Below are positions 1 through 64,000 of a DNA stretch of 64,000 bases, piece by piece; position 1 is the first letter of the stretch, and each line of letters begins with the position of its first letter. The stretch is from the NCBI GenBank assembly GCA_964423595.1, contig CAYRFI010000006.1, positions 8,458-72,457 of the forward strand. Direction: 5' to 3'. The DNA comes from an uncultured Thermoanaerobaculia bacterium (GTDB lineage: Bacteria > Acidobacteriota > Thermoanaerobaculia > Thermoanaerobaculales > Sulfomarinibacteraceae). The notes beneath the pieces are model-generated. The model was not told where the DNA came from, did not search any database, and worked only from the letters and a program-made list of their open reading frames with translations. The position numbers were made by a program, and so were the translations under genes.

Positions 1-2
1 GC

Positions 3-296
3 CTGGTGGCGATCGGCGTCCAGATCGGTGGCATGACCGAGGCTGAAATGGAAACCATGCAGGCGGCGATGAAGGAGAAGATGGGCGGCATGGGCGGCCA
101 TCCGCCGAGCGGCGGTATGAGCGGCGGCCCACCGAGCGGGATGGGCGGTGGCGGCCTCGGAAGCATGGGCGGTGGTATAGGCGGAATGGGAGGCGGTCGC
201 GGTGGAGGCGGAATGGGCGGTGATGGCGGAGACATGCGTCATCGAATGGACCCTGAAATCGAGTGGCTGTCCGTCACCCTGCCAGCGGGCGCCTAA
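3..296 (+). CDS. C-terminal fragment of a protein that starts upstream of the window; Gly/Met-rich tail (possibly another efflux adaptor)
   Basis: Frame is open from the window edge to a stop at 294-296. The tail MTEAEMETMQAAMKEKMGGMGG...GGMGGD is G/M low-complexity, and its EAEMETMQAAMKEK segment resembles EAIEAMRQRMKER in the adaptor at 3826-5241. It lies directly upstream of an RND pump. Confidence 0.4.
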   Translation: MVAIGVQIGGMTEAEMETMQAAMKEKMGGMGGHPPSGGMSGGPPSGMGGGGLGSMGGGIGGMGGGRGGGGMGGDGGDMRHRMDPEIEWLSVTLPAGA

Positions 297-309
297 GGAA
301 ACCAACGCC

Positions 310-423
310 ATGAATGTCAAGAACTCCAAACGAAACGATTTCGAATCACGCATCGTAGCTCAGACGGCCATGCTGCTTCTCGCCGTCTTCGGCCTCGTCG
401 TGCTCGCGGCGTTCAGGGGCTAG
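310..423 (+). CDS. Possible 37-aa single-pass membrane peptide
   Basis: ATG 310 is preceded by AAGGAAA. Translation is MNVKNSKRNDFESRIVAQTAMLLLAVFGLVVLAAFRG, a polar head plus one hydrophobic helix, with GC-rich third positions in the helix. No homology recognised. Confidence 0.3.
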   Translation: MNVKNSKRNDFESRIVAQTAMLLLAVFGLVVLAAFRG

Positions 424-460
424 ATGGGGTCGCAGCGGAGACTGGATACACAGAGTTTGA

Positions 461-512
461 CGCACCCGGGTCCTGAAGAAACACCCCCACCCGTTGCAGG
501 AACCCGGGTGCG
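461..512. repeat. Hairpin with C-run core in the loop (possible H7-related element) upstream of the RND operon
   Basis: Arms CGCACCCGGGTCC / GGAACCCGGGTGCG are complementary apart from one mismatch near the loop. The loop contains ACACCCCCACCCG, like the H7 core complement. Confidence 0.4.
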
Positions 513-598
513 CACCTCTTGTTCCCGGGAAGATCCTTTGCAGGTCGGAACATCCATGATTCAATGACGCGGCTCCAAAGAGGAAGGCAGAAACGGCA

Positions 599-3500
599 AT
601 GAAGGTCAACCCGATCATCCGCTTTGCGGTCGAGCGCCGGGTCACGATGGCCATGGCGGTGCTCGGCGTGCTGGTGCTCGGCTGGCTGTCGCTGACCCGG
701 CTGCCGTTGGAGTTCCTGCCGACGTTCTCGTCATCCTATATCTCGGTCAACGCCCCCTACCCCTCGTCGTCGCCCGCCGAGACCGAGCGGCGTATCGTGC
801 GGCCGCTCGAAGACAGTCTGGGTACCATCAACGGCGTCGAGACTCTGACCGCGAACTCCACCTCGAGCTCGGGCAGCGTCAGCCTCCGTTTTGTCGACGG
901 CACCGACATGGACCTCGCAGCGGTCGACGTCCGTGACCGGGTCGACCGGGTCCGCCACCGGCTCCCCGCCGACCTCGAGCGCGTCGACATCCGTCGCTTC
1001 CAGAGCTCCGACCGGCCGGTCATGCGCTTCCAGATCAGCGCCGACTGGCCGCGCGAGCGTCTCTACCGCTTTACCGAGGACGTGATCGTCCGCCGGCTAC
1101 AGCGGCTGGAAGGGGTCGCCGATGTCGAGGTCCGCGGCGTCGAGGTTCAGGAGGTGCAGATCAACCTCATCCCCGACCGCCTTGCGGCCCTCGGGATCGA
1201 CGTCCGCAAGGTCGCGGCGGTCATCCGCGCGAACCACGAGACGGCTTCTGTCGGCACGGTGCGCGACGGCTCGCGCGTCTGGTTCGTGCGCGTCGACGGC
1301 AAGCTCAAAAACCTCGACGAGATCCGTGCCCTGCCCCTCGGCGGCGGCCTCCGGCTCGGCGACGTCGCCGATGTGGACATGGCCTATCCCGAGCAGGAGG
1401 AGTGGGACTTTCTCAACGGCCAGGAAGCGCTCAACGTGCGCCTCTACAAGGCCTCCACCGCCAACCTCCTGGCGATGATCGACGGCGCGAAGGCCGAAAT
1501 CGAGGCGATTCTCGAGCTACCCGCCGCGGCCGGCCTGCACGTCAACATCTATCGCGACGACTCCGCGGACGTGCGCAACGGCATCGGAGAGCTGCGCAAC
1601 ACCGGTCTGCTCGGCGGCGCGCTGGCGGTACTTTTCATGTACCTCTTCCTGCGCCGCGTTCGCAGCACTCTGCTGGTGGCGATCGCAATCCCGGTGTCGG
1701 TGGTTGTGACCTTCGTCTTCATGTACCTGTCGCGGCAGGCCGGGTGGACCGACTTGACGCTCAACATCATGTCGCTTATGGGGTTGATGCTCTCCATCGG
1801 CATGCTGGTGGACAACTCCATCGTGGTCATCGAGTCGATCTTCCGCCACCACGAGGAGCTCGGCGAGGACGCACGCACCGCGACCCTCTGCGGCGCCTCC
1901 GAAGTGGCCTTGCCGATCGCCGCCTCGACCCTGACCACGATGTGCGTCTTCCTGCCGATGATCTTCCTGCCGTCGGGCGGTCGTTTCGCGATCTTCATGA
2001 CCAACATTGGCTTGACCGTGGTGGTGGTCATGGCCGCCTCGCTGGTGGTCGCCGTCACCGTGGTGCCGATGGTGGCGGCGAGGATCCTCGGCGGTGAGCG
2101 CCCCCACGAGGGCGGTCTGTGGAGCCGCATCTCAGCCACGTACGCTCGATCCCTCGCCTTCATGCTGCGACACCGGCTCGCCTTCGCGATCGCGGTCGTG
2201 CTGGCTCTGGTCGGCTCGTGGTACCTCTACCAGCGAATCGAGCGGACCCTTTCCGCCCCGTCCTACGAACGCCAGATCAGCATCGTGGTCGACACCCCGA
2301 AGAGCTACTCGATCGAGCAGAAGCGGGTCCTCTATGACGAGGTCTTCGCGCTGCTCGACCAGCACCGTGAGGAGCTCGAGATCGCCAACATCACCCACAC
2401 GTTTCGGCGAGGGAGCGGCCGTTCCCGCGGATGGTCCAGGGACAACCGCTTCGATATCTACCTCGTCGACGAGGAGCAAGGGCGGCTCGACACCTCTACC
2501 ATTCGCGACCGGATCGAGGCCCTGCTGCCCACCCGCGCCGGCGTGACCTTCACACTGTCACGGTCGATGCGCGGCCACTCAGGTTCGGGATCGAGCATCG
2601 AGGTGCAGATCCGCGGCGACCGCTCCGAGATCCTCGAGATCCTCGCCGATCGGGCGGTGGCGGCGCTGCGGGCCCTGGCCGGCGTCCGCGACGCCGACTC
2701 GTCGCTCGAAAGCGGAGACGTCGAGGTACTGGTGCGCCCCGACCGAGAACGCACCCTGGCAGCAGGTCTGTCGTCGCAATCGGTGGCCCAGAGCGTGTCG
2801 TCGGCCCTGTCGTCACGAGCGGTGACCTACTTCGAGGTCGAGGACCGCGAGCTCGACGTGGTCGTGCAGCACCGCGAACAGGACCGGCAGACCCTCGACC
2901 AGCTGAAAAAGCTGCCGCTCACCTTCGGCTCGAGCAAGCACGCTATCGGCACCGTGGCCGACTTCGACACCGCGCGCGGGGCGCGCTCGATCGAACGGGT
3001 GGACCGCAGCTCGACCGTCACCATCACCGCCGACACCGCTTCGGGCACGCCTTCGTTCGTCGCCCAGCGGATGGCCCAACAGGCCGTCGACGGGCTCAAC
3101 CTGCCGGCCGGCTACGAAGTAGTGGAGGGAGAGGACTGGATGAGCGGCGAGCAGGACGCCGCCAGCGCATTGTTCCTGCTGGCCTTCGCGCTGGTGCTGA
3201 TCTACATGGTGATGGCGTCGCTCTTCGAGAGCTTCGCCCAGCCCTTCACGATTATGTTCTCGGTGCCCTTCGCCTTCATCGGCGTCGGCCTCATCATGAC
3301 CCTGACCGGCCAGGCGCGTTCGTCGAGCTCGGACATGGGTCTCATCCTCCTCGCCGGCATCGTCGTCAACAACGCGATCGTGCTTGTGGACCACATCAAC
3401 CAGCTCCGCCAGCAGGGCCTGCCCCGCGATGAGGCGATCATCCTCGGCGGCCGCCACCGTCTGCGCCCCATCTTGATGACCGCCATGACAACGGTGCTCG

Positions 3501-3829
3501 GGCTGTCACCCATGGTGGCCGGCTACTTCCTGCCGAGCTTCTTCGGCGCACCCGACGGCCGCGCCGCATTTTGGGCACCGATCGGTCTGGTCATCCTCGG
3601 CGGGCTGACCATGTCCACATTCCTCACGGTCATGGTGATCCCGACCGTCTACTCCCTGATCGACGACCTCAGCGTCTTCGTCCGGCGCATCGCGGTGGAG
3701 GTCCTGCGCGGCTCGTCGCGAACTGTCCCTGTGCCCGCATATCCCGGCGGAGCCCAATGGGCGAAGCCGGATGCCGTCTCCGTGCCCGCCAGCAGCCCCG
3801 AATCCACTCAAGGAAAATATTCCCAGTGA
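599..3829 (+). CDS. RND (AcrB/HAE1-type) efflux transporter, inner-membrane subunit
   Basis: 1076-aa ORF. RND hallmarks are N-terminal IRFAVERRVTMAMAVLGVLVLG, the TM4 region GLMLSIGMLVDNSIVVIESI, and NAIVLVDHINQLRQQG in the second half, with 12-TM, two-large-loop organisation. ATG is preceded by AAGAGGAAGG. Confidence 0.95.
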   Translation: MKVNPIIRFAVERRVTMAMAVLGVLVLGWLSLTRLPLEFLPTFSSSYISVNAPYPSSSPAETERRIVRPLEDSLGTINGVETLTANSTSSSGSVSLRFVDGTDMDLAAVDVRDRVDRVRHRLPADLERVDIRRFQSSDRPVMRFQISADWPRERLYRFTEDVIVRRLQRLEGVADVEVRGVEVQEVQINLIPDRLAALGIDVRKVAAVIRANHETASVGTVRDGSRVWFVRVDGKLKNLDEIRALPLGGGLRLGDVADVDMAYPEQEEWDFLNGQEALNVRLYKASTANLLAMIDGAKAEIEAILELPAAAGLHVNIYRDDSADVRNGIGELRNTGLLGGALAVLFMYLFLRRVRSTLLVAIAIPVSVVVTFVFMYLSRQAGWTDLTLNIMSLMGLMLSIGMLVDNSIVVIESIFRHHEELGEDARTATLCGASEVALPIAASTLTTMCVFLPMIFLPSGGRFAIFMTNIGLTVVVVMAASLVVAVTVVPMVAARILGGERPHEGGLWSRISATYARSLAFMLRHRLAFAIAVVLALVGSWYLYQRIERTLSAPSYERQISIVVDTPKSYSIEQKRVLYDEVFALLDQHREELEIANITHTFRRGSGRSRGWSRDNRFDIYLVDEEQGRLDTSTIRDRIEALLPTRAGVTFTLSRSMRGHSGSGSSIEVQIRGDRSEILEILADRAVAALRALAGVRDADSSLESGDVEVLVRPDRERTLAAGLSSQSVAQSVSSALSSRAVTYFEVEDRELDVVVQHREQDRQTLDQLKKLPLTFGSSKHAIGTVADFDTARGARSIERVDRSSTVTITADTASGTPSFVAQRMAQQAVDGLNLPAGYEVVEGEDWMSGEQDAASALFLLAFALVLIYMVMASLFESFAQPFTIMFSVPFAFIGVGLIMTLTGQARSSSSDMGLILLAGIVVNNAIVLVDHINQLRQQGLPRDEAIILGGRHRLRPILMTAMTTVLGLSPMVAGYFLPSFFGAPDGRAAFWAPIGLVILGGLTMSTFLTVMVIPTVYSLIDDLSVFVRRIAVEVLRGSSRTVPVPAYPGGAQWAKPDAVSVPASSPESTQGKYSQ

Positions 3830-5241
3830 AAATCAAACAGATCACCACTATCTCTGCGTCCTTTCTCATGGTTCTCACCCTCTCCGCATGCGACGGATCC
3901 TCCGGCGACGCCGGGGGCCGCACCGACGGTGGTCGCCCGAACGCGATGGGCGACCCGATGGAGGTCGGCGCGCCCGCCGCGGCGGTGCCGGTGCGGGTGC
4001 AGCGCGTTCTTCGCCGATCCATCTCGCAGTACCTGCAGACCAACGGCACGCTCGAGGCCGAAAACGAGGTCGATATTGTCGCCCGCACCTCCGGCCCGGT
4101 GACCGAGATCCTGACTGAGGAAGGTCAGATGGTTCGCGCAGGTCAGCTGATGGCGCGCATCGATGACCGGGAGCCGAAGAACCAGGCCGCGATCGCGCGG
4201 GTCGCCCGCGACGAGGCGCAGCTCGCCTTCGACCGCACCCAGGCCTCGTGGAACGAAGGGCTGGTGAGTCGCGAGGCTTACGACAGCGCGATATCGAAGT
4301 TGGCCGCGGCGCAGGCGCAGCTAGAGAGCGCCGAGATCCAGCTCGCCTACACCGAGATCCGCGCTCCGTTCGACGCCCAGGTGGTGACGCGGGACATCAA
4401 GCTCGCACAGTACGTGACTTCCGGCGCGCGATTGTTTCGGATCTCAGACTTCACGCCCCTCCTGTGCCGGGTCGAGGTGCCCGAGAAGGACCTGCCACGA
4501 GTGCGGATCGGACAGACCGCCCACCTCGAGGTCGAGGCCTACCCTGGTCAGCAGTTCCCGGCCTCCGTCTCGCGGCTGCGGCCGACCGTCGACCCCGCCT
4601 CGGGCACCTTCACCGTCACCCTCGAGGTGGCTGCGCAGGGCAAGCTGCGACCCGGCATGTTCGCTTCGGTGTACCTGGAGACCGAGACCCGTGAAAACGT
4701 GCTCGCGATTCCGCGCGACGCGCTCGTACTCGATTCACTGGGCGACACGGTCTACGTCATGGTCGACGGCGTCGCCGAGCGGCGGGAGGTACGCCTCGGC
4801 CTGCGCGACGAAGACTCGGTGGAGGTCGTCGATGGGCTCGCGGGCGGTGAGCAGCTGATCGTGCTTGGCCAGGAAGGCCTCGCCGACGGCACGCCGGTGG
4901 AGGTCCTTGGCGATGCGCCGCCCGCCGCGTCCACCGTGGAGGCCGCGGGACCGCCGCCGGAGGCCATCGAGGCGATGCGGCAGCGGATGAAGGAGCGCGG
5001 GATGTCGGACGAGGAGATCGAGCAACGCCTGCAAGAGATGCGTGATGGTGGCGGCCGGGGGGGCGGCATGCGACAAGTGGGCGTGAGTGAGATACCGCCC
5101 TTCTTGGCGCAACGGATCAAAGAGGCGTCGCCCGAGGAGCTCGAAGGCATCAAGGAACGGATGAAGCAGTTCGGCCTTTCCGACGAACGCATCGAGGAGA
5201 TCATCAAGCAGATCCGCGAAAACGGCGGGGACGCGAATTGA
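3826..5241 (+). CDS. RND efflux periplasmic adaptor (MFP/HlyD family) lipoprotein with long charged C-terminal extension
   Basis: GTG 3826 overlaps the pump stop (GTGA). N-terminus VKIKQITTISASFLMVLTLSAC is a signal peptide plus lipobox. MFP motifs include coiled-coil AAAQAQLESAEIQLAYTEIRAPFDAQVV and PGMFASVYLE. The ORF-track start at 3571 lies inside the pump gene and is rejected. Confidence 0.9.
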   Translation: MKIKQITTISASFLMVLTLSACDGSSGDAGGRTDGGRPNAMGDPMEVGAPAAAVPVRVQRVLRRSISQYLQTNGTLEAENEVDIVARTSGPVTEILTEEGQMVRAGQLMARIDDREPKNQAAIARVARDEAQLAFDRTQASWNEGLVSREAYDSAISKLAAAQAQLESAEIQLAYTEIRAPFDAQVVTRDIKLAQYVTSGARLFRISDFTPLLCRVEVPEKDLPRVRIGQTAHLEVEAYPGQQFPASVSRLRPTVDPASGTFTVTLEVAAQGKLRPGMFASVYLETETRENVLAIPRDALVLDSLGDTVYVMVDGVAERREVRLGLRDEDSVEVVDGLAGGEQLIVLGQEGLADGTPVEVLGDAPPAASTVEAAGPPPEAIEAMRQRMKERGMSDEEIEQRLQEMRDGGGRGGGMRQVGVSEIPPFLAQRIKEASPEELEGIKERMKQFGLSDERIEEIIKQIRENGGDAN

Positions 5242-5382
5242 ACCACAAAGACACGAAGACACGAAGTACGCACCAAGTTTTTCTTAACCTGGCGATGACT
5301 GACATCGAAACGTCTGGGGATTTCGACGCCAGGTCAGAATTCTTCTTTGTGAAGACCTTTGTGCCTTTGTGCCTTCGTGGTT
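5242..5382. repeat. Long imperfect hairpin with tandem 8-nt-word arms (H7-like variant) between adaptor and second pump
   Basis: The left arm AACCAC-AAAGACAC-GAAGACAC-GAAG and the reverse complement of the right arm AACCAC-GAAGGCAC-AAAGGCAC-AAAG match at 21/26 positions. An inner stem ACCTGGCG...CGCCAGGT is present. The G-run core is weak (TCTGGGGA). Confidence 0.6.
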
Positions 5383-5413
5383 CAAAAGCGGTCGCCGAAT
5401 CGGGGCAGCCAGA

Positions 5414-8400
5414 ATGAAGATTGTCGATCTTTCGATCCGACGCCCGGTGACGGTCTTCATATTCGCGGTGGCGGCGGTGGTCTTCGGGATCGTTGCCTTC
5501 CGCAACCTCGCGGTCAATCTGCTGCCCGACATCACCTACCCGTCGCTGACTATCCGCACCACCTACGAGGGCACGGCACCGGTCGAGATCGAGTCACTGC
5601 TGACACGGCCAATTGAAAATGCGGTCGGTGTCGTCAACAACGTGGTCCGCGTCACGTCCTCGTCGCGCGCGGACGTGTCCGAGGTGACCCTCGAGTTTGC
5701 ATGGGACACCGACATGGACTTCGCCTCCCTCGACGTGCGCGACCGCCTCGACCGGGTGCGGCTGCCTCTCGAGGCCGAGCCGCCGATCCTGTTGCGCTTC
5801 GACCCGTCGCTCGATCCCATCATGCGTGTCGGCCTTCACGGTTCCGACGATCTCGCGCAGCTTCGTTTCATGGCCGAGGAGGACCTCAAGCGCGCCTTCG
5901 AGCGCATCGACGGAGTCGCCGCAGCGGTGGTTTCTGGGGGGCTCGAGGAGGAGATCCAGGTCGAGCTCGACGAGCGCAAGCTGACGGCGCTCGGACTGTC
6001 GGTAGGTCAGGTGGCGAGCCGGCTGGCGGCGGAAAACGTCAACATCACCGGCGGAACGCTGCGTGACGGCCGCACCGAGTACCTGGTCCGGACCCTCAAT
6101 GAGTTCGTACGGCCGGAAGACATGCGATCCATCGTCGTGCAGCGCAGCGGCCAAGCGATCATTCGTCTGTCGGACGTGGCGCGGGTCTATACCGGCCACA
6201 AGGAACGCGAGATCATCACCCGCATCAACGGCGACGAGTCGGTGGAGCTGGCGATCTACAAGGAGGGTGGCACCAACACCGTGACCGTCTCTGATGCCGT
6301 CACCCGGCGCCTGGACGAGCTTCGTGCGGAGATCGCCAGGGTCGACCCTGCTTTGCGGATCGACATCATCACCGACCAGGCGCGATACATCCGGCAGGCG
6401 GTCCGCGAGGTTCTCGAGACCGCTCTCTTCGGTGGCCTGTTGGCGGTCCTGGTGCTCTACCTCTTCCTGCGCTCGGTCAAGAACACGCTCATTATCTCGA
6501 TTTCGATCCCGGTGTCGGTGGTCGCCACGTTCTTCCTCATGTATGTGGCCGGGATTTCGCTCAACATCATGTCATTGGGCGGTCTCACCCTCGGTGTCGG
6601 GCTGCTTGTCGACAACGCGATCGTCGTATTGGAGGCGGTGCAGCGCAAGCGGGACGACGGCCTTGACGTCGTCGAGGCGGCGCGGATCGGCACCTCGGAG
6701 GTCGGGCGCGCCATCACCGCCTCGACCCTGACAACGATCTGCGTCTTCGTGCCCATCGTCTTCGTCGAAGGAGTCGCCGCGCAGCTCTTCCGCGACCAGG
6801 CCCTCACCGTCGCCTTTTCGCTGATGGTGTCGTTGGTCGTGGCACTGACCGTCATTCCGATGCTCGCCTCACGCCGTCTCGACCCCGCACATGCGGTTTC
6901 GACGGGAAGCGGGGACACACCGCAGCCCGCGCCTCTCCGGTGGCTCGGCGTGGCGGTCTTCACAGTCACCACACGGATCCTCGGGGCGGCGCTGGTTGTC
7001 GTCCGAGTGATCGGCCGCACGAGCGGCGCCATCCTGAAACCGATCCTCGACCTCTTCGACCGCGCGCTGGCGGCCACCGCCGCCGGTTACTCGCGGGCGA
7101 TCTCGCGCGTCCTCGGACGCCCGCTGGCGGTGGTCGGCGTGACGGTGATCCTGCTCGTGGGCAGTCTCGGCCTCTACCGCTCCCTCGGTTCGGAGCTCAT
7201 CCCCGAGCTCGTGCAGGGCGAATTCTACGCCGACCTCGAGCTGCCGCCGGGGACCCGACTCGAGGTCACCGACCGCAAGCTCCTCGACCTCACCGAGACC
7301 GCCGACACCATCGCCGGCCTGAAGACTGTCTACACCATCGCCGGCACTTCCAACGAGCAGGGAGGCACCGCTGGTGAGCTCCGCGAGTACCTCGGCCAGA
7401 TCACGATCACCCTCGAACCGCCGGTGTCGCGGGAGGCCGAGGACGCGGCCATGTTGCAACTGCGCCAGGCCGTCGATGCCGAAAACCTGGCGTTGCAACA
7501 CGGCAACGAGCTCGAGGCGGGCCGGCGGCCCGCGCTGGTGGCACGCTTTGGCAGGCCCTCGTACTTCAGCTTCAAAACCGCCATCGAGGTCGAGGTACGC
7601 GGGTTCAACCTCGAGCTCCTGGAGCGGCTGGCGGCGGAGGTCGTGGCAAGGATGCAAGCCATCGAGGGCCTGACCGATATCAGCGCCTCCACCGAGGGCG
7701 GCCACCCCGAGCTCCAGGTGCGGCTCGACCGAGACCGCCTCGCCGCCTACGGGCTCGGGATCGATGACGTGGCGGCGGTGCTGCGCGGCATGGTGCAGGG
7801 GGACGTGGCGACCGACATCACTCGGACCGACCGCACCATCGACATCCGGGTGCGCGCCGCCGAGCGCTTTCGCTCGTCCGCCGAGGCTCTTGCAAACTTG
7901 ACCGTGACCCAGGTCGGCGGCACCTCCATCCCGCTGTCGGCGGTTGCCGAGGTGCTCGAACTCGAGGGCCCGGCCGAGATCCGCCGCGCAGACGGCACCC
8001 GCGTCGCCAGCATCACCGCCAACCTCGCCGACCGCGACCTCGGATCGGTGACCGCCGACATCCGTCGCGCGCTCGAGGGTATGAGCTGGCCGTCGGGGTA
8101 CGACTGGCGTCTCGGCGGCCAGGAGGAGGAGATGGCCACGTCATTCGCGTCCATGCGGCTCGCCTTCGGGCTCGCCGTGTTTATGGTCTACCTGGTGATG
8201 GCGTCGCAGTTCGAGAGCCTGCTCCATCCCTTCGTCATCATGTTCTCGGTCCCGTTCGCGGTCATCGGCGTCCTCACCACGATGTGGCTGTTCGGGGTGA
8301 CCGTCAGCGTCGTATCGTTGATCGGCTTCATCCTGCTCGCGGGCATAGCGGTCAACGGCGCGATCGTCCTCGTCGACTACGCCAACCAGCTGCGGCGCCA

Positions 8401-8635
8401 GGGCCTCGGCAAGCTCGAGGCGCTGGCACAGGCCGGCCGCGTCCGGATGCGCCCGATCCTGATGACGAGCTTGACGACGATTTTCGGGCTCCTGCCAATG
8501 GCTCTCGGCCTCGGTGAGGGCGCCGAGCTGCGCACGCCGATGGCATTGACGGTGATCGGTGGGATGATGACCTCCACGTTGCTGACTCTACTGGTGGTCC
8601 CGGCGGTGTACGCGATCCTCGACAGGCGGTCGTAG
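5414..8635 (+). CDS. RND (AcrB/HAE1-type) efflux transporter, second paralog
   Basis: Begins MKIVDLSIRRPVTVFIFAVAAVVFG, a typical RND start. Also has GGLTLGVGLLVDNAIVVLEAV and NGAIVLVDYANQLRRQG. It is colinear with the pump at 599-3829. Codons upstream of 5414 lie in a repeat hairpin. Confidence 0.95.
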   Translation: MKIVDLSIRRPVTVFIFAVAAVVFGIVAFRNLAVNLLPDITYPSLTIRTTYEGTAPVEIESLLTRPIENAVGVVNNVVRVTSSSRADVSEVTLEFAWDTDMDFASLDVRDRLDRVRLPLEAEPPILLRFDPSLDPIMRVGLHGSDDLAQLRFMAEEDLKRAFERIDGVAAAVVSGGLEEEIQVELDERKLTALGLSVGQVASRLAAENVNITGGTLRDGRTEYLVRTLNEFVRPEDMRSIVVQRSGQAIIRLSDVARVYTGHKEREIITRINGDESVELAIYKEGGTNTVTVSDAVTRRLDELRAEIARVDPALRIDIITDQARYIRQAVREVLETALFGGLLAVLVLYLFLRSVKNTLIISISIPVSVVATFFLMYVAGISLNIMSLGGLTLGVGLLVDNAIVVLEAVQRKRDDGLDVVEAARIGTSEVGRAITASTLTTICVFVPIVFVEGVAAQLFRDQALTVAFSLMVSLVVALTVIPMLASRRLDPAHAVSTGSGDTPQPAPLRWLGVAVFTVTTRILGAALVVVRVIGRTSGAILKPILDLFDRALAATAAGYSRAISRVLGRPLAVVGVTVILLVGSLGLYRSLGSELIPELVQGEFYADLELPPGTRLEVTDRKLLDLTETADTIAGLKTVYTIAGTSNEQGGTAGELREYLGQITITLEPPVSREAEDAAMLQLRQAVDAENLALQHGNELEAGRRPALVARFGRPSYFSFKTAIEVEVRGFNLELLERLAAEVVARMQAIEGLTDISASTEGGHPELQVRLDRDRLAAYGLGIDDVAAVLRGMVQGDVATDITRTDRTIDIRVRAAERFRSSAEALANLTVTQVGGTSIPLSAVAEVLELEGPAEIRRADGTRVASITANLADRDLGSVTADIRRALEGMSWPSGYDWRLGGQEEEMATSFASMRLAFGLAVFMVYLVMASQFESLLHPFVIMFSVPFAVIGVLTTMWLFGVTVSVVSLIGFILLAGIAVNGAIVLVDYANQLRRQGLGKLEALAQAGRVRMRPILMTSLTTIFGLLPMALGLGEGAELRTPMALTVIGGMMTSTLLTLLVVPAVYAILDRRS

Positions 8636-8641
8636 CCCCGC

Positions 8642-8870
8642 AAGCGCTTCTCGCTTCGGCGAGAAAGGTGCCACCCGTCGCATTGTTTCACTGAGGTGCG
8701 CGTTGAGGCTTCGACGACACAGGTGCCACATTTCGCATTGTTTGCCCGAGAGGCTTGAACTGGCCGAAATGCGCGGAGATCAAACAATGCGAAGTGTGGC
8801 ACCATCCCCGCCGATGCCTCATCGCGCGCCTCATTGGAGGAGTGGCACCTGTGTCGTCGACGCGGCCTCG
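8642..8870. repeat. P elements (GGTGCCAC...CATTGT palindromic family), nested/tandem units
   Basis: The inner hairpin GGTGCCACATTTCGCATTGTTTG (8722-8744) / CAAACAATGCGAAGTGTGGCACC (8781-8803) has 1 mismatch. It is preceded by GCTTCGACGACACA, the inverse of the family tail. The outer left arm is at 8667-8691 and the outer right end GAGTGGCACCTGTGTCGTCGACGC is at 8839-8862. The left flank AAGCGCTTCTCGCTTCGGCG is shared with other copies. Confidence 0.8.
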
Positions 8871-8929
8871 TGCTTCCGAAACGGTGTCGTCTGGGATCGA
8901 TGGATGTTGACCCGCCGCCATCGTCGTGC

Positions 8930-8947
8930 TATACGCATATGCGCATA
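8930..8947. promoter_or_regulatory. Candidate ArgR operator (18-bp near-palindrome) at the argR start
   Basis: TATACGCAT|ATGCGCATA has half-sites matching 8/9. It abuts the AGGAGG of argR and lies just upstream of argR-argG-argH. ArgR family repressors bind 18-bp palindromic ARG boxes. Confidence 0.45.
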
Positions 8948-8956
8948 GGAGGACCC

Positions 8957-9427
8957 GTGCCACGCGATCGTTCCACCGTCCGTCGAATCCTGATCCGCCA
9001 ATTGCTGGCGGAGCGTGAGATCTCCAGCCAGAGCGGGCTCGCCAAGCTGTTGGGCGAGGCGGGTCATCCGGTTACCCAATCGACGGTCTCACGGGACCTC
9101 ACCGAGCTCGGCGCCACCAAGGCGGACGAGGGCACCGACCACGAAAGGTACGTTCTCGCCGATCAACAGCTATCGGCCGATGAGAGCTTCGACGAGCTGC
9201 GTCGTGTTCTCGAGGCCTACCTCGAAGGGGCTGTTCCCTCAGGCAACCTGGTGGTTTTGAAGGTCAGGTCGGCGACGGCCGGGACAGTGGCGGCGGCTCT
9301 CGACGCCACCCCGCCAAACGGAGTGGTTGGCACCCTGGCCGGCGATGACACGGTCGTCGTGATTGCCGACGACACCGTGGGTGGAGGACCCGTCGCGAAC
9401 ACGATCATGGGAATTCTGGAGGAATGA
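8957..9427 (+). CDS. argR: Arginine repressor ArgR
   Basis: Winged-HTH [31 protein letters not shown] and C-terminal oligomerisation/arginine-binding [15 protein letters not shown] 8957 follows AGGAGG (8947-8952). An in-frame ATG 8939 is an alternative start. Lies upstream of argG-argH. Confidence 0.85.
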
Positions 9428-9428
9428 A

Positions 9429-10630
<1,202 letters not shown>

Positions 10631-10634
<4 letters not shown>

Positions 10635-12025
10635 GCCTCCTGCGCGGGCTCTTCGACGGCGACGAGGACGACCTCTTCCGAGCCTTCGCGTCTTCGCTGG
10701 AGATGGACTCATGGATCGCTGAAGAGGACATCGAGGGATCGATCGCCCATGTGACGATGCTGGGTGAGGTCGGAATACTCTCTTCAGATGAGACCGCGAC
10801 GTTGGTCGACGCTCTCTCGCAAATCCTGGAGGAGCTCCGGGGCGGCACCTGGACCCCCGACCCGTCTCAGGAGGACATCCATATGGCGGTCGAGGCCCGC
10901 CTCACCGAGGTCGCCGGTGAGGTCGGCGGCAAGCTCCACACCGCCCGCTCGCGCAACGACCAGGTCGCAACTGATGTCCGTCTGTGGTTGAAGCGCCGGC
11001 TTGACGCCCTCGCGGCGGCCGTCGGCGATCTCATTACCGCCCTGCTCGACCGGATTGAAACCGATGGGCAGGTTGTGCTGCCGGGCTATACCCATCTCCA
11101 GCGCGGTCAACCCATCCTGCTCGGCCACCACCTCCTCGCCCACGCCTGGGCACTCAGTCGAGACCTCCAACGGATTCACGAGGTGACTGCACGGGTGAAT
11201 CGGAGTCCATTGGGAGCTTGCGCCCTCGCCGGCACTCCCCACCCCATCAACCGTCAGCAGACAGCGGAGCTCCTCGGTTTCTCCGGACCGATCGAGAACG
11301 CGATGGATGCAGTTGGGTCGAAAGATCATCTTCAGGAGACAGTCTCGACCTGCGCTATTTGCATGTCGACGCTGTCGCGGATGGCCGAGGAGCTCGTCCT
11401 GTGGTCATCGGCAGAGTTCGCATTTATCCAACTTGATGAGCGGCACACCACGAGCTCGAGCATCATGCCCCAAAAACGCAACCCGGACGGCGCCGAGCTG
11501 ATCAGAGGCGAAGCCGGCGTGGTCTTTGGCAATCTGCAGGCGCTTCTGACACTTACCAAGGCCATGCCACTCGCCTATAACCGTGATCTGCAAACGGAGC
11601 GGAAACCCCTCATCGAATCGGTGCTGCGTACGACGGCTTCGGTCCAACTCCTGGCTGCGATGTGGGCTGAGCTCGAGGTACGGAAGGCGCGGTTCGAAAG
11701 CGAACTGTTCGGCGATCTCAGCTTGGCTACGGAGCTCGCCGATCTCCTGGTCGAGCGCGGCGTGCCGTTCAGGGAGGCACACCGGATCGTGGCCCAGGCG
11801 GTCAGGTGGTGTGAGGAGCAAGGGGGCAATCTCAGCCTCCTCGATGGCGGCACCGCACAACAGTTCCACCCCGGTTTCCCGTCGGATCTGGGACCCTGGT
11901 TGGATCCGCGAGCGGCCGTCGAGCGGCGGACTTCATACGGGGGAACTGCCTCATCGGAGGTCGACCGTCAGGTCTCCCTGCTACGCGATCTGGTTTCCGT
12001 CACAGCCACCGATCACGACCGCTGA
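10631..12025 (+). CDS. argH: Argininosuccinate lyase
   Basis: 464 aa with the fumarate-lyase signature [18 protein letters not shown], and [16 protein letters not shown] overlaps the argG stop (ATGA). Confidence 0.95.
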
Positions 12026-12109
12026 ATGCCGACACCAACCCGGCTTCCAAGAACGCGAGAGAAACCGAGAAGAACGAAACCACAAAAGGTTATTTCTCGT
12101 ACACCCCGC

Positions 12110-14344
12110 ATGAATCGTCTCTTCCGGATTGCCTCAGTTCTGTCCACGGCCCTCCCGATCATCGCCACCGCCCAGGCGCCCGACATCGATCAGGAACCTC
12201 CGGACGCACCCCACCAGATCCCTCGCGTCGAATCGCGGATCGAAGTCGACGGGGTCCTCGATGAGCCGGTCTGGAAGAGCGCCTGGACCATGACCCTCGA
12301 CTACGAGATCCGGCCGGGGGAGAATACCCCAGCGCCTATCCGCACCGACGTCTTCGTCATGTACGACGCGAGCCGCCTTTACGTGGGGTTTCTGGCGCAC
12401 GACCCGGACCCTCGTGAGATTCGCGCCCACCTTTCCGATCGTGATCAAGCCGGGAACGACGACTGGGTCGGCGTGGTCCTCGATACCTTCAACGACGAGC
12501 GGCGAGACTACGTCTTCCTGGTCAACCCCCTCGGCGTGCAGATAGACGAAATCGAGGTCCAATCGAGTGGCGAAACACCGTGGGACGGCATCTGGCGGTC
12601 GGCGGCCACGATCACTGACTGGGGGTGGTCGGCCGAGCTCGAGATCCCTTTCTCCACCCTTCGTTTCCAGAGGAGCGCCGGGCCGCAGATCTGGCGTTTT
12701 GACGCCCTACGCAGCTATCCCAGAAACGTCGATCATCGGATAGGCGCCTTCCCCCGCGACCGTAGCAACAATTGCTACCTCTGCCAGGCGCTCAAGATCG
12801 AGGGCTTCGCCGGTGTCTCGCCCGGACGCAACATCGAGATCGTCCCGACCCTGACAGCGACACGTACCGACGAACGGGAAGATCTTCCAAACGGAGAGAT
12901 GGTCAACGGCGACCCCAATTTCGAGCTAGGTCTCACCGCGCGCTGGGGGATCACCCCGAATCTCACGCTCAGTGGAACCATCAACCCCGACTTCTCGCAG
13001 GTCGAGGCCGACGCACTCCAGCTCACCGTCAACCGTCCCTTTGCGATCCTTTTCCCCGAGCTGCGCCCCTTCTTCATGGAGGGCGCCGACTTCTTCGAGA
13101 CGCTGATGGACGTCGTCTACACCCGCGTGATGCGTGAACCCGAGTGGGGCCTCAAGCTCACCGGCAAGGAGGGCGCTCACACGATCGGCGCCTACGTCGT
13201 GGACGACCAGATCACCAACCTCGTCATCCCCGGCAGCGAGAGCTCGGATTTCACGGTCCTCGAGCAGCCGAACACGGCGACCGTGCTGCGTTACAAGTAC
13301 GACGTCGGCAACCGCTTCACCCTCGGCGCCATCTTCACCAACCGCGGCGGCCGCGACTACCTGAATCGGGTGGCCGGGATCGACGGTGACCTTCGCCTGT
13401 CGGCCAAGGACTTCGTCTTCGTCCAGGTTCTGAGATCGAAGACCAGTTATCCGGAGGAGGTCGCCGAGGACTACGACCAACCCGAGGGCAAATTCGACGA
13501 TTGGGCCGCAGAGATCTACTACAGCCACAGCACCCGCACCTGGATGTGGTGGGCAGATCTTTCAGATATCGGCACCGACTTCCGTGCCGATCTCGGTTTC
13601 ATGCCCCAGGTGAACTTCCAACACCGGGAAGCCGGAATCGGCTACCAGTGGAACGCGACCGAAACGAGCTGGTACTCGCGGATGGACATCAAGGCCAAGG
13701 TGGCCGACACCGTTGACCAGACGGGCTTCCTCCTGTTCCATGAAGACGTCGTGCAGTTCACGATCGAAGGACCCCTTCAGTCACACTCGGTCGTGCGCCC
13801 GAGTCAGGTGCGCGAGGGCTATAACGGCGAGGAGTTCGACTTCAACCGCCTCAAGCTCCACTTCTGCGCCAAACCGGACCGGCACAGCTACGTCTGGCTC
13901 AACCTCCACCTCGGCGGCCAGATCGACTATGACAACACCCGGCCGGGCGACTTCGTCAATTTCGATGGGGGATTCTGGTATCGCTTCGGCAGGCACCTCT
14001 ACCTCGAGCCCACCTACACCCGGGAACGCATGGAGGTCGCCGACGGCTGGCTCTACACCTCGACCATCGGCCAGCTCTCGGCCTCGTGGCAGTTCAACCC
14101 CCGCTGCTTCGTGCGCGCGATCCTCCAGCACGTGGACGACCAGTTCAACACCGCGCTCTACACTGACGGCCGCGACCCCGAGGAGCAGAGCCTTTTCACC
14201 CAGCTCCTGTTTTCCTACAAGCTCAACCCGCGCACGGTCTTCTTCCTCGGATACTCGGACAACTCGTTCGCCAACCAGGATTACGGCCTCACCCTCGGCG
14301 ACCGCACCATCTTTGCCAAGATCGGCTACGCCTGGGTTTTCTGA
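12110..14344 (+). CDS. Secreted outer-membrane beta-barrel-like protein (DUF5916 / CBM9-like N-terminal domain type)
   Basis: Start MNRLFRIASVLSTALPIIATAQA is a signal peptide. The beta-rich sequence has alternating aromatic patterns and ends ...AKIGYAWVF, a terminal Phe typical of OM barrels. The N-terminal region resembles carbohydrate-binding family-9-like domains (from memory). Confidence 0.7.
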   Translation: MNRLFRIASVLSTALPIIATAQAPDIDQEPPDAPHQIPRVESRIEVDGVLDEPVWKSAWTMTLDYEIRPGENTPAPIRTDVFVMYDASRLYVGFLAHDPDPREIRAHLSDRDQAGNDDWVGVVLDTFNDERRDYVFLVNPLGVQIDEIEVQSSGETPWDGIWRSAATITDWGWSAELEIPFSTLRFQRSAGPQIWRFDALRSYPRNVDHRIGAFPRDRSNNCYLCQALKIEGFAGVSPGRNIEIVPTLTATRTDEREDLPNGEMVNGDPNFELGLTARWGITPNLTLSGTINPDFSQVEADALQLTVNRPFAILFPELRPFFMEGADFFETLMDVVYTRVMREPEWGLKLTGKEGAHTIGAYVVDDQITNLVIPGSESSDFTVLEQPNTATVLRYKYDVGNRFTLGAIFTNRGGRDYLNRVAGIDGDLRLSAKDFVFVQVLRSKTSYPEEVAEDYDQPEGKFDDWAAEIYYSHSTRTWMWWADLSDIGTDFRADLGFMPQVNFQHREAGIGYQWNATETSWYSRMDIKAKVADTVDQTGFLLFHEDVVQFTIEGPLQSHSVVRPSQVREGYNGEEFDFNRLKLHFCAKPDRHSYVWLNLHLGGQIDYDNTRPGDFVNFDGGFWYRFGRHLYLEPTYTRERMEVADGWLYTSTIGQLSASWQFNPRCFVRAILQHVDDQFNTALYTDGRDPEEQSLFTQLLFSYKLNPRTVFFLGYSDNSFANQDYGLTLGDRTIFAKIGYAWVF

Positions 14345-14347
14345 GTT

Positions 14348-14818
14348 CTATTTTTTCACTTCGAGCCGAGTCCAGCGAACATCTGCACTGTCGGTGAACC
14401 GCAGTACCTCACCAGGTTCGTCGAGGATGACATCGACGAAGAGCTTGGTGCCCGCCAGATTGCGGTAATAAACCGTGTAGTGGTCCATATCGCCGATTTT
14501 TTCGGCATCCATGCCTGAAACCTTGAATTTGACCACACCGGTACCGCCGGTACCGAAAATGATCCTGTTCTGTTCAAACTCCACATATTGGTCGTTGAAC
14601 ACCGGGTGCGTTGTTGTCCAGAGGCCCAGCAGGCGCGGCGTCAGCTCCGCGAACTCCGGTTTCTCGAAGAGAACCAGCCGCGCCGTCACGACCGCCACAA
14701 CAACCACGACCAGGAGCCCTACCAGAATTCTGGTGGTTGTCAGTATGCCGGGTTTTTTCTCTTCCTCGAGCTCCTCAAATTCGTCCCAGTCGTCATCGTC
14801 GTATGCGCTCCGGGCCAT
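14348..14818 (-). CDS. Small single-pass membrane protein, paralog B (unknown function)
   Basis: Acidic N-tail, a TM helix (ILVGLLVVVVVAVVTARLVLF), then LLGLWTTTHPVFNDQYVEFEQNRIIFGTGGTGVVKFKV. This aligns with the neighbour at 14902-15357. Confidence 0.6.
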   Translation of the reverse strand: MARSAYDDDDWDEFEELEEEKKPGILTTTRILVGLLVVVVVAVVTARLVLFEKPEFAELTPRLLGLWTTTHPVFNDQYVEFEQNRIIFGTGGTGVVKFKVSGMDAEKIGDMDHYTVYYRNLAGTKLFVDVILDEPGEVLRFTDSADVRWTRLEVKK

Positions 14819-14901
14819 AGAATGCCTCCGACCAGAATTACTCTACGCTCCGGACGGGGAAAAAACCACCTCGGGCTGGCCCAAGGGGAGATAACGCCAG
14901 G

Positions 14902-15357
14902 TCAACCGCGTCGTTGCCAGATGACCGCGGGTTGACTCTTGAAGTACATCCGAGCGCCGGAAGATTCGACAACGATGGTTCGCTTGAACTTCGTGCCCGC
15001 CACGTCGCGAAAGTGGAGAATGATCATGTCGACGCCTTCAACCTGCTCTTCTTCGACTCCAACAACGGTGTACTTGACAAACGAGGTGCCACCTATTCCA
15101 AAGGTGATGCTTTTGGTTGTTATCTTCAGGTAGCGATCGGAGTACTCAGGGTGGTCACTGGTCCACTCGCCAACAAGAGACTCAGGCACGGTTTTCGAAT
15201 CGAAGTGTGGACGGTCGAGCAGTCCGTTAGCGAGAATCGCGAAGACGGAAATCACAGCTACCCAGATCAAGGCACGGCGTAATGTCATCGCACGCTTCGG
15301 TTCGGGCTCGTGTGCCGGAACCTCGACAATCACATTGTTCTCTCCATCGGTGCTCAT
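14902..15357 (-). CDS. Small single-pass membrane protein, paralog A (unknown function)
   Basis: TM helix ALIWVAVISVFAILANGLL, then LVGEWTSDHPEYSDRYLKITTKSITFGIGGTSFVKYTV. The start overlaps the stop of the HD-GYP gene by 4 nt. Confidence 0.6.
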   Translation of the reverse strand: MSTDGENNVIVEVPAHEPEPKRAMTLRRALIWVAVISVFAILANGLLDRPHFDSKTVPESLVGEWTSDHPEYSDRYLKITTKSITFGIGGTSFVKYTVVGVEEEQVEGVDMIILHFRDVAGTKFKRTIVVESSGARMYFKSQPAVIWQRRG

Positions 15358-17516
15358 GCGTGCCCCCCAGCGACGTCTGGTAATTCGTCCTCACCGGTCC
15401 ACTTCGGAACCCGCTCCGGATCCTCGCCGATCGCCAGCATGAACGCCTTCAGCACCCTTGGATCGAACTGCGTTCCGGTCTCCTCGAGGATCAGTCGAAC
15501 CGCCTTTTCGTGATCGAAACCCTTACGGTACGGCCGGTCCGAGGTCATGGCGTCATAGGTGTCGGCGACTGCGAGGATCCGCGCGTTGATATCGATTTCA
15601 TCACCCGCGAGCTTTTCCGGGTAACCGGTTCCGTCGAACTTCTCGTGGTGTTGCTCGACGATCGGCAGAATGTCGGCGAAGGCGGTGATCGGCTGGAGGA
15701 TTCGCCCACCAATCGACGGGTGGTTCATCACCTGTTCCATCTCGTCGTCGTCGAGCCGCCCGGGTTTATCGAGGAGCTTGACCGAGATACCCAGCTTGCC
15801 GATGTCGTGCAACAGGGCGCCTCGATGGAGCACCTCGAGCTCGCTGTCGCTGTGACCCAGTTGTCTGGCGATCCGCATCGACATTGCCGTGACCCTCTCC
15901 GAGTGGCCGGCCGTCCACGGAGATTTGGCGTCGATCGCACGCGCAAAAGCCTCGAGCGTTCCCCAGGTCAGGGCCTTCAGCTCGTCGATCAACCTCGAGT
16001 TGGAGAGGGCGACAGCCACCTGGTCAGCGAGTTGGCGCGCGTGCGATCGTTCGTCTTCCGTGAACTCCCGGCCATCGGCGCGGCCCACGCACAGGATCGC
16101 CTCCATTCTCTTCTCCAACAACACTGGCAGAGCCGTCACGACGAGGCCCTCGGCGGCCGGCAGGGCGGCCAGCAGGCCAGAGGCGCCATCCTCGGCGCCG
16201 AGGTTCACCGATTCCGGATTTCCAGCGAGCGTGTCGAGGTCCCACGCCGACAATTCAACATTCGCCGTATGAACCTCGTCAGGAGATCCGCTGGCCGCAA
16301 AAAACACCATCATTTCATCCGCACTCTCGCCGGTGCGCAGCGCGATGCCGACCAAATCGGCGTCCACCGCTTCGAGGCCGCCGACCACTGCGGTTTCGAC
16401 GATCGTCGAGGTGTCGAGAGACGACAAGACCGCGCGGTGGATCCCGGCGTTGGTCGCAAGGGCCCTGAACTGCCGTCGCAGGCGGTCGGACATGCTGTTG
16501 AAGGCATCGGCGAGGTCTTCGAACTCGTCGCCGCTGTCCACCTCCACCCTGCTCGAGAAGTCCTTCTTCGCGATCCGTCGGGTCCCTTCGGTCAGTCGGT
16601 CCAACGGAACGAGGCTGCGGCGAATCGAATAAATACTGGCCAGCAGCACAATCCACAGCGAGGTCAGAACCACGGGCGGAAACACGTTTCGGAACTCGTG
16701 CATCGGCTGGAGAATCCGATCTTCGGACTCGACCAGCACAAACGCCCAATCCTTGACCGCGAAGATGGGAAGCAGAAAGAGATTCCGATAGCTCGCACGG
16801 TAGTCTTCCCCATCCGAGACGAAGCGAAATTCGCCCCGCACGCCCGAGCTCACCAGAGACGTCACATCGGACTCGAGGCCGGCGCAGCCGGCAAACGTGC
16901 CATAGAGGAGCCGTCGGGCATCGTCATAAACACAGATTTCGGTATCGGCCGGTATCAAGTTGCCCGATTCGAGACCCCAGAGGTAGTCCTCGGAGATCGT
17001 TCCCACGACGATTCCCGCACTCGGATTCTCGGGCTCCATCAACCGCCACATTCTTAGGCCAGCCACTTCGGAGCCGTCTCCTGCACCGGTCACGAGCACG
17101 GTCTTTCCTTGCTCGAGATGTGTGAGCAGGTCCGCGCTCGGCTTCGGGTTCGGAGGCGGATCGCCGTAGATCACATCGAGCGATCCATCAGCTGCGGCCA
17201 CGGTCATTCCTTCAAACATGGTGCTCATCCGAGCGGAGGCAGATCCCTCCATCCACCGCTCGCGCTCGGCGTCGGCCAATACCGATACCACCGAACCCAG
17301 TTGCGACTCGAGAAAGAGCAGCCTCTCGTGGACCGACAGGCTCTCCGACTTTGCCGTCCGCCACAGCCGCTCGGAGCTCTGCGCGAAGAGCTGGTCGCTG
17401 ACGTACGGGTACGCGACGACCGCGAGAATGGTGGTCGGGACCAACGCGCTGAGCACGAAAAGGACAAAGAACCGCCGCGCCAGGATGCTGCGGAAGAGAC
17501 GGGTGTCGATTTTCAC
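15354..17516 (-). CDS. Membrane sensor with HAMP, GAF-like and HD-GYP domains (c-di-GMP phosphodiesterase type)
   Basis: Two TM segments bracket a periplasmic region. HAMP is LVPLDRLTEGTRRIAKKDFSSRVEV...FNSMSDRL. HD-GYP motifs are GALLHDIGKLGI and EQHHEKFDGTGYPEKLAG. Confidence 0.9.
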   Translation of the reverse strand: MKIDTRLFRSILARRFFVLFVLSALVPTTILAVVAYPYVSDQLFAQSSERLWRTAKSESLSVHERLLFLESQLGSVVSVLADAERERWMEGSASARMSTMFEGMTVAAADGSLDVIYGDPPPNPKPSADLLTHLEQGKTVLVTGAGDGSEVAGLRMWRLMEPENPSAGIVVGTISEDYLWGLESGNLIPADTEICVYDDARRLLYGTFAGCAGLESDVTSLVSSGVRGEFRFVSDGEDYRASYRNLFLLPIFAVKDWAFVLVESEDRILQPMHEFRNVFPPVVLTSLWIVLLASIYSIRRSLVPLDRLTEGTRRIAKKDFSSRVEVDSGDEFEDLADAFNSMSDRLRRQFRALATNAGIHRAVLSSLDTSTIVETAVVGGLEAVDADLVGIALRTGESADEMMVFFAASGSPDEVHTANVELSAWDLDTLAGNPESVNLGAEDGASGLLAALPAAEGLVVTALPVLLEKRMEAILCVGRADGREFTEDERSHARQLADQVAVALSNSRLIDELKALTWGTLEAFARAIDAKSPWTAGHSERVTAMSMRIARQLGHSDSELEVLHRGALLHDIGKLGISVKLLDKPGRLDDDEMEQVMNHPSIGGRILQPITAFADILPIVEQHHEKFDGTGYPEKLAGDEIDINARILAVADTYDAMTSDRPYRKGFDHEKAVRLILEETGTQFDPRVLKAFMLAIGEDPERVPKWTGEDELPDVAGGHA

Positions 17517-17530
17517 CGTCAGACTCCGCG

Positions 17531-18073
17531 TCAGAACTCGGACACCGGGCCGACGAAGGCCCCGTTGCTCGCCCGCACGATATCGTCGCGGCTCGCGTGG
17601 GCTGTGAACGGCGCCTTGCTATCGCCGTCGGGGCCCATGCTATAGAGGTCATAGTCCGAGTTGACCGGGACCAGGGAGTGGTCTTTGCGACGTTTGCCAT
17701 TGACCCCGGGATCTGCGTTGTCGATGATCTTGAGGTATTGGTAAGGGTTTCCCCAGGGGTCACGCAGATTGTCGTATCCGACATCGGCCAGGCTGTCCGG
17801 CGGAACGGTGTAATCCATGATGTACTGGGCGATATCGGCGTCCATTTTGCTGATATCCGCGATCGCCTGCAGGTCCCGGTTGCGTTGGGTGTAGCCGAGG
17901 AGACGTGGAACGATGATCATGGAAAGGGTCGCTATCAGACCGGCGACGATCACAATCTCGATCAGGGTGAACCCGGAGACTGCGTCCGTTTTGTGCACAC
18001 GGCGCCCCGCCAAACCGGGCGCATACGCCTGTCCGGCTCTCCGCCCAAAGAGATGATTTCTTCCATATACCAT
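17531..18073 (-). CDS. gspG: Type II secretion major pseudopilin (GspG-like)
   Basis: Prepilin motif SG/FTLIEIVIVAGLIATLSMI and GspG-like body LRDPWGNPYQY...DLYSMGPDG. The leader is long if the start is 18073; in-frame GTG 17998 (VHKTDAVSG/F) would give a typical short leader. Confidence 0.85.
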   Translation of the reverse strand: MVYGRNHLFGRRAGQAYAPGLAGRRVHKTDAVSGFTLIEIVIVAGLIATLSMIIVPRLLGYTQRNRDLQAIADISKMDADIAQYIMDYTVPPDSLADVGYDNLRDPWGNPYQYLKIIDNADPGVNGKRRKDHSLVPVNSDYDLYSMGPDGDSKAPFTAHASRDDIVRASNGAFVGPVSEF

Positions 18074-18214
18074 GGCAGGTCAAAGACTTCGGCCCTATTT
18101 TCAATGTTATCACAGGGCACTCGTGAACCCGGATCTCACGATCCAGCTGACCGTAGATGGCGCCCAGATGGAGGCTTGTCGATATCGGGAGACACCGAGA
18201 CGTTGCGAGATCGG

Positions 18215-19138
18215 TTACTTGATGCGGTACCTCGCCACGTCGGGGTTGACACCTGCGGCCTTGTATTTCTCCCAGTTGTAGAAGCCTGAGCCGGTCTTGG
18301 CGCCGAGCTGCCCCGACTCGACCAGCCGCTTGAGGAGGGGACTCGGCTTGTAAAAGCTCCCGAACTCTTCCTCGATGACCTCGCAGATGAAGAGCATGGT
18401 GTCGAGACCCACGTAGTCAGCGGTCATCAGCGGTCCCATCTTGTGACCGAGACAATAGGTGCACTTGTCGACGTCGTCAACCGCGGCGATTCCTTCCTCG
18501 ACGACCCGAATGGCCTCGTTGACGAAGGGGACGAACATGCGGTTGATGGCGAAGCCGGCCTTGTCCTCGGCCGGGATCTCGATCTTGCCCATGTCGTGGC
18601 AGAGGGCCACCACGGTTTCGTAGGTCGCGTCCGACGTCGCCAGCCCGCGGATGATTTCAACCCCCTGCTGCATCGGCACCGGATTCATGAAGTGCATACC
18701 CATGAACAGATCCGGCCTGCCGTAGGCGGCCCCGAGGCGCGTGATGCTGATGCCGGAGGTGTTGGAAACAAGGATCTTGTCATAACCCTTGTCAGCCAGC
18801 TCGCGGTTGATCTTTTCCTTGAGCTCGGGCCGCTCCGGGACGGCCTCGATGATGAGATCGCAGTCCAGCAGATCGTCCACCGAGGAGGTCGTCTTCAGGC
18901 GCCCCAGGGCCTCGTCCCTGGCCTCAACGGTGATCCCTTTCTCGCCGTCCGACTTCTCGAACGCCTTCACGAGCCGGTCGAGGCTGCGCGAGATCGCATC
19001 CAAACCACGCTCGAGGACGCTCGCGTCAACGTCCATGACGACAGTATCGAAGCCGCTCTGCGCGGCTACCTGCGAGATGCCGTTTCCCATCGTGCCGATC
19101 CCGATGACGCCTATCTTCTTCAGTCCGCTTTCGCTCAT
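18215..19138 (-). CDS. hbd: 3-hydroxyacyl/3-hydroxybutyryl-CoA dehydrogenase
   Basis: Rossmann start KKIGVIGIGTMGNGISQVAA, SNTSGISIT, and C-terminal GAKTGSGFY, typical of the Hbd/FadB C-domain family. Confidence 0.9.
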   Translation of the reverse strand: MSESGLKKIGVIGIGTMGNGISQVAAQSGFDTVVMDVDASVLERGLDAISRSLDRLVKAFEKSDGEKGITVEARDEALGRLKTTSSVDDLLDCDLIIEAVPERPELKEKINRELADKGYDKILVSNTSGISITRLGAAYGRPDLFMGMHFMNPVPMQQGVEIIRGLATSDATYETVVALCHDMGKIEIPAEDKAGFAINRMFVPFVNEAIRVVEEGIAAVDDVDKCTYCLGHKMGPLMTADYVGLDTMLFICEVIEEEFGSFYKPSPLLKRLVESGQLGAKTGSGFYNWEKYKAAGVNPDVARYRIK

Positions 19139-19229
19139 CGAATCCTCCTCCAGTCGGTCCCTGGCATTCTACGCCTTCCGAAAAAGACATGCGGGCCAAG
19201 CGACGAGTCACGGTCGTCGATGCGATATT

Positions 19230-19320
19230 CCAGATACCGGATACCAGATCTACCCCGCCTCCCACTGGGACCTCATCCGCTCTCCGCATCCGGTATCTGA
19301 CATCCGGCAGCCGGTATCCC
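19230..19320. repeat. H7 element (heptad-word arms + G/C-run core), CCGGATA word type
   Basis: Arm CCAGATA-CCGGATA-CCAGATC, core CCCCGCCTCCCACTGGG, and opposite arm CATCCGG-TATCTGA-CATCCGG-CAGCCGG-TATCC. Lies in the divergent hbd/tsaC intergenic region. Confidence 0.65.
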
Positions 19321-19377
19321 TGCGAGAGCGGCTGGTTGACTGAACGGCGTGCCAACGGTATACACGTTGGGCTCGAG

Positions 19378-19995
19378 ATGATTTTGGAAATCGATCCCGT
19401 CGAGCCGCAACCGTGGCTGTTGGCGCGCGCCGCGCAGATGCTACGCGGTGGCGGCGTCGTGGTCATGCCCACCGATACGGTTTACGGAATGACCTGCGGT
19501 ATCACTCACCACGAAGCGATCCGCCGGATTTACAAGCTCAAGGACATGGACCCCAAGAAGCCGTTGTCGATTCTAGTCGGCGACATGTCGATGGTCGGTC
19601 ACTATGCCCGCGGAGTCTCGACACCGGCCTTCAGGCTCCTCAAGCGGGTCCTCCCGGGACCCTACACCTTCATTTTCGAGGCCAGCCCCGAGGTGCCGAA
19701 GATCATGCTCCGCAAGCGCCGTACCGTCGGCATTCGCATGCCCGACAACCCGATCGCCCTCGCGCTGCTGGCGGAGATGGGCGAGCCCCTCCTCAGCTCC
19801 TCGATTCGCGGCCCCGAGCAGGATTTCGTCAACGACCCCGAGGAACTTGACGCCTCCCTCGGCGACGATGTCGACATGGTGATCGACGGCGGCATACTGC
19901 TGCCGGTGCCTTCGACCGTGGTCGATCTCTCAGGCTCTGAGCCAGTGCTGCTCCGCGAGGGCAAGGGCGACGTCGGAATCCTCGAGCTCTTCTAG
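19378..19995 (+). CDS. tsaC: L-threonylcarbamoyladenylate synthase (TsaC/YrdC family)
   Basis: LRGGGVVVMPTDTVYGMTCG, KPLSILV, LPGPYTFIF, VGIRMPDNPIALALL and SSS motifs. The upstream part of the tracked ORF (19189-19377) covers a repeat element and is rejected. Confidence 0.9.
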   Translation: MILEIDPVEPQPWLLARAAQMLRGGGVVVMPTDTVYGMTCGITHHEAIRRIYKLKDMDPKKPLSILVGDMSMVGHYARGVSTPAFRLLKRVLPGPYTFIFEASPEVPKIMLRKRRTVGIRMPDNPIALALLAEMGEPLLSSSIRGPEQDFVNDPEELDASLGDDVDMVIDGGILLPVPSTVVDLSGSEPVLLREGKGDVGILELF

Positions 19996-20125
19996 GCGCT
20001 TCCCGATTCGGCGTGCAAGGTGCCACCCCTCACATTGTCTGATGAACCACACCTCTCATCAGAAACGCCTCCCAGTCAGACAATGTGAGGGGTGGCACCT
20101 GTGTCGTCGAAGCCCCAAAGCGCAC
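19996..20125. repeat. P element, single complete unit (type example)
   Basis: Perfect 24-bp stem GGTGCCACCCCTCACATTGTCTGA (20019-20042) / TCAGACAATGTGAGGGGTGGCACC (20076-20099), flank GGCGCTTCCCGATTCGGCGTGCAA, and tail TGTGTCGTCGAAGCCCCAAAGCGC. Lies between the convergent tsaC and degT-like genes. Confidence 0.85.
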
Positions 20126-20144
20126 TCCCGCGCCCAGACCCGTC

Positions 20145-21254
20145 TCAGTTCGCGTAGAACTCCTCGATTGCGTGCACAACCTCTTCCTGCTCGCTCTCGG
20201 TCAACTCCGGAAACACTGGCAACGCCAGCACCTCTCGACTCGCCTCCTCGGCGACCGGGAATTCTCCCTGCTCGTGGCCGAGTCCCTCGAAGCACGGCTG
20301 AAGATGCAGAGGCAACGGATAGTAAACCGCCGCGCCGATGCCCCGATCCGCCAGAAATGCTCGCAACTCGTCCCGGCGCTGAACTCGCACGACGTATTGG
20401 TTGAAGGTGTGGCCGCGGCCGGAAACGGCCTCCGGCAGCTGCACCGTTTGCTCGAGACCCGCGTTGGCGAAGAGACGACGGTAGCGATCGGCGTTGGCGC
20501 GCCGCCCCTCGATCCACGCGCCAACATGCGGGAGCTTGACCCTGAGGATCGCCGCCTGCAGCGCATCGATACGGAAGTTCCCACCCACAACCGGGTGCTG
20601 GTAGGGGCCCGACTGACCGTGCATTCGCAGCTCGCGAAGGCTACGGTCAAGCTCGGCGTTGTCTGTTGTCACCAACCCACCGTCGCCAAAACAGCCCAGG
20701 TTTTTCGACGGAAAGAACGAAAACGCGCCCATGGCCCCGATCGAACCGACCTGGGCGCCATTGAAGTCCGCTCCCCAGGCCTGCGCGCAGTCCTCCACCA
20801 CCGGCACATCGCCCGCAACCTTCATGATCCGGTCCATCGCTGCCGCCTGACCAAAGAGATGGACCGGGATGATTGCGCGTGTCCGGTCGTTGATACTGAC
20901 ATGAAGGTGCTCCGGATCCATGCAGAAATCGACGGGATCGACATCGACAAAGACCGGGGTCGCGCCCAGGCGCGACACCACCCCGGCCGTCGCGAAGAAC
21001 GTAAAAGTCGGCAGGATCACCTCATCGCCGCGGCCAACGCCAAGCGCCATCAGAGCAACGAGCAGTGCGTCGGTGCCCGAGGTGACGCCAACGGCGTGTA
21101 ATGTTTCCAGCGCCACAGCCGATTCGCGCTCGAAAGCGTCGACCTCGGCGCCGAGGATGAATCGTTGTGAATCACAGACGCGATCGATGGCCTGGCGCAT
21201 CTCCTCACGCAGGGGTTCGTACTGTCGCGTCAGATCGAGCAGCGGCACGGGCAT
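20145..21254 (-). CDS. DegT/DnrJ/EryC1/StrS-family PLP-dependent sugar aminotransferase
   Basis: VPLLDLTRQYEPLREEM, GAEVDAFERE, FSFFPSKNLG (PLP-Lys region) and LALPVFPELT. ATG 21254 follows GGAGG at 8-nt spacing. Confidence 0.9.
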   Translation of the reverse strand: MPVPLLDLTRQYEPLREEMRQAIDRVCDSQRFILGAEVDAFERESAVALETLHAVGVTSGTDALLVALMALGVGRGDEVILPTFTFFATAGVVSRLGATPVFVDVDPVDFCMDPEHLHVSINDRTRAIIPVHLFGQAAAMDRIMKVAGDVPVVEDCAQAWGADFNGAQVGSIGAMGAFSFFPSKNLGCFGDGGLVTTDNAELDRSLRELRMHGQSGPYQHPVVGGNFRIDALQAAILRVKLPHVGAWIEGRRANADRYRRLFANAGLEQTVQLPEAVSGRGHTFNQYVVRVQRRDELRAFLADRGIGAAVYYPLPLHLQPCFEGLGHEQGEFPVAEEASREVLALPVFPELTESEQEEVVHAIEEFYAN

Positions 21255-21298
21255 TCCAGGCACCTCCAATGTCGTGAACGGGACATAGAGTACCTCGT

Positions 21299-21414
21299 GA
21301 ATGAGGAATTAGGAATTGGGAATTAGGAATTTCCCGACACACTTCCCAACAACATCGTCGCAAACAGGGGTGGGCGGGCGGCATTCCTCATTTCTCATTC
21401 CTAACTCCTCATTC
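21299..21414. repeat. H7 element, GGAATTA word type (type example)
   Basis: Arm GAATGAG-GAATTAG-GAATTGG-GAATTAG-GAATT, a 35-nt spacer, core GGGGTGGGCGGGCGG (21367-21381), and arm CATTCCT-CATTTCT-CATTCCT-AACTCCT-CATTC. The arms are complementary at 27/33 positions. Confidence 0.75.
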
Positions 21415-21466
21415 TTCTATTTGCTAACATGATTCGGCGACTCGTCGTCGCGACAAGGGAGCAGTC

Positions 21467-22795
21467 ATGCACATCTGTGTTGTTGGTACCGGCTACGTCG
21501 GGCTCGTCACCGGAGCCTGTCTGGCCGATTTCGGCATCAACGTCACCTGCGTCGACAAGGACGAGGAGAAGATTGCCAAGCTCCTCGACGGCGAAATCCC
21601 AATCTACGAGCCCGGGCTCGACTCGTTGGTGGATAAGAACGCGAAAGCGGGACGTCTCCACTTCTCGACCGATCTCGCCCCGGCTATACAGCACGCCCTC
21701 GCTATCTTCATCGCGGTCGGCACCCCGCCGAAGGAAGACGGCTCTGCTGACCTCTCGTACGTCGTTCAGGTCGCAGAGGCTATTGCCGACAATCTCAACG
21801 GCTACAAGGTCGTGGTCACCAAATCCACGGTGCCAATCGGGACGGGGCAATTGATCGAGAAGATCATGACCGAACGAGGCAGCAGTGCCCATCCGTTTTC
21901 GGTCGTCTCCAACCCCGAATTCCTTCGTGAAGGGTCCGCGATCGCCGACTTCATGCGGCCCGACAGGGTCGTCATCGGTGCTCGCGACGCTCAGGCCGTG
22001 GCCATCATGAAGGACATTTACTCACCGCTCTACCTGATCGAAACCCCATTCGTGATCACAAACGTCGAATCTTCCGAGCTCATCAAGTACGCCTCGAACG
22101 CGTTCCTCGCGACCAAGATCACTTTCATCAATGAAGTCGCCGAGCTCTGCGACCGACTCGGCGCGGATGTCCATCACGTCGCCAAGGGAATGGGGCTCGA
22201 CAAACGCATCGGACCGAAATTTCTCCATCCGGGGCCGGGATACGGAGGCTCGTGCTTCCCAAAGGACACTCACGCGATGTCTGAGATCGCGCGCGAGGCC
22301 GGCCGCCCGTTCGAGATCGTTGACACGGTCATTGCGGTCAACGACCGGATCAAGGAACGGGCCGTCGAACGTGTCGAGGAGGCGATTGGCGAGAACCTCG
22401 AAGGCAAGACTGTGGCAGTACTCGGTCTCAGCTTCAAGCCAGAAACAGACGACATGCGCGAATCGTCCTCGATCCCGTTGGTCACGGCACTAGTTCAGGG
22501 CGGCGCAAAGGTCAAGGCATTTGACCCCGTGGCGATGGACAACGCACGCGCAATTCTGCCCCAGAGTGTGCAGTACTGCGAGGACGCCTACGACGCTGCC
22601 GACGGAGCCGATGCAATGATCATCGTCACTGAATGGAACCAGTTCCGTTCCCTTGACATGGAGCGCGTTCGTTCCTCGCTGAGACAGCCGGTGGTGGTCG
22701 ACCTCCGCAACCTATACGACCCGAAGCGGATGAAAGACCAGGGATTCCGGTACTCCAGCTTCGGCCGTGCTGCGAAAGACCTTCCGGGCGAGTAG
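21467..22795 (+). CDS. ugd: UDP-glucose 6-dehydrogenase
   Basis: MHICVVGTGYVGLVTGACLADFG, NPEFLREGSA, GGSCFPKD (catalytic Cys) and LGLSFKPETDDMRES. Confidence 0.95.
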   Translation: MHICVVGTGYVGLVTGACLADFGINVTCVDKDEEKIAKLLDGEIPIYEPGLDSLVDKNAKAGRLHFSTDLAPAIQHALAIFIAVGTPPKEDGSADLSYVVQVAEAIADNLNGYKVVVTKSTVPIGTGQLIEKIMTERGSSAHPFSVVSNPEFLREGSAIADFMRPDRVVIGARDAQAVAIMKDIYSPLYLIETPFVITNVESSELIKYASNAFLATKITFINEVAELCDRLGADVHHVAKGMGLDKRIGPKFLHPGPGYGGSCFPKDTHAMSEIAREAGRPFEIVDTVIAVNDRIKERAVERVEEAIGENLEGKTVAVLGLSFKPETDDMRESSSIPLVTALVQGGAKVKAFDPVAMDNARAILPQSVQYCEDAYDAADGADAMIIVTEWNQFRSLDMERVRSSLRQPVVVDLRNLYDPKRMKDQGFRYSSFGRAAKDLPGE

Positions 22796-22817
22796 CTCGT
22801 TTGGGGTGTCCGCGAAA

Positions 22818-22919
22818 GTAATCAGTAAACAGTGACCAGTAACCAATTCTGAGACTTCGACTTCCTCCCGAGAACGGGGTTGGGGCGGGTCTGGTTACTG
22901 GTTACTTGTTACTAATTAC
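22818..22919. repeat. H7 element, GTAACCA word type
   Basis: Arm GTAATCA-GTAAACA-GTGACCA-GTAACCA, a spacer, core CGGGGTTGGGGCGGGTC (22875-22891), and arm TGGTTAC-TGGTTAC-TTGTTAC-TAATTAC. The arms are complementary at 24/28 positions. Confidence 0.75.
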
Positions 22920-22969
22920 CTCTTCTGACCAGCTTGACCGATCGGGCGGCGACCGCGAAACTGGATGCC

Positions 22970-23371
22970 ATGACTGCCGACGACTCAGTGCGGCTCGATA
23001 TCTGGCTTGATGTGGCGTGTATCTTCAAAACACGCTCGCAGGCCCAGACCGCGTGCGCGCGCGGCCGGGTCGAGGTCAACGGAGACCGAGGTAAACCGCA
23101 CCGTGCCGTGCGACCGGGAGACATCATCCGAATCCAGCTCCCCGGTGGCCGCCGCCGAATTATCGAGGTTCTCGAGCTCGAGTCGACGAACGTATCGAAG
23201 GCTCGTGCACGCGAGCTGTATAGCGACCACACACCACCCCCGACACCCGAGGAGATCGAGCTTCGCAAAATGCAGCGGTTGTCCGCACCTCCCAGGCGCG
23301 CCCGCGGCAGCGGCGCGCCGAAGAAAAGAGAACGCCGCGATCTCCGCCGGCTGAAGGAAGAGTGGGAGTGA
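22970..23371 (+). CDS. S4-domain RNA-binding protein (Hsp15/HslR-like) with basic tail
   Basis: VRLDIWLDVACIFKTRSQAQTACARGRVEVNGDRGKPHRAVRPGDIIRI is an S4 fold pattern. ATG 22970 is preferred; in-frame TTG 22934 is possible. Confidence 0.75.
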   Translation: MTADDSVRLDIWLDVACIFKTRSQAQTACARGRVEVNGDRGKPHRAVRPGDIIRIQLPGGRRRIIEVLELESTNVSKARARELYSDHTPPPTPEEIELRKMQRLSAPPRRARGSGAPKKRERRDLRRLKEEWE

Positions 23372-23373
23372 GT

Positions 23374-23462
23374 GCGAAATCGGAATGAGGAATTCGGAAT
23401 TCTGAATTCCCAACCGCCCACCCCGGGAAATTTCGGATTTCGAATTTCGGATTTCGAATTTG
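23374..23462. repeat. H7 element, GGAATTC/GAATTTC word type, core in C-rich orientation
   Basis: Arm GCGAAAT-CGGAATG-AGGAATT-CGGAATT-CTGAATT, core CCAACCGCCCACCCCGGG (23409-23427), and arm AAATTTC-GGATTTC-GAATTTC-GGATTTC-GAATTTG. It begins 3 nt after the stop of the S4-domain gene. Confidence 0.75.
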
Positions 23463-23677
23463 CCACCGGACCAATAGGCAGTAAGGCTATGCGGCGTTAC
23501 GGCTCTAAGGCACTTCAAACATGGCCCTTGATGAATAGGAAGAAACTCTTGCCCGAGACTATTTCCGCTCTCCTTCCTCAGAAAGGCGCGGTGGGCGAAG
23601 CCCAACGTGGCTTTCTGAGGTTAGAATAGCCGGACCCAATCATGGGGTGTGGCCAGGTACGACCGCTGGAGGTATGA

Positions 23678-25003
23678 ATGAGCAAAGAGGCCAACTGGGA
23701 CAAGCTGGTCGTTGGTGGCACGGTGTTGACGATGGAACCGGACACCAAGCCCATCAAGAACGGCGCCGTCGCGATCGCCGACGGCCGTATCGCCGCCGTC
23801 GGTCCGGCTGAAGAGCTGTTCGAGATGGCGCCATCGGGCGATGTCCTCAACGCCGGCAACTGTCTGGTACTTCCCGGTCTCGTCAACACTCATTCCCACC
23901 TCGCCATGACCCTTCTTCGCGGCGTCGCCGATGACCTGCCTTTGATGGATTGGCTCGAAGGCCATATTTGGCCCGCCGAAAAAGAACACATGAACCAAGA
24001 AACAGTGCGCCTCGGTACCGAGCTTGCGATCGCCGAGCAGTTCTTGGCCGGAGTCACAACCACCACCGACATGTACTTCTTCGCGGACGAGGTCAGCGAA
24101 GTACTGGCCGAAGCCGGCATGCGCGCCGTCGTCGCCGAATCGCTGATCGGCTTCCCAACGCCGCGCTGCGCGACCACGGATGAGATGTTGGCCAAACAAC
24201 GTGACCTTCTCGAGGCCTATAAAGGCCACCCTCTCATCACGCCATCCGTAGCGGCCCACGCCCCGTACTCCGTGCAGGCGGCCGATTTGGTGGCCGAAAC
24301 GGAGCTGGCCGAGGAGTACGAGGTGCCGATGCAGATTCACCTCGCCGAGACGGCATGGGAGGTCGAGAAGCTGCTCGAAGAAAAGGGGCTTTCTCCGGTC
24401 GCCTACCTCGCCAACCTGGGTGTTCTCTCAGAGCGCACGGTAGCCGCCCATTGCGTACACGTATCGCCAGAGGATATCGAGCTCCTGGCTGAGTTCGAGG
24501 TAGGTGTCTCTCACAACCCGGTCAGCAATCTCAAGCTGGCGTCTGGGATTTCACCGGTTCCGGCACTGTTGGAAGGCGGAGTCAAGCTCGGCCTCGGGAC
24601 CGACGGCACCGCCTCCAATAACACCCTCGACCTGTTGCGCGACATGCAGCTGGCTGCCCTTCTCCACAAGGGCGTCACGGGAGACCCGACGGTCCTGCCC
24701 GCCCGCACCATGATCGAGCTGGCGACCATCGGCGGCGCTCAGGTCCTTGGCCTGGCCGATCGGATCGGGACCCTTACTGAAGGGCACGACGCGGACATCA
24801 TTTGCGTTGCTATCGACGGACCGCACACCGCTCCGATGTACGACCCTTTCTCCCACATGGTCTTCGCCGCCCGCGCAGCCGACGTGCGCCACGTCGTGGT
24901 GCATGGCGCGGTGGTGGTGCGCAACCGCGAGCTACAGACACTTGACCGGGAGCGTATCGAGGCGCGGGCGCGGGAGTTTTCGGAAAAGGTTCGACCGAGC
25001 TGA
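23678..25003 (+). CDS. mtaD: Amidohydrolase, 5-methylthioadenosine/S-adenosylhomocysteine deaminase type
   Basis: LPGLVNTHSHLAMTLLRGVADDLPLMDWL, QIHLAET, AHCVH and GLGTDGTASNN metal-ligand pattern. GGAGG lies 8 nt upstream of the ATG. Confidence 0.85.
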   Translation: MSKEANWDKLVVGGTVLTMEPDTKPIKNGAVAIADGRIAAVGPAEELFEMAPSGDVLNAGNCLVLPGLVNTHSHLAMTLLRGVADDLPLMDWLEGHIWPAEKEHMNQETVRLGTELAIAEQFLAGVTTTTDMYFFADEVSEVLAEAGMRAVVAESLIGFPTPRCATTDEMLAKQRDLLEAYKGHPLITPSVAAHAPYSVQAADLVAETELAEEYEVPMQIHLAETAWEVEKLLEEKGLSPVAYLANLGVLSERTVAAHCVHVSPEDIELLAEFEVGVSHNPVSNLKLASGISPVPALLEGGVKLGLGTDGTASNNTLDLLRDMQLAALLHKGVTGDPTVLPARTMIELATIGGAQVLGLADRIGTLTEGHDADIICVAIDGPHTAPMYDPFSHMVFAARAADVRHVVVHGAVVVRNRELQTLDRERIEARAREFSEKVRPS

Positions 25004-25011
25004 AGGAGACA

Positions 25012-25905
25012 ATGATGACTAACATCCCCCAGAACATCCTCGCGGCCACTGACTTCTCAAAACCCGCGGAACGAGCAGGAGAATTTGCGCGCGAGCTCTC
25101 GCGTCGATTCAGGGCACAGCTCCACATGCTGCACGTGATTGTGATTCTCGAAGACCCCCATCTGGAAGAGGATCATCTTCACCGGCTCGAGGAGCTCGTG
25201 GCTTCCGGCGACGATGCACGCCGCAGGGACCTCGAAACCGGTTCCGAGGACCAGCCCGGGCTCGACGTCACCCCTCACATGGTGCGTGGTCTCGCCCCCG
25301 CCGAGGTGATTGTCGAAACGGCCTCCAAACTGGGGTGCGGGCTCATCGTGATGGGCACGCACGGCCGCAGGGGCCTGCCGCACCTCCTCCTGGGCTCCGT
25401 TGCGGAACGCGTCGTGCGCACATCGGCGGTACCGGTGTTGACCGTGCGCGGCGATGCCGATATCGAACTGGAGGGCGCGCCGCGGATCCTCGTCCCGCAC
25501 GACTTTTCCGAGGCGTCAGCCGCGGCCGTGCGCAGCGCGGCCGCGTGGGCCGATGCGCTAGGGGCGGAGATCACGCTCCTGCATGTGGTCGAACCGGTTG
25601 TCTACCCTGATTTCTACTCGGTCGACGTGCTTTCGGATGACCTCATGGAACGGCTCGTCGAACGTTCCGAAAGAGCGCTCGGTGCCGCGGTAGAGGACCT
25701 TCTTGGAAGTGCCAAGGCATACACCGAGGTCGAGGTGGGCCGGGCCGCAAGCACCATCGTCGATTTTGCCGATCCGGAACGTTTCGACCTCGTCATCATG
25801 GCAACACGAGGACTTTCGGCAATCGAGCACGCCCTCCTCGGATCGGTGGCGGAGTCGGTGCTCCGCCGCTGCAGAGTACCGTTGCTCGCTATCCCGGGCG
25901 CGTAA
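25012..25905 (+). CDS. Tandem universal stress protein (2 x UspA domain)
   Basis: Two repeats each end in a G-x2-G-x9-G-S motif (VMGTHGRRGLPHLLLGSVAERVV and IMATRGLSAIEHALLGSVAESVL). AAGGAG lies upstream. Confidence 0.85.
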   Translation: MMTNIPQNILAATDFSKPAERAGEFARELSRRFRAQLHMLHVIVILEDPHLEEDHLHRLEELVASGDDARRRDLETGSEDQPGLDVTPHMVRGLAPAEVIVETASKLGCGLIVMGTHGRRGLPHLLLGSVAERVVRTSAVPVLTVRGDADIELEGAPRILVPHDFSEASAAAVRSAAAWADALGAEITLLHVVEPVVYPDFYSVDVLSDDLMERLVERSERALGAAVEDLLGSAKAYTEVEVGRAASTIVDFADPERFDLVIMATRGLSAIEHALLGSVAESVLRRCRVPLLAIPGA

Positions 25906-25910
25906 ACTCC

Positions 25911-25957
25911 GCAATTCTCCACTGACTCAGCTTGAAGTTGAGTCAGTGGAGAATTGC
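25911..25957. terminator. Perfect 19-bp stem hairpin between convergent usp and pth (candidate bidirectional terminator)
   Basis: GCAATTCTCCACTGACTCA (25911-25929), loop GCTTGAAGT, TGAGTCAGTGGAGAATTGC (25939-25957). It starts 6 nt after the usp stop, and the right arm encodes the last pth codons. No U-tract follows. Confidence 0.5.
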
Positions 25958-26520
25958 TGCGCACGATTGAAGACGTTCATTGCGTTTTCGAGGCCCTTTT
26001 GCAGGGCCAATTCGATAGCGTCCGCGGCCCTGACCACCGAAGTGTCAGCGGCCACGGCCTCGTCATCGCTGAACGGGGACAGCACGTATTCTGCGAGATC
26101 ACCAGTCATGTCGTCGCCCCGCACTCCAACACGAAGGCGCGGGAAACCTGTGCCGACCGCCTCGCACAGGCTTCGGAGTCCGTTGTGGGTGCCGGGACTG
26201 CCCGAGCGACGCAGTCGAAGATTCGCCAGCGGCAGGTCGACGTCGTCGACCACCGCCAGCATGGATTCGGGCGTCAGTCCGAATTCTCGAAGGAGCCAAC
26301 CCGCCGCCTCACCCGACCGGTTCATGAAGGTCAAGGGACGCGACAACAGCACGAGCCGACCGACAGTGATCACCGCGAGCTCGCACGACGGGCGTTGGGC
26401 CCAGTCGGTCACACCGCGTCGCCTCGCCATCTCCTCGACCACCCGGAAACCGATGTTGTGGCGGGTTGAGGCGTAGTCGTCCCCTGGATTGCCCAATCCA
26501 AGAACCAGATCGATGGTCAT
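25927..26520 (-). CDS. pth: Peptidyl-tRNA hydrolase
   Basis: LVLGLGNPGDDYASTRHNIGF and GTHNGLRS motifs. The last ~9 codons lie in a perfect 19-bp hairpin. Confidence 0.95.
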   Translation of the reverse strand: MTIDLVLGLGNPGDDYASTRHNIGFRVVEEMARRRGVTDWAQRPSCELAVITVGRLVLLSRPLTFMNRSGEAAGWLLREFGLTPESMLAVVDDVDLPLANLRLRRSGSPGTHNGLRSLCEAVGTGFPRLRVGVRGDDMTGDLAEYVLSPFSDDEAVAADTSVVRAADAIELALQKGLENAMNVFNRAQQFSTDSTSS

Positions 26521-26552
26521 GGCGAGAAAAGAGGCCCGTGGTGCGTCGAACC

Positions 26553-27254
26553 CTATTCGGATCCTTCGCCCTCTTCGGCCTCCTCGCCCTTGCCCTTGCC
26601 GATAACCTCTGGCTCGGCAGCTTCCGCGATGACCGCTTCTTCCTCGAGGGCCTCTTCCACGACCTCTTCTTCGACGACACGCGGGAGCTCGACGACGACC
26701 ACGACTCGATCGTCGTCGTCAACGATCTTCGCGTTCTCGGGCAGCTGCGACGCAAGGTCAGCGACCTTCAGGTGCTCACCAACCTCGAGATTGCTGATAT
26801 CGAGGACGAATTTGTCGAACATGTCCCGCGGCAGGATCTCGATTTCGATCTCGCGCGAGACGAAGTCGATGCGGCCGCCATGACGGACACCGATGCAATC
26901 GCCAACCAGCTCCACCGGCATTTTGACCGTCAACTTGTGGCCTCGTGTAATGCGGATGAAATCGATGTGGATGAACTTGCCGCTGATTCGGTCGAGCTGG
27001 AGCTCTTTGATCATCGCAAGGCGCTCTTCATCCGTGTCTTTGAGTTTGAGGAGGAAGATAGTGTTCTCTCCCGCCGCACCCTTGAGGATCTCGCGAACTG
27101 CGCGTTCGTCCACCGAGATGGCTACCGGTGGCTTGTCACCACCGTAGAGCACCGCCGGCACCCTACCCTGATTGCGCATTCTGCCGGCGTCACCGGTGCC
27201 GCGGCCTTTGCGGGCCTCGACCGTGATTGTGATTTCTGGGGTCTGTGTTGCCAT
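26553..27254 (-). CDS. rplY: 50S ribosomal protein L25 / general stress protein Ctc, with acidic tail
   Basis: MATQTPEITITVEARKGRGTGDAGRMRNQGRVPAVLYGG start, then an E-rich C-terminus. The conserved prs-ctc-pth order supports the call. The tracked upstream extension to 27398 overlaps prs and is rejected. Confidence 0.9.
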   Translation of the reverse strand: MATQTPEITITVEARKGRGTGDAGRMRNQGRVPAVLYGGDKPPVAISVDERAVREILKGAAGENTIFLLKLKDTDEERLAMIKELQLDRISGKFIHIDFIRITRGHKLTVKMPVELVGDCIGVRHGGRIDFVSREIEIEILPRDMFDKFVLDISNLEVGEHLKVADLASQLPENAKIVDDDDRVVVVVELPRVVEEEVVEEALEEEAVIAEAAEPEVIGKGKGEEAEEGEGSE

Positions 27255-27285
27255 GAACGTAACTCCCTTGATGATTACTTCGTAG

Positions 27286-28233
27286 CTAAACGAAAAGGCT
27301 CGAGACCGACGCACCCTCATGAATTCGGCGGATCGCCTCTCCGAGTAGCACGGCCAGGGACAGCTGCTCAACTTTCGGGCTCGTCCTGGCCTTTTCACTG
27401 AGGGCGATGGTGTCGGTCACCATGACCTTTTTGATCGGTGATGCATCGAGGCGGTCGATTGCGGGGCCTGAAAACACCGGATGGACGCCCGTCGCGTAGA
27501 CCGAGCGGGCTCCACGTTCGATCAGAGCCTCCGCAGAGTGGACCAGGGTTCCTGCGGTATCGATAATGTCGTCGACGATGACGCAGTCACAGCCTTTGAC
27601 ATTTCCGATGACGTTCATGATCTCTGCCCGATTTGCTTCCGGCCGTCGCTTGTCCATGATGGCGAGATCGAGCTTCAGACGTTTGGCGAAAGCCCGAGCT
27701 CGTTCAACGCCGCCCGCGTCGGGAGAAACCAGCATCGGATTTGCGAGCGCTTTGCGACGAATCGCTTCGATCAGAACCGGAGCCGCATAGAGGTGGTCCA
27801 CCGGAATATCGAAAAAGCCCTGAATCTGGGCCGCGTGGAGATCGATTGTCAGGACTCGGCCCGCTCCCGCAGTTGTGATCAGATTCGCAACCAACTTGGC
27901 CGTAATCGGTACCCGCGGCGCGTCCTTCCGATCCTGTCGGGCATAACCCATGTAGGGCATCACCACGCAGACCCTTGTTGGCGAAGCCCTGCGAAGGGCG
28001 TCGAGCATGATGAGGAGCTCCATCAAGTTTTCATTGGGCGGTGGCCCGGTCGGCTGGACGATGAACACGTCGGCGCCGCGTGCGTTCTCCTCTATTTGGC
28101 AATACAGCTCTCCGTCTGAGAAGTTGCCGAGACGCATCCTCCCCATCTCGATCTGCAGATAACCGCAGATCGATTCGGTCAGTGCCGGGTTGGCACGACC
28201 TGAAAATACCAACAGAGGCGATTCTCTCAGCAT
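27286..28233 (-). CDS. prs: Ribose-phosphate pyrophosphokinase
   Basis: FSGRANPALTESI, FIVQPT, YMGYARQDRK and DCVIVDDIIDTAGT (PRPP-binding loop). Confidence 0.95.
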   Translation of the reverse strand: MLRESPLLVFSGRANPALTESICGYLQIEMGRMRLGNFSDGELYCQIEENARGADVFIVQPTGPPPNENLMELLIMLDALRRASPTRVCVVMPYMGYARQDRKDAPRVPITAKLVANLITTAGAGRVLTIDLHAAQIQGFFDIPVDHLYAAPVLIEAIRRKALANPMLVSPDAGGVERARAFAKRLKLDLAIMDKRRPEANRAEIMNVIGNVKGCDCVIVDDIIDTAGTLVHSAEALIERGARSVYATGVHPVFSGPAIDRLDASPIKKVMVTDTIALSEKARTSPKVEQLSLAVLLGEAIRRIHEGASVSSLFV

Positions 28234-28247
28234 GTGCTGCCTATCTC

Positions 28248-28322
28248 TTGGCTGGGGCGGCAGGATTCGAACCTGCGAATGCCGGATCCAAAGACCGGTG
28301 GCTTACCGCTTGCCGACGCCCC
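28248..28322 (-). tRNA. tRNA-Gln (anticodon TTG)
   Basis: Minus-strand 75-nt cloverleaf: TGGGGCGTCGGCAAGCGGTAAGCCACCGGTCTTTGGATCCGGCATTCGCAGGTTCGAATCCTGCCGCCCCAGCCA. Acceptor is TGGGGCG/CGCCCCA, anticodon loop CTTTGGA, T-arm GCAGG-TTCGAAT-CCTGC, and CCA is encoded. Closely resembles E. coli tRNA-Gln (from memory). Confidence 0.9.
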
Positions 28323-28360
28323 AAGCGCCGGAGAGTATACAAGATTTCCGGACTGACGCC

Positions 28361-28759
28361 TTACTCCTTGTCGGCGTCGATGGACGGCGCGTCGCTCGTC
28401 CAGAACTCCTCGTTGAAAAGCCTGGCCGACAACCGGTCGAGCACTGATGTGCTCTGCTCATTGTCCTCGGATCGTCGATTGCCACGTTCCGCGACGATGC
28501 GGTTTTGCCGGGCGGACTCGTACTCCTCGAGAACTCGCTGCTCAATTTGTTCGCGAGTCTCGCCGTTGAGAGGGTGGGCGATGTCACGCATCTGGCCGTT
28601 CCGCGTCTTTCGAGCCGGCATAGTCACGAAGACCTGCCCCTCGCGCCCTTCGACGACCCGCAGATCGTTGACGATGAAACAGTCGTCGAAGACAACGCTG
28701 GCAAAGGCTCGTACCTTACCGCCCTTTGCCGGACTGATGCGCACCTCGGTCACCTTCAT
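28361..28759 (-). CDS. spoVG: SpoVG family protein
   Basis: MKVTEVRISPAKGGKVRAFASVVFDDCFIVNDLRVVEGREGQVFVTMP is the canonical SpoVG N-domain. ATG 28759 follows GGAGGA. Confidence 0.9.
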   Translation of the reverse strand: MKVTEVRISPAKGGKVRAFASVVFDDCFIVNDLRVVEGREGQVFVTMPARKTRNGQMRDIAHPLNGETREQIEQRVLEEYESARQNRIVAERGNRRSEDNEQSTSVLDRLSARLFNEEFWTSDAPSIDADKE

Positions 28760-28780
28760 ACTTTCCTCCATGAAGCCCGA

Positions 28781-29677
28781 TTATTTCACCACTGGACGCC
28801 CTCGTGAACGCCCAAGGGTGCAACCTACATGTACATCCCAGCTTTCATCCAAGCCATCCAGCCCGACTCCCGCGGTCCCGGAGTCGGGGAAGATGGCGAA
28901 CGCGGCAGCGCCTGAACCCGTGACTGCCGCGCACAGCGGCCCCATCGCCTTCAACGCGGTCACGGCACGTCCGACCTCCGGCCAATGTTCGACCACCACC
29001 GCCTCGAGATCATTCCCCAGTTCCTGCCATGGCGGAACGACCGTTTCGGTCTCGTCCAAACCGGCCGCGAAGGCCTCTACATTAGCCTTCGACCCCCGCG
29101 AGGTCAACCTGGACCCGGCTGCGAAGCGGCCGTAGACGTCGGCTGTCGCGACCTCGATCGGCGGGGTACACACGACCACACCACAGTCGATGAGATCCGG
29201 AAGCGGTCGAATGATCTCGCCCCGTCCGGTCGCAAACGCCAAGCCACCGGTGAGGAAGAAGGGCACGTCCGAACCGATCTCAGCCGCGAGTTCTCCGAGC
29301 ACAGACGCCTCGAGGTGTGACCCCCACAATTCGTCGAGGAGAACAAGCGTTGCAGCGGCATCCGACGATCCACCGCCGAGACCCGCGCCAATCGGTATGC
29401 TCTTGGCAAGCTCGAGCCGAGCGCCTGCTTTGATTCCGGTGTGTCGCCGGAGGGTTTCGGCCGCACGGATGATCAGATTTTCACCGCCGGACGGCACGAC
29501 TCCGTCAGGCTCCACCTGCAGCTCGAGGACGCCCGGTGGAGCGACCGCGGCCCGTATCTCGTCGGTCAGATCGATTGTCTGGAGCAATGATTGGACTTCG
29601 TGATACCCATCGCTTCGTCGACCGAGAACCCGCAAATCAAGGTTGATCTTGGCCGGAGCGATGATCCTAGCCCGCAT
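28781..29677 (-). CDS. ispE: 4-diphosphocytidyl-2-C-methyl-D-erythritol kinase
   Basis: APAKINLDLRVLGRRSDGYHEVQSL, IPIGAGLGGGSSDAAA (GHMP ATP loop) and GSDVPFF. Confidence 0.9.
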   Translation of the reverse strand: MRARIIAPAKINLDLRVLGRRSDGYHEVQSLLQTIDLTDEIRAAVAPPGVLELQVEPDGVVPSGGENLIIRAAETLRRHTGIKAGARLELAKSIPIGAGLGGGSSDAAATLVLLDELWGSHLEASVLGELAAEIGSDVPFFLTGGLAFATGRGEIIRPLPDLIDCGVVVCTPPIEVATADVYGRFAAGSRLTSRGSKANVEAFAAGLDETETVVPPWQELGNDLEAVVVEHWPEVGRAVTALKAMGPLCAAVTGSGAAAFAIFPDSGTAGVGLDGLDESWDVHVGCTLGRSRGRPVVK

Positions 29678-30230
29678 ATTTCACCAACTTCCTGCTGCGG
29701 CCGGAAATTTGCAGCAATCTGCGGCGTTTGCTCCCGTCGGGGTCCTCCACGTACCGTCAAGTACGCGTCCGCGCCCCCTCGAGGCCCGGCCGGGGCCCCC
29801 AGCGTCGTCCTTTGCGTGCGTCATGGGTCCGGATTCAAGGCGCCGCGACGACGGCGATGTCCCTCCATCGCCGAGGAGCGGCAACGAAGAAGACGGGGTC
29901 ATGCCGCCGACAACCCGGCGTTGGAAGCGAGAGGTGGCCGTTGCCGGCAGTTGCCGGCGTACGGCCGCTCGCGTCCGGGGTCGGGCCACAAGCCGCGGAG
30001 CGGCGCCGTAACCCTTCGGGCCGACGGGGGCCGCGGCCAATCTCTGCGTTGCTGGTCGTCGACGATGCACGGGCATCGACTTCCTCCTCGCGCCTTGATC
30101 TCAACTCACGAGACCCATCGGCGGACGGCACTGGGGGACGCGGCCGGGCCTCTGGGTCGCAAACACCACATCTCACAACACCTTCCCGGCCTCGCGACAA
30201 AAGCTGCTGAGATATGCGGGCTGACGCTCA

Positions 30231-30974
30231 TCATTTGGGTTGAGCAGTACAGAGCGGCAGTTCAGGTGGCGACGGCAGTTCGGCGCCGTCATTCCATTCC
30301 AGCCGCACCAGCTCGAGCTCCGCCCATCGACCGTCGGCATTTTCGATCCGAAGGAAACCGGGAACCGAGAGGCTGTGATCGCTGAGCTTGAAGCGCCAGC
30401 CTTTGTCGTCGGCGTCAACCTGCTCGACCGACACCACCCGCCAGGGATCGGCAGCGACCGTGACCAGGGCCGCCCAGCGCAAGCCCTCGATCAGAATCTG
30501 GCCATTCTCGTGTGGGGTAACCCAATCGTCTTCGGTGGCCGGCAGTCTGCCGGCAAACAGTCGAACCGCCTGCGGCAACGGCATTGCCGCCACACCGAGC
30601 GCCTGCTCAAAATCCCTGGCTTGGATCTGACAGCCCTCCCGCAGATCGAAAAACGTCGGTTGGTGCGCGCCGGACCAGCAGGTCAGGGACACCGCCGCGC
30701 CAAACGGTTCGGACACCGTGAGCCGCCCATCCTCCCCGCTGGTCAGCAGCGACATTCTCAGACCGCCCGACGATGATATGCGCAGTCGATAGAGCGCCGC
30801 CGGATCCGCGGTCAGCGGCCGGTTCAGGTTTTCGATTGCTGCTACGGGATCGACGGGTACGGTTTCGGATGCCGTGGACTGGCATCCCGCAACACCGAGC
30901 GCAAGTACCGCCGGCATCACGATCCACAATACCGCGCGGGTCCCGTTGGAGGGAAAAATCTCCCGGCTAATCAT
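30231..30974 (-). CDS. LolB-like outer-membrane lipoprotein (candidate)
   Basis: MISREIF...VMPAVLALGVAGC is a signal plus lipobox. The segment LGVAAMPLPQAVRLFAGRLP resembles E. coli LolB LTGMPIPLNSLRQWILGLP (from memory). Its position upstream of ispE-prs matches the E. coli lolB-ispE-prs order. It overlaps the TPR gene stop by 8 nt. Confidence 0.5.
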   Translation of the reverse strand: MISREIFPSNGTRAVLWIVMPAVLALGVAGCQSTASETVPVDPVAAIENLNRPLTADPAALYRLRISSSGGLRMSLLTSGEDGRLTVSEPFGAAVSLTCWSGAHQPTFFDLREGCQIQARDFEQALGVAAMPLPQAVRLFAGRLPATEDDWVTPHENGQILIEGLRWAALVTVAADPWRVVSVEQVDADDKGWRFKLSDHSLSVPGFLRIENADGRWAELELVRLEWNDGAELPSPPELPLCTAQPK

Positions 30975-32868
30975 CTTCGGATCGTTCGAGCAGAGAGCGC
31001 ACATGGTCTGGGTTTTCACAGCCCATATCGAGTCCGAGCAGCAGATAGCGACGCGCCTCCACTCGCTCGCCTCCAACGAGGAGCACTTCGCCGAGGTGGC
31101 AGTAAATGGTTCCGTCCCCCAGGTTTCCTCCGAGATCGACCGCTCGGCGAAGCCAGCGTTCGGCCTCTGCGAGATCTCCGAGCCGGAAGTGGACCCAGCC
31201 CAGGCTGTCGAGGTAGGCCGAGTTCTCGGGGTCGAGCGACACCGCACGGGATATCAACTCCAGCGCCTGTTCGAGGTGCATCTGACGGTCCGCCCACATG
31301 TAGCCGAGATAGTTCGCGGCATTGGCATCGTCCGGCTCGGTGTCCACCAACTGTAGGAACAGCGCTTCCGACTCTTCAACCTGGTCGAGCCGCTCCAGAG
31401 CGGCCGCACGCGTGAAAACGAGGTCTCGTTCGTCGCCGAAGCGATTGATTGCAATTGCCGTCTCCTGGTCCACCTCCTGCCAACGCTCCAACGCCTGCAG
31501 CACCTCCAAACCTGTCAACACATTCTCCAGCCCATCGTCATCGAGCAGCGGCCGCAACCGGCGCCAAGCTCTCGGATCTCCCAATCTGAGACGGAATTCT
31601 GCCTCCATCGCTTCCGCTTCGGTCTGTGCCCTCCCTGCGAGGGACGGTTGGAGGCGCACAAGAGCAGCGATTCCGTCCTGCCACTGCTCGTCGCGTCGAA
31701 ACGTCTCCGCAAGCAGACGCACATAGTCCACCCCGACAACCCCGGCATCAGTCACGCGACCGAGCCATTCCCTGGCCACCAGCGGGTTGTCGGAAATCAA
31801 CTCAAGCCGGGCTGCGGTCGTTGCACAGCGGACCGCTTCGGGAGAATCGGGGCGGTCCTTGACGAGCTCCCACGCGCGGTCCAACCACTCGCGGCCCTTT
31901 TCATGATCGCCAGTGCGGCTCGAAGACCAGGCCATTGTCATTATCAGATCGAAATCTCTCGGATTCTTGCGGAGCAATCGCTGCAGGCGTGTGGCCGCTT
32001 CTTCGTAGCGCCCGAGCGACGAAAGGAGGTGAGCCTCCAAAGTCTGTGCGCGGGTCGAATCGGGTGCCCGGGCCAAGACACGCTGGACCGTCTCAAGGCT
32101 CAGCTCCAACCGATTGCCCTCCCACAGGAGGACAGCGGCACGCATCAGTGAATCGAGATCGATGTCATCCAGCCAGCCAAGCATCCGCTCACCGGCCTCG
32201 CCCGGGCGTCCGAGCTCGACCAACACCTCGACCAGCTTCTCTCGACAGGTCTGCGCAAAGGGTCCGCCCACCGCGCACGAAGTATACAACTCGACGGCTT
32301 CCTCGGAACGACCGGTCGCGTGCAACAGGTCGGCATGGAGAGTCTCGAGCCGCGGATTCCCCGGCCGGCCCTGCCTCAAACCGGCAACGACCGCCTCGGC
32401 CTCCGCGTATTTTTCCTGCCGCTGGAGGACCTGAGCGAGTGAGAAGAGGAGGTTCGGGTCGCTATCGCTGCTCTCAATCGCCAACCTCAAGGCGGCCTCT
32501 GTTTCGGGCAACAACTCCGGATTTCGTGTCGACAGCTGGGTTAACGCCAAAGCACGAACGCGAAGCCCCTCCGGACCAGGGTCCGGTGCTCCGTCGAGGA
32601 CCTCAACCGCCCGGTCGGCCATGCCGACATCGACGAGAAAACTGGCAAACGCGAGGCGGATCTCATTGACGTCGGGCGCTTCTTGCACTGCGGTGGCGTA
32701 CGCCTCAATGGCTTCCCGATAGCGACCGTTGGACTCCAGAATGCGAGCCTCGAGATAGCTCTCGAGCCCATCGGGTAGATCGCCGGTCTGGTCCTTCGGC
32801 AGACCTTCCCCGACTGCCAACATGGCGACCATCACGGTCGCTATCAGTACGAGAGTCGTTTTCAGCAT
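30967..32868 (-). CDS. Secreted/periplasmic TPR-repeat protein
   Basis: MLKTTLVLIATVMVAMLAVG signal, then many 34-aa TPR-like repeats (A-x3-Y/F-x2-A-x8-P pattern, e.g. GRYREAIEAYATAVQEAPD). Confidence 0.8.
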   Translation of the reverse strand: MLKTTLVLIATVMVAMLAVGEGLPKDQTGDLPDGLESYLEARILESNGRYREAIEAYATAVQEAPDVNEIRLAFASFLVDVGMADRAVEVLDGAPDPGPEGLRVRALALTQLSTRNPELLPETEAALRLAIESSDSDPNLLFSLAQVLQRQEKYAEAEAVVAGLRQGRPGNPRLETLHADLLHATGRSEEAVELYTSCAVGGPFAQTCREKLVEVLVELGRPGEAGERMLGWLDDIDLDSLMRAAVLLWEGNRLELSLETVQRVLARAPDSTRAQTLEAHLLSSLGRYEEAATRLQRLLRKNPRDFDLIMTMAWSSSRTGDHEKGREWLDRAWELVKDRPDSPEAVRCATTAARLELISDNPLVAREWLGRVTDAGVVGVDYVRLLAETFRRDEQWQDGIAALVRLQPSLAGRAQTEAEAMEAEFRLRLGDPRAWRRLRPLLDDDGLENVLTGLEVLQALERWQEVDQETAIAINRFGDERDLVFTRAAALERLDQVEESEALFLQLVDTEPDDANAANYLGYMWADRQMHLEQALELISRAVSLDPENSAYLDSLGWVHFRLGDLAEAERWLRRAVDLGGNLGDGTIYCHLGEVLLVGGERVEARRYLLLGLDMGCENPDHVRSLLERSEDD

Positions 32869-32999
32869 CCTTGTCCCTCGGCGAAGCCGCCCAATCGATC
32901 CTGCGGCCGTCGGTGCATCGCGTCTACGATGCATTCAATCACGAGTGTACCCTGTATTGTTCCCGCCGACTTTCGTGTTGTCTGTTAGAATCCCCGCCG

Positions 33000-34361
33000 A
33001 TGACGGAACCAGAACACTCCGGGTCGCTGTTTACTGACCAGACCTTCGACGACGTGGATCTTCCAGAACCGCTTCGGCGTGCTGTCGACGACCTCGGTTT
33101 TTCGAAGCTTACTCAGGTTCAGGCCGAGGTTTTTCCGATTTCACTCGCCGGTCGCGACGTCGTCGCTCAGGCACAGACCGGTTCCGGGAAGACCGCTGCG
33201 TACCTGTTGACGGTGTTTACCCATTTCTTGCGTGTTCCCCGGGAGACTCCGCCCGAAACACCGCGTGCCCTGATCGTCGCGCCAACCCGCGAACTCGCGG
33301 TGCAGATCGCGAACGACGCCGAGGGTCTCGGCCACTACGCCGGCATCCGCACACATGTCGTCTTCGGTGGGCTGGATTACCGCAAACAGCGCGAGATTCT
33401 TGAGCGTGGCACCGACCTCCTGATCGGAACCCCTGGTCGCCTCATTGATTACCATAAGAAGGGTTCGTACTCGTTGCGGAAAACCGAAATGGTGGTGATC
33501 GACGAATGTGACCGCCTTTTTGACATGGGCTTCGCCGAAGACCTGCGCTGGATTCTGCGGCGCATGCCGCACCCTACCGAACGGCAATCGATGATGTTCA
33601 CCGCCACCTTGTCGCAGCGAGTCATGACGCTAGGCTGGCGACAGATGAACGAACCTTCAGAGGTCGTGATCAACCCCGAACAGTTGACACCGGATTCCAT
33701 TCACCAGGTGCTCTACCACGTCGCCACCCGTGAGAAACTCTCTCTGCTCCTCGGTCTCCTCGAGCGCGAGGGGAGCTCGCGAATCATGATCTTCGTCAAC
33801 ACGAGGTTTCGGGCGCAACGATTGGTGGACGATCTGCGCCGCCACGGTTATTCGGCTCGCGGTCTGACGGGCAGCGTCGTGCAGACCAAAAGACTGCGGG
33901 TGCTCGACGAGTTCCGGGACGGTAAGCTCCCGATTCTGGTCGCAACGGACGTGGCAAGCCGCGGGCTCCACATCGAGGGCGTCACTCACGTCATCAATTA
34001 CGATCTCCCCCAGGACTCCGAGGACTACGTTCACCGCATCGGCCGCACAGCCCGAGTCGGCGCCGAAGGAAAGGCCATCACGCTCGCCTGCGAGGACTAC
34101 ATCTACTCCCTCGACGCCATTCAGCAATACGTCGGGTACGATCTGCCCACCGAGTTTGCCGACGACGGGCTTTTCGCCAAAGTGCGGCCGCGCGATCGCC
34201 GGCCCGCTCGCGCTGACTCTCGAAGCCCACGGCCCTCGCAATCCGGACCCAGTCAATCTCCCGGCGGTGACGGCGATTCAAAGCCCCGCAGGAGACGACG
34301 GCGGCGGCCGCGACGAAAAGGGGGCGGAGGGGGTGCCGATCAGGGAGAATCGAAAGGCTGA
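33000..34361 (+). CDS. DEAD-box ATP-dependent RNA helicase with Arg-rich tail
   Basis: Q-motif FSKLTQVQ, motif I AQTGSGKT, PTRELA, DECD (DEAD variant), TAT, and HRIGRTAR. The basic C-tail is RRRRRRPRRKGGGG. Confidence 0.9.
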   Translation: MTEPEHSGSLFTDQTFDDVDLPEPLRRAVDDLGFSKLTQVQAEVFPISLAGRDVVAQAQTGSGKTAAYLLTVFTHFLRVPRETPPETPRALIVAPTRELAVQIANDAEGLGHYAGIRTHVVFGGLDYRKQREILERGTDLLIGTPGRLIDYHKKGSYSLRKTEMVVIDECDRLFDMGFAEDLRWILRRMPHPTERQSMMFTATLSQRVMTLGWRQMNEPSEVVINPEQLTPDSIHQVLYHVATREKLSLLLGLLEREGSSRIMIFVNTRFRAQRLVDDLRRHGYSARGLTGSVVQTKRLRVLDEFRDGKLPILVATDVASRGLHIEGVTHVINYDLPQDSEDYVHRIGRTARVGAEGKAITLACEDYIYSLDAIQQYVGYDLPTEFADDGLFAKVRPRDRRPARADSRSPRPSQSGPSQSPGGDGDSKPRRRRRRRPRRKGGGGGADQGESKG

Positions 34362-34479
34362 AAGCTGTCAGCTGTCAGCCGTCAGTTTCCCACCGCCCAC
34401 CCCCTCGGGATCGTTTTGCGGAAACACGGGAAGGGAGGGTGGGTCTGATAGCTGAGAGCTGATTGCTGAGAGCTAAAAG
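34356..34479. repeat. H7 element, AGCTGTC word type, with both C-run and G-run cores
   Basis: Arm GGCTGAA-AGCTGTC-AGCTGTC-AGCCGTC, core CCCACCGCCCACCCCCTCGGG, an 18-nt loop, GGGAAGGGAGGGTGGG (four G3 runs), and arm CTGATAG-CTGAGAG-CTGATTG-CTGAGAG-CTAAAAG. It overlaps the helicase stop codon. Confidence 0.75.
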
Positions 34480-34497
34480 GGATACCGCCTGCCAGTC

Positions 34498-35550
34498 TCA
34501 ACGCCCTCCAAGATTGAGCGTAGGTGGGTCGTCGTCGGACCAGTCCGGAAGCAGCGGGCCTTCGATCGAGGGATCGCACCACACGACATCTCTGGGCGCA
34601 GCGCGCAAGTTGACAGTGGCCACCAGGACCCGGCTTTCCAGCTCGACGATCTGCAGATCACCACTCACCAATCCTGCGGCCACATGGCGACCGTCGGGCG
34701 AGGCGGCCAGTCGCAATGGAGCGGTGGCAAGCGCCACGCTCCACTCCTTCTTCAGCTGCAACCCCTCCTTCTTCTCGCGCTTGATCTTCCAGATCTCGAT
34801 CTCACCACCGCCGTCGGCTCGCTCAACCGCGGTCGCCAGCGTCGATCCATCCCCGGCAAAGACGAGGTCGACCGGCATTCCTTTTGTCGGGAATTCCGCC
34901 GCCGGGGTGAGCGTTGCAGGATCGACAACGATCACCTCATTCCCCTCGGCCTGCGCTAGAGCCATCACGCCAAGGGTCATAGAGACCGCGAAGTGGCGAA
35001 TATCTCCCCCGAGCGGTTGCCGATACACCAGCCGTCCGTCGCCGAGATTGACTGCAGTCATGCTCGCCCCACTGCCCGCATCGGGCGACCTTTCAAGCAC
35101 CAACAGCACGGTGTTATCCGCCAGAACGGCCACCTGCCACGGATGGTCGAAAGAGATTTCAAACCTATTCATGACGGCGCGGTCCGGATAGCTCATCACC
35201 AGCAGCTGCTTCGCTACCACCAGGTACCTGTCGGGAAAGGAACCGAAATGAGGCATCGTGACACCCGGAATGGGATCTCTGACACTCAGATTCCGAAGGT
35301 CGACGACGGTCGTCCGGCTATTGACGAGATCGGGGGCGAAGAGGATGCCGCCGGGGGCGGGGAAAAGCCACGCTACCGGCCCCGTGGGGATCGATCGCGA
35401 ATTCCCGGTCGTCGGATCGACCATGACTACCTCGTTGCCGGCCGACGCAGCCACGATCCCAACCGGGGGGTTGTTCTTCGCCGCGGTGACTGAGGAACAG
35501 AGGACCAGAACGAAGACCAGTACAGCAAGCGGTAACGTAAACTTCACCAT
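34498..35550 (-). CDS. Secreted beta-propeller-like repeat protein (unknown function)
   Basis: MVKFTLPLAVLVFVLVLCSSVTA signal. Repeated strand-rich ~40-aa units (e.g. VVMVDPTTG, VIVVDPATL, LQIVELESR) resemble YVTN/WD-like propellers. The tracked N-extension to 35766 overlaps the SulP gene and is rejected. Confidence 0.65.
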   Translation of the reverse strand: MVKFTLPLAVLVFVLVLCSSVTAAKNNPPVGIVAASAGNEVVMVDPTTGNSRSIPTGPVAWLFPAPGGILFAPDLVNSRTTVVDLRNLSVRDPIPGVTMPHFGSFPDRYLVVAKQLLVMSYPDRAVMNRFEISFDHPWQVAVLADNTVLLVLERSPDAGSGASMTAVNLGDGRLVYRQPLGGDIRHFAVSMTLGVMALAQAEGNEVIVVDPATLTPAAEFPTKGMPVDLVFAGDGSTLATAVERADGGGEIEIWKIKREKKEGLQLKKEWSVALATAPLRLAASPDGRHVAAGLVSGDLQIVELESRVLVATVNLRAAPRDVVWCDPSIEGPLLPDWSDDDPPTLNLGGR

Positions 35551-35570
35551 GATTTCACTCTCCAACAAAG

Positions 35571-37727
35571 TTAGTCGACCTCGAGGGGGCGACCACGCGC
35601 CATCCAGCTCAGCACCCCTCCTTTGAGGTTGAACACCTCTTCGAAACCCATGTCGACCAGCAGGCGCATGGCGCGGGTCGAACGTCGACCGGAGCGACTG
35701 ACCAAAAAGATGAGTCGATCGCGCGGCACGTCCTCGACCTTGGCCACCAGATCGCGAAGCGGCCACAGTCGAGAGTCCGCGAGGTGCCCTCGAGCGTATT
35801 CCTCCGGCTCGCGGACGTCGATCAGCAATGCGCGCTCGCCAGCCTCGACTACGGCATCTTCGAACTCAGTAACCGTGAGGTGTTTCATCGGGAAGCGGAG
35901 CCGACCCGTGGACGTCGGCAGACTGAGGTCGTAGGGATGTTTGAGCAATGGTTGACACTCGGCAAAAACACGGTGTTCGCACTCGTAACAACAAATAGCG
36001 GAGTCGATGATTTCGTTGAACAGAAAATTGATGGCGTGGTCCGGCTCGAGAAACCGATCGCTCCCCGCCATATGCTCGAAACCGGTCAGACGCATGAAAT
36101 CGCGCACGGCCGGCCGTACGTGGGTCAGGTAGAGATCGCCTCCAGAGCTGCGGTAGGTGCGCAGGACACCTTCGAGAACGTCGATGCCCGACAGGTCGCA
36201 GCGATCGACGCCGTGCATCCGCAACAGCAGCACGTTTTGCCCCGGGTTCGCCTCGAGGTTTGACAGCAGGGCGTCCTCGACGTGGGTCGCCGCACCGAAG
36301 AACAGAGAACCCTCGATTTTGACAACTGCGAGCTGCGGGCAGACGGGAGCATCGGGGTTAACAACAAACTGGTGGAAGCTGTCATCCGGAACTACGGACT
36401 CGACCGTCGGCATGCTCGACTGGTAAATGTAGATCGCGAGCGACAGGATGACCCCCGCGAGGACGGCGAACTCGAGTGGAAAGACAAGGGTTGCGACAAA
36501 GGTGGACAGCATGATTCCGGTATCGGCGCGCGAGGTGCGAACGATCCTGCGTACGCTCCGCCAATCGATCATCCGGTAGGCGATCAGGATGACCAGCCCC
36601 GCCAGACTGGCCCGCGGTAGGTAGGCGGCGAGGGGTCCGAAGGCGAGCACGCCGACGAGAATGAAAAGACCGCAGAACACGCTCGACATCTGGCTGCGGG
36701 CCCCGGACTGATAGTTGACCGCCGAACGTGTGAAGGAACCAGAGACCGCGTACCCGTTGAAAAACCCCGCGGCGAGGTTTGCCATCCCCTGGCCGATCAG
36801 CTCCTGATTCAGGTCGAGCTCTTCGCCGCTCTGGCGCGCGAGATCCCGCGCGATGGAGACAGCTTCGACCAGGCCGAAGGCCGCGATCGCCAGGGCGCCG
36901 GTCAGCAAAGGACCAGTTGCCACTCCTTCGACTCTCAACCCGAGTGAGAGATCGGTCAGGTGGGGCAGAGATCTCGGTATCTGACCCACCACCGCTACGC
37001 CGAGTCGTTCGACACCCAGCGCCGCCACAACGGCACCGGTCCCGACGAGCGCGAGCAGCGCCCCGGGCAGGCGCCGGGTGAATCCGTCGATTACGAGAAT
37101 CGCGAGGATCGTCACAACTCCGAGGACGAGGCTGGTGACGTGGATCTGATCGAGGTTTCGGATCACGTCCGACAGGGTTCGCCAGAGCTGTGGGCTCAGG
37201 GGAATGTTGATTCGGAAGAGGTTCTTGAGCTGGCCGACGGCAATCAGGACGCCAGCGCCGGCCATGAACCCGAGTAGTACCGCTCGTGACGCGAAGTTCA
37301 CGAGCATGCCGAGCCCGGCAAGACCGAAACTGATGCGAAAGATGCCGACCATCAAAGCCAGGGCGCTCGCTGCCACCAGGTACTCCGGGGTACCGATCGC
37401 AGCGAGTGGCGTCAAAATCGAGAGGACGAGGATCGAGACCGCGTTGGTCGGTCCGCTCGCAAGATACCGGGATGAACCCCACAACGCCCCGGCGATCGAC
37501 GCCATGACCGCCGAGTAGAGACCATAAGATGGCGGCAGGCCTGCGATCGCCGCGTACGCGATGCTTTGGGGGATGGCCAGCACGGCGACCGTCACACCGG
37601 CCACCAGGTCTGGACGGATGCGGCGCAGGCGATAGCCACGCACGATCTCCAACGGTCGTGCGAACGACCTGGCGTATCTGCTGAGGGATTCTCCCGGAGT
37701 CACTCGCAACATTCCGACCCCAAGCAT
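35571..37727 (-). CDS. SulP-family anion transporter fused to STAS and a C-terminal rhodanese-homology domain
   Basis: SulP core (PQSIAYAAIAGLPPSYGLYS, GMANLAAGFFNGYAVSGSFTRSAVN), STAS (LLRMHGVDRCDLSGIDVLEGVL), and a rhodanese-like end (LIDVREPEEYARGHL...FLVSRSGRRS...GGVLSW). Start ATG 37727 is chosen because codons 37728-37796 lie in a repeat. Confidence 0.9.
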   Translation of the reverse strand: MLGVGMLRVTPGESLSRYARSFARPLEIVRGYRLRRIRPDLVAGVTVAVLAIPQSIAYAAIAGLPPSYGLYSAVMASIAGALWGSSRYLASGPTNAVSILVLSILTPLAAIGTPEYLVAASALALMVGIFRISFGLAGLGMLVNFASRAVLLGFMAGAGVLIAVGQLKNLFRINIPLSPQLWRTLSDVIRNLDQIHVTSLVLGVVTILAILVIDGFTRRLPGALLALVGTGAVVAALGVERLGVAVVGQIPRSLPHLTDLSLGLRVEGVATGPLLTGALAIAAFGLVEAVSIARDLARQSGEELDLNQELIGQGMANLAAGFFNGYAVSGSFTRSAVNYQSGARSQMSSVFCGLFILVGVLAFGPLAAYLPRASLAGLVILIAYRMIDWRSVRRIVRTSRADTGIMLSTFVATLVFPLEFAVLAGVILSLAIYIYQSSMPTVESVVPDDSFHQFVVNPDAPVCPQLAVVKIEGSLFFGAATHVEDALLSNLEANPGQNVLLLRMHGVDRCDLSGIDVLEGVLRTYRSSGGDLYLTHVRPAVRDFMRLTGFEHMAGSDRFLEPDHAINFLFNEIIDSAICCYECEHRVFAECQPLLKHPYDLSLPTSTGRLRFPMKHLTVTEFEDAVVEAGERALLIDVREPEEYARGHLADSRLWPLRDLVAKVEDVPRDRLIFLVSRSGRRSTRAMRLLVDMGFEEVFNLKGGVLSWMARGRPLEVD

Positions 37728-37890
37728 AGCTGAATAGCCATTGGCTATTGGCTTTTGGCTTTCAGCCGTCAGCTTTCCGGTATCAGCCCTCGGCACTTGT
37801 TCATCGGCAGGGAGAGCTGACAGCTGATTGCCGAGAGCTTCGCGGGGTGGGTGGGGGCGCTAACGGCTAAAAGCGAAAGGCTCACAGCTT
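37728..37890. repeat. Composite H7 element(s), AGCTGNC word type
   Basis: A long left array (GCTGAAT-AGCCATT-GGCTATT-GGCTTTT-GGCTTTC-AGCCGTC-AGCTTTC...), then GAGAGCT-GACAGCT-GATTGCC-GAGAGCT, core CGCGGGGTGGGTGGGGGCG (37841-37859), then CTAACGG-CTAAAAG-CGAAAGG-CTCACAG. Lies in the divergent SulP/queG region. Confidence 0.7.
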
Positions 37891-37917
37891 GTAGGCGTCA
37901 CCCGCTGTGACTCGCCG

Positions 37918-38901
37918 ATGAGATACCCTCGACCCGTGGAAACCCTGACCACCGATCTCAAGCTCCGGGCGATCGAGGAGGGATTTGACCTTGTCGGCAT
38001 CGCTGGAGCCGGCAGGGCGCAAAGTGCCGGTAAGCTAGAGCGTTGGCTCGACGCCGGAATGCACGGCGAAATGAGTTACATGGTGCGCGCCCGTCGCGTC
38101 CGCTCTGATCCACGGCTGCTGCTGCCTGGATGCACCTCGGTGGTCGCAGTGGCCATGAGCTACCGCTGCTCCCAACCCGATTCGACCACGTTCGCGGCCG
38201 GCGACGGCCGTGTGTGGGTTTCCCGTTACGCGTGGGGGCGCGACTACCATCGCATCCTCAAAAAGAAACTGGTCAGACTCGGACGTTGGCTCGCGGAACA
38301 ACGGCCCGGCGCCCGTTGGCGGGCCTGTGTTGACACCGCACCGATCCTCGAACGTGAGTGGGCGGCACGGGCTGGGCTGGGTTGGATCGGGAAAAACACA
38401 CTGCTCCTCAATCGTGATTTCGGCTCCGAGCTTTTTCTGGGCATTCTCCTCACCGATCAACGACTGATTCCGGATGGACCCAGTCCCGAATACTGCGGCA
38501 GCTGTACGGCGTGCCTCGATGCCTGCCCCACCGCAGCCTTTGTCGAACCAAAGATGCTGGACGCCCGGCGATGCGTCGGCTACCTGACGGTGGAGCACAG
38601 ATCCTCCATTGCGGACGATCTGCGGCACAGTGTCGGTACGATGGTAGCCGGCTGCGACATCTGCCAGGAGGTGTGTCCGTGGAATCGGCGCGCCCCGGCC
38701 GATCTCCACCCGGAGTTCGCCCCGGATGCCCGGCGCCTCCGGCCGCAACTTGCAGACCTCGAGCGTCTCGATGAGGAAGGATATGGCGAGTGGCGAAAGG
38801 GAAGCGCTCTCAATCGCATCGCTTTCGCACAGTTTCGCCGCAATCTCGAGGTGATTCGAGAAAATCTCAATCACCGCGATGGGCTCATAGCTAACAGCTA
38901 A
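37918..38901 (+). CDS. queG: Epoxyqueuosine reductase
   Basis: Two 4Fe-4S motifs, CGSCTACLDACPTAAF and CDICQEVCPWN, plus GLGWIGKNTLLLN, typical of QueG. Confidence 0.9.
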   Translation: MRYPRPVETLTTDLKLRAIEEGFDLVGIAGAGRAQSAGKLERWLDAGMHGEMSYMVRARRVRSDPRLLLPGCTSVVAVAMSYRCSQPDSTTFAAGDGRVWVSRYAWGRDYHRILKKKLVRLGRWLAEQRPGARWRACVDTAPILEREWAARAGLGWIGKNTLLLNRDFGSELFLGILLTDQRLIPDGPSPEYCGSCTACLDACPTAAFVEPKMLDARRCVGYLTVEHRSSIADDLRHSVGTMVAGCDICQEVCPWNRRAPADLHPEFAPDARRLRPQLADLERLDEEGYGEWRKGSALNRIAFAQFRRNLEVIRENLNHRDGLIANS

Positions 38902-38920
38902 TTGCCAATAGCTTGTCAGG
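38886..38920. repeat. Solitary heptad-word array (NNNAGCT x5) spanning the convergent queG and infC stop codons
   Basis: CATAGCT-AACAGCT-AATTGCC-AATAGCT-TGTCAGG. No partner arm or G-run core is seen nearby. Confidence 0.4.
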
Positions 38921-39467
38921 TCTTCTTGCTCGGTCGCATGACCATGGTCAAATCACGACCCTCGAGCTTGGTCGGCATACGTTCGATGATCGCCACGTCC
39001 TCGAGATACTCCCCCACACGTTTGAGCAATTCGAACCCGTTCTCCGGCCGCCGCATCTCGCGCATCCGGAACATGATTGTGACCTTGACGTGCTTCCCCT
39101 GTTCGAGGAACTTGCGAGCGCGACGGGTCTTCGTTTCGAAGTCGTGAATGTTGATGTTGGGTCTGTATTTGACCTCTTTGACGTCGACCTGGTGTTGCTG
39201 TTTTTTGGCTTCGCGGGCTTTCTTTTCCTGCTCGTAACGGAAACGCCCGTAGTCCATGATCTTGCACACGATGGGTCGCGAAGTGGCTGCGACCTCGACG
39301 AGATCGAGGCCCTTCTCTTTGGCGAGCGCGAGGGCCTCTTCGACCGGCACAACTCCAACCTGATTTCCTTCGTCGTCAACCAGGCGTACCGGAGAGAGTC
39401 TGATTCGTTCATTGATACGCACCTGCGGTGCATCGGGGTCGTCACGAAACGCGAACTTTCTGATAAT
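38916..39467 (-). CDS. infC: Translation initiation factor IF-3
   Basis: INERIRLSPVRLVDDEGNQVGVV, KGLDLVEV, PIVCKIMDYGRFRYEQ and KEVKYRPNINIHD. The likely start is ATT 39467 (or ATC 39464) just after AAAGGAGG (39471-39478). In-frame GTG 39530 is the longest alternative. Confidence 0.9.
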   Translation of the reverse strand: MIRKFAFRDDPDAPQVRINERIRLSPVRLVDDEGNQVGVVPVEEALALAKEKGLDLVEVAATSRPIVCKIMDYGRFRYEQEKKAREAKKQQHQVDVKEVKYRPNINIHDFETKTRRARKFLEQGKHVKVTIMFRMREMRRPENGFELLKRVGEYLEDVAIIERMPTKLEGRDLTMVMRPSKKT

Positions 39468-39579
39468 CGTCCTCCTTTGGTCAGTGTTTTCGATCGGTTG
39501 ACGTTGGCCGTCCGCGACGGCCGACAACACAAAGCGGAGTATACCACCCGAGCATGCAAAACCCCCGGTCTGTCAACGA

Positions 39580-41220
39580 TCAATCACTCGCCACCGGCCG
39601 ACCCACAACCCGTACCCAGACCACAACCACCACGAGCCCGAAGACCAACAGTACTGACGCCGTGGCATCCGTCAGAGCCTCCGGCAGGTACCCGGCAAGG
39701 ACCGCTGCAGTGGCAGCGAAGAGCGCGTAGGGGAGCTGTGTGCGAACGTGGTCCACATGGTCACAACCGGAAGCCATCGACGACAGAATGGTCGTATCTG
39801 AGATCGGCGAACAGTGATCGCCGAACACCGATCCGCCCAGGATCGACGCCACCGTCGCGGCCAGCACGTGGTGACTCGCGGCCGAGGCCTCGAGCACCAG
39901 AGGCACGGCCAGAGGGGTGAGGATAGCCATCGTCCCCCACGAGGTGCCGGTGGCAAACGACACCGCCGCCGCAGCGAGAAAGATCGCCACAGGCAACGCG
40001 GCCGTTGGCAGGTTCGGCCCGACCGCACCTTTGATGAAAATGGCCGTTCCGAGGTCGCTGCACACCTGGCCCAGCGACCAGGCGAGTGTCAAGACGATGA
40101 ATGCCAGGAACATGCTTTTGAAACCGGTCACGGCGGCAGAAACCGCCTGTCGCACGCTGAGAATGTCCTGCAGCACGGCGAGTAGGATGGCGCTGGTGAG
40201 GCCGATCAGGCTCGCCCACAAAAGGGTGGTGAATGGATCCGAGGCACCGATGATCCGGCTCAGGGAATGGGTCACGGCGCCCGACGCGCGGAGGCTCGCG
40301 GACCCGGTATGGTACAGACCGACCAGGGTCGAGAAGACGACAGCCACAACTGGCACGGCCGCATTCCACCAGCGGCACGGCGCGCCATCTTCGGGCGCCA
40401 GGTCACTTTCCTCGTAGTTGGCCAGTGGCTGAGAGCCGTCCGCCAGAACCTCTCCGGTTCGGGCTCTCCTCTCGGCTCGTAGCATCGGTCCCCAGTCGCG
40501 GCCCGATACTGCGATGGCAAGAGTAGTGGCGAGGGCGAAGACCGGGTAGAAGGCAAAGGGGAGCGACGACAGGAAAACGGAAAACGGGTTCAGGTCGGAT
40601 CCGGCCTTGGAAAGTGCGTCACCGACCAGCGAGACCTCGTACCCGATCCAGGTGGAGACCAGGGCAACGCACGCAACCGGTGCTGCCGTGGCGTCCACCA
40701 GAAATGCCAGCTTCTCCCGGCTGACTTTGTGGCGATCCGTCACCGGGCGCATGGTGTTTCCGACGATCAGGGTATTGGAGTAATCATCAAAAAAAATCAA
40801 AACACCCATGACCCAGGTCACCACCTGAGCACGGCGCGGCGTGGTCGCCAATGGCTCGAGAGCACGGACAACCCCGACGGTGCCTCCGCTCCGGCTCATC
40901 ACGCCGACCATGCCACCGAGCAACATAGAAAAAACGATGATGCTCATGTGGTCCGGATCGACGAGCGCGTCGCGGATATTGGTATCGATGAACCGCAGGA
41001 ACCCAGCGGCCGGGTTGCCGCCTGCGACCATCGTGGTGCCAATCCACACCCCGACGATGAGGGCGATCAGGACATCACGAAATGCCAGGGCGAACACGAT
41101 CGCGACCAGCGGGGGCAACAAACTCCACCACGAGTTGACAGCCGACTCCCCACCCGGCAACACGGCGAGGACGCCGAGAGCTGCGAGCAGGACCAGAGCG
41201 ATCTTCAACCAGTGTGGCAC
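39580..41220 (-). CDS. Na+/H+ antiporter NhaC-family membrane protein
   Basis: Polytopic protein with SLLPPLVAIVFALAFRDVLIALIVGVW and IFFDDYSNTLIVGNTMRP, typical of NhaC-like proteins. Start is uncertain: GTG 41220 is preferred because 41221-41334 (ATG 41334) translates a hexamer/heptamer repeat (PIPIPFP, GIGIGFGF). Confidence 0.8.
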   Translation of the reverse strand: MPHWLKIALVLLAALGVLAVLPGGESAVNSWWSLLPPLVAIVFALAFRDVLIALIVGVWIGTTMVAGGNPAAGFLRFIDTNIRDALVDPDHMSIIVFSMLLGGMVGVMSRSGGTVGVVRALEPLATTPRRAQVVTWVMGVLIFFDDYSNTLIVGNTMRPVTDRHKVSREKLAFLVDATAAPVACVALVSTWIGYEVSLVGDALSKAGSDLNPFSVFLSSLPFAFYPVFALATTLAIAVSGRDWGPMLRAERRARTGEVLADGSQPLANYEESDLAPEDGAPCRWWNAAVPVVAVVFSTLVGLYHTGSASLRASGAVTHSLSRIIGASDPFTTLLWASLIGLTSAILLAVLQDILSVRQAVSAAVTGFKSMFLAFIVLTLAWSLGQVCSDLGTAIFIKGAVGPNLPTAALPVAIFLAAAAVSFATGTSWGTMAILTPLAVPLVLEASAASHHVLAATVASILGGSVFGDHCSPISDTTILSSMASGCDHVDHVRTQLPYALFAATAAVLAGYLPEALTDATASVLLVFGLVVVVVWVRVVGRPVASD

Positions 41221-41241
41221 CGAAGGGAGGGTAGCACGGTA

Positions 41242-41317
41242 GAATCCGAACCCGATCCCGATTCCGTATTTTTGTCGTGTGCGCCGCCACGTTTTCGGGA
41301 ACGGGATCGGGATCGGA
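41242..41317. repeat. Hairpin with CCCGAT-word arms (H7-like, no clear G-run core) between nhaC-like and recO
   Basis: GAATCCGAACCCGATCCCGATTCCG ... CGGGAACGGGATCGGGATCGGA. The arms are largely complementary, and the loop is TATTTTTGTCGTGTGCGCCGCCACGTTTT. Confidence 0.55.
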
Positions 41318-41340
41318 CAAGGCTTCGATACCATACCCAC

Positions 41341-42012
41341 GTGCCAACGATTGACGACGAAGCCCTGGTCCTTGACCACCACCCGTTCGGCGACCGCCAT
41401 CTGGTGCTGGCGGTGCTCACCCACCGGTACGGTGTGCAGCGTGGCGTATTGAGGCGAGCCCGTGGCGGTAAGGCGCCGACTGCGGTAGCGGCTCAGATCA
41501 TGTCGTTAGTGCACGTTGGCCTTTCCCAGAAACCCGAGGCCGAACTCGCCACCTTCCGCCACTTCGATCTGGTGACGAGTTCGTTTCCGCTGACCCGCGA
41601 GCTCGCCAGGTCTGCCGCGGCCGCGGTTGTTTCCGAGCTTCTGATCACCTACTGTCCGCCGGCCGAGCCCTCGGAGCGCGCTTTTCGGCTCGGCGTTTCG
41701 TGCCTCGAGGCGCTTCTTGAGGAAACCCCGGCCGACACCGTAGTTGCCTATGCAGAATTCTGGATCCTCGCTCTCGGCGGGGTGCTGCCCCCGGGAACGA
41801 CCATCGCGGAGGAGCTTGACAGGGATGACGCCGGTCTTCTCGCCGTGTTCCGGAACAAGGCGGTGAACGAGGTACCGACAACGGTGACACCAGCCGTCTC
41901 GAGGTGGCTCGACTCCCTGGTTCGAGGAGAGGCGGAAAGGCCTCTCCGTGCGTTGAGTTTCTATCGGCAGACATCCCCGTCCGGCGGAGCAATCGGTGGA
42001 TCGATTCGCTGA
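41341..42012 (+). CDS. recO: DNA repair protein RecO
   Basis: EALVLDHHPFGDRHLVLAVLTHRYGVQRGVLRRARG (OB-fold start) and a later helical domain. GTG 41341 is chosen. The 200 tracked upstream codons are antisense to nhaC. Confidence 0.8.
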   Translation: MPTIDDEALVLDHHPFGDRHLVLAVLTHRYGVQRGVLRRARGGKAPTAVAAQIMSLVHVGLSQKPEAELATFRHFDLVTSSFPLTRELARSAAAAVVSELLITYCPPAEPSERAFRLGVSCLEALLEETPADTVVAYAEFWILALGGVLPPGTTIAEELDRDDAGLLAVFRNKAVNEVPTTVTPAVSRWLDSLVRGEAERPLRALSFYRQTSPSGGAIGGSIR

Positions 42013-42685
42013 CGGAACCGGCGTGATCGGAATCGAAAGGCGGCCCGGCGTCACGGTGCTCGAATTCACGTCGCCAATCCTCTCTCTCGACGTCCTTGAC
42101 GGGTTCTCGGCAGCCCTGGAAGCACTGGCGGCGGATAACCTGCATGATCCCCTGGTCCTTTGCTCAGCGCATCCGAGCGTCTTTCTAGCCGGCGCCCACC
42201 TCGCCGAGATCGCCAACCTCGACGCCTCATCGAGCGGACCCTACGCGCAGCGCGGAAGGCGCGCCATCCGCAATCTGGAAAAGCACACCGCACCGACCGT
42301 CGCAGCGATCAATGGTTCCTGCTCCGGCGGCGGTTTTGACCTCGTCCTCGCCTGCGACGCGCTGATCGCAGGTCCCGGCGCACGCTTCAGCCATCCCGGC
42401 ATCCGACGTGGCCTGGTCACGGGTTGGTCCGGGACTACCCGCCTGCCCTCAGCACTTGGAAGCGCCATCGCTCGCGCTGCGTTGCTGGAGACCCGCGAAC
42501 TCGATCCGCTCACTCTCTCGAACCACGGGGCAATCTTGTCCTCGTCCGAAGACCCCATCGCGGACGCAATCGAAACGGCCCGACGAATGGCCTCTCTGGA
42601 TCCGGCGAGATGGCGCCTGTGGCGGGCGCTCCGGGGACCAGGTTTCATTGACAGATTCCACGCCTTCGTGGTACATAAGTTATGA
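41996..42685 (+). CDS. Enoyl-CoA hydratase/isomerase (crotonase) family protein
   Basis: FLAGAHLAEI, VAAINGSCSGGGFDLVLACD and FSHPGIRRGL oxyanion-hole pattern. The GTG start overlaps the recO 3' end. Confidence 0.8.
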   Translation: MDRFADGTGVIGIERRPGVTVLEFTSPILSLDVLDGFSAALEALAADNLHDPLVLCSAHPSVFLAGAHLAEIANLDASSSGPYAQRGRRAIRNLEKHTAPTVAAINGSCSGGGFDLVLACDALIAGPGARFSHPGIRRGLVTGWSGTTRLPSALGSAIARAALLETRELDPLTLSNHGAILSSSEDPIADAIETARRMASLDPARWRLWRALRGPGFIDRFHAFVVHKL

Positions 42686-42786
42686 CAGTGGAGGACTTGC
42701 CACAATCCAATTCGAAACATTCTGGCGCCATTTGACGGTCGTATCTCGGTCGGGTGACGCGGCCGCGAGAGGAAGTTGGGAGAGCC

Positions 42787-44010
42787 ATGAGCCGCACGAT
42801 TCTGCTAGCCGACGACAGCCTCACCATCCAAAAGGTCGTTGAGCTCACGTTTGCCGACACGGAGTACGAAGTCGTGGCGGTGTCGAACGGCGACGATCTC
42901 CTCCAGCGGCTCCCAGATGTCCAACCAGATCTCGTGATCTGTGACGTCATCATGCCCGGCCGGGACGGCTATGACGTGTGCCAGGAGATCAAATCGAGTT
43001 CGGAGTTCCTCCACCTTCCGGTCATTCTTTTGACCGGGACGTTCGAGCCATTTGATCGTGACCGGGCGATCGCAGTCGGCTGTTCCGAGATCATTACCAA
43101 GCCTTTCGAGGCGAAGAAGCTGGTCGACGCTGTGGAACGCCTCGCGGCGACACCAGCCGCACCTCCTCCATCAGCCGCCGACACGCAATCAATCGGTCCC
43201 GAGTACCTCTCCACGCCGGATACCGATAGCCAGCTTGACGACACCGAGGTCAGTCAGGAGTTCGGGCCCGGGAAAGCAATCACCGAGGATATGGCTGGCG
43301 CTGGTTCGTTTGACGAAATCGCGGTCGACGAAGCACCTGCCGGGCAGGATGTGGAACCGCCACAAGACGAGTTCGACCTCGACGACGACATCGGGGGTCT
43401 GGAACTGGACACGATGGATCTCCCCGATGTTGAGGCCCCGCTCGAAATCGGTGAGATTGCCGAGTCCACTACCGATCCCGCCAGTACCCTGGCCGCCGAG
43501 GATTTCGCCGCGATCGGGGAAACCGAAGAGGTCGGAACCATCGAAGGCAGCGGGGAACCCGTGCTGGTTGAAGAGGCCTTCATCGATGTCGGCGGGGAGG
43601 ACGAGCCGTTCCCGACCGACAAGAGAGATATCGAGGTGCCGCCACCCGAAAAGGCGGACGCCGATAGATCGCTGACGACGCCCATCGACGTCGCCGCGGT
43701 GATGGCCGACTACCAGCCCGAGCTTGAACCCGCGATGAACGACGAGGACGATGGATCGCCCACCAACGCGAAAGATGACGCCGACACGCAGGACTTCGGC
43801 GAAAAACCCCCGGCGCAGGCGGCACCTGGGGAGGCCAACAGAATCGGGCTCAGCGATGACGATGTGGATCGGATCGCGAGGCGCCTGCTGGAGCTGGCCT
43901 CCGACCGTATCGAGCACATTGCCTGGGACGTCATCCCGGATATGGCTGAGGTCGTCGTACGCGAACGGATGCGAGAGCTCGAGGCCAACGCGGAAACCGA
44001 GCCATCGTAG
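42787..44010 (+). CDS. Response regulator (CheY-like receiver) with ~240-aa acidic linker and conserved C-terminal helix
   Basis: Receiver: ILLADDSLTIQKVV...DLVICDVIMPGRDGYDVCQEIK...ITKPF. This is followed by a D/E/P-rich low-complexity region and the terminal RIARRLLELASDRIEHIAWDVIPDMAEVVVRERMRELE. Confidence 0.85.
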   Translation: MSRTILLADDSLTIQKVVELTFADTEYEVVAVSNGDDLLQRLPDVQPDLVICDVIMPGRDGYDVCQEIKSSSEFLHLPVILLTGTFEPFDRDRAIAVGCSEIITKPFEAKKLVDAVERLAATPAAPPPSAADTQSIGPEYLSTPDTDSQLDDTEVSQEFGPGKAITEDMAGAGSFDEIAVDEAPAGQDVEPPQDEFDLDDDIGGLELDTMDLPDVEAPLEIGEIAESTTDPASTLAAEDFAAIGETEEVGTIEGSGEPVLVEEAFIDVGGEDEPFPTDKRDIEVPPPEKADADRSLTTPIDVAAVMADYQPELEPAMNDEDDGSPTNAKDDADTQDFGEKPPAQAAPGEANRIGLSDDDVDRIARRLLELASDRIEHIAWDVIPDMAEVVVRERMRELEANAETEPS

Positions 44011-44108
44011 GCTTGAAGAGCATATCTATCTGCGCCCCTGTATAGTGAGTCGAAATCAACCCGAGGTCGATCAGTCGTCGTGACCGAAGGTGCCTGGAAG
44101 GAACGATT

Positions 44109-44885
44109 TTGAGAGAGCGTCTCGATCATCTCGTGAGGGAGCTGGCGAACCACGTCGAGAACCTGGTGCTCTTCGAGGTCACGGACTCGACGCACGCTCT
44201 TGCGAGGCGGATCATCGCAGAAATGGACGAGGAGAGCCAGAAGCTCGGAGCCACCCTGATCCTCGCCGACCGCCAGGAGAAAGGCGAGGGGCGGGGCGAC
44301 CGCAGCTGGGAGTCGCCGGCTGGCGGCCTCTACATGAGCTGGCTGAGGTCGGGGATCAAAGCGGAAACCATCGCCCAGCTCCCGATGCTGGCAGCCACCG
44401 CGGCCCACGACGCGATCACCCGGATCGGGGTTTCGGATGTTCGCATCAAATGGCCCAACGATATTCTGGTGGGTGGACGCAAGCTCGCCGGAATCCTCGT
44501 GTTCGCGCGACACGGTGATACGACCTGGGTGACCGTTGGGCTCGGCGTCAATCTCGAGACCACTCCGGTCATCGAAGCATCCAAAGGCCTACCGGCGACC
44601 TCGATCGGCGACCTTATCGGCGTGGGCGACGTGAGGGCCTGGAGGCACGATCTCGTCTGCACGTTTATTGATCAGCTCGATCACCTGATGGAGGACCCGG
44701 TGCCGGCAATCGATCGATGGCGAAACCTCCTGATCCAGCGACCGGGTGACGTCATCAGCGTCGTTCTCGCATCAGGGAGGTTAGTGTCCGGAACCCTCCT
44801 CGAATTCACCGAAGAAGGTTTCTTGAAGATTCGGGAAAACGGCAAAGAACGCGTCGTCACCGGCGGCGACGTCATCGAAAGCTAG
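44109..44885 (+). CDS. birA: Biotin--[acetyl-CoA-carboxylase] ligase (no N-terminal HTH)
   Basis: ADRQEKGEGRGDRSWESPAGGLYMS (GRGRxGRxW-type loop), KWPNDILVGGRKLAGILV, and a C-terminal SH3-like end. TTG start. Confidence 0.85.
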   Translation: MRERLDHLVRELANHVENLVLFEVTDSTHALARRIIAEMDEESQKLGATLILADRQEKGEGRGDRSWESPAGGLYMSWLRSGIKAETIAQLPMLAATAAHDAITRIGVSDVRIKWPNDILVGGRKLAGILVFARHGDTTWVTVGLGVNLETTPVIEASKGLPATSIGDLIGVGDVRAWRHDLVCTFIDQLDHLMEDPVPAIDRWRNLLIQRPGDVISVVLASGRLVSGTLLEFTEEGFLKIRENGKERVVTGGDVIES

Positions 44886-44988
44886 CGCCCGCCCATCCGG
44901 CTTCGCCTACCGGCTCCGTCCTGCTGACTTCGCCGTGACAAGTCGGCTACGCCGGGACAATCCCGTCCAGATACAAGATCCAAGATGG
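44886..44988. repeat. Left half of a split H7 element (C-run core + CAAGATN arm)
   Basis: CGCCCGCCCATCCGG starts right after the birA stop. The arm CAGATAC-AAGATCC-AAGATGG (44968-44988) is complementary to the arm at 45804-45831, about 0.8 kb away. Confidence 0.6.
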
Positions 44989-45120
44989 TGTCCCGTTCTG
45001 AAATAGATTGGCACACGAGTTCATCTACCCGTTCCGGTCGACAGTGCACCGGCTCTCGGGATTCCAGGTTCGTGGCCACGTCGGATGCCGGCGCCGGACG
45101 CTCGACGCACGACGGGTCGC

Positions 45121-45411
45121 TCACGATCTCGGATGGAGCAACCGCCATGTCATGACGCGGACCTCATCGAACAGCCGCAACGTTTTGCTTGCACGAGCAA
45201 CATCGACCACACCTGCATGGGCGAGGAGACGCAGGTGGCAGTCGACCTCGTTCGCCGAGCCGTACCCGATACGCCAGTGGTGTATCCGATTTCGTCCCGA
45301 TCGACCATGGCCCTCCGAGAGGTTCGCCGGGACCGAGCTCGCCGAACGAATCACTTGGTCGGCCAGGCACTTGAAAGGAGCCGGAACCCGCGTCACGAGG
45401 GTGATCGCCAT
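45121..45411 (-). CDS. Four-helix-bundle protein (23S rRNA intervening-sequence protein / Avd-like family)
   Basis: 96 aa. ADQVIRSASSVPANLSEGHGRSGRNRIHHWRIGYGSANEVDCHLRLL matches the family signature (S-I/V-P-x-N-I/L-x-E-G...GS-x-E) from memory. Confidence 0.8.
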   Translation of the reverse strand: MAITLVTRVPAPFKCLADQVIRSASSVPANLSEGHGRSGRNRIHHWRIGYGSANEVDCHLRLLAHAGVVDVARASKTLRLFDEVRVMTWRLLHPRS

Positions 45412-45467
45412 GGTCGCTGCCTGGAGGGCTTTGCGGCGGGCGATGAGGGTGCTGTCGGGGAGCGCAT

Positions 45468-45634
45468 CGAGCCGTGATCACCTCCGGGTCGTTCATACTC
45501 TCCCCAAGCTGGTGAGGCGGCCGGTGTCAAGGGTCGCGAAGCGACCGGCCACAGGCCGGCGGGCCCTTGATACCGGCCGGCTCGCCAGCTATTGCCCGCA
45601 TATTCATGAACGACCCGGAGGTGATCACGGCTCG
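45468..45634. repeat. 167-nt hairpin with perfect 29-bp terminal inverted repeat
   Basis: CGAGCCGTGATCACCTCCGGGTCGTTCAT (45468-45496) is the exact reverse complement of 45606-45634. The 109-nt interior has further pairing (GGCCGGTGTCAAGGG / CCCTTGATACCGGCC, 14/15; GGTCGC-GAA-GCGACC). Confidence 0.8.
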
Positions 45635-45787
45635 CTCCAAACCAGGCGGCCCGCTCACCGGCGCTGCCTCGTGCCGCTGCTGCCTGTCACTGCCGCTGAT
45701 CATCTCCGCCCTCGATAACCGACGCAGAGGCGATAGCTCCCCTGCGAGAACCGACAACTTCTCGCCAGAACGCGACAACTCTGATCC

Positions 45788-45831
45788 TTGGGTGGGAGGG
45801 CGGCCTTGCATCTTGTATCTTGCATCTGCTC
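45788..45831. repeat. Right half of the split H7 element (G-run core + arm)
   Basis: Core TTGGGTGGGAGGGCGG, then CCTTGCA-TCTTGTA-TCTTGCA-TCTGCTC. The reverse complement CAGATGCAAGATACAAGATGCAAGG matches the 44968-44988 arm. Confidence 0.6.
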
Positions 45832-45906
45832 TCCCCCGCTCCGATATGATTCTTATTGAACGATCACGTTCAACGGAGTTCATCCACCGCCGGTCAGGAG
45901 CTTGTT

Positions 45907-46851
45907 TTGTCGGATTCGGTAGCGCTGATTTCCCTGGTCTTCGGTAGCTCTCTGGCATCGTCTTTGTTTTTTGTGCTGTCGGCCCGGATCCTCCGACAAG
46001 CTGCCGAGAAACACCCCCCGAACGCGACAGGCATGGTCGCCGTCACCCATCTCAGCGCTGCTCTCTTCCTGCTGCCGTTCCTTCCGGCGGCAGGTATCAG
46101 CTCGCTGTCAGAGGTCCGGACGATGGCCTCCCCGTTCGTCCTCGTTCTCATCCTGCTGACGGCCGTCCTCCATCTTGCCGCGAGGCTCTTCCATTTCAAA
46201 GCCCTCAGCTTGACCGACGTGAGCCTCGTCAGCCCATTCGCCGCACTCACTCCGGTGCTGACGATCGTGACGGGGTGGGTCATTCTCGCGGAGCGTCCAA
46301 ACGCCGTCGAGCTCGTTGGCATACTGATCGTCGTCGTCTCCCTGTTGGGGCTCACCGAGGTCAAAAAGGTGTTCCAGGCGCGATCCGCGTCGAGCGCCCC
46401 TGCTGAAAAGAACAGCACCAACCTCGGCCTGTGGTTCGCGTTCCTCTCGACAGTTCCGCCGGCCTTCAAAATTGCCATCCAGAAAAAAGCCATCCTGCTT
46501 TCGAATCCGTTGACATATGCGTTGATCATGCTCTTTTTGACTGGAACGGGTGCGATGTTGATCTACGTCGCCCGCAGCCGCGGCCGCGACTTCCGAACTC
46601 AATTCCCCCCTCGCAGGCTGCGAACCCTTTTCGTCATCTCGGGTCTGCTGGCCCTGAACACACTCCTGTTCTGTGCGGCTCTGACTCTCGGACTGGCGGC
46701 TGGAATCAGCGCCATGGCCCGCATCAGCATCGTGCTTCAAGGGATCCTGGCATATTGGATCGCAGGACAAAAAACCAATTTTCGCCGCAGAATGTGGTGG
46801 GGTGTCGTGATTTTCTTCGGCTCCGTCGTCATCGGGATCGCCATCCCGTGA
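45907..46851 (+). CDS. EamA/DMT-superfamily transporter
   Basis: Ten hydrophobic segments in two EamA-like halves. TTG 45907 follows AGGAG at 6 nt. TTG 45856 is the longest in-frame alternative. Confidence 0.8.
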   Translation: MSDSVALISLVFGSSLASSLFFVLSARILRQAAEKHPPNATGMVAVTHLSAALFLLPFLPAAGISSLSEVRTMASPFVLVLILLTAVLHLAARLFHFKALSLTDVSLVSPFAALTPVLTIVTGWVILAERPNAVELVGILIVVVSLLGLTEVKKVFQARSASSAPAEKNSTNLGLWFAFLSTVPPAFKIAIQKKAILLSNPLTYALIMLFLTGTGAMLIYVARSRGRDFRTQFPPRRLRTLFVISGLLALNTLLFCAALTLGLAAGISAMARISIVLQGILAYWIAGQKTNFRRRMWWGVVIFFGSVVIGIAIP

Positions 46852-46908
46852 CTCGGTGGACCTTCGAGAAGGCCCGGATTGGGGGCAAACCTTTCCACCG
46901 ATCACGGG

Positions 46909-47910
46909 TCAGTCATGCACTGACTCGTCCGTCTCGAAGCCTGGGAACTCGACCCCGTTCTCGGAACGATTCCCCAGAAAAACCTTCAGGATCCCCTTTT
47001 TGACCATTTCTCGCCGGAACTCGCCCTCAAAATCTACTGGATGTAAATCTGTCGGCTCGAACACTTCATCTTCGTAATACCGGTCCCACCTGCCGTCTGC
47101 ATCCGCCCCAAAGCCGAAAACATCGACCTCGTCACAGACGTGCACCGCGACCATCAGGGCAATGAAACCGGTGGAGGGAAACTGTCCCTGCTCCTCCATC
47201 CAGTCCTCGTAAAGATATTTCACGAACTCCGGATGGATGATGCGCACTCGCCTGGGTTCCCAGCGAAGATCGTCTTCCACGAGAGAGAGTATCCAATCGA
47301 AAAGATCCTCGGTGTGCAGCGTCATGGGATTTATCAGGAGGAAGGCCCGCCGATCAGCCATGCCCCCTCCAAAGTCCGTGGGCCATGTTACGTGGTGGGT
47401 CGTCTTGTCCCCGACATCGGACTGAAAGTCAGCCGTGGGCGCTCGATTCACCCGAAAGACAACGTTGTGTGCATCGATCAGATTTCCGTAACCCGACCCG
47501 AGCAGGTTGCGGGACGCGCCAACAACCGCACAGATCCGCCTCGTGCGGGGACGCAAAAAGACCGGGGAGCGTCCCGAGATCCGTGAGAACATCCGCTGAG
47601 CGGCCGCCCGAGTCAAGCCTTTACGCTCCACGCGGGAAGCCCACCAATCGAACACTTCCGGCGAAACCCAGCCTTCACCGGGCTCCCAGAAGATATCCAC
47701 GCCTTCCCTGAACGATTCTGGGAATACCGTTTCGAGCCTCTGCTGCAAGGGACCCCTTATGGAGGTTTTCAGATCGCGGAATTCCGTCGGATTCGGCTCG
47801 TTCAACTCCTGGACGTCTGCTCGCTGCTGCCCAAGGACGATACATATCAAGACAGCCGCCGACACCAGCCCACTGCGACGGGGACCGTGGGATCTCATCA
47901 CCGGGGTCAT
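46909..47910 (-). CDS. GT29 (eukaryotic-type, ST3Gal-like) sialyltransferase homolog B, type-II membrane anchored
   Basis: N-terminal MTPVMRSHGPRRSGLVSAAVLICIVLG anchor. Sialyl motif L is CAVVGASRNLLGSGYGNLIDAHNVVFRVNRAPTADFQSDVGDKTTHH. Motif S is PSTGFIALMVAVHVCDEVDVFGFGAD. RYYED and HPVDFE correspond to motifs III and VS. GAGGGA lies 6-7 nt before the ATG. Confidence 0.85.
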   Translation of the reverse strand: MTPVMRSHGPRRSGLVSAAVLICIVLGQQRADVQELNEPNPTEFRDLKTSIRGPLQQRLETVFPESFREGVDIFWEPGEGWVSPEVFDWWASRVERKGLTRAAAQRMFSRISGRSPVFLRPRTRRICAVVGASRNLLGSGYGNLIDAHNVVFRVNRAPTADFQSDVGDKTTHHVTWPTDFGGGMADRRAFLLINPMTLHTEDLFDWILSLVEDDLRWEPRRVRIIHPEFVKYLYEDWMEEQGQFPSTGFIALMVAVHVCDEVDVFGFGADADGRWDRYYEDEVFEPTDLHPVDFEGEFRREMVKKGILKVFLGNRSENGVEFPGFETDESVHD

Positions 47911-47932
47911 GTCATTCCCTCGACCACGCGTG

Positions 47933-48955
47933 TCAGTCCCGTGAAGACGCTTCGGCGCCGGAATGAGGGTCCGGGCGAATCCCCCGATAGACCTTGAGGA
48001 TCCCGTTTGCTTCCATCTCCTCGAGGAGCCGGGCCTCGATGCGGGCCGGATGGAACTGCGATACGTCCTCTGGAACGTCTTCGTAGTAGCGGTCCCACCT
48101 GCCGGAGGCGTCCGCGCCGAATCCAAATACGTCGACCTCTTCGCAGACATTCAGTGCGATCATCAGAGTAATGAAGCCGGTTGAGGGATAGGTCATCCAC
48201 CCTTTCGTCCAGTTCTCGTGCAGGTACATCACGAACTCCGGATGGATGATGCGCACGCGCAGGGGATCCCAGTGAATTTCCTCGTCCACGAGGTAGAGGA
48301 TCCGGTCGAAGACATCCTTGGTGTTGGCGGTGATCGGAGTCATCAGGAGGTAAGCCTCCCTGTCGTACTGCCACTCCTCGAGATCCCGCGGCCACATCAC
48401 GTGGTGGGTCGTCTTTTCTCCGACATCGGAATCATAATCATCGGTCGGCGCACGATTGATGCGAAACACGACGTCGTGAGCATCGATCAGTTCTCCGTAA
48501 TGCGATCCGAGCAGGTTGCGGGACGCGCCGACGACCGCGCAGATCTGTCTCTTGTCGGGTGTCGAGAAGACCGACGAGTCATCCGAAATGCACGAAAACA
48601 TCCGCTCAGCGGCCTCCGGTGTCACGCCATCGATGTCGCCCTCTTCTAAGTGGGCAGCCCACCATTCATACACCTCTTGCGAGATCCAGCCGTCATGCGG
48701 ACCCCAGAAGATGTCGACTCCGTTCTTGAAAGAGTTTGGGAAGGTCGTTGCAAGTCTCTGTTGCAAGGGCCCTCTGACGGAGGTTGAGGTGCGGTCGTTT
48801 TCTCCTTTCAGATAATCATGGCTGGCTTCCGGAATCTCGTACTCAGCATCCGGATGTTCCACTACCCGTCGCGACATGAGAAAGACTGAAATCGCGACGA
48901 CCGCTGCCAGAAGCATTACGTACCAGAGATTTCTGGGTCTCATGTTGCTGGCCAT
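47933..48955 (-). CDS. GT29 (eukaryotic-type, ST3Gal-like) sialyltransferase homolog A, type-II membrane anchored
   Basis: Anchor is MASNMRPRNLWYVMLLAAVVAISVFLM. Motif L is CAVVGASRNLLGSHYGELIDAHDVVFRINRAPTDDYDSDVGEKTTHH. Motif S is PSTGFITLMIALNVCEEVDVFGFGAD. RYYED and HPARIE follow. It is colinear with paralog B. Start is 48955 or 48943. Confidence 0.85.
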   Translation of the reverse strand: MASNMRPRNLWYVMLLAAVVAISVFLMSRRVVEHPDAEYEIPEASHDYLKGENDRTSTSVRGPLQQRLATTFPNSFKNGVDIFWGPHDGWISQEVYEWWAAHLEEGDIDGVTPEAAERMFSCISDDSSVFSTPDKRQICAVVGASRNLLGSHYGELIDAHDVVFRINRAPTDDYDSDVGEKTTHHVMWPRDLEEWQYDREAYLLMTPITANTKDVFDRILYLVDEEIHWDPLRVRIIHPEFVMYLHENWTKGWMTYPSTGFITLMIALNVCEEVDVFGFGADASGRWDRYYEDVPEDVSQFHPARIEARLLEEMEANGILKVYRGIRPDPHSGAEASSRD

Positions 48956-49025
48956 TGTACATTGCGCACAGTGTCGTCCCGAATTGGGTCGCCGACGGAG
49001 GCGCCTGCCCGAGCGGCGTTTTGCT

Positions 49026-50012
49026 CTATCCCTCTGGACGGTTTTGATCGGCTCCGCGCTCGAGTTCGTAAGAAACACACTGCCCACAGACCGTCCGGGC
49101 CACCTCCCTGCGGAGATGGTCGGCTCGCAGTTCGCAAAACTTCGGCGAGTGCCAGGCGTCCATGAAGGTCATCTTCTTCAGATCCCCCATGTCGAATCTC
49201 CCGTCGTGGTCGAAGCAGCACGCGCTCAGCCTCCCGTCCCAGGTCACGTGGCCTTCTGTGAACAGCGCCCAGCAAGGGACCGGTGCCCGCATCTTGTCGT
49301 ATCTGCCGCGGTTACCACCGGTGAACACCCATCGAGTACCGTCTCGCTGCTCGATATGGGCCGCCTGGGAGTAGAGTGGGAGCGCATAGACCTCATCGGA
49401 AAAATCTCCGATCTCCTCGACGACTCGGGCCATCTTCTGACGCTGTCGCTCACCCTCGAACATGATGTATGAAGCGTACAGCCCGCAAGGGTACCCTCCC
49501 GCCTCCCGCACCCGCCACGCGTCCTTGATGTTGGAGACGATCTCGAAGTATTTTGCCTCGGGCTTCCTCGTGATGGCGGCGAAATGCTCCGGGTCAGAGT
49601 AGTTGAGCGAGAACTTGAGGCTGTCGAGGCCGGCCTCCATGCAGGCCTCGACCTTTGCCGGAGTCGAAAGCGAGCCGTTGGTGGTCAAGAAGACGTAGGG
49701 AAAACCGAGATCCTTGGCGTACCTGATCGCAGCCGGAAGCCACGGAACCAAAAAGCTCTCGCCGAGATAGAAGAGGCCGAGCTCCTCGACTCCCTCCCGG
49801 AGCAAATCGGCCACAAGCGCGTCGAAGAAGACGCGGTCGATCTGCCCGACCTCTCGCAGATGCTTGGATCTCGCGCAGAATTGACAAGAAAAGTTGCACA
49901 GGGCGGTGAGCTCGATCTTGACGGATTTTGGGCATGGCGGCGTCTCTGAGAGATACTCTTCCTTGATCTCCGTGATGTTGTCGATCCGCTCGGTGATCGA
50001 TTCTCGTGGCAT
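49026..50012 (-). CDS. Radical SAM enzyme with Cys-rich (SPASM/twitch-like) C-terminal domain
   Basis: CNFSCQFC (CxxxCxxC) near the N-terminus, the GGE-like LFYLGESF, and C-terminal cysteines PCWALF...SACCFDHDG...CGQC. Same strand as, and 70 nt upstream of, the GT29 genes. Confidence 0.85.
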   Translation of the reverse strand: MPRESITERIDNITEIKEEYLSETPPCPKSVKIELTALCNFSCQFCARSKHLREVGQIDRVFFDALVADLLREGVEELGLFYLGESFLVPWLPAAIRYAKDLGFPYVFLTTNGSLSTPAKVEACMEAGLDSLKFSLNYSDPEHFAAITRKPEAKYFEIVSNIKDAWRVREAGGYPCGLYASYIMFEGERQRQKMARVVEEIGDFSDEVYALPLYSQAAHIEQRDGTRWVFTGGNRGRYDKMRAPVPCWALFTEGHVTWDGRLSACCFDHDGRFDMGDLKKMTFMDAWHSPKFCELRADHLRREVARTVCGQCVSYELERGADQNRPEG

Positions 50013-50142
50013 CGGAAAGCCCAAACGGTCCGCCCTTCGTTGCTTCTTTTCGACTCCGCGCGCCAGACCCCCCTCCAATTATTTTAACCCCCCCAACGGG
50101 CCATACGGCACGAAGATATTGAATCTACATAGCTTTGACAAA

Positions 50143-50177
50143 GAGATACAAGATGCAAAATCCAAGATCCAATGCTC
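50143..50177. repeat. Heptad-word array (AAGATNC type), left part of a composite element
   Basis: GAGATAC-AAGATGC-AAAATCC-AAGATCC-AATGCTC. This is the same word family as the arms at 44968 and 45804. Confidence 0.55.
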
Positions 50178-50219
50178 TCAACCCAAGGCGTTCAGGGCTG
50201 TCCAGTCCTGATTCTATGA

Positions 50220-50327
50220 GGAGCCACCTTTAGCATTGTTGGCCTCAGCGATGGAATGACTTCGGCGACGGGATTCCAACAATGCAAAAGATGGCACCTG
50301 GCGCTACTCGATGAAGCGCTTTTCTCC
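50220..50327. repeat. P element, diverged copy nested between two heptad arrays
   Basis: GGAGCCACCTTTAGCATTGTTGG ... CCAACAATGCAAAAGATGGCACC, with tail TGGCGCTACTCGATGAAGCGC. Confidence 0.6.
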
Positions 50328-50345
50328 GGAAGCGCTGTGAGAACC

Positions 50346-50400
50346 CGCGGGTGGGCGGATCGAGTATCGAGCATCGAGTATCGGGCGGGTCGTGGGGCGG
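50346..50400. repeat. G-run core + heptad-word array (ATCGAGT type), ending at the dsbD stop
   Basis: GCGGGTGGGCGG, then ATCGAGT-ATCGAGC-ATCGAGT-ATCGGGC-GGGTCGT-GGGGCGG, with additional G-runs at the end. Confidence 0.55.
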
Positions 50401-52173
50401 CTAGGGCACCGCCTGTAAGCGTCCGAGGAACTTCGCCGGTGGCTCGAAACCGGTGATCCGGAAGACCTCCTCACCGCCCGAAAAGACGATCACGGTCGGC
50501 ACGCCCAGCACCCGGTAGGTGGTGGCCAGCTTCTGGTTCTCCCCGCTGCTCCGCGTCAAATCGACCTTGAAGCGTGAGTAGTTCTCGAGCAGGGCGCTCA
50601 CTTCGGGCGCCGGAAAGGTCTTCTCGTCGAGCTCGCGGCACGGTGCGCACCAATCTGCGTAGAAATCGAGAATGACCCGCTCTCCCCCGGTGACAGCGGC
50701 TTTGACCGCGCCAGCATCATATGGCTGCCAGGCCAGGTGTTCGCCCGACTCGCCCACCGTTGTTCCGCGAAGGAAAACCACCGGCGCCATGACCACTCCG
50801 GCCACCAGTGTGGCGGCGCTCAGGACCCGCATCACACGATCGATCGTCGGCTGCTCGTGACCTGTGCGGTCAATGACCAGGAGGTAGAGCGCACCGAAAA
50901 CCAGGACCGCCGACATCAACCAGCGCCCCGAGTCGCCGGGCATCAGCGGCGCCGCGAAGTATGCAGCCATCGCGACCAGGATGACGCCGAAAACCCGTCT
51001 CACCCCGATCATCCACATGCCGGAGGCCGGCAGCTTGTTGACCGTTCCAGTAAAGGTGCCCAGGATCAGGTACGGCAGACCGAGACCCAGAGCGAGGGTG
51101 AAAAAAAGAACAAAACCCAGGAACGCATCCCCTCGCTGGCCGACATAGGTGAGGAGGCCGACCACGAATGGACCGATGCACGGTGCCGCGACAAAGCCCA
51201 TCACCAGGCCCATGATGAGGGCGCCGAAAACGCCACTCCTTCCACCTGACGCGCGTTGTGCCCAGGCCGGTACCCGCAGCTCCCACAGCCCGAACATCGA
51301 GGTCGAGAGCGACAGCAGGACGACCACGATCAGGCCGACAACCCAGGGGCTCTGCAGGGCGCTACCGAAGATCGCGCCGCTGAGTGCGGCGAGAACGCCG
51401 AGCACCGAATATGTGAAGGCGATTCCCATGACATAGGCGAGGGCAAGGGGGAAGGCGCTGCCTTCGCGATCCTTCGTCTGCTGAGTGAAGAAGCCAACCG
51501 TGATCGGGATGAGCGGGAAGACGCACGGTGTCAGATTCAGCGCAAGCCCGGCCAGAAACACCCCGATCAAGAGCAGCGGCAGGGATTTCGAGCCGAGGTC
51601 CGAAGGCCTTGGAGAATCGCCAGACCCGGAAGGCCGCACGGAAAGCTCCTTGAAGAACTCCTCGTCCGTGGGTCTTGACGAGGTGCCGGGGGGCGCCACC
51701 GTCACATCGATGCCGGTCCGAACCTCCTCCGGAGGTAGGCACTGGGTGTTGTTGCAGGCCTGAGCGGTGACTGCCACGCGCAGGCGATGATCGCCGACCG
51801 CGGTCCCGGGAACGACCAGGCCGGCGAGGATGACCGCGCGGCCCTCCCACACCTCGATCGGCGTGTCGGAGAATTCGAACTCGAGGGCCTGACCATCCGG
51901 AAAACTGACCACCGGCACCGGCCAGCCTTCGGGCAGGATGAACTCGACGGTCGTCGGCAGCGAAAACTCGTCACCAGGGTCATCGGTGTTGACGTGCCAC
52001 CCGCGCTTGATGGTCAGGGTAACCGCCAGCCGCACCTCGTCTCCCGCAACCAGTGGGGTCCGATCAGTCAGCAGCCGAACCTTGAACACCGGCTCGGTAT
52101 CCAAGCCCTGTCCGGCGGCCGGGCCGGCAGCAAAGATCGTCAACAACATCAATATCAGGATCGATCTCTTCAT
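50401..52173 (-). CDS. dsbD: Thiol:disulfide interchange protein DsbD-type (N-domain + CcdA-like TM core + thioredoxin domain)
   Basis: MKRSILILMLLTIFAAGPAAG signal. The TM core carries LTPCVFPLIP and AAPCIGPF cysteines. The C-terminal thioredoxin fold has FYADWCAPCRELD. Confidence 0.9.
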   Translation of the reverse strand: MKRSILILMLLTIFAAGPAAGQGLDTEPVFKVRLLTDRTPLVAGDEVRLAVTLTIKRGWHVNTDDPGDEFSLPTTVEFILPEGWPVPVVSFPDGQALEFEFSDTPIEVWEGRAVILAGLVVPGTAVGDHRLRVAVTAQACNNTQCLPPEEVRTGIDVTVAPPGTSSRPTDEEFFKELSVRPSGSGDSPRPSDLGSKSLPLLLIGVFLAGLALNLTPCVFPLIPITVGFFTQQTKDREGSAFPLALAYVMGIAFTYSVLGVLAALSGAIFGSALQSPWVVGLIVVVLLSLSTSMFGLWELRVPAWAQRASGGRSGVFGALIMGLVMGFVAAPCIGPFVVGLLTYVGQRGDAFLGFVLFFTLALGLGLPYLILGTFTGTVNKLPASGMWMIGVRRVFGVILVAMAAYFAAPLMPGDSGRWLMSAVLVFGALYLLVIDRTGHEQPTIDRVMRVLSAATLVAGVVMAPVVFLRGTTVGESGEHLAWQPYDAGAVKAAVTGGERVILDFYADWCAPCRELDEKTFPAPEVSALLENYSRFKVDLTRSSGENQKLATTYRVLGVPTVIVFSGGEEVFRITGFEPPAKFLGRLQAVP

Positions 52174-52199
52174 CGTCTCCCTCGTCTTCGGGACAACCG

Positions 52200-52958
52200 T
52201 CAGTCGCCTGTCAACTCTCGAACCAGATCCGGTGCGAAGCGCCGAACAAGCTCCCGAATCTCGTTCGGGTATCGCTCCCAGCTCCTCTTTACGAGATCGG
52301 GCCGTCTGGTTACCGTGATCTCGACCGATCGTTCCAGCCGCCAGCGCCGGATCGCCTCGTGGTTGCCGGAGAGTAACACCTCGGGCACCGTTACGCCCTC
52401 GACCTCGGGTGGGCGGGTAAAGCACGGGTAATCGAGGAGCCCTTCGCCGAAGCTGTCAGAGCTCACCGATTCCGGGTCCCCGACAACCCCTGGCACCAAC
52501 CGCGAAACCACCTCGATGAGCGCCATCGCAGCGACCTCACCACCACCGAGTATGTAGTTCCCCACGGACACTTCTTCGGCCCCACTGATCTCGAATATGC
52601 GTTCGTCGAAACCCTCGTACCGACCGCACACCAACAAGAGGCTCGGTTCTTGAGCCAGCTCCTGGGCCAACGACTGATCGAGCAACCGCCCTCGTGGGCC
52701 GAGGATGATCGTCCGCGTGCCGCTCTGCCGCGAGACCATGTCGCGGATGGCCGCCAGCACCGCGGGCGCCTGCAGGACCATTCCGGCGCCGCCGCCATAG
52801 GGCTCGTCGTCGATCTGCCGCCACTTGTTGTCGGCCCAGTCGCGGAGATCGTGGGCCTCGACACCAACCACGCCTCGTTCCACGGCCTTTCCGAGCACAC
52901 CGACGGTGCGAAACGGCTCGAAAAGCTGCGGGAAAATCGTCAAAACGTCAAAATGCAT
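52200..52958 (-). CDS. trmD: tRNA (guanine37-N1)-methyltransferase
   Basis: MHFDVLTIFPQLFE, DDEPYGGGAGMVL, CGRYEGFDERI and SVGNYILGGGE. The tracked N-extension to 53030 lies in a repeat element. Confidence 0.95.
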   Translation of the reverse strand: MHFDVLTIFPQLFEPFRTVGVLGKAVERGVVGVEAHDLRDWADNKWRQIDDEPYGGGAGMVLQAPAVLAAIRDMVSRQSGTRTIILGPRGRLLDQSLAQELAQEPSLLLVCGRYEGFDERIFEISGAEEVSVGNYILGGGEVAAMALIEVVSRLVPGVVGDPESVSSDSFGEGLLDYPCFTRPPEVEGVTVPEVLLSGNHEAIRRWRLERSVEITVTRRPDLVKRSWERYPNEIRELVRRFAPDLVRELTGD

Positions 52959-52990
52959 AGGATTATCTACCCGAACGGTCACAACCCGGC

Positions 52991-53226
52991 CAGCGCTCCT
53001 CGCTTCGGCGTGCACGGTGCCACCCTTCACATTGTTTGATGAACCACTCTCACGCCGGAGGCGCTTTCAGGGCAAACAATGTGAAGAGTGGCACCTGTGT
53101 CATCGATGCAGCAACGCGCGCCTCATTGTACGGCAGACAATGCGAAGAGTGGCACCGGTGTCGCCGACTCGGCCAAGCGCTCTTGATGGGCGGGTGACAC
53201 CAGTGTCGTCGAAGCCCCAGCGCGCG
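52991..53226. repeat. P elements, one full unit plus two extra right-end modules, between rimM and trmD
   Basis: Flank CAGCGCTCCTCGCTTCGGCGTGCAC, then the stem GGTGCCACCCTTCACATTGTTTG (53016-53038) / CAAACAATGTGAAGAGTGGCACC (53073-53095). These are followed by CAGACAATGCGAAGAGTGGCACCGGTGTCGCCGA (53134-) and GGTGACACCAGTGTCGTCGAAGCCCCAGCGCGC (53192-53224). Confidence 0.8.
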
Positions 53227-53236
53227 TCTCGAGTCG

Positions 53237-53794
53237 CTACCGCGCGTCGATGGCGTCGTCGTCGAGCAGGCCTGCCGGAGCATCGATAATCACGAAGCCA
53301 CCGTCGAGGTCGACCTCGCGCACGATCTCCGGTACGTAGGGCACCAGCGATTCGCGTTCGCCGCTGCGAACCACGAGGCGAGTCTGACCCTCGCCCGGAT
53401 CGACGCCGGTGACGCGGCCGAGCACCTCACCTGCGGGCGAACGGCATTCGAGTCCCATCAGGTGATGCTCGTAGTAGTAACCCTCAGGGAGGTCCTCGAG
53501 AGCCTGCTCCGGAAGGTAGAGGCATCTGCCTCGCCAACTCTCGACGATCTCTCGCTCACGGATTCCGCGAATCGAGAGCAGCCACCTCCCCTTGTGGTAG
53601 CGCACCCGGTGGGCCTCGAAGAACTCATTCGGGCACGAGTCGTCGCCGACACCAAAGCGGACCCCGTCCGCGAGACGTTCCGGGAAGTCGGTAATGATTT
53701 CCACCAGGAGATCACCGTGCACGCCGTGAGGTTTTCCCGCGCGACCTATGATCAGCCAGTCGCGACCGTCGCCGACGACACCAGGGGTCGGCAC
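53237..53794 (-). CDS. rimM: 16S rRNA processing protein RimM
   Basis: IGRAGKPHGVHGDLLVEIITDFPERL and the PRC-barrel end VPYVPEIVREVDLDGGFVIIDAPAGLL. The GTG start overlaps the KH-protein stop by 1 nt. Confidence 0.9.
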   Translation of the reverse strand: MPTPGVVGDGRDWLIIGRAGKPHGVHGDLLVEIITDFPERLADGVRFGVGDDSCPNEFFEAHRVRYHKGRWLLSIRGIREREIVESWRGRCLYLPEQALEDLPEGYYYEHHLMGLECRSPAGEVLGRVTGVDPGEGQTRLVVRSGERESLVPYVPEIVREVDLDGGFVIIDAPAGLLDDDAIDAR

Positions 53795-54033
53795 TACTCG
53801 AGGATCTCGAGCACGAATCGCTTCTGGACCTTCATACCCGCCGCCGCGAGCAGCGTTCTGATCGCGCGTGCCGTTCGACCCTGGCGGCCGATGACCTTGC
53901 CGAGGTCCTCGGTCTTCACCCGCAGCTCGAGCACCGTCGTCTGCTCGCCTTCGACTTCTTGCACCACGACGTCTTCCGGATTGTCTACAAGTGCCTTCGC
54001 GATCTCTTCCAGCAGGTCTCTCATCGCACTCAT
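53794..54033 (-). CDS. KH-domain RNA-binding protein (UPF0109/YlqC type)
   Basis: [56 protein letters not shown] contains the GxxG KH loop. It sits in the conserved slot between rpsP and rimM. Confidence 0.85.
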
Positions 54034-54091
54034 CGGAGCTCCCTTCGAAGATGGGGAAGAGGACCCGGAGCCCGCGAGCCCCGGGCGCGCT

Positions 54092-54334
54092 TCACTGCTG
54101 TTTCTGAGCCTTACGAATCAAGGATCGCACAGTTTCAGACACCCCGGCACCCTGACCCCGCCATTTTTCGACCTTTTCAAGATCGAGCTTAATCTCCGGC
54201 GGATCCAGATGTGGGTTGTAGAAGCCCACCTGGTCCAGGTACTCAGCCTGAGTGTCCTTGCGCGAGTCCGACACCACAATTCGGTAGACGGGGTTGCGCT
54301 TCGCACCCCCTCGTCGCAATCTGATCATCAACAT
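54092..54334 (-). CDS. rpsP: 30S ribosomal protein S16
   Basis: [41 protein letters not shown] is the canonical S16 sequence. Confidence 0.95.
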
Positions 54335-54358
54335 TGACTTTCCTCCCTGGGCAAATAT

Positions 54359-55693
54359 TCAGCCGATCCCTAACTGACGCTTCAGCGCGCGGGGGTCGGC
54401 CTTACCCAGACGCTTCATGAGCTTACGCATCTGTCCGTATTGACGCAAGAGGCGATTGATTTCTTCAACACTGGTGCCTGAGCCTTTTGCGATCCTTTTT
54501 TTTCGTGAACCGTTGAGAACCTGCGGATGACGGCGCTCTTTGGGCGTCATAGAGTCGATACACGCCTCCATACGACGGAGCTGCCGCTCCTGCCCCTCAC
54601 CCATCCCGCCGTCGGGCATCATACTCTTCATGCCCGGCACCATCTCCATCACCGACTGTAACGGTCCCATTTTCTTGAGGCTCGTGAGCTGATCGCGTAG
54701 ATCTTCGAGATCGAACTTGTTCTTTTTGAGCTTTGCTTCGAGCCGGCGCGCCTTTTTCTCGTCGACCGCGTCCTGAGCCTTTTCCACCAGGGTCAAAACA
54801 TCACCCATGCCGAGGATGCGCCCCGCCATCCGGTCCGGGTGGAATTGCTCGAGGTTCTCGATCTGCTCGCCGACACCGGCATAGACGATCGGCTTTCCGA
54901 CCACCTCGCGCACCGACAGGGCGGCTCCGCCGCGGGCATCGCCATCAAGCTTGGTGAGGATGACGCCGGTGTTTTCGAGCCGCTCGTGGAACGCTCGAGC
55001 CGATCGAACGGCGTCCTGTCCGGTCATCGCATCAGCGACAAAGAGAATCTGACGGGGCTTCAAGATATTCTTGAGCCGAAGCAGCTGTTCCATCAGCTCC
55101 TCATCGATGTGTAGCCGCCCTGCGGTGTCGAAGATCAACACCTGATAGCCCTTGATCGAAGCTTCGCGAAGGGCCTGGCGAGCGATCGCTTCGGGATCAT
55201 CCATATCCCGGGTGTCGACCGTCGGGATCTTTGCCTTTTCGCCAAGGACCATCAATTGCTCACGGGCCGCGGGGCGCGAGGTGTCCGCAGGTACCAAAAT
55301 CGGGAAAAGACCCTTGCGATCCTTGATCCAGCGCGCCATTTTGGCGGCGGTGGTGGTCTTACCCGACCCTTGGAGCCCGACCAGCATGATGACCGATGGT
55401 CGTCCCTTGAAATCGAGCTCGGTCGTCTCCCCACCGAGCAGAGTGACCAATTCCTCGTGGACGATCTTAGTCACCATCTGTGCCGGCGTCACGGAGCTCA
55501 GAACCTCTTTACCCACCGCCCTGGCCCGCACCCGCTCGACGAAACCGGAAACCACCTCGACGCTGACATCCGCTTCGAGCAGAGCGAGCCTGATCTCTCG
55601 CAAAGCGGTATCGATGTGGTACTCGGTCAGGTGACCCTCACCTCTGAGGGTCTTGGTGACGCGAGCCAGACGTTCCTGTAGCCCTTCCAACAT
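54359..55693 (-). CDS. ffh: Signal recognition particle protein Ffh
   Basis: MLEGLQERLARVTKTLRG start, GLQGSGKTTTAAK, DTAGRL, TKLDGDARGG, and a Met-rich M-domain (MMPDGGMGEGQERQLRRMEACIDSMT). Confidence 0.95.
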   Translation of the reverse strand: MLEGLQERLARVTKTLRGEGHLTEYHIDTALREIRLALLEADVSVEVVSGFVERVRARAVGKEVLSSVTPAQMVTKIVHEELVTLLGGETTELDFKGRPSVIMLVGLQGSGKTTTAAKMARWIKDRKGLFPILVPADTSRPAAREQLMVLGEKAKIPTVDTRDMDDPEAIARQALREASIKGYQVLIFDTAGRLHIDEELMEQLLRLKNILKPRQILFVADAMTGQDAVRSARAFHERLENTGVILTKLDGDARGGAALSVREVVGKPIVYAGVGEQIENLEQFHPDRMAGRILGMGDVLTLVEKAQDAVDEKKARRLEAKLKKNKFDLEDLRDQLTSLKKMGPLQSVMEMVPGMKSMMPDGGMGEGQERQLRRMEACIDSMTPKERRHPQVLNGSRKKRIAKGSGTSVEEINRLLRQYGQMRKLMKRLGKADPRALKRQLGIG

Positions 55694-55800
55694 GGGAGCG
55701 GGAGTGTAAGCCAGCACCAGTCAGAGGTCAAGAGTCTATCAGCGGCAAGCGTTTGACTCGTATGACTTTGGCTCGCGCTCTAAGAACGATACAATAACCA

Positions 55801-56697
55801 GTGGAGATGGGCGCCAATCATCCAATTGTCCTCGAGCCGCGATGTCCGGCCCCGGAGGATCCAGGGATCCTGAATTTCATGCGCCTCGCGAAGGCGCTGA
55901 CTCGCGCAACCTGGGTGGAGCTCGAGCTGCGGCCGAGCGGCACCTCGCCTTCTCAGACCTATCGTTCCGGATCGGGCCCCGAAAAAGCCATCACCCTGGC
56001 CCTCGAGGCTGGAGTCGAATTCGACGCCTCGCTCCGCCTCGGAAAGGCGGCACACCCTGCGGACGATCTCATCACGCTGCTGTCAGACTCTCTCAGGCAA
56101 CACCTCGAGCTCCGCAATCTGTTGATCCAGAACGATCTTCTGAGCAGGGCTCTGGAAACCACATCGAGCTCGGTCCTTCTCTTCGACGACAACGGCGATA
56201 TCCTCTTCGCGAACCCTACCGCTGATTACCTTCTTTCCCGTCAGACTGAGGACGAGCTCCTGGGGAGCTGCAAAAATCGGCCGCGGCAACCTCTGTTCAC
56301 CCTGCTCAGCTCCCTCGTCGAGCGGGTCGCTTCGCAGGACGGCGCCGCATCACCATGGATCGGAGCCATCGAGCTCGAAAAAGGACGCATGATGGCGTGC
56401 GAGGTCACGGCCGTTCCGGCGCCAGCCTCCGACGGACCCAACGCGGTGCTGGTGACCCTTCAGCCGACCGAATCCGAGTCCGATACGCGAATTCAGGCAT
56501 TTTCATCGAGTCACAGTCTCAGCCGGCGCGAACAGGAGGTCCTTCGACTTCTGGGTAGGGGCCTCACCACGACGGCGATGGCCGACAAACTCGGCATCAG
56601 CCCGCACACGATTCGAGATCACCTCAAGAATCTGTATCGCAAAACCGGCACGAAGGGGCGCAACGAATTGCTGGGGTTGATTTCCAGGGCTTCGTAA
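55801..56697 (+). CDS. PAS-like sensor domain + LuxR-type HTH transcriptional regulator
   Basis: The central region LLSRALETTSSSVLLFDDNGDILFANPTADYLL is PAS-like. The C-terminal LSRREQEVLRLLGRGLTTTAMADKLGISPHTIRDHLKNLYRKTG is a LuxR/GerE HTH. Start is GTG 55801 or ATG 55807. Confidence 0.8.
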   Translation: MEMGANHPIVLEPRCPAPEDPGILNFMRLAKALTRATWVELELRPSGTSPSQTYRSGSGPEKAITLALEAGVEFDASLRLGKAAHPADDLITLLSDSLRQHLELRNLLIQNDLLSRALETTSSSVLLFDDNGDILFANPTADYLLSRQTEDELLGSCKNRPRQPLFTLLSSLVERVASQDGAASPWIGAIELEKGRMMACEVTAVPAPASDGPNAVLVTLQPTESESDTRIQAFSSSHSLSRREQEVLRLLGRGLTTTAMADKLGISPHTIRDHLKNLYRKTGTKGRNELLGLISRAS

Positions 56698-56789
56698 GAA
56701 GCAGTCAGCAATCAGCAATCAGCTTTCAGCTCCCCCACCCACCCCTGGCGCCTTGAATGCTGACGGCTGATAGCTGATAGATAAGAGCT
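56698..56789. repeat. H7 element, AGCAATC word type, core in C-rich orientation
   Basis: Arm GAAGCAGTC-AGCAATC-AGCAATC-AGCTTTC-AGC, core TCCCCCACCCACCCCTGG (56731-56748), and arm GCTGACG-GCTGATA-GCTGATA-GATAAGA. It starts 1 nt after the LuxR-type gene stop. Confidence 0.75.
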
Positions 56790-56828
56790 TTTACCTAAGA
56801 GGTATAATCAGATCTGGAGGTCCAAACC

Positions 56829-57590
56829 ATGGCTCGGTTACGCGTTCTAGGCTTGGTTACGGCGATGTTCCTGGTGGCGGCAGTGTTGGCCGCAGCCCAG
56901 GGGTACGTGGTGATTCTCAAGAGTGGGCACAAAGTCCGGTGCAAGGAGCCGCTGCGCATCGAAGGATCGAACGCGATTCTCACCCTCGCGACCGGAACTC
57001 TCGCCAGCTACCCGCTCCAGCTCGTGGATCTCGTGGAAACCGAACGGTACAACCAGCTCGGCCTCGGCAGCGCGCTCTTGATCGAGGAGCTCTCGGTCCA
57101 GGGAACGCCGATCCCGACCCCGACCCCGTTCACGTCCCTCGGGCAGGTCGCTTCAATCGACGCCGGAGGAGGTGGTGCACCATCTCTTGGGACCACCGTC
57201 GAGCCGACCCCTGCGCCGACACCGGGCATCAAGCTGCAGTCTGAGAAGTACCACGACGCTCGGGTCGACCAGGCATTTTCGAAGATCTTCGACGAGAAGG
57301 AACTCCTCATCTACACAACCAGCAGCGGCACGCAGCCCGACCACTTTTTCGTCCAGGCCACAACCGACTCGGAGAAAGAGGTCTTCGACGCTCTGGAGAT
57401 CGTGGCTGAAGCGTTCGTCCTGATCAACCAAATCCACCCGGAAATTGCACCGGCGGCAGTCGAGCTGAAAATGGTCCAGACCTCGGGCAAACCGGCCGGT
57501 ACCTTTCGCCTCACGCCTGAGCTCGCGAAGGAGCTAACTGACGGTGACACTCCGACCCAAACGTTCTACATCAAGTACGTGATCTTCTAG
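56829..57590 (+). CDS. Secreted protein of unknown function
   Basis: MARLRVLGLVTAMFLVAAVLAAAQG signal, a Pro/Thr linker (PIPTPTPF...EPTPAPTPG), and coding-type GC3 bias. No family recognised. Confidence 0.6.
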   Translation: MARLRVLGLVTAMFLVAAVLAAAQGYVVILKSGHKVRCKEPLRIEGSNAILTLATGTLASYPLQLVDLVETERYNQLGLGSALLIEELSVQGTPIPTPTPFTSLGQVASIDAGGGGAPSLGTTVEPTPAPTPGIKLQSEKYHDARVDQAFSKIFDEKELLIYTTSSGTQPDHFFVQATTDSEKEVFDALEIVAEAFVLINQIHPEIAPAAVELKMVQTSGKPAGTFRLTPELAKELTDGDTPTQTFYIKYVIF

Positions 57591-57685
57591 GGTGCCACGT
57601 TTCGCACTGTTGCATTACCAGCATCGCGTGTCCCGAGTGTTGATCGATACGGTAACGCAACAGTGCGAAACGTGGCACCTGTGAT
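57590..57685. repeat. P element, variant (CACTGTTGC stem)
   Basis: GGTGCCACGTTTCGCACTGTTGC / GCAACAGTGCGAAACGTGGCACC is a perfect 23-bp stem, extendable to 29 bp with 1 mismatch. The tail is TGTGATAACGG. It begins at the last base of the upstream stop codon. Confidence 0.7.
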
Positions 57686-57691
57686 AACGGC

Positions 57692-59008
57692 ATGAGTGAT
57701 ACGGATGTCGCCGTTGTTGGCGCTGGTCTCGCCGGTCTGACGGCGGCTCTCCGGCTCACCGAGGCGGGTCACCAGGTCAAGGTGTTCGAACGCTATCCAC
57801 GCCCCGGTGGACTTGCCCGCGTCATGGAGGTCGAGGGCGAACTCCTGGAAGCCTTCTATCACCACCTCTTTACCAGCGACACATCGTACGTCGCTCTCGC
57901 AGAGGAACTCGGAGTCGCCGGCCTCATCGACTGGCTCCCCTCGCGGATGGGAATTTGGACGGAAGGCAGGTCGTGGGACTTCGGAACCCCACAGTCGTTG
58001 CTCCGTTTCCGACCCCTTTCGCTGCTCGACAAGGCCCGTTTCGCGATCTCGACCCTGCTTCTCCAGCGCAGCAAAGACCCCACCCGGTTCGAGAACGTCA
58101 CCGCTTGCGACTGGATCCGCCGCCACCAGGGGGAGAGGGTGTGGCAGAAAGTTTGGGGACCGCTCTTCCATCAGAAGTTTGCCGAGGATGCTGAAAAGGT
58201 CGCGATGGTATGGTTGTGGGGAAAGCTCTGTCTGCGCGGAAAGTCGAGGTCAGCGTCCGGCATGGGCGAACGGCTCGGCTATATGCGGGGCTCGTTTGCC
58301 AAACTCGTCGAGGCGCTCGAAGGCCGGCTCAAAGACGGCGGCACCGAGCTGTTTCTGAGCGAAGCGGTACAGCGCATCGAGAGCGGCGAAGGCAACTTCA
58401 CGATCCATACCCGCGGTTCTTCATGGACCGCAAGCCGGGTCCTGGCCGCGGTTCCGGTGCCAGATTATCTCGAGATCGCAGGGCATCTCGTGTCTGATAA
58501 TGAACGGAGCAACCTCTCCGATCTCCGAGCAACCGGCGCTATCTGCACGATCCTGGAGCTCGAGCACTCACTGACCTCCTACTACTGGCTCAATATCGCT
58601 GACCCCAACATGCCCTTCGGCGGCCTCATTGAACACACCAACTACATCCCGAAGGAACGATACGGCGGTCGCCACCTCCTCTATATTTCGAACTACCTCT
58701 TCCCGGACCACCCACTGTTTCATGCGCCGAAGAAAGAGGTCGTTGCGACCTACCTCCCGGCCCTGGCTCGGGTCAACCCGGCGTTCGAACCCTCGTGGAT
58801 CCTGAAGAGCCACCATTTCAGGGCCGAGTACGCGCAACCGGTGGTACCTGTCGGCTATCGGAAACGGATTCCGCCGTTCCGCTCGAGCGTGCCTGGACTC
58901 TACCTCTGCACGATGGCGCAGATCTTTCCTGAAGACCGCGGCCAGAACTACGCGGTCGCCTATGGGGAGAAGGTCGCGAAGGCCATGCTCGGCGATATCG
59001 GAAAATGA
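57692..59008 (+). CDS. FAD/NAD(P)-dependent oxidoreductase (amine oxidase / phytoene-desaturase superfamily)
   Basis: The dinucleotide-binding start VAVVGAGLAGLTAALRLTEAGHQVKVFERYPRPGGLA and the overall length are typical of the CrtI/HemY-like superfamily. Confidence 0.85.
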   Translation: MSDTDVAVVGAGLAGLTAALRLTEAGHQVKVFERYPRPGGLARVMEVEGELLEAFYHHLFTSDTSYVALAEELGVAGLIDWLPSRMGIWTEGRSWDFGTPQSLLRFRPLSLLDKARFAISTLLLQRSKDPTRFENVTACDWIRRHQGERVWQKVWGPLFHQKFAEDAEKVAMVWLWGKLCLRGKSRSASGMGERLGYMRGSFAKLVEALEGRLKDGGTELFLSEAVQRIESGEGNFTIHTRGSSWTASRVLAAVPVPDYLEIAGHLVSDNERSNLSDLRATGAICTILELEHSLTSYYWLNIADPNMPFGGLIEHTNYIPKERYGGRHLLYISNYLFPDHPLFHAPKKEVVATYLPALARVNPAFEPSWILKSHHFRAEYAQPVVPVGYRKRIPPFRSSVPGLYLCTMAQIFPEDRGQNYAVAYGEKVAKAMLGDIGK

Positions 59009-59183
59009 TGTTCTCCTCGAATTTGTGCTCTCAATTTTCCAGCATCACCAATCGCGGAAGCGAAAACTGAGATCACAAATCTGAACAGAAGAATGCTCAC
59101 GTCGCGCGATCCGGACCGCCTATGGTGTACCATTGGGCCGCCCGCGGAAAATGGGCACGGATAGAGGTTGGAGGCAAAAATCT

Positions 59184-59510
59184 ATGGCAGGTCAAGCAGT
59201 GGAAATCACCGACGCGAACTTCGAAGATACGATCCTCAAGGCGGGCAAACCCGCTTTGGTTGATTTCTGGGCTGTGTGGTGTGGACCGTGTCGTGTTATC
59301 GGTCCTATTGTCGAAGAGCTTGCCGAAGAGTACGGCGACCGCGTAGTGGTGGGTAAGCTTGATGTGGACGCCAACCGAGACACCGCCGTCAAATACGGCA
59401 TTCAAGCCATCCCGACCCTGCTCCTCGTCAACAATGGCGAGATCGCCGATCGCATTGTAGGCGTCACCGACAAGACGAGCCTCACATCGAAGCTGGACAG
59501 CCTCCTATAA
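59184..59510 (+). CDS. trxA: Thioredoxin
   Basis: ALVDFWAVWCGPCRVIGPIVEELAEEY contains the WCGPC active site. It has IPTLLL and is 108 aa. The tracked upstream 17 codons are rejected. Confidence 0.95.
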   Translation: MAGQAVEITDANFEDTILKAGKPALVDFWAVWCGPCRVIGPIVEELAEEYGDRVVVGKLDVDANRDTAVKYGIQAIPTLLLVNNGEIADRIVGVTDKTSLTSKLDSLL

Positions 59511-59662
59511 CCAGTAGGCCTCTCCTTCGCTCCTGCGGCGCCGGTCAGAACACACGGTGGCGCCTTGACTCACCGGATGACCGGCCACAATTGGCGATGG
59601 TCAGGCCTTGGACTGAAAGATGAACCGACGCCATTACTCTGAGCGCTCCGAGGACTGAACCG

Positions 59663-61537
59663 TTGTTTTGCCAGTCCTGCGGCGCCGTCAACCCCTCCGA
59701 GCAAGAGGCGTGTCACCGATGCGGAAACAAGTTGCTGGTGGTCTCGGGCGTCGCTGAATCGACGGACGCCAGCGACGAGTTCTTCATCCAGGCCCAGGAG
59801 GACCTCGAGGAACATCTCCTCGAGCGCATCAGCGCTTTGGAAGACGGTGTGCGTCGGTTGTCGCAGGCGCTCGCGTCAACCGGCCAACACCTGGCGCAAA
59901 TCGAGCGCAACCTGACTGTCGCTCATGCCGGAATTCAGTCCCTCGGGGGGCTCCTGGAAACCGAGGGCATCGTCACACGCGCCGAGGTTGTCGACGGATG
60001 GGAAAGTGCTGCCGATCGAGAGCTGCTTTCCCGCGATTTGTTGCGCCGCTTCAAGGCCCATGCCGAACGCATACTTTCTCAGACTTCACACTCCGGCCAG
60101 GCTACTGACGAGTTTCGCGAAAAGCTCCGCGGCCTCGAGTTGGCCATCGTCGGACCGGATACCGGCGTTGTCCACGAGATGCTTACTGAGCTTGCAGCGA
60201 TAGCACCTGACAGCGATGAGCTGTGGTCCTTCATCGGTGAGGCGGCGTTCCAATCCGGCGAGCTTGAAACCGCCCGCATCGCTTTCCGAAGGGTCGTCGA
60301 GCTGCGAGGTCCCCAGTTCGAAGCGCTTGTCCACCTCGGAGCTGTGGCGTCGGACCTCGGCCGCTGGAGCGAGGCCGAAGACGCCCTCACGCGGGCTCGA
60401 GAGATGGCTCCCGACGCCTTCCTCCCCCACTTCACGCTCGGCGCCCTCAAGGTGATGTGTGGTGAGCACGGCGACGCGGTCGCCCATCTGGAGCAAAGCC
60501 TGACACTCGAAGAGACCCCCCAGAGTTTGTACCTTTTGGGTCTCAGCCGGCTCGAGCTCGGTCAGGTCGGGCGCGCAGTCACAGCTCTCAAACGCGCCAC
60601 CGAGCTGGCTCCCAATTTCGAGGACGCTCTCTATCACCTCGGCATCGCCTTTCTCAAACGCGGTTGGACCAACAAGGCCCTGGACGCTTTTCAACGTGTC
60701 CTCCGTCTCGACCCGCGACGCCTTCAGTACCAGGAAACCGTACGCCTTCTGAGTGGTGCTCCGCCTCATGATCTTCCTGATGACAGCGCACAGCTCGTCC
60801 GGCGCGCCGAGACGGCTCTCGAGGACGGGGCTCCAGAGAGGGCCCTCGATCTGTATCGGAAGGCTCTCGAGTCGGCGCCAGGCCAACCCGAGCTTCAGGC
60901 CACGGCAGCGCTTCTCGCCTCGGCCCTCGGCCGCATTCGTGAAGCCGTCACCTATGCCCACACGATTCTTCGCGAAAGGCCTCAGGGTTCGCCATACCAG
61001 GCGGCCGCGGTCGTGGCACTCCTGGAATCGCTACGGCACACGGGAAGGCTTCGTACGGCGCGCCGGATCGCGAACCGTCTGTGCGAGGACGAGGATATCG
61101 ATGAGCTGGCTCGCGGCATGTCGACCTACGAGCTTGCCCTGGTGGAGTCTGAGCTCGGCGAAAACCTCGCCGCAGCTCGTGATCTCGCCCGCGACGCGCT
61201 GGAGACTGCCCCCCGCGAGCTGCGCCACTATCCGCTCGCAGCGCTCGGCTCGATCGCCCTCAAAAGGGGGCGGTACCGTGAGGCGATGCAGTACCTCGAA
61301 CAGGCGTCACGGGCTGGCGGTTCGGAGCCACCGCTGTTGCGACAGCTTGCCCTCGCACGTCTCGGAACAGGAGAAGGCACCGGTGCCGAAGGGGTCCTTC
61401 GTGAAGCCAACGGAGGCCCGAAGGGTGGCATCGATCAGGAGTTGCTCGATCACGTACGCCGGCTCGGCGAGCTGATCGGTGATTTCAACCGGAATCATCG
61501 CCCGGCGCGGAACAACCGCGTCGGGAAACGGAGATGA
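59663..61537 (+). CDS. Zinc-ribbon + coiled-coil + TPR-repeat protein
   Basis: N-terminal CQSCGAVN...CHRCGNKL zinc ribbon, then TPR units (e.g. GELETARIAFRRVVELRGP, NFEDALYHLGIAFLKRGW). TTG start. The stop overlaps the proS start. Confidence 0.8.
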   Translation: MFCQSCGAVNPSEQEACHRCGNKLLVVSGVAESTDASDEFFIQAQEDLEEHLLERISALEDGVRRLSQALASTGQHLAQIERNLTVAHAGIQSLGGLLETEGIVTRAEVVDGWESAADRELLSRDLLRRFKAHAERILSQTSHSGQATDEFREKLRGLELAIVGPDTGVVHEMLTELAAIAPDSDELWSFIGEAAFQSGELETARIAFRRVVELRGPQFEALVHLGAVASDLGRWSEAEDALTRAREMAPDAFLPHFTLGALKVMCGEHGDAVAHLEQSLTLEETPQSLYLLGLSRLELGQVGRAVTALKRATELAPNFEDALYHLGIAFLKRGWTNKALDAFQRVLRLDPRRLQYQETVRLLSGAPPHDLPDDSAQLVRRAETALEDGAPERALDLYRKALESAPGQPELQATAALLASALGRIREAVTYAHTILRERPQGSPYQAAAVVALLESLRHTGRLRTARRIANRLCEDEDIDELARGMSTYELALVESELGENLAAARDLARDALETAPRELRHYPLAALGSIALKRGRYREAMQYLEQASRAGGSEPPLLRQLALARLGTGEGTGAEGVLREANGGPKGGIDQELLDHVRRLGELIGDFNRNHRPARNNRVGKRR

Positions 61538-63264
61538 ACATGCGCTGGACCCAGACGTTCATTTATACACTGCGCCAGGATCCTTCGGACGCCGAGGTCG
61601 TGTCACACCGATTGATGACGCGGGCCGGACTCATCTCGAAGGTCGCGGCGGGTATTTACAACTACCTGCCGCTCGGTTGGAGATCGCTGTCCAAGCTCCA
61701 GACGATCATCCGCGAAGAGATGGAACGGGCCGGATCCGCAGAGTTGGTCATGCCCGCCATCCAACCGGCAGAGCTGTGGCAGGAGTCCGGGCGATGGTTC
61801 GAATACGGGCCTGAGTTGCTGCGGATGAACGATCGCCACGAGCGAGATTTCTGCTTCGGCCCGACGCATGAGGAAGTGATCACCGACATGGTGCGGCGGA
61901 CGGTCACTTCATACCGCCAGCTGCCGGTCAACCTCTTCCAGATCCAAACCAAGTTTCGCGACGAGATAAGGCCCCGCTTCGGTCTCATGCGCGGGCGCGA
62001 GTTCGTCATGAAGGACGCCTACACCTTTCACGCCGATGCTGAGGATCTCGACAAGGCCTATCGCGCCATGGAACAGGCCTACTGCCGGATTTTCGAGCGT
62101 TGCGGTCTCGGCTATATCCCTGTCGAGGCCGACACCGGCAACATCGGCGGCTCCGAGTCGCACGAGTTCATGGTCCTCGCCGAAACCGGAGAAGACGCGA
62201 TCCTCTCGTGCCCCGCCTGCCATTACGGTGCCAACGTCGAGAAGGCGGAGGCGGGACCGGTCGCTGCGGCACCGGATTGGCCGCTCGATCGCAGTGACCG
62301 GCCCGAAACCGTCAACACCCCGGAGATGCGCACGGTCGAAGAGGTGGCCGAATTCCTGGGCATTGCGCCGGCCCACCTGATCAAAACCCTAATCTTCGAA
62401 ACCGAAAAGGAGTTCGTGGCGGTCCTGATCCGTGGCGACCTCGAGGTCAACGAGGTCAAACTCAAAAACGAGCTCGGCTGCACCCACCTCCAACTCGCTT
62501 CGGAGGCAAAGATCGAGGAGATCACAGGCGGTCCGCAGGGCTTCTCGGGGCCGGTCGGCCTCGAGGGCGTGCGGCTCATCTCCGACCCGTCCGTCATGGA
62601 TCTGGAGGTAGCGGCCACCGGCGCTAACGCCGCCGACGCACATCTCGTCGGCGTGGAGCCGGGCCGCGACTTCGAGCCGTCCGCGGTGGTGGAGATCCGG
62701 CTCGCCACGGCCGGCGATCCGTGTCCTTCGTGCGGCACGGATCTGATCGAAAAACGCGGCATCGAGGTCGGTCACATCTTCAAGCTTGGCACCAAGTACT
62801 CCGAAAAGATGGGCTGCCGCTTTCAGGACGCGGATGGCAACGATCAACCGATGATCATGGGTTGCTACGGTCTCGGGGTCGGCCGAACCGTGGCCGCCGC
62901 AGTCGAGCAGAACCACGATGAGAAGGGGATCGTCTGGCCATTGCCCCTGGCGCCGTACGAGGTGGTGTTGGTTGTCCTCAACGCCGACAAGCCGGCGGTG
63001 GTGGAGGTCGCCGAGAAGCTCTACGTCGAGCTCAAAGAGGCCGGTATCGACGTCCTCTTCGATGACCGCCCCGAGCGCCCGGGCGTCAAATTCAATGACA
63101 TGGATCTCATCGGATTCCCGGTGCGCGTGGTGCTCGGCGGGCGTGGCCTCGAGGCCGGCGAGGTCGAGCTCAGTTTGCGCCGCGACGGCGACAAGCGGCC
63201 GACACCGATTGCGGAGATGGTGCCGGCCGTTCAAGCCCTTCTCGAGAAGCTCCGAAGCGAGTAA
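61534..63264 (+). CDS. proS: Prolyl-tRNA synthetase (bacterial type with INS editing domain)
   Basis: SHRLMTRAGLISKVAAGIYNYLPLGW, FRDEIRPRFGLMRGREFVMKDAYTF (motif 2) and GCYGLGVGRTVAA (motif 3), plus a C-terminal anticodon-binding domain. Confidence 0.95.
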   Translation: MNMRWTQTFIYTLRQDPSDAEVVSHRLMTRAGLISKVAAGIYNYLPLGWRSLSKLQTIIREEMERAGSAELVMPAIQPAELWQESGRWFEYGPELLRMNDRHERDFCFGPTHEEVITDMVRRTVTSYRQLPVNLFQIQTKFRDEIRPRFGLMRGREFVMKDAYTFHADAEDLDKAYRAMEQAYCRIFERCGLGYIPVEADTGNIGGSESHEFMVLAETGEDAILSCPACHYGANVEKAEAGPVAAAPDWPLDRSDRPETVNTPEMRTVEEVAEFLGIAPAHLIKTLIFETEKEFVAVLIRGDLEVNEVKLKNELGCTHLQLASEAKIEEITGGPQGFSGPVGLEGVRLISDPSVMDLEVAATGANAADAHLVGVEPGRDFEPSAVVEIRLATAGDPCPSCGTDLIEKRGIEVGHIFKLGTKYSEKMGCRFQDADGNDQPMIMGCYGLGVGRTVAAAVEQNHDEKGIVWPLPLAPYEVVLVVLNADKPAVVEVAEKLYVELKEAGIDVLFDDRPERPGVKFNDMDLIGFPVRVVLGGRGLEAGEVELSLRRDGDKRPTPIAEMVPAVQALLEKLRSE

Positions 63265-63283
63265 GCACCTCCCGCTTCGGCAA

Positions 63284-63587
63284 CCCCAATGAGGAGCGTT
63301 TCTCGCTGCGACGAGTCAGGTGCCACTTGTCGCATTGTTACAAGAGCGCTCAGGACAGCAGGGTGACAACGACAATGCGACATGTGGCACCGGTGTCGTC
63401 GACGCGGCCATGCGCTTCTCATGGGGGTGTCCCAAGCCCCAATGCGCTCCTCATTGGGGGCAGCAGGGTGCCATCTTTTGCATTGTTCGGATTCATCGCC
63501 TCACAATCTGGTCACGCACTTCAGCCGAACAATGCGAGAGGTGGCTCCTGTGTCGTCGATGCGGCAAAGCGCTCCTCAAGAGGCCCC
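63284..63587. repeat. P elements, two tandem units showing the full three-helix architecture
   Basis: Unit 1: CCCCAATGAGGAGCG / GCTGCGACGAGTCA / GGTGCCACTTGTCGCATTGTT ... ACGACAATGCGACATGTGGCACC / GGTGTCGTCGACGC / GCGCTTCTCATGGGGG. Unit 2: GGGTGCCATCTTTTGCATTGTTCGG ... CCGAACAATGCGAGAGGTGGCTCC TGTGTCGTCGATGC...AAGCGCTCCTCA. Lies between the convergent proS and MidA-like genes. Confidence 0.8.
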
Positions 63588-64000
63588 TCAATCCAGCGAA
63601 AGCGCTTGGCTCGCGACCGCGATCATCTCCCCCTTCGCCTGCACGAGCATCTTGAAATCCGATCCCATCCCCTCCGGGTCGAGGAGGCGTTTGACCTCCT
63701 GGCGGGCGGAGACTGTAGCGGCATCGAGTTCGGCCTCGATGCCCATACCGCGATCCTCGAGCTCGTCAGCGAGGCCCGCCCGTACAAGGAACTCGGCCAG
63801 CGGCCACAGCCCGATCTCCCGCCATCCGGCGCCGCAAGCAGCACGCCGAAGGTCGTCCCAGTTGACGTGGGCCGTCAGGTCGATCTCCCCGGGTGATTGC
63901 AGGGAATCACGGCCGAGCTGGTGGCGACGGAAGGTCGCCAGTGACCCTCCCCTCCTCCCATGCGGATCGTAAAGCCTCCGCGTTTCGTAGCCGTAGTCGA
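63588..64000 (-). CDS. C-terminal part of a MidA/NDUFAF7-like (DUF185) SAM-dependent methyltransferase; 5' end beyond window
   Basis: Not in the ORF track because no start lies in the window. The minus-strand frame is open from the window edge (first complete codon at 63998) to TGA at 63588-63590. It reads DYGYETRRLYDPHG...GEIDLTAHVNWDDLRRAA...WPLAEFLVRAGL..., resembling the DYGY...DLTAHVDF...Q..FL end of the MidA family (from memory). Confidence 0.6.
   Translation of the reverse strand, partial: DYGYETRRLYDPHGRRGGSLATFRRHQLGRDSLQSPGEIDLTAHVNWDDLRRAACGAGWREIGLWPLAEFLVRAGLADELEDRGMGIEAELDAATVSARQEVKRLLDPEGMGSDFKMLVQAKGEMIAVASQALSLD

Follow-up and report, generated by a model that had tools for sequence, protein, structure and literature searches.

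REPINs are inverted pairs of REP sequences that are mobilised by single-copy RAYTs (PMC3337134, PMC3116915). The Y1 transposases of IS200/IS605, according to statements in PMC6006769, have as substrates single-stranded hairpins in the lagging-strand template, and create no duplications. RAYT-like 'TIRYT' genes, with repeated TIRs as flanks, are present in Acidobacteria, and no dedicated transposase is known for CGTC-type REPs (PMC3733652). We compare with these systems the P elements, repeats present at six loci in a 64-kb stretch of DNA from an uncultured Thermoanaerobaculia bacterium (the window; 64,000 nt). P elements are real, abundant, lineage-specific, hairpin-forming intergenic DNA repeats of about 80 to 220 bases, and represent a new, apparently undescribed example of the familiar REP/REPIN/MITE kind rather than a new kind of system.

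Abundance and structure of the P elements

An initial annotation, made from the letters of the window, had listed six loci with a common order of motifs and taken them for a repeat family conserved in sequence. All six are present as described, and the family extends far beyond the window. Its 20-nt half-site, GGTGCCAC-N3-TCRCATTGT, scanned as GGTGCCACNNNTCRCATTGT with up to 3 mismatches, has 16 matches in the window where 0.26 are expected, a 60-fold excess over chance (dinucleotide shuffles gave 0.26 ± 0.54 matches, and 0 of 100 reached 16). A covariance model of the core hairpin, R1 (82 positions, 23 bp), run on the window with filters off, returned exactly seven complete cores at the six loci, all of them intergenic (Table 1), with nothing else in the window scoring at E ≤ 1. 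Solo or remnant arms lie at 8667-8686, 8830-8849, 53137-53156 and 53192-53201. The cores are fairly evenly spaced, at about one per 9 kb.

The initial annotation had proposed a scan of relatives. The P element occurs in at least 213 further DNA stretches outside the window, and related loci totalling 1.4 Mb hold 264 non-redundant units. Nearly all matches come from Ca. Sulfomarinibacter, Sulfomarinibacteraceae or Thermoanaerobaculales MAGs and from marine-sediment metagenomes, and the element was absent from the PLSDB plasmids and IMG/VR viral contigs searched. With a genome-size estimate of ~3.4 Mb (PMC8528874), the density in the window extrapolates to what are probably several hundred copies per genome. 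The proposed Rfam search gave only a tRNA above the gathering threshold in the window and no match to the element; a relaxed search of 63200-63650 gave only matches to miRNA-precursor hairpins, far below threshold. The searchable literature, queried for the motif and for repeats in this lineage, holds no earlier description and nothing relevant. The family had not been recognised as a described one, and this judgement stands against Rfam, plasmids, viral contigs and literature alike.

Table 1. Coordinates of the parts of P elements at the six loci of the window
Locus	Feature	Position	Strand	Context
1	Left flank module AAGCGCTTCTCGCTTCGGCGAGAAA	8642..8666	+	Starts 7 nt past TAG stop (8633-8635), AcrB-type gene
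1	Outer left arm GGTGCCAC-CCG-TCGCATTGT	8667..8686	+	No intact partner arm nearby
1	Tail module of inner unit, inverted (...GCGCGTTGAGGCTTCGACGACACA)	8690..8721	-	
1	Inner core hairpin, ATT/AGT, 42-nt loop	8722..8803	.	Flanks put unit on minus strand
1	Left flank module of inner unit, inverted (ATCCC-CGCCGATGCCTCATCGCGCGC)	8804..8829	-	
1	Degenerate outer right arm (CTCATTGGAGGA-GTGGCACC), then tail module TGTGTCGTCGACGCGGCCTCGTGCTTC	8830..8876	+	Pairs with 8642-8686
2	Left flank module	19996..20018	+	Directly 3' of TAG stop (19993-19995), Sua5/TsaC-type gene
2	Core hairpin, perfect 24-bp stem, CCC/GGG	20019..20099	.	
2	Tail module TGTGTCGTCGAAGCCCCAAAGCGCAC	20100..20125	+	Convergent DegT-type gene stops at 20145
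3	Degenerate core GGAGCCAC.../...GATGGCACC, 3 stem mismatches	50220..50298	.	
3	Tail-like module TGGCGCTACTCGATGAAGCGC and small GCGCTT...AAGCGC hairpin	50299..50336	+	
4	Left flank module CAGCGCTCCTCGCTTCGGCGTGCAC	52991..53015	+	
4	Core hairpin, CCT/AGA, C.A mismatch on plus strand	53016..53095	.	
4	Three successive tail modules	53096..53229	+	Interleaved with solo right arm 53137-53156 and arm remnant GGGTGACACC 53192-53201
5	'Naked' core, GTT/AAC, perfect 23-bp stem, 49-nt loop	57591..57679	.	No flank modules
6	Outer helix arm CCCCAATGAGGAGCG and left flank module TTTCTCGCTGCGACGAGTCA	63284..63318	+	ProRS gene stops at 63264
6	Core hairpin 1, 33-nt-loop subfamily, TTG/CAT	63319..63391	.	
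6	Tail module of unit 1 GGTGTCGTCGACGCGGCCATGCGCTTCTCATGGGGG	63392..63466	+	Followed by small hairpin
6	Small hairpin CCCCAATG-CGCTCCT-CATTGGGG	63437-63459		Serves as left junction of unit 2
6	Core hairpin 2, rare subtype GGTGCCAT-CTT-TTGCATTGT / ...GTGGCTCC	63467..63548	.	
6	Tail module TGTGTCGTCGATGCGGCAAAGCGCTCCTCAAGAGG	63549..63587	+	Ends at stop (63588) of convergent minus-strand gene

The typical core is 81 nt long (range 73 to 93 nt) and consists of two conserved 20-nt inverted arms that form a stem of 20-24 bp around a variable apical region of 33-50 nt. The arms carry GGTGCCAC/GTGGCACC, and 16-17 of their 20 positions are invariant, as in terminal inverted repeats. The architecture of the site is palindromic, with two boxes of 8 bp and 9 bp around a 3-bp spacer. 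The perfect stems of 23-24 bp reported for two copies were recovered at 20019-20099 (24 bp) and 57591-57679 (23 bp), as was a loop motif common to two copies, GATGAACCAC, in the loops at 20041 and 53037. Across 100 units the core helix is 95.3% paired, with compensatory changes at seven pairs, as the proposal of selection on pairing had anticipated; the R/Y box position is GC in 64, AU in 33 and non-Watson-Crick in just three. The N3 positions had been said to covary. This holds for positions 2 and 3, whereas position 1 conserves a mismatch or wobble (no pair in 57%, U.G in 21%), and the ATT/AGT pair offered as an example contains a T.G. Rare arm irregularities (GGTGCCAT/GTGGCTCC) are common to at least five loci. 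Strand-specific RNA selection, by which the mRNA strand would prefer U.G to C.A, was considered and rejected (14 vs 19, not significant).

Most cores are bracketed by two inverted REP-like flank modules whose CG(T/C)C motif points inward; modules stand on both sides, tags facing the core, in 201 of the 264 units, and the core may lie either way round between them. The left consensus is AGCGCTTCTCGCTTCG(G/A)CG and the right (T/G)GTGT-CG(T/C)C-GAnGC..GCGCTyCTCATTGG. The tail consensus is tGTGTCGtCGA; its conserved G, T and C positions reach at least 90%, and a T/C position makes the tag either CGTC or CGCC; the tetranucleotide GTAG is absent from the consensus of 100-230 oriented units. The two modules pair with each other to give a rod of 130-220 nt, their helix being 79.6% paired in the same number of units as the core helix. 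The units of the window fold as such rods (dG -25 to -45 kcal/mol, z-scores -2.7 to -8.8), and at the first locus, where one unit had been described as nested inside another, the whole folds as a single nested rod of 220 nt (dG -73.1, z -7.8). The complementarity of flank and tail announced for the family is real, except that flank modules are missing altogether at 57591 and that the unit at 50220 has only a tail-like one. The modules form no 8-9-bp stem-loop of their own: local hairpins reach 5-6 bp with 67% pairing, and an ungapped pairing scan gave only a 4-bp G.U-rich helix. A flank-module stem would begin G-C/A-T, with TCA as its tail. Modules almost never occur without an adjoining arm. 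The idea that cores were inserted into a pre-existing flank palindrome was dropped, no 'empty' CTTCGRCG-N3-18-CGYCGAAG being found in 213 loci. Near-identical paralogues (at least 93% identity) number only seven pairs and did not serve to fix the element ends, which vary among them (left extensions 31-91 nt, right 24-73 nt).

Placement, turnover and constraint

By intergenic context, 78 of the 264 units are convergent, 99 tandem and 11 divergent. Set against a background of 191, 593 and 158 such regions, this is an occupancy of ~41%, 17% and 7% respectively. An earlier count of 111 units gave a median distance of 43 nt from core to nearest stop, and 28 of the 264 units overlap ORF calls. All copies had been said to begin a few nt from stop codons; this is so at 8642, 19996, 57590 and 63284, with the core of locus 5 beginning directly after a TAG stop (57588-57590), but not for the 52991-53229 cluster, which ends 8 nt before the stop (53237) of the minus-strand RimM gene, nor for the 50220 unit, ~74 nt beyond the stop of the minus-strand gene at 50401. 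No T tract follows the stem at any unit. Between 48 and 64 kb, canonical terminator-like sites are at chance level (15 vs 12.0 ± 3.3), and none of these 15 coincides with an element.

Units show no preferred orientation relative to transcription (49/92). The top strand as defined by the flanks lies on the strand of negative residual GC3 skew in 93 of 137 units (p=3e-5), in the same direction in two independent sets (55/76 and 38/61), with the caveat that the 8-kb skew estimates are noisy and that the replicate set alone reaches only p=0.07. Raw GC skew was rejected as a proxy for replication: an effect of the coding strand dominates it, with a GC3 skew of -0.11 to -0.12 in the sense direction and disagreement between genes of the plus and minus strands at 38/48 loci. 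The analysis was therefore redone with the coding effect removed. The orientation of the core mismatch relative to skew was weak and internally inconsistent (37/95), and was not used.

Individual units come and go between relatives. L149 has the 57591 unit, but the orthologous intergenic region of L086, 38 bp long, does not; one L086 unit is missing in the window, and L021 and L061 provide a further case of presence and absence. The core at 50220 has a 90% identical copy in L051, and the syntenic region between genes in L024 lacks it; the subtype of core 2 at locus 6 is found at the syntenic position in L040 and beside other subtypes in L121. Among pairs of syntenic intergenic regions, 70 of 106 hold different family members, and four unlinked contigs of one MAG each hold a near-identical composite of ~190 nt. 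The suggestion of recent mobility finds support, as mobility or turnover, in these observations, which also show that individual copies are dispensable. No target-site duplication was seen at naked units (window 57591, L016 5331, L086 3677, L005, L081, L014) or in comparisons of filled and empty sites.

Recent mobility alone does not explain the conservation of the family. Over 20 pairs of vertically inherited units, arm-box identity is 99.7%, compared with 85% for the loops and 81.5% for flanking DNA. Such arm-box identity in inherited copies indicates constraint in situ, through either a host function or a continuing interaction with a trans-acting factor. The loops of random unit pairs are only ~64% alike, and because near-identical copies are also few, the amplification is mostly old.

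The initial annotation had seen no RAYT/IS200-like transposase in the window and had suggested looking for a Y1 (RAYT) enzyme flanked by copies. A phmmer search with the verified E. coli TnpArep (4ER8) over the six-frame ORFs of the window and 213 loci (1.4 Mb) gave no RAYT/Y1 match at E ≤ 1-10, and a regular expression for HUH...YxxNP found nothing in its search. Nor did 214 sequences contain any pair of solo arms 300-4000 nt apart that might bound a larger element.

Possible nature of the family

We consider it probable, though by no means assured, that P elements are a REPIN/MITE-like non-autonomous family of Sulfomarinibacteraceae (Acidobacteriota, Thermoanaerobaculia). Units would be copied and exchanged through a single-stranded hairpin intermediate by an enzyme acting in trans and encoded elsewhere in the genome, which would read the arm boxes and their fixed irregularity; the leading candidate would be an HUH/Y1 transposase similar to a RAYT or TIRYT. 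Insertions may persist mainly in 3' intergenic space, where they would be harmless, and there be transcribed as stable 3'-UTR hairpins, with co-option by the host conceivable. Counted against this explanation were the lack of a RAYT/Y1 gene in 1.4 Mb, of a larger arm-bounded element and of the GTAG tag, as well as the mostly old amplification and the noisy skew estimates. A more specific, though unlikely, proposal is that the composite is a self-contained REPIN-like replicator, in which a single-strand-specific enzyme (HUH-type or of another class) would recognise the hairpin formed by the arm boxes and the fixed C.A/T.G irregularity, and the inward CG(T/C)C motifs would be cleavage or guide sites. 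This would explain both the skew-tracking orientation and the arm identity of inherited copies, an identity that disfavours a purely selfish, decaying element.

The units could instead be host-functional 3'-end elements, acting as orientation-independent terminators, 3'-exonuclease barriers or stop-proximal ribosome-stalling attenuators, with spread secondary. The closeness of their starts to a stop (a few nt) at four of the six window loci, the enrichment of convergent and tandem over divergent regions, the occurrence of both orientations, as expected of a symmetric hairpin, and the conserved arm boxes of orthologous copies all agree with such a role; moreover, with canonical terminators at chance level between 48 and 64 kb, 3' ends may require a different signal. 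A further point in its favour is that REPs of E. coli lying within 15 nt of a stop codon stall ribosomes, according to work cited in PMC12306157. A terminator or stabiliser hairpin, however, needs pairing rather than 17 invariant arm positions and a fixed mismatch, the stems have no T/U tract, and copies are gained, lost and replaced at syntenic sites. Orientation, moreover, follows residual skew and not transcription, which points to behaviour at the level of DNA rather than RNA. We regard a primary host function as unlikely. That a host DNA-binding or nucleoid-structuring protein reads the arm boxes in duplex or cruciform, the units forming an array of its binding sites, appears improbable. 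E. coli BIMEs bind IHF or gyrase, and such a role would suit the palindromic two-box architecture with its 3-bp spacer, the fairly even spacing of about one unit per 9 kb in the window and arms strictly conserved across species that differ by ~20% elsewhere, but a candidate protein is lacking, copies turn over among close species, and the compensatory replacement of G-C by A-T within a box (64 vs 33, with three intermediates) favours intramolecular pairing rather than a fixed recognition code read in duplex.

It is very improbable that the units are structured RNAs whose function is tied to one strand, whether ncRNA genes or cis-regulators: they fold strongly and significantly (lowest z-score -8.8) and covary, yet the covariance model scores both strands almost equally, orientation shows no preference relative to neighbouring genes (49/92), Rfam offers only sub-threshold miRNA-hairpin noise, and there are hundreds of copies with variable apical regions. 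Hairpins with a conserved irregularity and a variable centre that follow the ends of ORFs also recall attC-like or other site-specific recombination sites marking mobile gene cassettes, and L037 has five copies in 8 kb at about gene-length spacing. This reading is effectively refuted, since what separates the copies is housekeeping genes in conserved synteny, in L037 (EamA, QueF, PPK2, TrkA, aminotransferase) as in the window (AcrB, ArgR, TsaC, DsbD, RimM, ProRS), no integrase occurs among the genes scanned with Pfam (part of the ORFs), the RYYYAAC/GTTRRRY core is missing and both orientations occur; an integron-like cassette array in L037 was rejected on the same grounds of housekeeping genes and no attC core motif. 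Other readings of GGTGCCAC/GTGGCACC were also abandoned, namely a sigma-54 promoter (the -12 element does not fit), an inverton (an invertible switch would need a spacer longer than 40 nt) and a restriction site (considered from sequence and dropped).

In an abundant, uncultured group of sulfur-cycling Acidobacteriota of the seafloor, nearly one in two convergent intergenic regions is shaped by the family. Its recognition helps to tell real 3' UTR structure from repeats, and explains contig breaks and mis-called ORFs through the hairpins. The P element is diagnostic for the lineage and hence a taxonomic marker; it flags contigs labelled Alphaproteobacteria, Planctomycetaceae or Gemmatimonadota, one of them ~90% identical to a Sulfomarinibacter contig. 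For repeat biology it adds an acidobacterial family in which the flanks bear a CGTC-like tag, the central hairpin is more conserved than the flanks and an orientation bias relative to residual GC skew can be measured, features that make the mechanism of mobilisation testable. If the self-contained replicator exists, it would provide a tractable handle on what mobilises CGTC-type REPs.

Comparison with known repeat systems

P elements differ from Rho-independent terminators in that no T tract follows any unit, and from integron attC sites in their arms (GGTGCCAC/GTGGCACC), their occurrence in both orientations and the syntenic housekeeping genes between them. With E. coli BIMEs they share a location at the 3' ends of genes and an organisation in mosaic clusters in which tails are repeated, arms stand alone and orientations alternate (52991-53229 and 63284-63587 in the window), whereas P elements are unrelated to BIMEs in sequence, have a much longer central hairpin and are not known to have binding proteins. 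Like the MITE-type palindromes (Neisseria Correia, enterobacterial ERIC/IRU, Stenotrophomonas SMAG and cyanobacterial Nezha elements), they are imperfect palindromes of 80-200 nt with conserved terminal inverted repeats, intergenic, transcribed into hairpins, strain-polymorphic and able to nest. Unlike these, they show no visible target-site duplication and no parent insertion sequence with P-element ends was found in the 214 sequences searched; their modularity, with core, flank and tail recombining, is more like that of BIMEs.

The TIR repeats of acidobacterial 'TIRYT' genes (PMC3733652) occur in the same host phylum, have inverted arms unrelated to GTAG REPs and are in some cases self-complementary and organised as dimers. 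The start of the P-element arm, GGTGCCAC, matches six of eight positions of the published GGGGWSAS, an imperfect agreement, and no TIRYT gene has been linked to P-element arms. Closer parallels exist with REPINs (Bertels & Rainey 2011; PMC3116915, PMC3337134), in which two inverted short repeats and a spacer also form a long hairpin, and which likewise comprise hundreds of intergenic, lineage-restricted and largely vertically inherited copies, without target duplications, in populations with subfamilies. In contrast to REPINs, P elements lack the GTAG tag, and the 1.4 Mb examined yielded no RAYT; their conservation peaks in the central hairpin instead of the outer REP-like modules, and the core can face either way between the flanks or, now and then, have none.

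The head-to-head dimers of CGTC-tagged REPs (Di Nocera, De Gregorio & Rocco 2013; PMC3733652) differ in that each REP has its own stem of 8-9 bp, A/T-first, with a 4-5-nt loop, whereas the best local helix within a P-element flank module has 4-6 bp and is 67% paired; Acidobacteriota are, moreover, not among the phyla reported for CGTC repeats, and in P elements it is the spacer rather than the 'REP' that is conserved more. The resemblance extends to the inward CG(T/C)C on both flank modules, the head-to-head arrangement around a conserved spacer of 20-100 bp that is itself a stem-loop, and the lack of a known associated transposase and of 'empty' outer palindromes (the H. neapolitanus and A. 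variabilis cases, PMC3733652). Both kinds of repeat also end in a short conserved tail (TCA in P elements, CCA in CGTC REPs) and lie between tandem and convergent ORFs.

Copies of the element in the window

The palindromic repeat family described by the initial annotation is real, and its reading was correct. The half-site GGTGCCACNNNTCRCATTGT, sought on both strands of the window with up to three mismatches, gave 16 matches, compared with a chance expectation of 0.26 ± 0.54 from dinucleotide-preserving shuffles, none of which (0/100) reached 16. We also ran, with filters off, a covariance model (A2/R1) built from 34 diverse cores (82 positions, 23 base pairs). It recovered exactly seven complete hairpins of the P element, as a unit of this family is called, and no other match at E ≤ 1; the list of six loci (starting at 8642, 19996, 50220, 52991, 57590 and 63284) is therefore correct and complete. 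The proposed order of motifs is present on reading all six, and the perfect stems reported in two copies measure 24 bp at 20019-20099 and 23 bp at 57591-57679. On folding, single-unit rods in the window had ΔG values of −25 to −45 kcal/mol (z-scores −2.7 to −8.8). The first locus, fairly described as nested units, forms one nested 220-nt rod (ΔG −73.1 kcal/mol, z −7.8), though the ACAATGCGA box is gone from the outer right arm.

Coordinates of P-element copies and of other features in the window
Feature	Position	Remarks
Complete core hairpin	8722-8803	covariance model
Complete core hairpin	20019-20099	covariance model
Complete core hairpin	50220-50298	covariance model
Complete core hairpin	53016-53095	covariance model
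Complete core hairpin	57591-57679	covariance model
Complete core hairpin	63319-63391	covariance model
Complete core hairpin	63467-63548	covariance model
Solo or remnant arm	8667-8686	
Solo or remnant arm	8830-8849	
Solo or remnant arm	53137-53156	
Solo or remnant arm	53192-53201	
Near-palindrome TATACGCATATGCGCATA	8930-8947	
ArgR-family repressor gene	8957-9427	
tRNA gene	28252-28323	minus strand; sole above-threshold Rfam match in the window
Second intergenic repeat family	34364-34484	
Second intergenic repeat family	37751-37890	
Second intergenic repeat family	38884-38923	
Second intergenic repeat family	56699-56806	
Inverted repeat	45468-45496 / 45606-45634	perfect, 29 nt; 109 nt between arms
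Tandem segments	47069-47767, 48078-48785	73-79% identical; ~1009 nt start to start
Tandem repeat ATCGAGT/ATCGAGC	50355-50385	~4 copies

Anatomy of the unit

Units were compiled as a set of 127 non-redundant members (the window and 93 genome loci) and later as 264 (214 sequences). The flank-oriented consensus (A1) is AGCGCTTCTCGCTTCGGCGnGCAn / GGTGCCAC CCT TCGCATTGT / TTGAATTCGTCGC...variable...GGGCAA / ACAATGCGA AGA GTGGCACC / TGTGTCGTCGAnGCnGCnACGCGCTyCTCATTGG. The apical region is most commonly 42 nt long (137/264), with 40-41 nt in 77 units and 33 nt in 30; a 'naked' subfamily, lacking flanks, has loops of 49-53 nt. REP-like flank modules bracket the core on both sides in 201 of the 264 units, on one side in 53 and on neither in 10, and their mutual pairing (79.6% of cells) exceeds self-folding (67%). 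A flank module stood next to an arm, in fixed polarity, in 135 of ~179 regular-expression hits, the remainder being genic chance matches and extra tandem tails, and the 213 related loci contained no 'empty' flank palindrome. The usual unit is therefore the composite, not the core by itself.

Pairing in the core helix reached 95.3%. The R/Y box position shows compensatory change (G-C 64, A-U 33, non-Watson-Crick only 3), as do the three stem-extending pairs and positions 2 and 3 of the N3 spacer between the arm boxes. The covariation originally claimed for N3 thus holds for those two positions; position 1 is instead a fixed irregularity (57% non-pair, mostly C.A; 21% U.G; 22% Watson-Crick). One orientation of the core relative to the flanks prevails: of 56 informative units, 40 carry C.A on the top strand as defined by the flanks (p=0.002). 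The reverse orientation is common. A divergent arm subfamily at two related loci (L067 4280-4365 and L015 2940-3010), GGTGCCAC-CT-TCACAATTGT ... ACAATTGTGA-AA-GTGGCACC, escapes the search pattern, so that the real copy number of the family lies above our count.

Genomic context, turnover and host range

According to a self-trained codon-usage ORF caller, which is crude, convergent intergenic regions held 78 of the 264 units (191 background regions, occupancy ~41%), tandem regions 99 (593, ~17%) and divergent regions 11 (158, ~7%); 28 overlapped an ORF call by >20 nt, and 48 were too close to a contig end. In an earlier count of 111 units the sequence was ~84% coding and the core lay a median of 43 nt from the nearest stop codon, a gap mostly occupied by the flank module. 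All window copies had been said to start within a few nucleotides of stop codons: four of the six loci do begin 0-20 nt from one, but the 52991-53229 cluster has a minus-strand stop 8 nt from its end, and the 50220 unit lies ~74 nt beyond one. Neighbouring genes are ordinary housekeeping genes, both in the window (AcrB-type pump, ArgR, Sua5/TsaC, DegT aminotransferase, radical-SAM/SPASM, DsbD, RimM, amine oxidase, ProRS) and at the related locus L037 (EamA, QueF, PPK2, TrkA, aminotransferase).

Several other features were noted in the window. The near-palindrome TATACGCATATGCGCATA, just upstream of the ArgR-family repressor gene, is conserved in the orthologous L071 and L090 regions, whereas the remaining intergenic sequence is not, and it is probably the operator of the repressor's own gene. 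The stop of the DsbD-type gene and the 50220 element have a short tandem repeat between them, which the L024 ortholog lacks. The longer tandem segments are probably a paralogous gene pair, and the arms of the 29-nt inverted repeat each read ATGAACGACCCGGAGGTGATCACGGCTCG outward, as if they were identical 5' ends of two divergent genes. The second intergenic family consists of imperfect heptamer runs (GCTGTCA / AGCTGAT / CAGCAAT) around C-rich and G-rich blocks, CCCACCCACCCC ... GGGTGGGTGGGG, inverted; comparable runs (AAATTCG, ATTCCTA) adjoin P elements at loci of the MAG GMC8.

Comparison between species revealed units present in one relative and absent in another. L149 has the naked unit of 57591-57679, but the 38-bp intergenic region of L086 that is orthologous to its site does not; an L086 unit has no counterpart at window 58977-59122, the 50220 unit is absent in L024, and an L021 unit in L061. 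Among 106 syntenic intergenic-region pairs with flanks ~80% identical, only 20 held recognisably orthologous units (loop identity 0.85), and 70 held different family members at the same site (loop identity 0.555, compared with 0.637 for random pairs, better orientation taken). Replacement is clear for L011 and L015, whose flanks are 90% identical. In GMC8 a ~190-nt composite occurs on four unlinked contigs with one or two bases different and unrelated surroundings, and the rare arm irregularities GGTGCCAT / GTGGCTCC are common to at least five loci. No target-site duplication was visible at presence/absence, replacement or recent-copy junctions. Beside one repeat there is a gene-sized indel: L010 (3432-4698) and L025 (6196-7462) carry ~1.27 kb between element and convergent DegT-type gene that the window lacks at 20038-20145.

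Identity across the 20 orthologous pairs was 99.7% in arm boxes, 85.1% in loops and 81.5% in flanking DNA, so the arms are constrained in place and not merely young. Such near-perfect conservation in vertically inherited copies shows that the arms are constrained by some trans-acting factor or host-level function.

The full hairpin pattern matched at least 93 stretches among genomes (one per species) and at least 120 in metagenomes, many on contigs named as sediment metagenomes. The genome matches listed come nearly all from Ca. Sulfomarinibacter kjeldsenii, Ca. Sulfomarinibacter sp., Sulfomarinibacteraceae and Thermoanaerobaculales/Thermoanaerobaculia MAGs; three among those listed are labelled Alphaproteobacteria (L051, CALOEL010000007.1), Planctomycetaceae (L081, CALOEF010000069.1) and Gemmatimonadota (L091, JBDGWG010000122.1). 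Over 1.7 kb, L051 shares 89.7% identity with a contig of S. kjeldsenii, which suggests that at least this label is mistaken, and the repeat could serve binning checks as a lineage marker. IMG/VR viral contigs and PLSDB plasmids gave no element match. The window, distinct from all of these records, is 75-89% identical to its best syntenic relatives and therefore represents a further species within the same lineage.

Orientation, probable mobilisation and comparison with described repeats

Flank-defined orientation was independent of neighbouring gene direction (49/92 in tandem regions, p=0.60). Sense-strand GC3 skew was strongly negative across all loci (−0.11 to −0.12), and the skews of plus- and minus-strand genes within a locus disagreed in 38/48 loci, so that without correction the local GC skew of this lineage is a better guide to gene orientation than to the direction of replication. 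Because the coding-strand effect dominates raw skew, it was removed before orientation was tested. The flank-defined top strand lay on the strand of negative residual GC3 skew in 55/76 cases at genome loci (p=1e-4), 38/61 at independent metagenome loci (p=0.07) and 93/137 combined (p=3e-5), with no association between orientation and gene-strand bias (p=0.65). In the window, where residual skew is −0.053, six of seven oriented units are '+'. We read this bias as linked to replication, with the caveat that skew estimated from 8 kb is noisy and the metagenome replicate only a trend.

Most likely, the family consists of non-autonomous mobile or copy-exchanging repeats of the REP/REPIN/MITE kind. 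Numerous copies confined to one lineage, a 3' intergenic location and a long rod-like palindrome with conserved ends argue for this, as do copies that species have gained, lost or replaced, a few that are nearly identical, nested units and the lack of target duplications. Indifference to transcription and a replication-linked bias point the same way; both are produced by Y1 (HUH) transposases of the IS200/IS605 type, whose substrates are hairpins formed in the single-stranded DNA of the lagging-strand template (PMC6006769). Movement of REPINs is attributed to single-copy RAYTs of this superfamily (PMC3116915, PMC3337134), and Acidobacteria have RAYT-like 'TIRYT' genes with repeated inverted arms on either side (PMC3733652). 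A Y1 (HUH)-type enzyme may read the arm boxes along with the fixed mismatch. With E. coli TnpArep as query (sequence checked against PDB 4ER8), six-frame ORFs of the window, for which the absence of a RAYT had already been noted, and of the 213 loci (1.4 Mb) contained no homologue; a RAYT is typically single-copy and may lie outside this DNA. Nor did we find a solo-arm pair able to bound an autonomous element. The elements may plausibly have been co-opted as 3'-UTR hairpins, for exonuclease protection, termination or stop-codon-proximal translational attenuation, the last reported for E. coli REPs in work cited by PMC12306157.

Membership of described families was weighed in turn. P elements lack the GTAG tag of classical REPs and REPINs; as MITEs they fail on target duplications, and no parent IS turned up in the 214 sequences; as intrinsic terminators they fail because no T tract lies 3' of the hairpins and no terminator-like site between 48 and 64 kb coincides with an element; membership of attC sites and of Rfam families fails as well. 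The statement that this is not a recognised family stands, the literature searched (Sulfomarinibacter, REP/REPIN in Acidobacteria and the motif itself) yielding no description. The closest described architecture is that of CGTC-tagged REPs, which form head-to-head dimers around a conserved, at times structured, 20-100-bp spacer (PMC3733652). P elements share with these dimers a conserved CG(T/C)C that faces inward, a head-to-head layout, the genomic context and, in the sequences searched, the lack of both an associated transposase and empty outer palindromes. CGTC-tagged REPs, however, are defined in part by a CCA tail and, beside the tag, a short autonomous stem-loop of 8-9 bp; P-element flanks failed on this feature, and therefore resemble that superfamily without being filed as members. 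There is no evidence of a new kind of system: the family is a new, lineage-specific addition to a well-known kind of bacterial repeat, of specialist interest for the CGTC-like tag on its composite REP-like flanks, a core hairpin conserved above these flanks, the mismatch fixed in the stem and the bias of its orientation with residual skew.

Follow-up and report, generated by a model that had tools for sequence, protein, structure and literature searches.

Intergenic hairpins with tandem-heptamer arms in Acidobacteriota, and their likeness to 23S rRNA intervening sequences

The window (the whole stretch of DNA analysed here, 64,000 nucleotides) carries about 11 elements whose arms are inverted tandem arrays of a short unit. 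We find that these elements are best explained as members of a widely distributed and little-described class of hairpin, built from inverted arrays of 3–5 copies of a 7-nucleotide (sometimes 6- or 8-nucleotide) unit, whose design is shared with the 23S rRNA intervening sequences (IVSs) that carry an S23p/PF05635 gene; most copies are empty. The arrays are enriched over chance and spread across many loci, their arms have a preferred polarity and mostly start just past stop codons, mismatches within the arms are periodic, the words turn over between relatives, and arrays of this kind repeatedly enclose PF05635 genes.

For decades heptanucleotide repeats have been reported but left unexplained, as cyanobacterial STRRs, as the Xanthomonas GGGAATC repeats and as a general excess in genome surveys. 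The window links them to the origin of 23S rRNA IVSs and to the function of the PF05635 (four helix bundle/S23) proteins, which are very common: one purine-first hairpin design wraps PF05635 genes in rRNA, operon spacers and plasmids, and occurs gene-less in large numbers in Acidobacteriota. About one in four intergenic spacers of the window holds such an element; in a phylum that is prominent in soils and sediments, they would therefore affect how operons are expressed, where assemblies break and how genomes are annotated.

Results

Heptamer-armed hairpins in the window

Counted by our own run criterion, the window holds 12 period-7 runs, whereas 50 sequences simulated with an order-2 Markov model averaged 0.36 and never exceeded 2, and periods other than 7 gave 0–5 runs each by the same criterion. 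Tandem Repeats Finder reported period-7 arrays at 19230, 21299/21382, 22817/22891, 23376/23429, 34363/34445, 37741, 45805, 50144, 50359 and 56700/56766, together with variant units of period 8 at 5244/5356 and of period 6 at 41295. Most of the period-7 runs are inverted pairs that fold into 25–40-bp stems, with arms of 22–38 nt that are 83–86% complementary and AT-rich relative to the genome (Table 1). The design of heptamer arm, spacer and inverse arm proposed in the first-pass annotation is therefore real and non-random, and its counts of 27/33 and 24/28 paired positions were closely reproduced, as 32 nt at 84% and 28 nt at 86%. Folding z-scores were −4 to −5.5 on both strands for the elements at 21299, 22818 and 34356, and on the plus strand for 56698 (−2.9 on the minus strand). 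The element at 23374 was weaker (−2.9 plus, −0.7 minus).

At least six word types, mostly AT-rich, occur within these 64 kb, with units such as GGAATTA, GTAACCA, AGCTGTC, CAAGATA and ATCGAGT, and structure is conserved while sequence varies, as had been proposed. Words were also said to be specific to each copy; they do differ among copies, but GGAATTN, AGCTGTC/AGCAATC and CAAGATN each recur. All the elements lie between protein-coding genes, four of the roughly 11 sites being divergent spacers. Across 19230–23463, two JGI and two Logan assemblies, independent of one another, show 99.86–99.98% identity and no indels, so the elements are not assembly artefacts, a concern raised at the first pass. 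Rfam at gathering thresholds returned only a tRNA-Gln in the window and no rRNA. No sigma-70 consensus was found at the elements. Separately, the window holds another inverted-repeat family, which is conserved in sequence.

Several sites changed on closer reading. The intervals 44886–44988 and 45788–45831, listed before as array sites, are actually the opposite ends of a single element of 860 bp with a gene inside it. The arrays at 50143–50177 and 50346–50400 are not a pair, and the sites at 5242 and 41242, built of 8-mers and 6-mers, have no core.

Table 1. Hairpins, arrays and cassette features of the window
Position	Strand	Feature	Arms, core and measures	Context
5238–5385		Variant hairpin, 8-nt units CACGAAGA / CCTTTGTG, without core	5238–5266 pairs with 5357–5385 (29 nt, 83%); DNA fold z −5.3	Fills spacer between HlyD-family gene (stop at 5241) and AcrB-family gene
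19230–19320		Weak H7 hairpin, CCRGATA / TATCYGG	C-rich core CCCCGCCTCCCAC at 19254–19266; fold not significant (z ~ −1.4)	Divergent spacer, 3HCDH-family / Sua5-family genes
21299–21414		H7 hairpin, GGAATTA / CATTCCT	21299–21330 pairs with 21383–21414 (32 nt, 84%); 37-nt spacer; G-core 21367–21381	Divergent spacer, DegT (−) / UDP-glucose dehydrogenase (UGDH) (+)
22818–22919		H7 hairpin, GTAACCA / TGGTTAC	22818–22845 pairs with 22892–22919 (28 nt, 86%); G-core 22876–22889	UGDH stop (22795) to S4-domain gene (22934)
23374–23463		H7 hairpin, GGAATTC / GAAATYY	C-rich core 23410–23424 is the loop; arm mismatches periodic, mostly G:T	Begins 2 nt past S4-gene stop
34356–34479		H7 hairpin, AGCTGTC / CTGAKAG	C-core 34389–34405 and G-core 34428–34443	First unit contains stop codon of DEAD-box helicase gene
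37728–37890		Composite/nested arrays TTGGCTT, AGCYGTC / GCTAAMRG	G-core 37844–37859; overall fold not significant	Divergent spacer, SulP transporter (−) / QueG (+)
41242–41317		Variant hairpin, 6-nt units GATCCC / GGGATC, without core	41245–41266 pairs with 41296–41317 (22 nt, 86%); fold z −3.5	Divergent spacer, Na+/H+ antiporter (−) / recO (+)
44968–45828		Filled element	Arm 44968–44988 (ATACAAG-type), ~800-bp loop, G-core 45788–45803, arm 45803–45828 (CTTGYAT)	
45121–45496	−	PF05635 gene (23S rRNA-intervening sequence protein, four-helix bundle, Avd-like)	E 8.9e-14	In loop of 44968–45828
45468–45634	−	Conserved cassette leader	Perfect 29-nt inverted repeat, a copy of the gene's first 29 nt	
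50143–50177		Solitary ATACAAG-type heptamer array	Local inverse partner sought, none found	Upstream of radical-SAM gene
50346–50400		Core-array-core: GGGTGGGCGG, (ATCGAGY) ×3.5, GGCGGGTCGTGGGGCGG	Layout matches 4481–4545 of locus L166	Abuts stop codon of DsbD-family gene (−)
56698–56789		H7 hairpin, AGCAATC / GCTGATA	C-core 56732–56745	Directly after TAA stop of LuxR-family gene

A G-rich core confined to close relatives

The core motif GGGGTGGGCGG, allowing up to one mismatch, occurs 11 times in the window compared to 2.9 expected, a count that none of 100 shuffles reached, and seven of these matches adjoin arms; core sequences include GGGGTGGGCGGGCGG and GGGAAGGGAGGGTGGG. Core and heptad periodicity are thus both enriched over controls, in line with the first-pass annotation. 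However, that annotation also made the core the conserved centre of the design, and this did not hold. Outside the window we see the core only in close relatives (L001, L004, L085, L165, L166 and L173), its position varies (inside the hairpin, outside it, or stacked as repeated core-array modules), and hairpins of the same kind from other Acidobacteriota, from Xanthomonas and from Nostoc lack it. We infer that it is a lineage-specific motif of the array/loop junction and not the centre of the design.

These data bear on the reading first proposed for the elements, that a cruciform or G-quadruplex acts at the DNA level to modulate promoters, supercoiling or nucleoid-protein binding. Such a role would fit the enrichment of the core next to arms, its G4Hunter scores (1.5–3.2), the four sites in divergent promoter regions and the lack of strand bias relative to genes, and heptamer oligonucleotides of Xanthomonas and Nostoc do form G-quadruplexes in vitro (PMC4692102). 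However, four G3 tracts are present in only one of the 11 cores, the canonical G3×4 motif at 34428, and core orientation is inconsistent relative to flanking genes, so the quadruplex reading is weak. The window's G-runs stay within the separate core and do not extend into the arm units. The equivalent hairpins of most Acidobacteriota also do without a core, and the variable words speak against a sequence-specific binding protein. Overall we consider a DNA-level role highly unlikely.

Spread, polarity and position of the arms

Period-7 runs have a density of 1.17 per 10 kb in 61 Acidobacteriota loci compared to 0.06 in 19 proteobacterial and desulfobacterotal loci obtained with the same query. 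Across all loci, 95 of 165 runs have an inverted partner that scores higher than the 99th percentile of a null built from random segments, and the 165 arrays use 100 canonical words; single-linkage clustering at one mismatch chained nearly all of these words together. We considered whether the words carry stop codons as a rule, since tandem copies of a 7-mer with a stop would close all three frames, and rejected this on CCGGATA, ATCGAGT and CAAGATA, which have no stop on either strand. Two arrays of the same word lying ~3 kb apart in L012 were considered as a cargo hairpin and look instead like two separate sites.

The purine-rich arm is the 5' arm in 57 of 69 hairpins (p = 4e-8). In most cases the arms begin 0–10 nt past the upstream stop codon and the hairpin takes up the spacer from there on, which bears out the earlier remark that the elements abut stop codons, and both divergent and operon sites occur as it described. 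This placement could mean that the hairpins mark transcript ends, acting as terminators, with or without the help of a factor, or as REP-like stabilisers that protect 3' ends from exonucleases. The stems are stable, most follow a stop codon directly, between genes that are co-directional or convergent, and the Xanthomonas arrays are transcribed and lie <50 bp from stop codons (PMC4692102). In contrast, we found no T-run 3' of the arms and a terminator scan was negative at the elements; intrinsic terminators are rejected on these grounds and on the AT-richness of the arms. Several elements furthermore lie inside operons presumed to be co-transcribed (HlyD-AcrB, UGDH-S4, accB-accC), and several between divergent genes. 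A role at transcript ends therefore seems to us decidedly unlikely.

Turnover of words between relatives

At the site upstream of UGDH, conserved flanks enclose GGAATTA in the window, GGCTATG in L085, CGGATTT in L001 and CGAATTT in L002, and relatives at ~80% identity have no element. The spacer between UGDH and an epimerase gene holds an empty hairpin in six loci (L014, L015, L017, L021, L027 and L031) and a PF05635-filled one in L058. Mismatches within arms fall preferentially on a single position of the heptamer (p ~0.005), which points to slippage within each arm. The comparison of orthologous spacers suggested at the first pass thus bore out the change of words among relatives, but near-identical strains showed no indels. 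Loci L081–L084 represent the same strain (99.9% identical, no indels) and varied not in unit number but only by a clustering of SNPs in the 19230 element, into which 3 of 11 SNPs relative to a near-identical strain fall; slippage is therefore not fast on that time scale. G:T and A:C arm mismatches showed no sense-strand bias (~26 sense compared to 32 antisense, tallied by hand with orientations from crude ORF calls), and there is thus no signature of RNA-level selection, although this is a weak negative.

Many of these features would also be expected of a functionless by-product, in which heptamer slippage, favoured in many bacteria, and template-switch correction of quasi-palindromes generate self-expanding palindromic microsatellites that survive only in tolerant spacers, and PF05635 genes insert preferentially into the loops. 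Complete replacement of words between close relatives, gain and loss within the same spacer, periodic mismatches left by homogenisation inside the array, SNP enrichment in the 19230 element and the absence of a sense-strand G.U bias all agree with this account. Heptanucleotides are moreover the most abundant class of long SSR in many genomes, with an origin in polymerase slippage proposed (PMC4679880, PMC4692102). However, symmetric slippage does not predict the purine-first polarity or how closely the elements adjoin stop and start codons, unit numbers stay similar on both arms, and the 20-fold difference in density between lineages would need an added lineage-specific factor. We regard the by-product account as unlikely.

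PF05635 genes inside inverted heptamer arrays

In the window, a PF05635 gene that the first-pass annotation had overlooked lies between the sites at 44886 and 45788. It is frameshifted after MNDPEVI relative to homologs of 117–124 aa. The inverted repeat of its leader brackets a hairpin that runs from TGTCAAGGG to CCCTTGA and contains a TTGACA box. The other window elements have no ORF. Among 22 PF05635 loci retrieved by homology, with flanks judged partly by eye, 17 are enclosed by inverted tandem arrays, three are ambiguous and two are not enclosed. The enclosed genes come from two classes of Acidobacteriota (the window element, L032, L058, L165 and L166), from Xanthomonas (XCC0516, between GGGAATC arrays in the accB-accC spacer), from ten cyanobacterial plasmid loci and from Azospirillum, where a true 23S rRNA IVS has inverted arms that are heptamer-periodic throughout. 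Conversely, a scan for inverted array pairs with loops of 250–3000 nt returned almost only PF05635 loci. We searched the empty loops for PF05635 remnants and found none (best E ~8), and any origin of the empty copies from filled ones would be conjectural.

The cassettes also raise the possibility of a MITE-like non-autonomous transposon, in which a transposase or recombinase would recognise the core, or core plus array, as the element's end and the PF05635 cassette would be the autonomous form. A core with a CTTGYAT array flanks the cassettes of both the window and L166, and a core with an NATTCCT array is common to the window and L165. Homologs of the cassette are 70–82% identical and lie on many short contigs, and a Chloracidobacterium PF05635 protein is 55–66% identical to Nostoc plasmid copies. 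(In tblastn against plasmids the window protein gave no matches, whereas the L058 homolog did.) However, the elements carry no transposase, and we know of no catalytic activity for PF05635 proteins, which are small four-helix bundles. The arms vary between copies in a way that terminal inverted repeats do not, orthologous copies exchange words in situ, and at the four sites inspected (21299, 22818, 23374 and 56698) the arm boundaries show no flanking direct repeats or target-site duplications. A MITE is therefore rejected on these features, and we see very little prospect for a transposon of this broader kind.

Discussion

Our preferred reading, which we hold tentatively and with somewhat less than even confidence, is that the H7 sites are dispersed, mostly ORF-less hairpins of the IVS type that are probably cut by RNase III, a function proposed from likeness to the rRNA elements. 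Arms co-transcribed with the neighbouring genes would pair into a duplex of ~25–40 bp, which RNase III, whose cleavage is demonstrated for rRNA IVSs only, could then cut. Such a cut would split the neighbouring cistrons apart and set the loop RNA free, and a loop RNA with an ORF would bear a purine-rich, SD-like 5' half-stem. Each arm may evolve by replication slippage and internal homogenisation, while selection or palindrome-correcting repair would keep the two arms roughly complementary. Not every copy need behave in this way: the four sites in divergent spacers speak against it, and a conserved extended −10-like box, TGCTAACAT, lies immediately downstream of the 21299 element, and because the element is upstream of this apparent UGDH promoter its transcription is doubtful.

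A bolder and, in our judgement, unlikely extension is that heptamer-armed hairpins and PF05635 genes together make up a single selfish system that has so far gone unrecognised. In it the gene would ride in the loops of host transcripts (rRNA and operon spacers), RNase III would free it, and its protein, acting by itself or helped by a host polymerase or reverse transcriptase, would create, spread or maintain the arrays. If true, this would explain together the origin of rRNA IVSs, the cyanobacterial STRRs, the Xanthomonas GGGAATC repeats and the heptanucleotide excess of certain bacterial genomes.

Comparison with known systems

The earlier separation of these elements from REP, MITE and CRISPR repeats stands on architecture, which also sets them apart from canonical terminators. 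The heptamers lie head to tail in inverted pairs and lack the spacer structure of CRISPR, and integron attC sites were likewise rejected on architecture. REP/BIME elements are similar in being abundant extragenic palindromes after stop codons and in operons, and they form mosaics with other short motifs that recall the core-array stacks of the window. However, REP sequences are conserved within a genome, tagged by GTAG/CGTC and tied to RAYT transposases, whereas the window arms vary and are internally periodic, and among those ORFs of the 64 kb that were scanned no RAYT link is seen.

The STRRs of Nostoc and Calothrix are also intergenic tandem heptanucleotides. Cyanobacterial STRRs are described as direct arrays of a few fixed words (cf. 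PMC4692102) and, to our knowledge, have not been described as structure-conserved hairpins with gene cargo. We find heptamers of this type both as an empty hairpin (L182, 8180–8256) and as wrappers of PF05635 genes.

The GGGAATC repeats of Xanthomonas and GGGGAYT repeats of Nostoc (Rehm et al. 2015, PMC4692102) are intergenic tandem heptamers near stop codons, often in convergent pairs. The arrays typically have ~4 units and lie within 50 bp of stop codons, Xanthomonas has 70–75 convergent GGGAATC pairs per genome, and the type of repeat is kept from species to species while its length varies (PMC4692102). These genomes use one G-rich word throughout, with the G-tracts in the unit, whereas the window has at least six words and its G-runs lie in a separate core; its units carry no G3–4 tract from which four units could form a G-quadruplex. 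PF05635 is not mentioned in that work (PMC4692102).

The closest likeness is to the S23p-type IVSs of 23S rRNA in Coxiella burnetii and Leptospira (PMC4990558). In Coxiella the IVS is bounded by inverted repeats of 28 bp, contains an S23p ORF together with 2–3 tandem GACAGAT heptamers whose number varies among strains, and is excised by RNase III (PMC4990558). Both kinds of element have terminal inverted repeats and a long stem, the window arms of 22–38 nt being in the range of such stems (~20 bp or more), and both can hold a PF05635 ORF in the loop, as 44968–45828 does. In both, this ORF tends to decay. Tandem heptamers lie at the junction of stem and ORF in Coxiella, and the window stems are heptameric too. 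However, IVSs lie in helix 25 or 45 of the rRNA whereas the window elements lie between protein-coding genes, most of these have no ORF (as in Salmonella-type IVSs) at about 11 in 64 kb, and excision by RNase III has been demonstrated solely for rRNA IVSs. The earlier statement that no described family has this architecture was too strong, since the convergent heptamer pairs of Xanthomonas (PMC4692102) and the stem heptamers of the Coxiella IVS (PMC4990558) were already known; what is added here is the link between them through the enclosure of PF05635 genes.

Periodic arms and their pairing

Tandem Repeats Finder returned period-7 arrays at all the sites where the first-pass annotation had placed heptamer words. 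It also returned a pair of arrays with period 8 (5244/5356) and one array with period 6 (41295). By a simple autocorrelation criterion the window holds 12 period-7 runs, whereas 50 order-2 Markov simulations of the window averaged 0.36 and never exceeded 2, so the heptad periodicity exceeds random controls; runs at the remaining periods within 4–12 number 0–5 each. The claimed complementarity of the arms was borne out in the 21299 and 22818 elements (elements are named by start coordinate), and two further arm pairs were recovered (see table). Fold z-scores of −4 to −5.5 were obtained on both strands for the 21299, 22818 and 34356 elements. The 56698 element fell in this range on the + strand and reached −2.9 on the − strand, the 23374 element had weaker scores than the first three, and folding was not significant for the 19230 element or for the 37728 element taken whole.

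Several details of the initial description changed. Arm words, thought to be copy-specific, do differ among copies but recur as families (GGAATTN, AGCTGTC/AGCAATC and CAAGATN). The proposed variants at 5242 and 41242 do carry 8-mer and 6-mer arrays, but neither has a core. The supposedly separate copies at 44886–44988 and 45788–45831 are both ends of one 860-bp element, and the 50143 and 50346 arrays are not partners. Four independent assemblies from other samples match the window at 99.86–99.98% identity with zero indels over four elements, indicating that the elements are not the assembly artefact that had been considered.

Coordinates and units of the features (L numbers denote other retrieved genomic loci)
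Feature	Location	Units or pairing
Paired arms	21299–21330 with 21383–21414	32 nt, 84%
Paired arms	22818–22845 with 22892–22919	28 nt, 86%
Paired arms	5238–5266 with 5357–5385	29 nt, 83%
Paired arms	41245–41266 with 41296–41317	22 nt, 86%
Arm of filled element	44968–44988	ATACAAG-type units
Arm of filled element	45803–45828	CTTGYAT units, core before it
Word at UGDH-upstream site	window	GGAATTA
Word at UGDH-upstream site	L085 (93%)	GGCTATG
Word at UGDH-upstream site	L001 (91%)	CGGATTT
Word at UGDH-upstream site	L002 (85%)	CGAATTT
Conserved PF05635 cassette leader	window 45468–45634; L165 2200–2338; L166 3870–4000; L171–L173	
Low-complexity tract	window 45640–45700; L172 1–78; L165 1990–2200; L171 3550–3660	(CAGCGG)n-like
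Second inverted-repeat family	window 8652–8864, 20007–20111, 50219–50299, 53005–53167, 57591–57679, 63299–63568	

The UDP-glucose dehydrogenase (UGDH) encoded beside the index element has its nearest relatives in uncultured Acidobacteriota of the class Thermoanaerobaculia (best match 91–93% amino-acid identity). Among loci gathered with this UGDH as query, the same hairpin design recurs in Pyrinomonadaceae, Blastocatellia, Chloracidobacterium and other Thermoanaerobaculia, with different words each time. Period-7 run density is 1.17 per 10 kb in the 61 loci labelled Acidobacteriota (111 runs; 32 loci positive) versus 0.06 per 10 kb in the 19 loci that this search returned from Proteobacteria or Desulfobacterota. 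For 95 of 165 period-7 runs there is an inverted partner at most 400 nt away whose score exceeds the 99th percentile of a random-segment null, giving 53 distinct hairpins.

The G-rich core

With at most one mismatch, the core GGGGTGGGCGG occurs 11 times in the window compared to 2.9 expected, a count reached by none of 100 shuffles, and 7 of these occurrences touch an arm. In its G-rich orientation it usually precedes the pyrimidine-rich arm directly on the 5' side, and it shows no consistent orientation with respect to the neighbouring genes. The core described as conserved is thus enriched and arm-adjacent, but it is specific to a lineage and not the centre of the hairpin design. It accompanies arrays only in near relatives of the window (L001, L004, L085, L165, L166 and L173), is missing from hairpins elsewhere in the Acidobacteriota, and also occurs outside a hairpin (L004 1365, L166). 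Six core–array modules follow one another at L165 2714–3013, and core–array–core units stand beside a stop codon at window 50346–50400 and L166 4481–4545. The cores had also been put forward as G4 candidates; prediction found four G3 tracts in one of the 11 window cores (34428), but only two or three in the other ten. We consider it very improbable that the hairpins are DNA-level G4 or cruciform regulators.

Position, polarity and turnover of the arms

The 5' arm usually starts 0–10 nt past the stop codon of the upstream gene, and a few nucleotides often separate the end of the 3' arm from the next start or stop codon, confirming the reported abutment or overlap with these codons. In the window, this placement is seen at 5242, 22818, 23374, 34356, 44886, 50400 and 56698, and in the 34356 element the stop codon falls within the first unit. 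Of 69 hairpins, 57 have a purine-rich 5' arm (mean purine fraction 0.65; p = 4e-8), and because the element is a palindrome this purine-first polarity is identical on both strands. Hairpins placed directly after genes might be terminators or stabilisers, which we regard as quite improbable. No element has a T-run 3' of its second arm, a scan for terminators or the sigma-70 consensus found none at the elements, and sense-strand G:T mismatches are not in excess over A:C in the arms (about 26 vs 32, with crude gene orientation). Separately, a Usp-family gene and a peptidyl-tRNA hydrolase gene that converge are separated by a near-perfect, non-periodic 23-nt palindrome with a 1-nt loop (25911–25957), probably no more than a conventional hairpin or bidirectional terminator.

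Arm mismatches recur at one position of the 7-nt unit above chance (p about 0.005), clearly so in L001 12159 and window 23374, and therefore unit variants spread inside one arm independently of the other. Slippage-driven concerted evolution would be expected to produce this pattern. Upstream of UGDH the flanks are conserved: the site is bounded by the start of DegT and, opposite it, by an extended −10-like TGCTAACAT box with a 5'-UTR hairpin; the element itself is missing in relatives at about 80%. In the proposed alignment of orthologous spacers, words thus turn over while flanks are kept, and good folding is preserved in three of the four word versions. Near-identical strains show zero indels. 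The TGCTAACAT box and the small hairpin after it (GGCGACTCGTYGTCGC; 21415–21466) are retained in L085, L001 and L002 while the adjoining element changes completely. Between the window and a near-identical strain (L082, 99.86%), 3 of 11 SNPs lie inside the 91-nt element at 19230. Four of the 11 cluster within or beside it (19216–19300), and one of them, A19300G, brings back a TATCTGG unit that is the complement of CCAGATA. The hairpins could be a functionless by-product of slippage into which PF05635 genes insert, a reading that we find rather unlikely.

A PF05635 gene enclosed by the arms

A minus-strand ORF between sites 44886 and 45788 matches Pfam PF05635, the 23S rRNA-intervening sequence protein (E = 8.9e-14), a four-helix bundle homologous to Avd of diversity-generating retroelements (PMC10053308), and sits in the loop formed by the two arms. 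Compared with homologs of 117–124 aa, this copy (45121–45496) is shifted out of frame by 1 nt past codon 7 (MNDPEVI), and is therefore probably decaying. In its conserved leader, an inverted copy of the first ~29 nt of the gene (perfect in the window) brackets a hairpin, TGTCAAGGG...CCCTTGA, whose 3' arm contains TTGACA about 30 nt before the ATG. The leader could give the cassette a promoter of its own and an almost leaderless start; alternatively, it could lock translation or be a segment that inverts. Every Thermoanaerobaculia-type copy has a low-complexity tract upstream, within which the L172 contig ends. Most of the 120 closest homologs lie on contigs of <2 kb, suggesting that the element is present in multiple copies and disrupts assembly.

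We surveyed every retrievable PF05635 locus, leaving L172 out of the enclosure count as it lies at a contig end. The gene is enclosed at 17 of 22 assessable loci; another 3 are ambiguous, and enclosure is lacking at 2. In L032 (Acidobacteriota) the gene lies within 8-nt arms that start directly past a stop codon, and in L058 (Chloracidobacterium) the ORF is exactly between the arms in a UGDH-to-epimerase spacer. In other genomes this spacer has a hairpin that is empty or simple, or it has none. L165 and L166 are enclosed, the latter with the window's core and CTTGYAT array; L173 is ambiguous, and L171 has no arms around the gene. The crystallised Xanthomonas protein XCC0516 is encoded in the accB–accC spacer between a GGGAATC array starting past the accB stop and an inverse array finishing at the accC ATG; these are the repeats of Rehm et al. 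(PMC4692102), who left the gene unmentioned. On cyanobacterial plasmids 10 of 13 loci are enclosed (in Nostoc, Tolypothrix, Anabaena, Leptolyngbya, Geminocystis and Stanieria), 2 are ambiguous and 1 lacks arrays; in Nostoc PCC 7120 an ISL3 transposase also lies within the loop, and Nostoc carries an empty heptamer hairpin as well (L182 8180–8256). The Azospirillum lipoferum match falls within a gene for 23S rRNA (Rfam LSU_rRNA_bacteria, 634.8 bits) and is a true intervening sequence (IVS), its ORF flanked by inverted CAGAGGA/CGGAGGA-type heptamer arrays. Nearly all returns of a blind scan for inverted array pairs with 250–3000-nt loops were PF05635 loci. That PF05635 and the hairpins form one selfish system generating heptamer repeats is, in our judgement, unlikely.

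The L058 protein (11317–11724) shares 55–66% identity with four-helix-bundle proteins encoded on plasmids of Nostoc, Oscillatoria and Tolypothrix. Values this high are unusual between phyla and suggest that the gene or element was transferred horizontally. On a Nostoc flagelliforme plasmid, inverted CTCCTGA/CAGAAGT arrays about 280 nt apart (L182 16263–16605) overlap a different small ORF (95 aa, hypothetical) that may be another kind of cargo. At the cyanobacterial plasmid loci L183, L184, L187 and L182, PF05635 genes lie within defence loci or adjoin them; their positions are between cas6 and cas4, following cas1–cas2, beside DISARM drmA, and beside DUF499.

Interpretation and relation to known systems

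Our data establish the architecture, enrichment and spread of the elements, their position and polarity rules, the concerted evolution of their arms and the enclosure of PF05635. We tentatively favour, at somewhat under even likelihood, the reading that the window sites are dispersed, mostly ORF-less members of the element type that includes S23p-bearing rRNA IVSs. In this reading they are tandem-repeat-armed hairpins in transcribed spacers, sometimes with a PF05635 gene. By analogy with rRNA IVSs, the arms would pair in the transcript and RNase III would cut the duplex, parting the flanking cistrons and freeing the loop RNA, and the purine-rich 5' half-stem could act as a ribosome-binding region for the cargo ORF. 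Slippage would create the arm periodicity, and selection or palindrome-correcting repair would keep the arms complementary. Some observations weaken this reading: four of the window sites occupy divergent spacers and might go untranscribed, the elements gave no signature at the RNA level, and no remnants of PF05635 genes were found in empty loops.

REP/BIME, MITE, CRISPR and intrinsic terminator each fail a tested defining feature, in agreement with the original distinction from REP, MITE and CRISPR, and a MITE-like transposon is an extremely improbable explanation. The window also holds a second, sequence-conserved inverted-repeat family unrelated to the heptamer elements (arms about TTCGGCGTGCAAGGTGCCACCCCTCACATTGT and its inverse, loop about 33 nt, sometimes nested), which looks REP- or MITE-like.

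Full-text literature searches found no paper generalising the S23p–heptamer link and none on heptamer repeats in Acidobacteria. The abundant, word-diverse heptamer-armed hairpins of Acidobacteriota thus appear undescribed, as do the purine-first polarity and the fact that such arms generally enclose PF05635 genes in distantly related bacteria. Unifying IVSs and heptamer repeats would surprise specialists in bacterial repeats or rRNA processing and makes old questions testable. The initial view that no described family has this architecture appears to hold for the word-diverse hairpins but not for their kind, which is shared with the Xanthomonas/Nostoc repeats and the IVS. The Xanthomonas/Nostoc repeats have G-rich units and a single genome-wide word, and the window elements have neither. 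In Coxiella, the 23S IVS is bounded by terminal inverted repeats of 28 bp and contains an S23p ORF, ahead of which stand 2–3 tandem GACAGAT heptamers, strain-variable in number; this IVS is excised by RNase III (Warrier et al. 2016, PMC4990558). The window elements lie outside rRNA, the defining location, and so are not IVSs in the strict sense, but they would work alike and are probably of the same kind.

Follow-up and report, generated by a model that had tools for sequence, protein, structure and literature searches.

A probable decayed copy of a mobile four-helix-bundle gene cassette within a heptamer-repeat hairpin of a Thermoanaerobaculia bacterium

The DNA between a biotin-ligase (birA-like) gene and an EamA transporter gene contains a segment (44989-45783) that is probably a decayed copy of a small mobile cassette, without a transposase, from a family that targets heptamer arrays. 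The window, i.e., the whole 64-kb stretch of DNA that was analysed, holds only this one cassette copy. It is a dead relic of modest interest, and its value lies in the cassette family to which it points. Sequence-level evidence from the locus and its relatives indicates that an S23p-type gene is carried as payload by a cassette which is actively multiplying and which homes to heptamer-repeat hairpins.

The split hairpin and its occupant

The features of the locus, in window coordinates, are as follows (4HB, four-helix bundle):

44886-44898, plus strand: C-run core CGCCCGCCCATCC, immediately 3′ of the birA-like stop codon TAG at 44883-44885 (sequence reading)
44968-44988, plus strand: left arm of hairpin A, 7-mers CAGATAC AAGATCC AAGATGG (inverted-repeat and motif search)
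44989-45000, plus strand: tentative cassette end TGTCCCGTTCTG, repeated in inverted orientation at 45766-45777 (inverted pair, 11/12 complementary)
45121-45496, minus strand: 4HB gene (PF05635/TIGR02436), frameshifted 124-codon copy with its ATG at 45496-45494 (HMM and homologue alignment)
45468-45634, minus strand: leader hairpin of the cassette (inverted repeats, folding, and covariation)
45640-45745, minus strand: non-coding upstream portion of the cassette, containing short GC-rich repeats with CAG (alignment with other cassettes)
45746-45779, minus strand: tentative opposite cassette end, with GTTGTCG(C)GTTCT twice in direct orientation (reverse complements of 45766-45779 and 45746-45758)
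45790-45803, plus strand: G-run core GGGTGGGAGGGCGG, abutting the right arm of hairpin A (sequence reading)
45804-45828, plus strand: right arm of hairpin A, CCTTGCA TCTTGTA TCTTGCA TCTG (inverted-repeat search)

The initial annotation of this DNA had described complementary 7-mer arms approximately 0.8 kb apart, and was right both in this and in their positions. The sequences CAGATACAAGATCCAAGATG (44968-44987) and CATCTTGTATCTTGCATCTG (45809-45828) are complementary at 18 of 20 positions across a separation of 821 nt and, the leader hairpin excepted, constitute the top inverted repeat of the intergenic region. A chance origin of this complementarity was rejected, since only one of 300 dinucleotide shuffles contained a 20-mer pair matching at 18 or more positions. 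Both arms exhibit a period of 7 nt with the unit AAGATNC, and the motif AAGATNCAAGAT occurs seven times in the 64-kb window, where 0.42 occurrences are expected. Several other heptamer-arm hairpins in the window possess loops (cores included) of approximately 17-190 nt; the spacing of the hairpin A arms is therefore exceptional. The C-run to the left and the G-run to the right had also been recognized, though their placement is asymmetric: the former lies 70 nt outside the left arm and the latter directly inside the right arm. The order of G-core followed by arm recurs in the window hairpins at 21367-21414, 22876-22914, 34431-34474, and 50347-50383. The C-run is considered part of the locus and not of the cassette, because a C-rich core right after the birA stop is also carried by the close relatives L090, L092-L096, and L100.

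The idea that the cargo sits in a pre-existing hairpin is borne out by locus L094 (BirA identity 76%), in which both hairpin A arms follow birA directly and enclose an 83-nt loop without a 4HB gene. Its left arm is identical to that of the window at 16 of 20 positions (compared by eye) and its right arm at 17 of 19. All close relatives contain heptamer arrays of related units (GAT[GAT]C) at the birA flank. By these comparisons the hairpin downstream of birA is older than the 4HB cargo.

As had been noted, nothing else in the loop seems to be coding: the 0.8-kb interior consists of the 4HB gene and its leader only, with this passenger gene in place of any transposase gene. The longest remaining open reading frame (45121-45411, minus strand, 96 aa) scores 52 bits against PF05635 (cut-off 33.8) and 52.7 bits against TIGR02436 (cut-off 24), which together with the fold described below confirms the initial assignment to the 23S-rRNA-IVS/Avd-like 4HB family. 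Only profile positions 31-103 of PF05635 are covered, and most of helix 1 is missing. The 96-aa gene of the initial annotation is thus an open reading frame correctly located, and the remnant of a frameshifted 124-codon gene. Homologues comprise 117 or 124 residues and begin with MNDPEVIM, in which M8 is invariant (33/33), whereas the window copy reads MNDPEVIT and has one additional base. The second ATG, conserved in the homologues, has become ACG (45475-45473), and the extra base near 45470-45472 breaks the frame after codon 8. Judged from its sequence, the full-length reading frame is no longer intact, and the gene is a broken, decayed copy. An exact-sequence look-up of the 96-aa product gave no match, as expected for a frameshifted copy. 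Across the 4HB family dN/dS is approximately 0.19 (709 pairs).

The closest full-length homologue (P0001, 82% identical) was modeled using AlphaFold, yielding four helices at a pLDDT of 90.5, with helix 1 formed by residues 18-34 of this intact protein. Foldseek comparison of the model returned 2GSC (TM 0.80/0.88), 2RLD, and the Avd protein 4DWL (TM 0.71/0.81). The nearest structures, 2GSC and 2RLD, are not from diversity-generating retroelements (DGRs), and both were also recovered by sequence with the profile.

The 167-nt hairpin reported initially does exist at 45468-45634, not as a separate feature, but as the conserved leader of the 4HB gene. Its outer stem pairs 45468-45496 with 45606-45634 (29-nt arms, perfectly complementary), and the 3′ arm of this stem is at the same time the first 29 nt (codons 1-10) of the gene. 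The inner stem, 45507-45533 with 45564-45590 (27-nt arms, 89%), holds the conserved boxes GTCAAGG(G) / CCCTTGAC(A). The calculated folding energy of the leader is -142.5 kcal/mol (z = -9.7). Alignment of 40 cassettes reveals compensatory double changes at 27 of 41 leader pairs, and the two-stem architecture is common to all cassette types. An Rfam scan of the window at gathering level identified one tRNA and nothing else; the leader matches no Rfam family, and a permissive scan of the locus led only to miRNA-precursor models from plants and animals with scores well under the threshold, a generic effect of long hairpins. A strongly covarying leader with the start codon inside it is a structure absent from Rfam. 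A consensus search of the locus found neither a sigma-70-type promoter nor an intrinsic terminator; TTGACA boxes are conserved in the leader, without a -10 partner.

The ends of the window copy are tentatively assigned from a 12-nt inverted pair in the sequence. Exact matches to TGTCSCGTTCTG occur in the window only at the two candidate ends, and the word is absent from all fetched related loci; by our estimate, about one inverted pair matching at 11 of 12 positions is expected by chance in 970 nt. Homology to other cassettes at the blastn level begins at -204 and ends at +382, counted from the ATG. For the outermost 100 nt or so at either side, the fetched cassettes contain no homologue, and the exact ends and the arrival mode of the window cassette are therefore tentative. 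The arms, at -308 and +508 from the ATG, nevertheless lie where cassette boundaries occur in the family, at -300 to -450 and +470 to +570. No direct repeat indicative of a target duplication abuts the candidate ends, and the flanks are inverted, not direct, as is also the case in L024 and L036. Such inverted flanks are unpredicted by simple transposition, and may reflect later recombination between the arms or another insertion route.

Cassettes in related Thermoanaerobaculia

A genome scan using an alignment-based query recovered 80 loci, and some single metagenome-assembled genomes (MAGs) contain at least 7-10 copies; all of the related genomes are MAGs, and copy numbers and junctions could be partly assembly-affected. 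The same scan with the repaired window protein as query recovered no relative. In a single MAG an identical 4HB protein is encoded at four unrelated loci, where the four 923-bp cassettes show 0-3 differences mutually and their flanks differ. The arrays flanking these near-identical cassettes vary in length and in variant bases. The cassettes are bounded by inverted-repeat ends of two types:

Type A ends: CACTGCTGTCCAAAACA / CTGTCTTGGACAAGAGTG
Type B ends: GGTTCATCCGG... / ...CCGGATGAGCC

At least two different end types thus surround a homologous interior. Among 26 non-redundant cassettes, nine possess exact target duplications and six more a duplication with one mismatch. Duplication length is fixed for each end type: type B invariably gives 8 bp (consensus NAAMKTTN) and type A 9 bp (consensus AT.C.G.AT), both consensus words being palindromic, and the duplicated words contain array-variant bases. 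A gene-less type A derivative likewise carries a 9-bp duplication, ATCCAGAAT. Array duplications of 8 or 9 bp with a palindromic consensus point to sequence-directed, transposase-type insertion. In combining their ends with a 9-bp duplication, type A cassettes may resemble ISAs1-like elements, whereas the 8-bp duplications and ends of type B may be closer to ISL3-like elements. The initial proposal that the gene travels as a cassette accordingly receives strong support from the near-identical copies at multiple loci, the inverted ends, and the target duplications.

At least one flank is 7-periodic, i.e., a heptamer array, in 21 of the 26 cassettes; this periodicity is found in 54% of cassette flanks versus 0.6% of random 28-nt windows. 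Cassette copies in one genome occupy arrays with unrelated units, and many related cassettes are located within a single arm, or adjoin a complete hairpin, and are not in a loop. The density of heptamer arrays in relatives versus distant taxa was dropped as uninformative, the difference being only 2-5 fold. When approximately 0.93 Mb of fetched loci were searched for type A or B ends that might bound an autonomous element, only 4HB cassettes and the one gene-less derivative emerged, and no transposase with matching ends was found in the ~3-kb flanks or in the 64-kb window.

Probable insertion into heptamer arrays and the alternatives

Inverted ends, duplications, multiple copies, and array flanks together indicate behavior like that of a mobile insertion cassette (MIC), with the repeat sequence being targeted rather than the loop. 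In gene orientation, the cassette opens with a terminal inverted repeat and continues with non-coding, GC-rich DNA, the leader hairpin with its start codon, the 124-codon 4HB gene (S23p/IVS-protein/Avd-like), a short tail, and a second terminal repeat. Such cassettes multiply in related Thermoanaerobaculia (Sulfomarinibacteraceae-like Acidobacteriota), presumably moved in trans by putative DDE-type transposases encoded elsewhere. They insert into palindromic target words that recur within the AT-rich 7-mer arrays of genomic heptamer-arm hairpins, duplicating 8 bp (type B) or 9 bp (type A). The window cassette probably entered a hairpin already standing downstream of birA, at the inner border of its left arm, forcing the hairpin A arms 0.8 kb apart; afterwards the 4HB gene decayed through start loss and a frameshift, while the palindromic leader is still perfectly paired. 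The 4HB protein is, at a guess, a cargo product in the service of the element and not a mobility enzyme. It is unlikely, though not negligibly so, that it takes an active part in mobility or maintenance at heptamer hairpins, for example as an Avd-like nucleic-acid-binding ring recognizing the arms or the leader.

The initial annotation favored a hairpin-loop-targeting cassette. An IVS-like unit specifically directed to hairpin loops seems quite improbable; its arms would pair in RNA and be cut by RNase III, like those of the intervening sequences (IVS) of 23S rRNA. Such a unit would account for the enclosure of the cassette by inverted heptamer arms in the window, L024, L036, and L170, and for the 37-nt stem (76% complementary) which type B ends form together with flanking heptamers; and in the Coxiella IVS a 28-bp terminal stem encloses an S23p ORF, accompanied by tandem heptameric repeats that vary in number (PMC4990558). 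Most cassettes with defined ends, however, show direct 8- or 9-bp array duplications and lie in one arm or next to hairpins. Matches to rRNA were found at none of the 80 genome-scan loci, and the negative consensus search for a promoter and terminator argues against an arm-stem RNA. Related cassettes therefore enter heptamer arrays, often outside loops, and the loop-targeting part of the initial proposal is not supported.

A second alternative makes the heptamer arms a part of the element (its long terminal repeats, or footprints that it leaves) rather than a prior target. Arrays adjoin 21 of the 26 cassettes, the unit AACGTTN flanks all four near-identical ERZ25039603 copies, and each end type is linked to its own class of units. 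Cargo-free hairpins with such arms nevertheless occur, both at the orthologous site of L094 and at other places in the window, and the arrays around the 923-bp cassettes are unequal in length and in variant bases despite the 0-3 differences between the cassettes themselves; we consider this origin of the arms very unlikely. Growth of the arrays by repeated insertion and excision was rejected, since arrays with a 7-bp period cannot be built from duplications of 8 or 9 bp.

Approximately 5 kb downstream of hairpin A lies an uninterrupted sister, hairpin B:

50143-50383, plus strand: hairpin B (inverted-repeat search)
50143-50172, plus strand: left arm of hairpin B, GAGATAC AAGATGC AAAATCC AAGATCC
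50347-50358, plus strand: G-core of hairpin B
50359-50383, plus strand: right arm of hairpin B, ATCGAGT ATCGAGC ATCGAGT ATCG

Its arms are separated by 186 nt; its left arm is identical to that of hairpin A at 16 of 18 positions, and by position it matches the single birA-dsbD hairpin of the relatives. A 5.4-kb islet in the window is flanked on both sides by these hairpins with a common unit, and this bracketing suggests that the arrays are recombination-prone.

The same arrangement, together with the inverted flanks without duplication in the window, L024, and L036, would fit a cassette that passes from one heptamer hairpin to another without transposition, through homologous recombination or gene conversion at the arm repeats which the hairpins share. 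We regard this as highly improbable: fixed duplication lengths, a palindromic target consensus, and sharp inverted ends are the marks of a transposase, the gene-less derivative has a duplication of its own, and copies of one genome reside in arrays of unrelated units. Insertion of a MIC-like cassette into pre-existing heptamer arrays is the probable reading.

Relation to known systems

To our knowledge, S23p/PF05635 proteins are very common and have a known function in DGRs only. The initial annotation had drawn a link to these retroelements, yet that the 4HB gene encodes a DGR accessory protein (Avd) is almost certainly wrong, and the reading was rejected at this locus, neither a reverse transcriptase nor a repeat pair having been found in the DNA inspected. 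The 4HB fold is common to both (TM ~0.7-0.8 for 4DWL and 8UB7 versus the P0001 model, at 10-11% identity), PF05635 is the Pfam family commonest near DGR reverse transcriptases, and CDD links the family to Avd (PMC10053308). Against this, the neighboring genes encode a biotin ligase and an EamA transporter, no reverse transcriptase was found in the inspected 43-51 kb, a PF00078 gene is absent from every gene table of the related loci, the structures nearest to the model are non-DGR, and there is no template/variable repeat pair, the intergenic DNA matching the rest of the window over 18 nt at most.

The S23p/PF05635 family is known mainly as ORFs within 23S rRNA IVS (PMC4990558), and it is this group of elements, in Coxiella burnetii and Leptospira, with which the 4HB gene shares its protein family. 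In both settings the ORF is enclosed by inverted repeats able to form a long stem (here the 18/20 arms) and tandem heptamers are adjacent; the proneness to decay of the ORF in 23S rRNA IVS (PMC4990558) is also seen at the window locus. The parallel to an rRNA IVS drawn initially is therefore apt, the Coxiella IVS having heptamers beside its S23p ORF too, but it is an analogy only: the window element lies outside any rRNA gene, and rRNA was found neither in the window (Rfam) nor in the 80 related loci. A further difference is that relatives of the window element have target duplications and many copies per genome. Mobility of ORF-bearing IVS has been suspected since the early 1990s and their origin debated (PMC4990558), and the cassettes make the idea of the IVS as a mobile element testable in a defined system. 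Should the 4HB protein prove to be an active part of that system, ORF-bearing 23S rRNA IVS would be the same class of element inserted in rRNA helices, and the 30-year-old question of their origin would be settled.

MIC231 of Bacillus cereus is mobilized in trans by the IS231A transposase, as in the definition of mobile insertion cassettes (PMC3913671). All sequence marks of MICs (MIC231 and the qnrD/qnrS2 mic elements) and of MITEs are present in the related genomes, and a gene-less derivative exists among the related cassettes, as in MITEs. In contrast to MICs, the cargo is a PF05635 4HB gene with a covarying leader hairpin that includes its own start codon, at least two end types surround the homologous interior, and insertion is strongly biased to heptamer arrays; moreover, the window copy has no demonstrable duplication, and a cognate transposase was not found in the sequences searched. 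Literature searches turned up no earlier account of PF05635 cassettes that move, nor of heptamer hairpins such as these.

Repeated intergenic hairpins also serve as preferred landing sites for IS1397 and for ISPpu9/ISPpu10, which insert at REP/BIME palindromes (PMC1525189, PMC12288879). Such elements encode their own transposase and their REP palindromes are fixed, whereas the cassettes are non-autonomous and their targets are arms of tandem 7-mers with units that differ by site. The cassettes explain part of the intergenic repeat landscape in Acidobacteriota that are abundant in marine sediments.

Hairpin A and the heptamer-hairpin family

The 970-nt spacer between the birA-like gene and an EamA-type transporter gene, with its neighbors, is organized as follows.

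44109-44885: biotin-protein-ligase-like (birA) gene, PF03099
44968-44987: left arm of hairpin A, CAGATACAAGATCCAAGATG
45121-45411, minus strand: four-helix-bundle (4HB) ORF, 96 aa
45468-45496 with 45606-45634: outer stem of the leader hairpin, perfect 29-nt arms
45507-45533 with 45564-45590: inner stem of the leader hairpin, arms 89% matched
45809-45828: right arm of hairpin A, CATCTTGTATCTTGCATCTG
45856-46851: EamA-type transporter gene

The initial annotation described complementary arms an unusual 0.8 kb or so apart, and on both counts it was correct. The leader hairpin excepted, the best inverted repeat of the spacer is the hairpin A arm pair, which is 18/20 complementary across 821 nt; a pair as good was found in 1 of 300 dinucleotide shuffles. 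The spacing is exceptional because the other hairpins measured in the window have arms 17-186 nt apart. Both arms are built of tandem 7-mers with the unit AAGATNC, a motif found seven times in the window versus 0.42 expected. The stretch from the C-core to the left arm contains, at 44897-44934, 2.8 copies of a 13-nt tandem repeat, CCGGCTTCGCCTA, which is not present in the orthologous birA-flank spacers of relatives.

Intergenic tandem-7-mer hairpins with conserved C-rich/G-rich cores constitute a genome-wide family. In each, a 7-mer array rich in AT comes first, a C-rich and/or G-rich core (CCCACCGCCCACCCC / GGGTGGGCGGG) often follows, and the complementary array closes the hairpin; the unit varies by site (GAATTAG, AGTAACC, GAATTCG, AGCTGTC, TTGGCTT, AAGATCC, AGCAATC). 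The window also contains:

5244-5379: additional array, period 8
19230-19249: additional array
21299-21414: heptamer-arm hairpin
22817-22914: heptamer-arm hairpin
23376-23461: heptamer-arm hairpin, arms 17 nt apart, the shortest distance measured
34357-34474: heptamer-arm hairpin
37737-37763 (array) with 37844-37858 (G-rich core): probable further hairpin of similar appearance
50143-50383: hairpin B, arms 186 nt apart, the longest distance measured apart from hairpin A
56699-56780: heptamer-arm hairpin

Orthologous loci were obtained by a metagenome scan with the BirA-like protein. None of the twelve closest birA loci (50-87% identity) carries a 4HB or EamA gene. Heptamer arrays follow the birA stop in most relatives of at least 67% identity (L090, L092-L094, L096, L098, L100), usually behind a C-rich core and in several with a unit related to GAT[GAT]CNN. 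Even where the proteins of two relatives are 83-87% identical, their units are unlike; the arrays therefore turn over fast. In L094 (76% identity) a C-core is followed by AAGATACGAGATTCGAGATGT, a loop of 83 nt, GATCTCGTATCTCGTATCTCGCATCTGG, and finally a G-core, with no 4HB gene; the right arm is identical to that of hairpin A at 17/19 positions and the left, compared by eye, at 16/20. The initial annotation had proposed seeking such empty sites in relatives. Hairpin A is thus older than its cassette, and the cargo occupies a pre-existing hairpin.

In most relatives a dsbD-like gene directly follows birA, the spacer being a single heptamer hairpin. In the window, where the dsbD-like gene starts at 50401, this spacer is replaced by an islet of an extra ~5.4 kb (44886-50400) holding the cassette, the EamA gene, and the following:

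46909-48150: sialyltransferase-like gene
47933-49087: sialyltransferase-like gene
49026-50078: radical-SAM gene

In relative L095 the radical-SAM gene survives only as a 5′ remnant. Hairpins A and B, both with the AAGATNC unit, stand at the two ends of the islet; only A holds a cassette, B being without cargo. To judge from gene order, heptamer hairpins look like hot spots of gene gain and loss.

The 4HB gene and its leader

HMM searches confirmed the proposed 4HB assignment (PF05635, 52 bits; TIGR02436, 52.7 bits), the 96-aa ORF spanning just the last three quarters of the PF05635 profile. A total of 2609 homologues were recovered at E <= 0.001, with 72-82% identity to the window ORF; most of those inspected have a length of 117 or 124 aa, the 124-aa forms starting MNDPEVIM[FLI]DALP. 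On the minus strand from 45496 the window reads ATGAACGACCCGGAGGTGATCACGGCTCGATGCGCTC, encoding MNDPEVIT, then one extra base, after which the family sequence (LDALPDSTLIARRKALQAAT-M...) resumes in a different frame. The second methionine, invariant in 33/33 aligned homologues, is here an ACG codon. Because of this lost ATG and the one-base frameshift, the window copy as assembled is a pseudogene; the 96-aa ORF would miss most of helix 1 (residues 18-34 in the AlphaFold model). With a median dN/dS of 0.19 (709 pairs), purifying selection acts on the family as a whole. For the closest intact homologue AlphaFold predicts a four-helix bundle (pLDDT 90.5), which superposes on pentameric 2GSC (TM 0.80/0.88) and 2RLD, and more distantly on Avd (4DWL; TM 0.71/0.81) of diversity-generating retroelements (DGRs).

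At least seven copies in one MAG (L062, L064, L071, L072:3643, and three in L078) have in common a 1-nt loss (ACCATGTCC to ACCAGTCC) that abolishes the conserved second ATG, the same spot damaged in the window copy. This lineage has multiplied although its gene is apparently broken; therefore, either the protein need not be supplied in cis or translation begins at an unusual start.

The 167-nt hairpin (45468-45634), initially regarded as a separate object, proved to be part of the gene's own leader: its left outer arm coincides with the gene's initial 29 nt, and its right arm is an inverted copy of these upstream. Its folding energy is -142.5 kcal/mol (z = -9.7). The two-stem design lies upstream of the gene in all cassette types examined, and in an alignment of 40 cassettes compensatory two-sided changes keep pairing at 27/41 predicted pairs, for example CCGGGTCG/CGACCCGG to CCTGGTTG/CAACCAGG or CTGTGTG/CACACAG. 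Two boxes, GTCAAGG(G) and CCCTTGAC(A), are nearly invariant. The leader is thus a conserved structured element containing the start codon; the hairpin matched no Rfam family. It may act in RNA, through translation control or processing, or in DNA. The encoded peptide MNDPEVI... is disordered in the AlphaFold model, as fits a sequence under the constraint of nucleic-acid pairing. The stem of the window copy extends over the mutated second-ATG region (CCGTG...CACGG), with pairing kept and coding capacity lost.

In all cassettes the two boxes (in the window at 45528-45533 / 45564-45572) give a -35-like TTGACA on both strands, facing outward from the palindrome center; a -10 partner for these hexamers was sought and none was found. 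Possible roles are those of divergent promoters or of a palindrome bound by a protein. At a birA flank without cassette (L093:3870-3885) the cargo-free hairpin loop contains the leader box CTGTCAAGGG, which may be chance or a lost-cassette remnant.

Mobility and landing sites

An alignment-based scan in which each species was represented by a single genome gave 80 loci. By title almost all of them are Acidobacteriota MAGs (Thermoanaerobaculia, Thermoanaerobaculales, ‘Ca. Sulfomarinibacteraceae’, ‘Holophagae’), a handful being otherwise labelled or unassigned. In single MAGs the cassette is present in at least 7-10 copies. One MAG carries an identical 4HB protein at four unrelated sites, in 923-bp cassettes with 0-3 differences and unlike flanks. 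Cassette ends are inverted repeats of type A (CACTGCTGTCCAAAACA ... CTGTCTTGGACAAGAGTG) or type B (GGTTCATCCGGGAAAACGTGAG ... CTCACGGAAATCCGGATGAGCC). A survey of direct repeats abutting the ends covered 26 non-redundant cassettes in which both ends are present: type B duplications are always 8 bp (five exact, three with one mismatch; consensus NAAMKTTN) and type A always 9 bp (four exact, two with one mismatch; consensus AT.C.G.AT). Since a shift of 8 or 9 bp is out of phase with period 7, periodicity alone cannot yield them; variant bases of the array are also included in several, for example ACGCTGGAT (L017) and ATACTGGAT (L030). At L017:3861-4316 a type A element of 456 bp lacks the 4HB gene and has its own 9-bp duplication ATCCAGAAT; it sits in an ATCCAGN array adjoining a full cassette and is a MITE-like derivative.

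The suggestion that the gene travels as a cassette therefore holds in relatives, given near-identical copies, inverted ends, and duplications. Inverted ends, fixed-length duplications of palindromic consensus, and a passenger gene with no internal transposase identify it as a mobile insertion cassette (defined in PMC3913671). We surmise that a DDE-type transposase acting in trans moves these cassettes; no transposase with matching ends was found in the 64-kb window or in ~0.93 Mb of related loci. L078:2971-5000 (MAG CAWDGW01) carries a head-to-tail series of three type B cassettes spaced at ~810 bp; ahead of the second, and again ahead of the third, comes CCGGACGAGCC plus AAAAG, then the next left end. 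Type A cassettes (L027, L030, L036, L040, L044, L046) show a threshold-level match to the candidate sRNA RF01687 (Acido-Lenti-1; 37.2 bits versus a gathering score of 37) on the opposite strand at about -205 to -159 from the 4HB ATG; the window cassette has no such match, and one copy (L036:654-700, 46.9 bits) lies outside a cassette.

Taking lag-7 identity of at least 0.62 as 7-periodic, 54% of 28-nt cassette flanks qualify, versus 0.6% of windows sampled at random in the same loci, and 21/26 cassettes have at least one such flank. Array units differ between copies within one genome; hence, the cassette does not take the arrays along when it moves. Cassettes lie inside one arm (L029), just outside a complete hairpin at its edge (L002, L072, L001), within a purely direct array (L046), or between inverted arms without duplication (L024, L036, and the window). 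Given this variety, the target is a palindromic word repeated in arrays, not the hairpin loop as such. Of the hairpin-loop-targeting cassette first proposed, the traveling cassette and the pre-existing hairpin stand, but the relatives indicate a different mechanism, namely trans-mobilized, sequence-targeted transposition into repeat arrays.

The arms in the window lie at -308 and +508 from the 4HB ATG, where the family's cassette boundaries fall. The outer ~100 nt on each side resemble no related cassette compared, the sole end repeat (TGTCCCGTTCTG / CAGAACGCGACA) is statistically weak, and there is no target duplication. Removal of 44989-45783 leaves the junction CCAAGATGG|ATCCTTGG, a near-palindrome, which would place the insertion point on the inner margin of the left arm, with 6 nt left before the G-core. 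As a copy, the one in the window is dead, a relic, and its inverted flanks may be due to later recombination between arms.

Relation to known systems

The parallel drawn with rRNA intervening sequences (IVSs) was partly upheld. In the Coxiella IVS a terminal stem of 28 bp encloses an S23p ORF, which is decaying, and there are tandem heptameric repeats (GACAGAT x2-3) variable between strains (PMC4990558); the window cassette shares the S23p-family ORF within a terminal stem, the heptamers, and the decay, but lies outside any rRNA gene. Membership was rejected, no rRNA being found in the window or at the 80 genome-scan loci. As an analogy the resemblance is nevertheless real. PMC4990558 cites proposals that IVSs are mobile elements or were left behind by transposition, and the cassette family offers a link, open to testing, with the origin of ORF-bearing IVSs. 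The suggested DGR connection was discarded, there being no reverse transcriptase at the window locus or in the gene tables of related loci and no repeat pair in the window. For landing-site preference the nearest analogue is the group of insertion sequences that target REP palindromes (PMC1525189).
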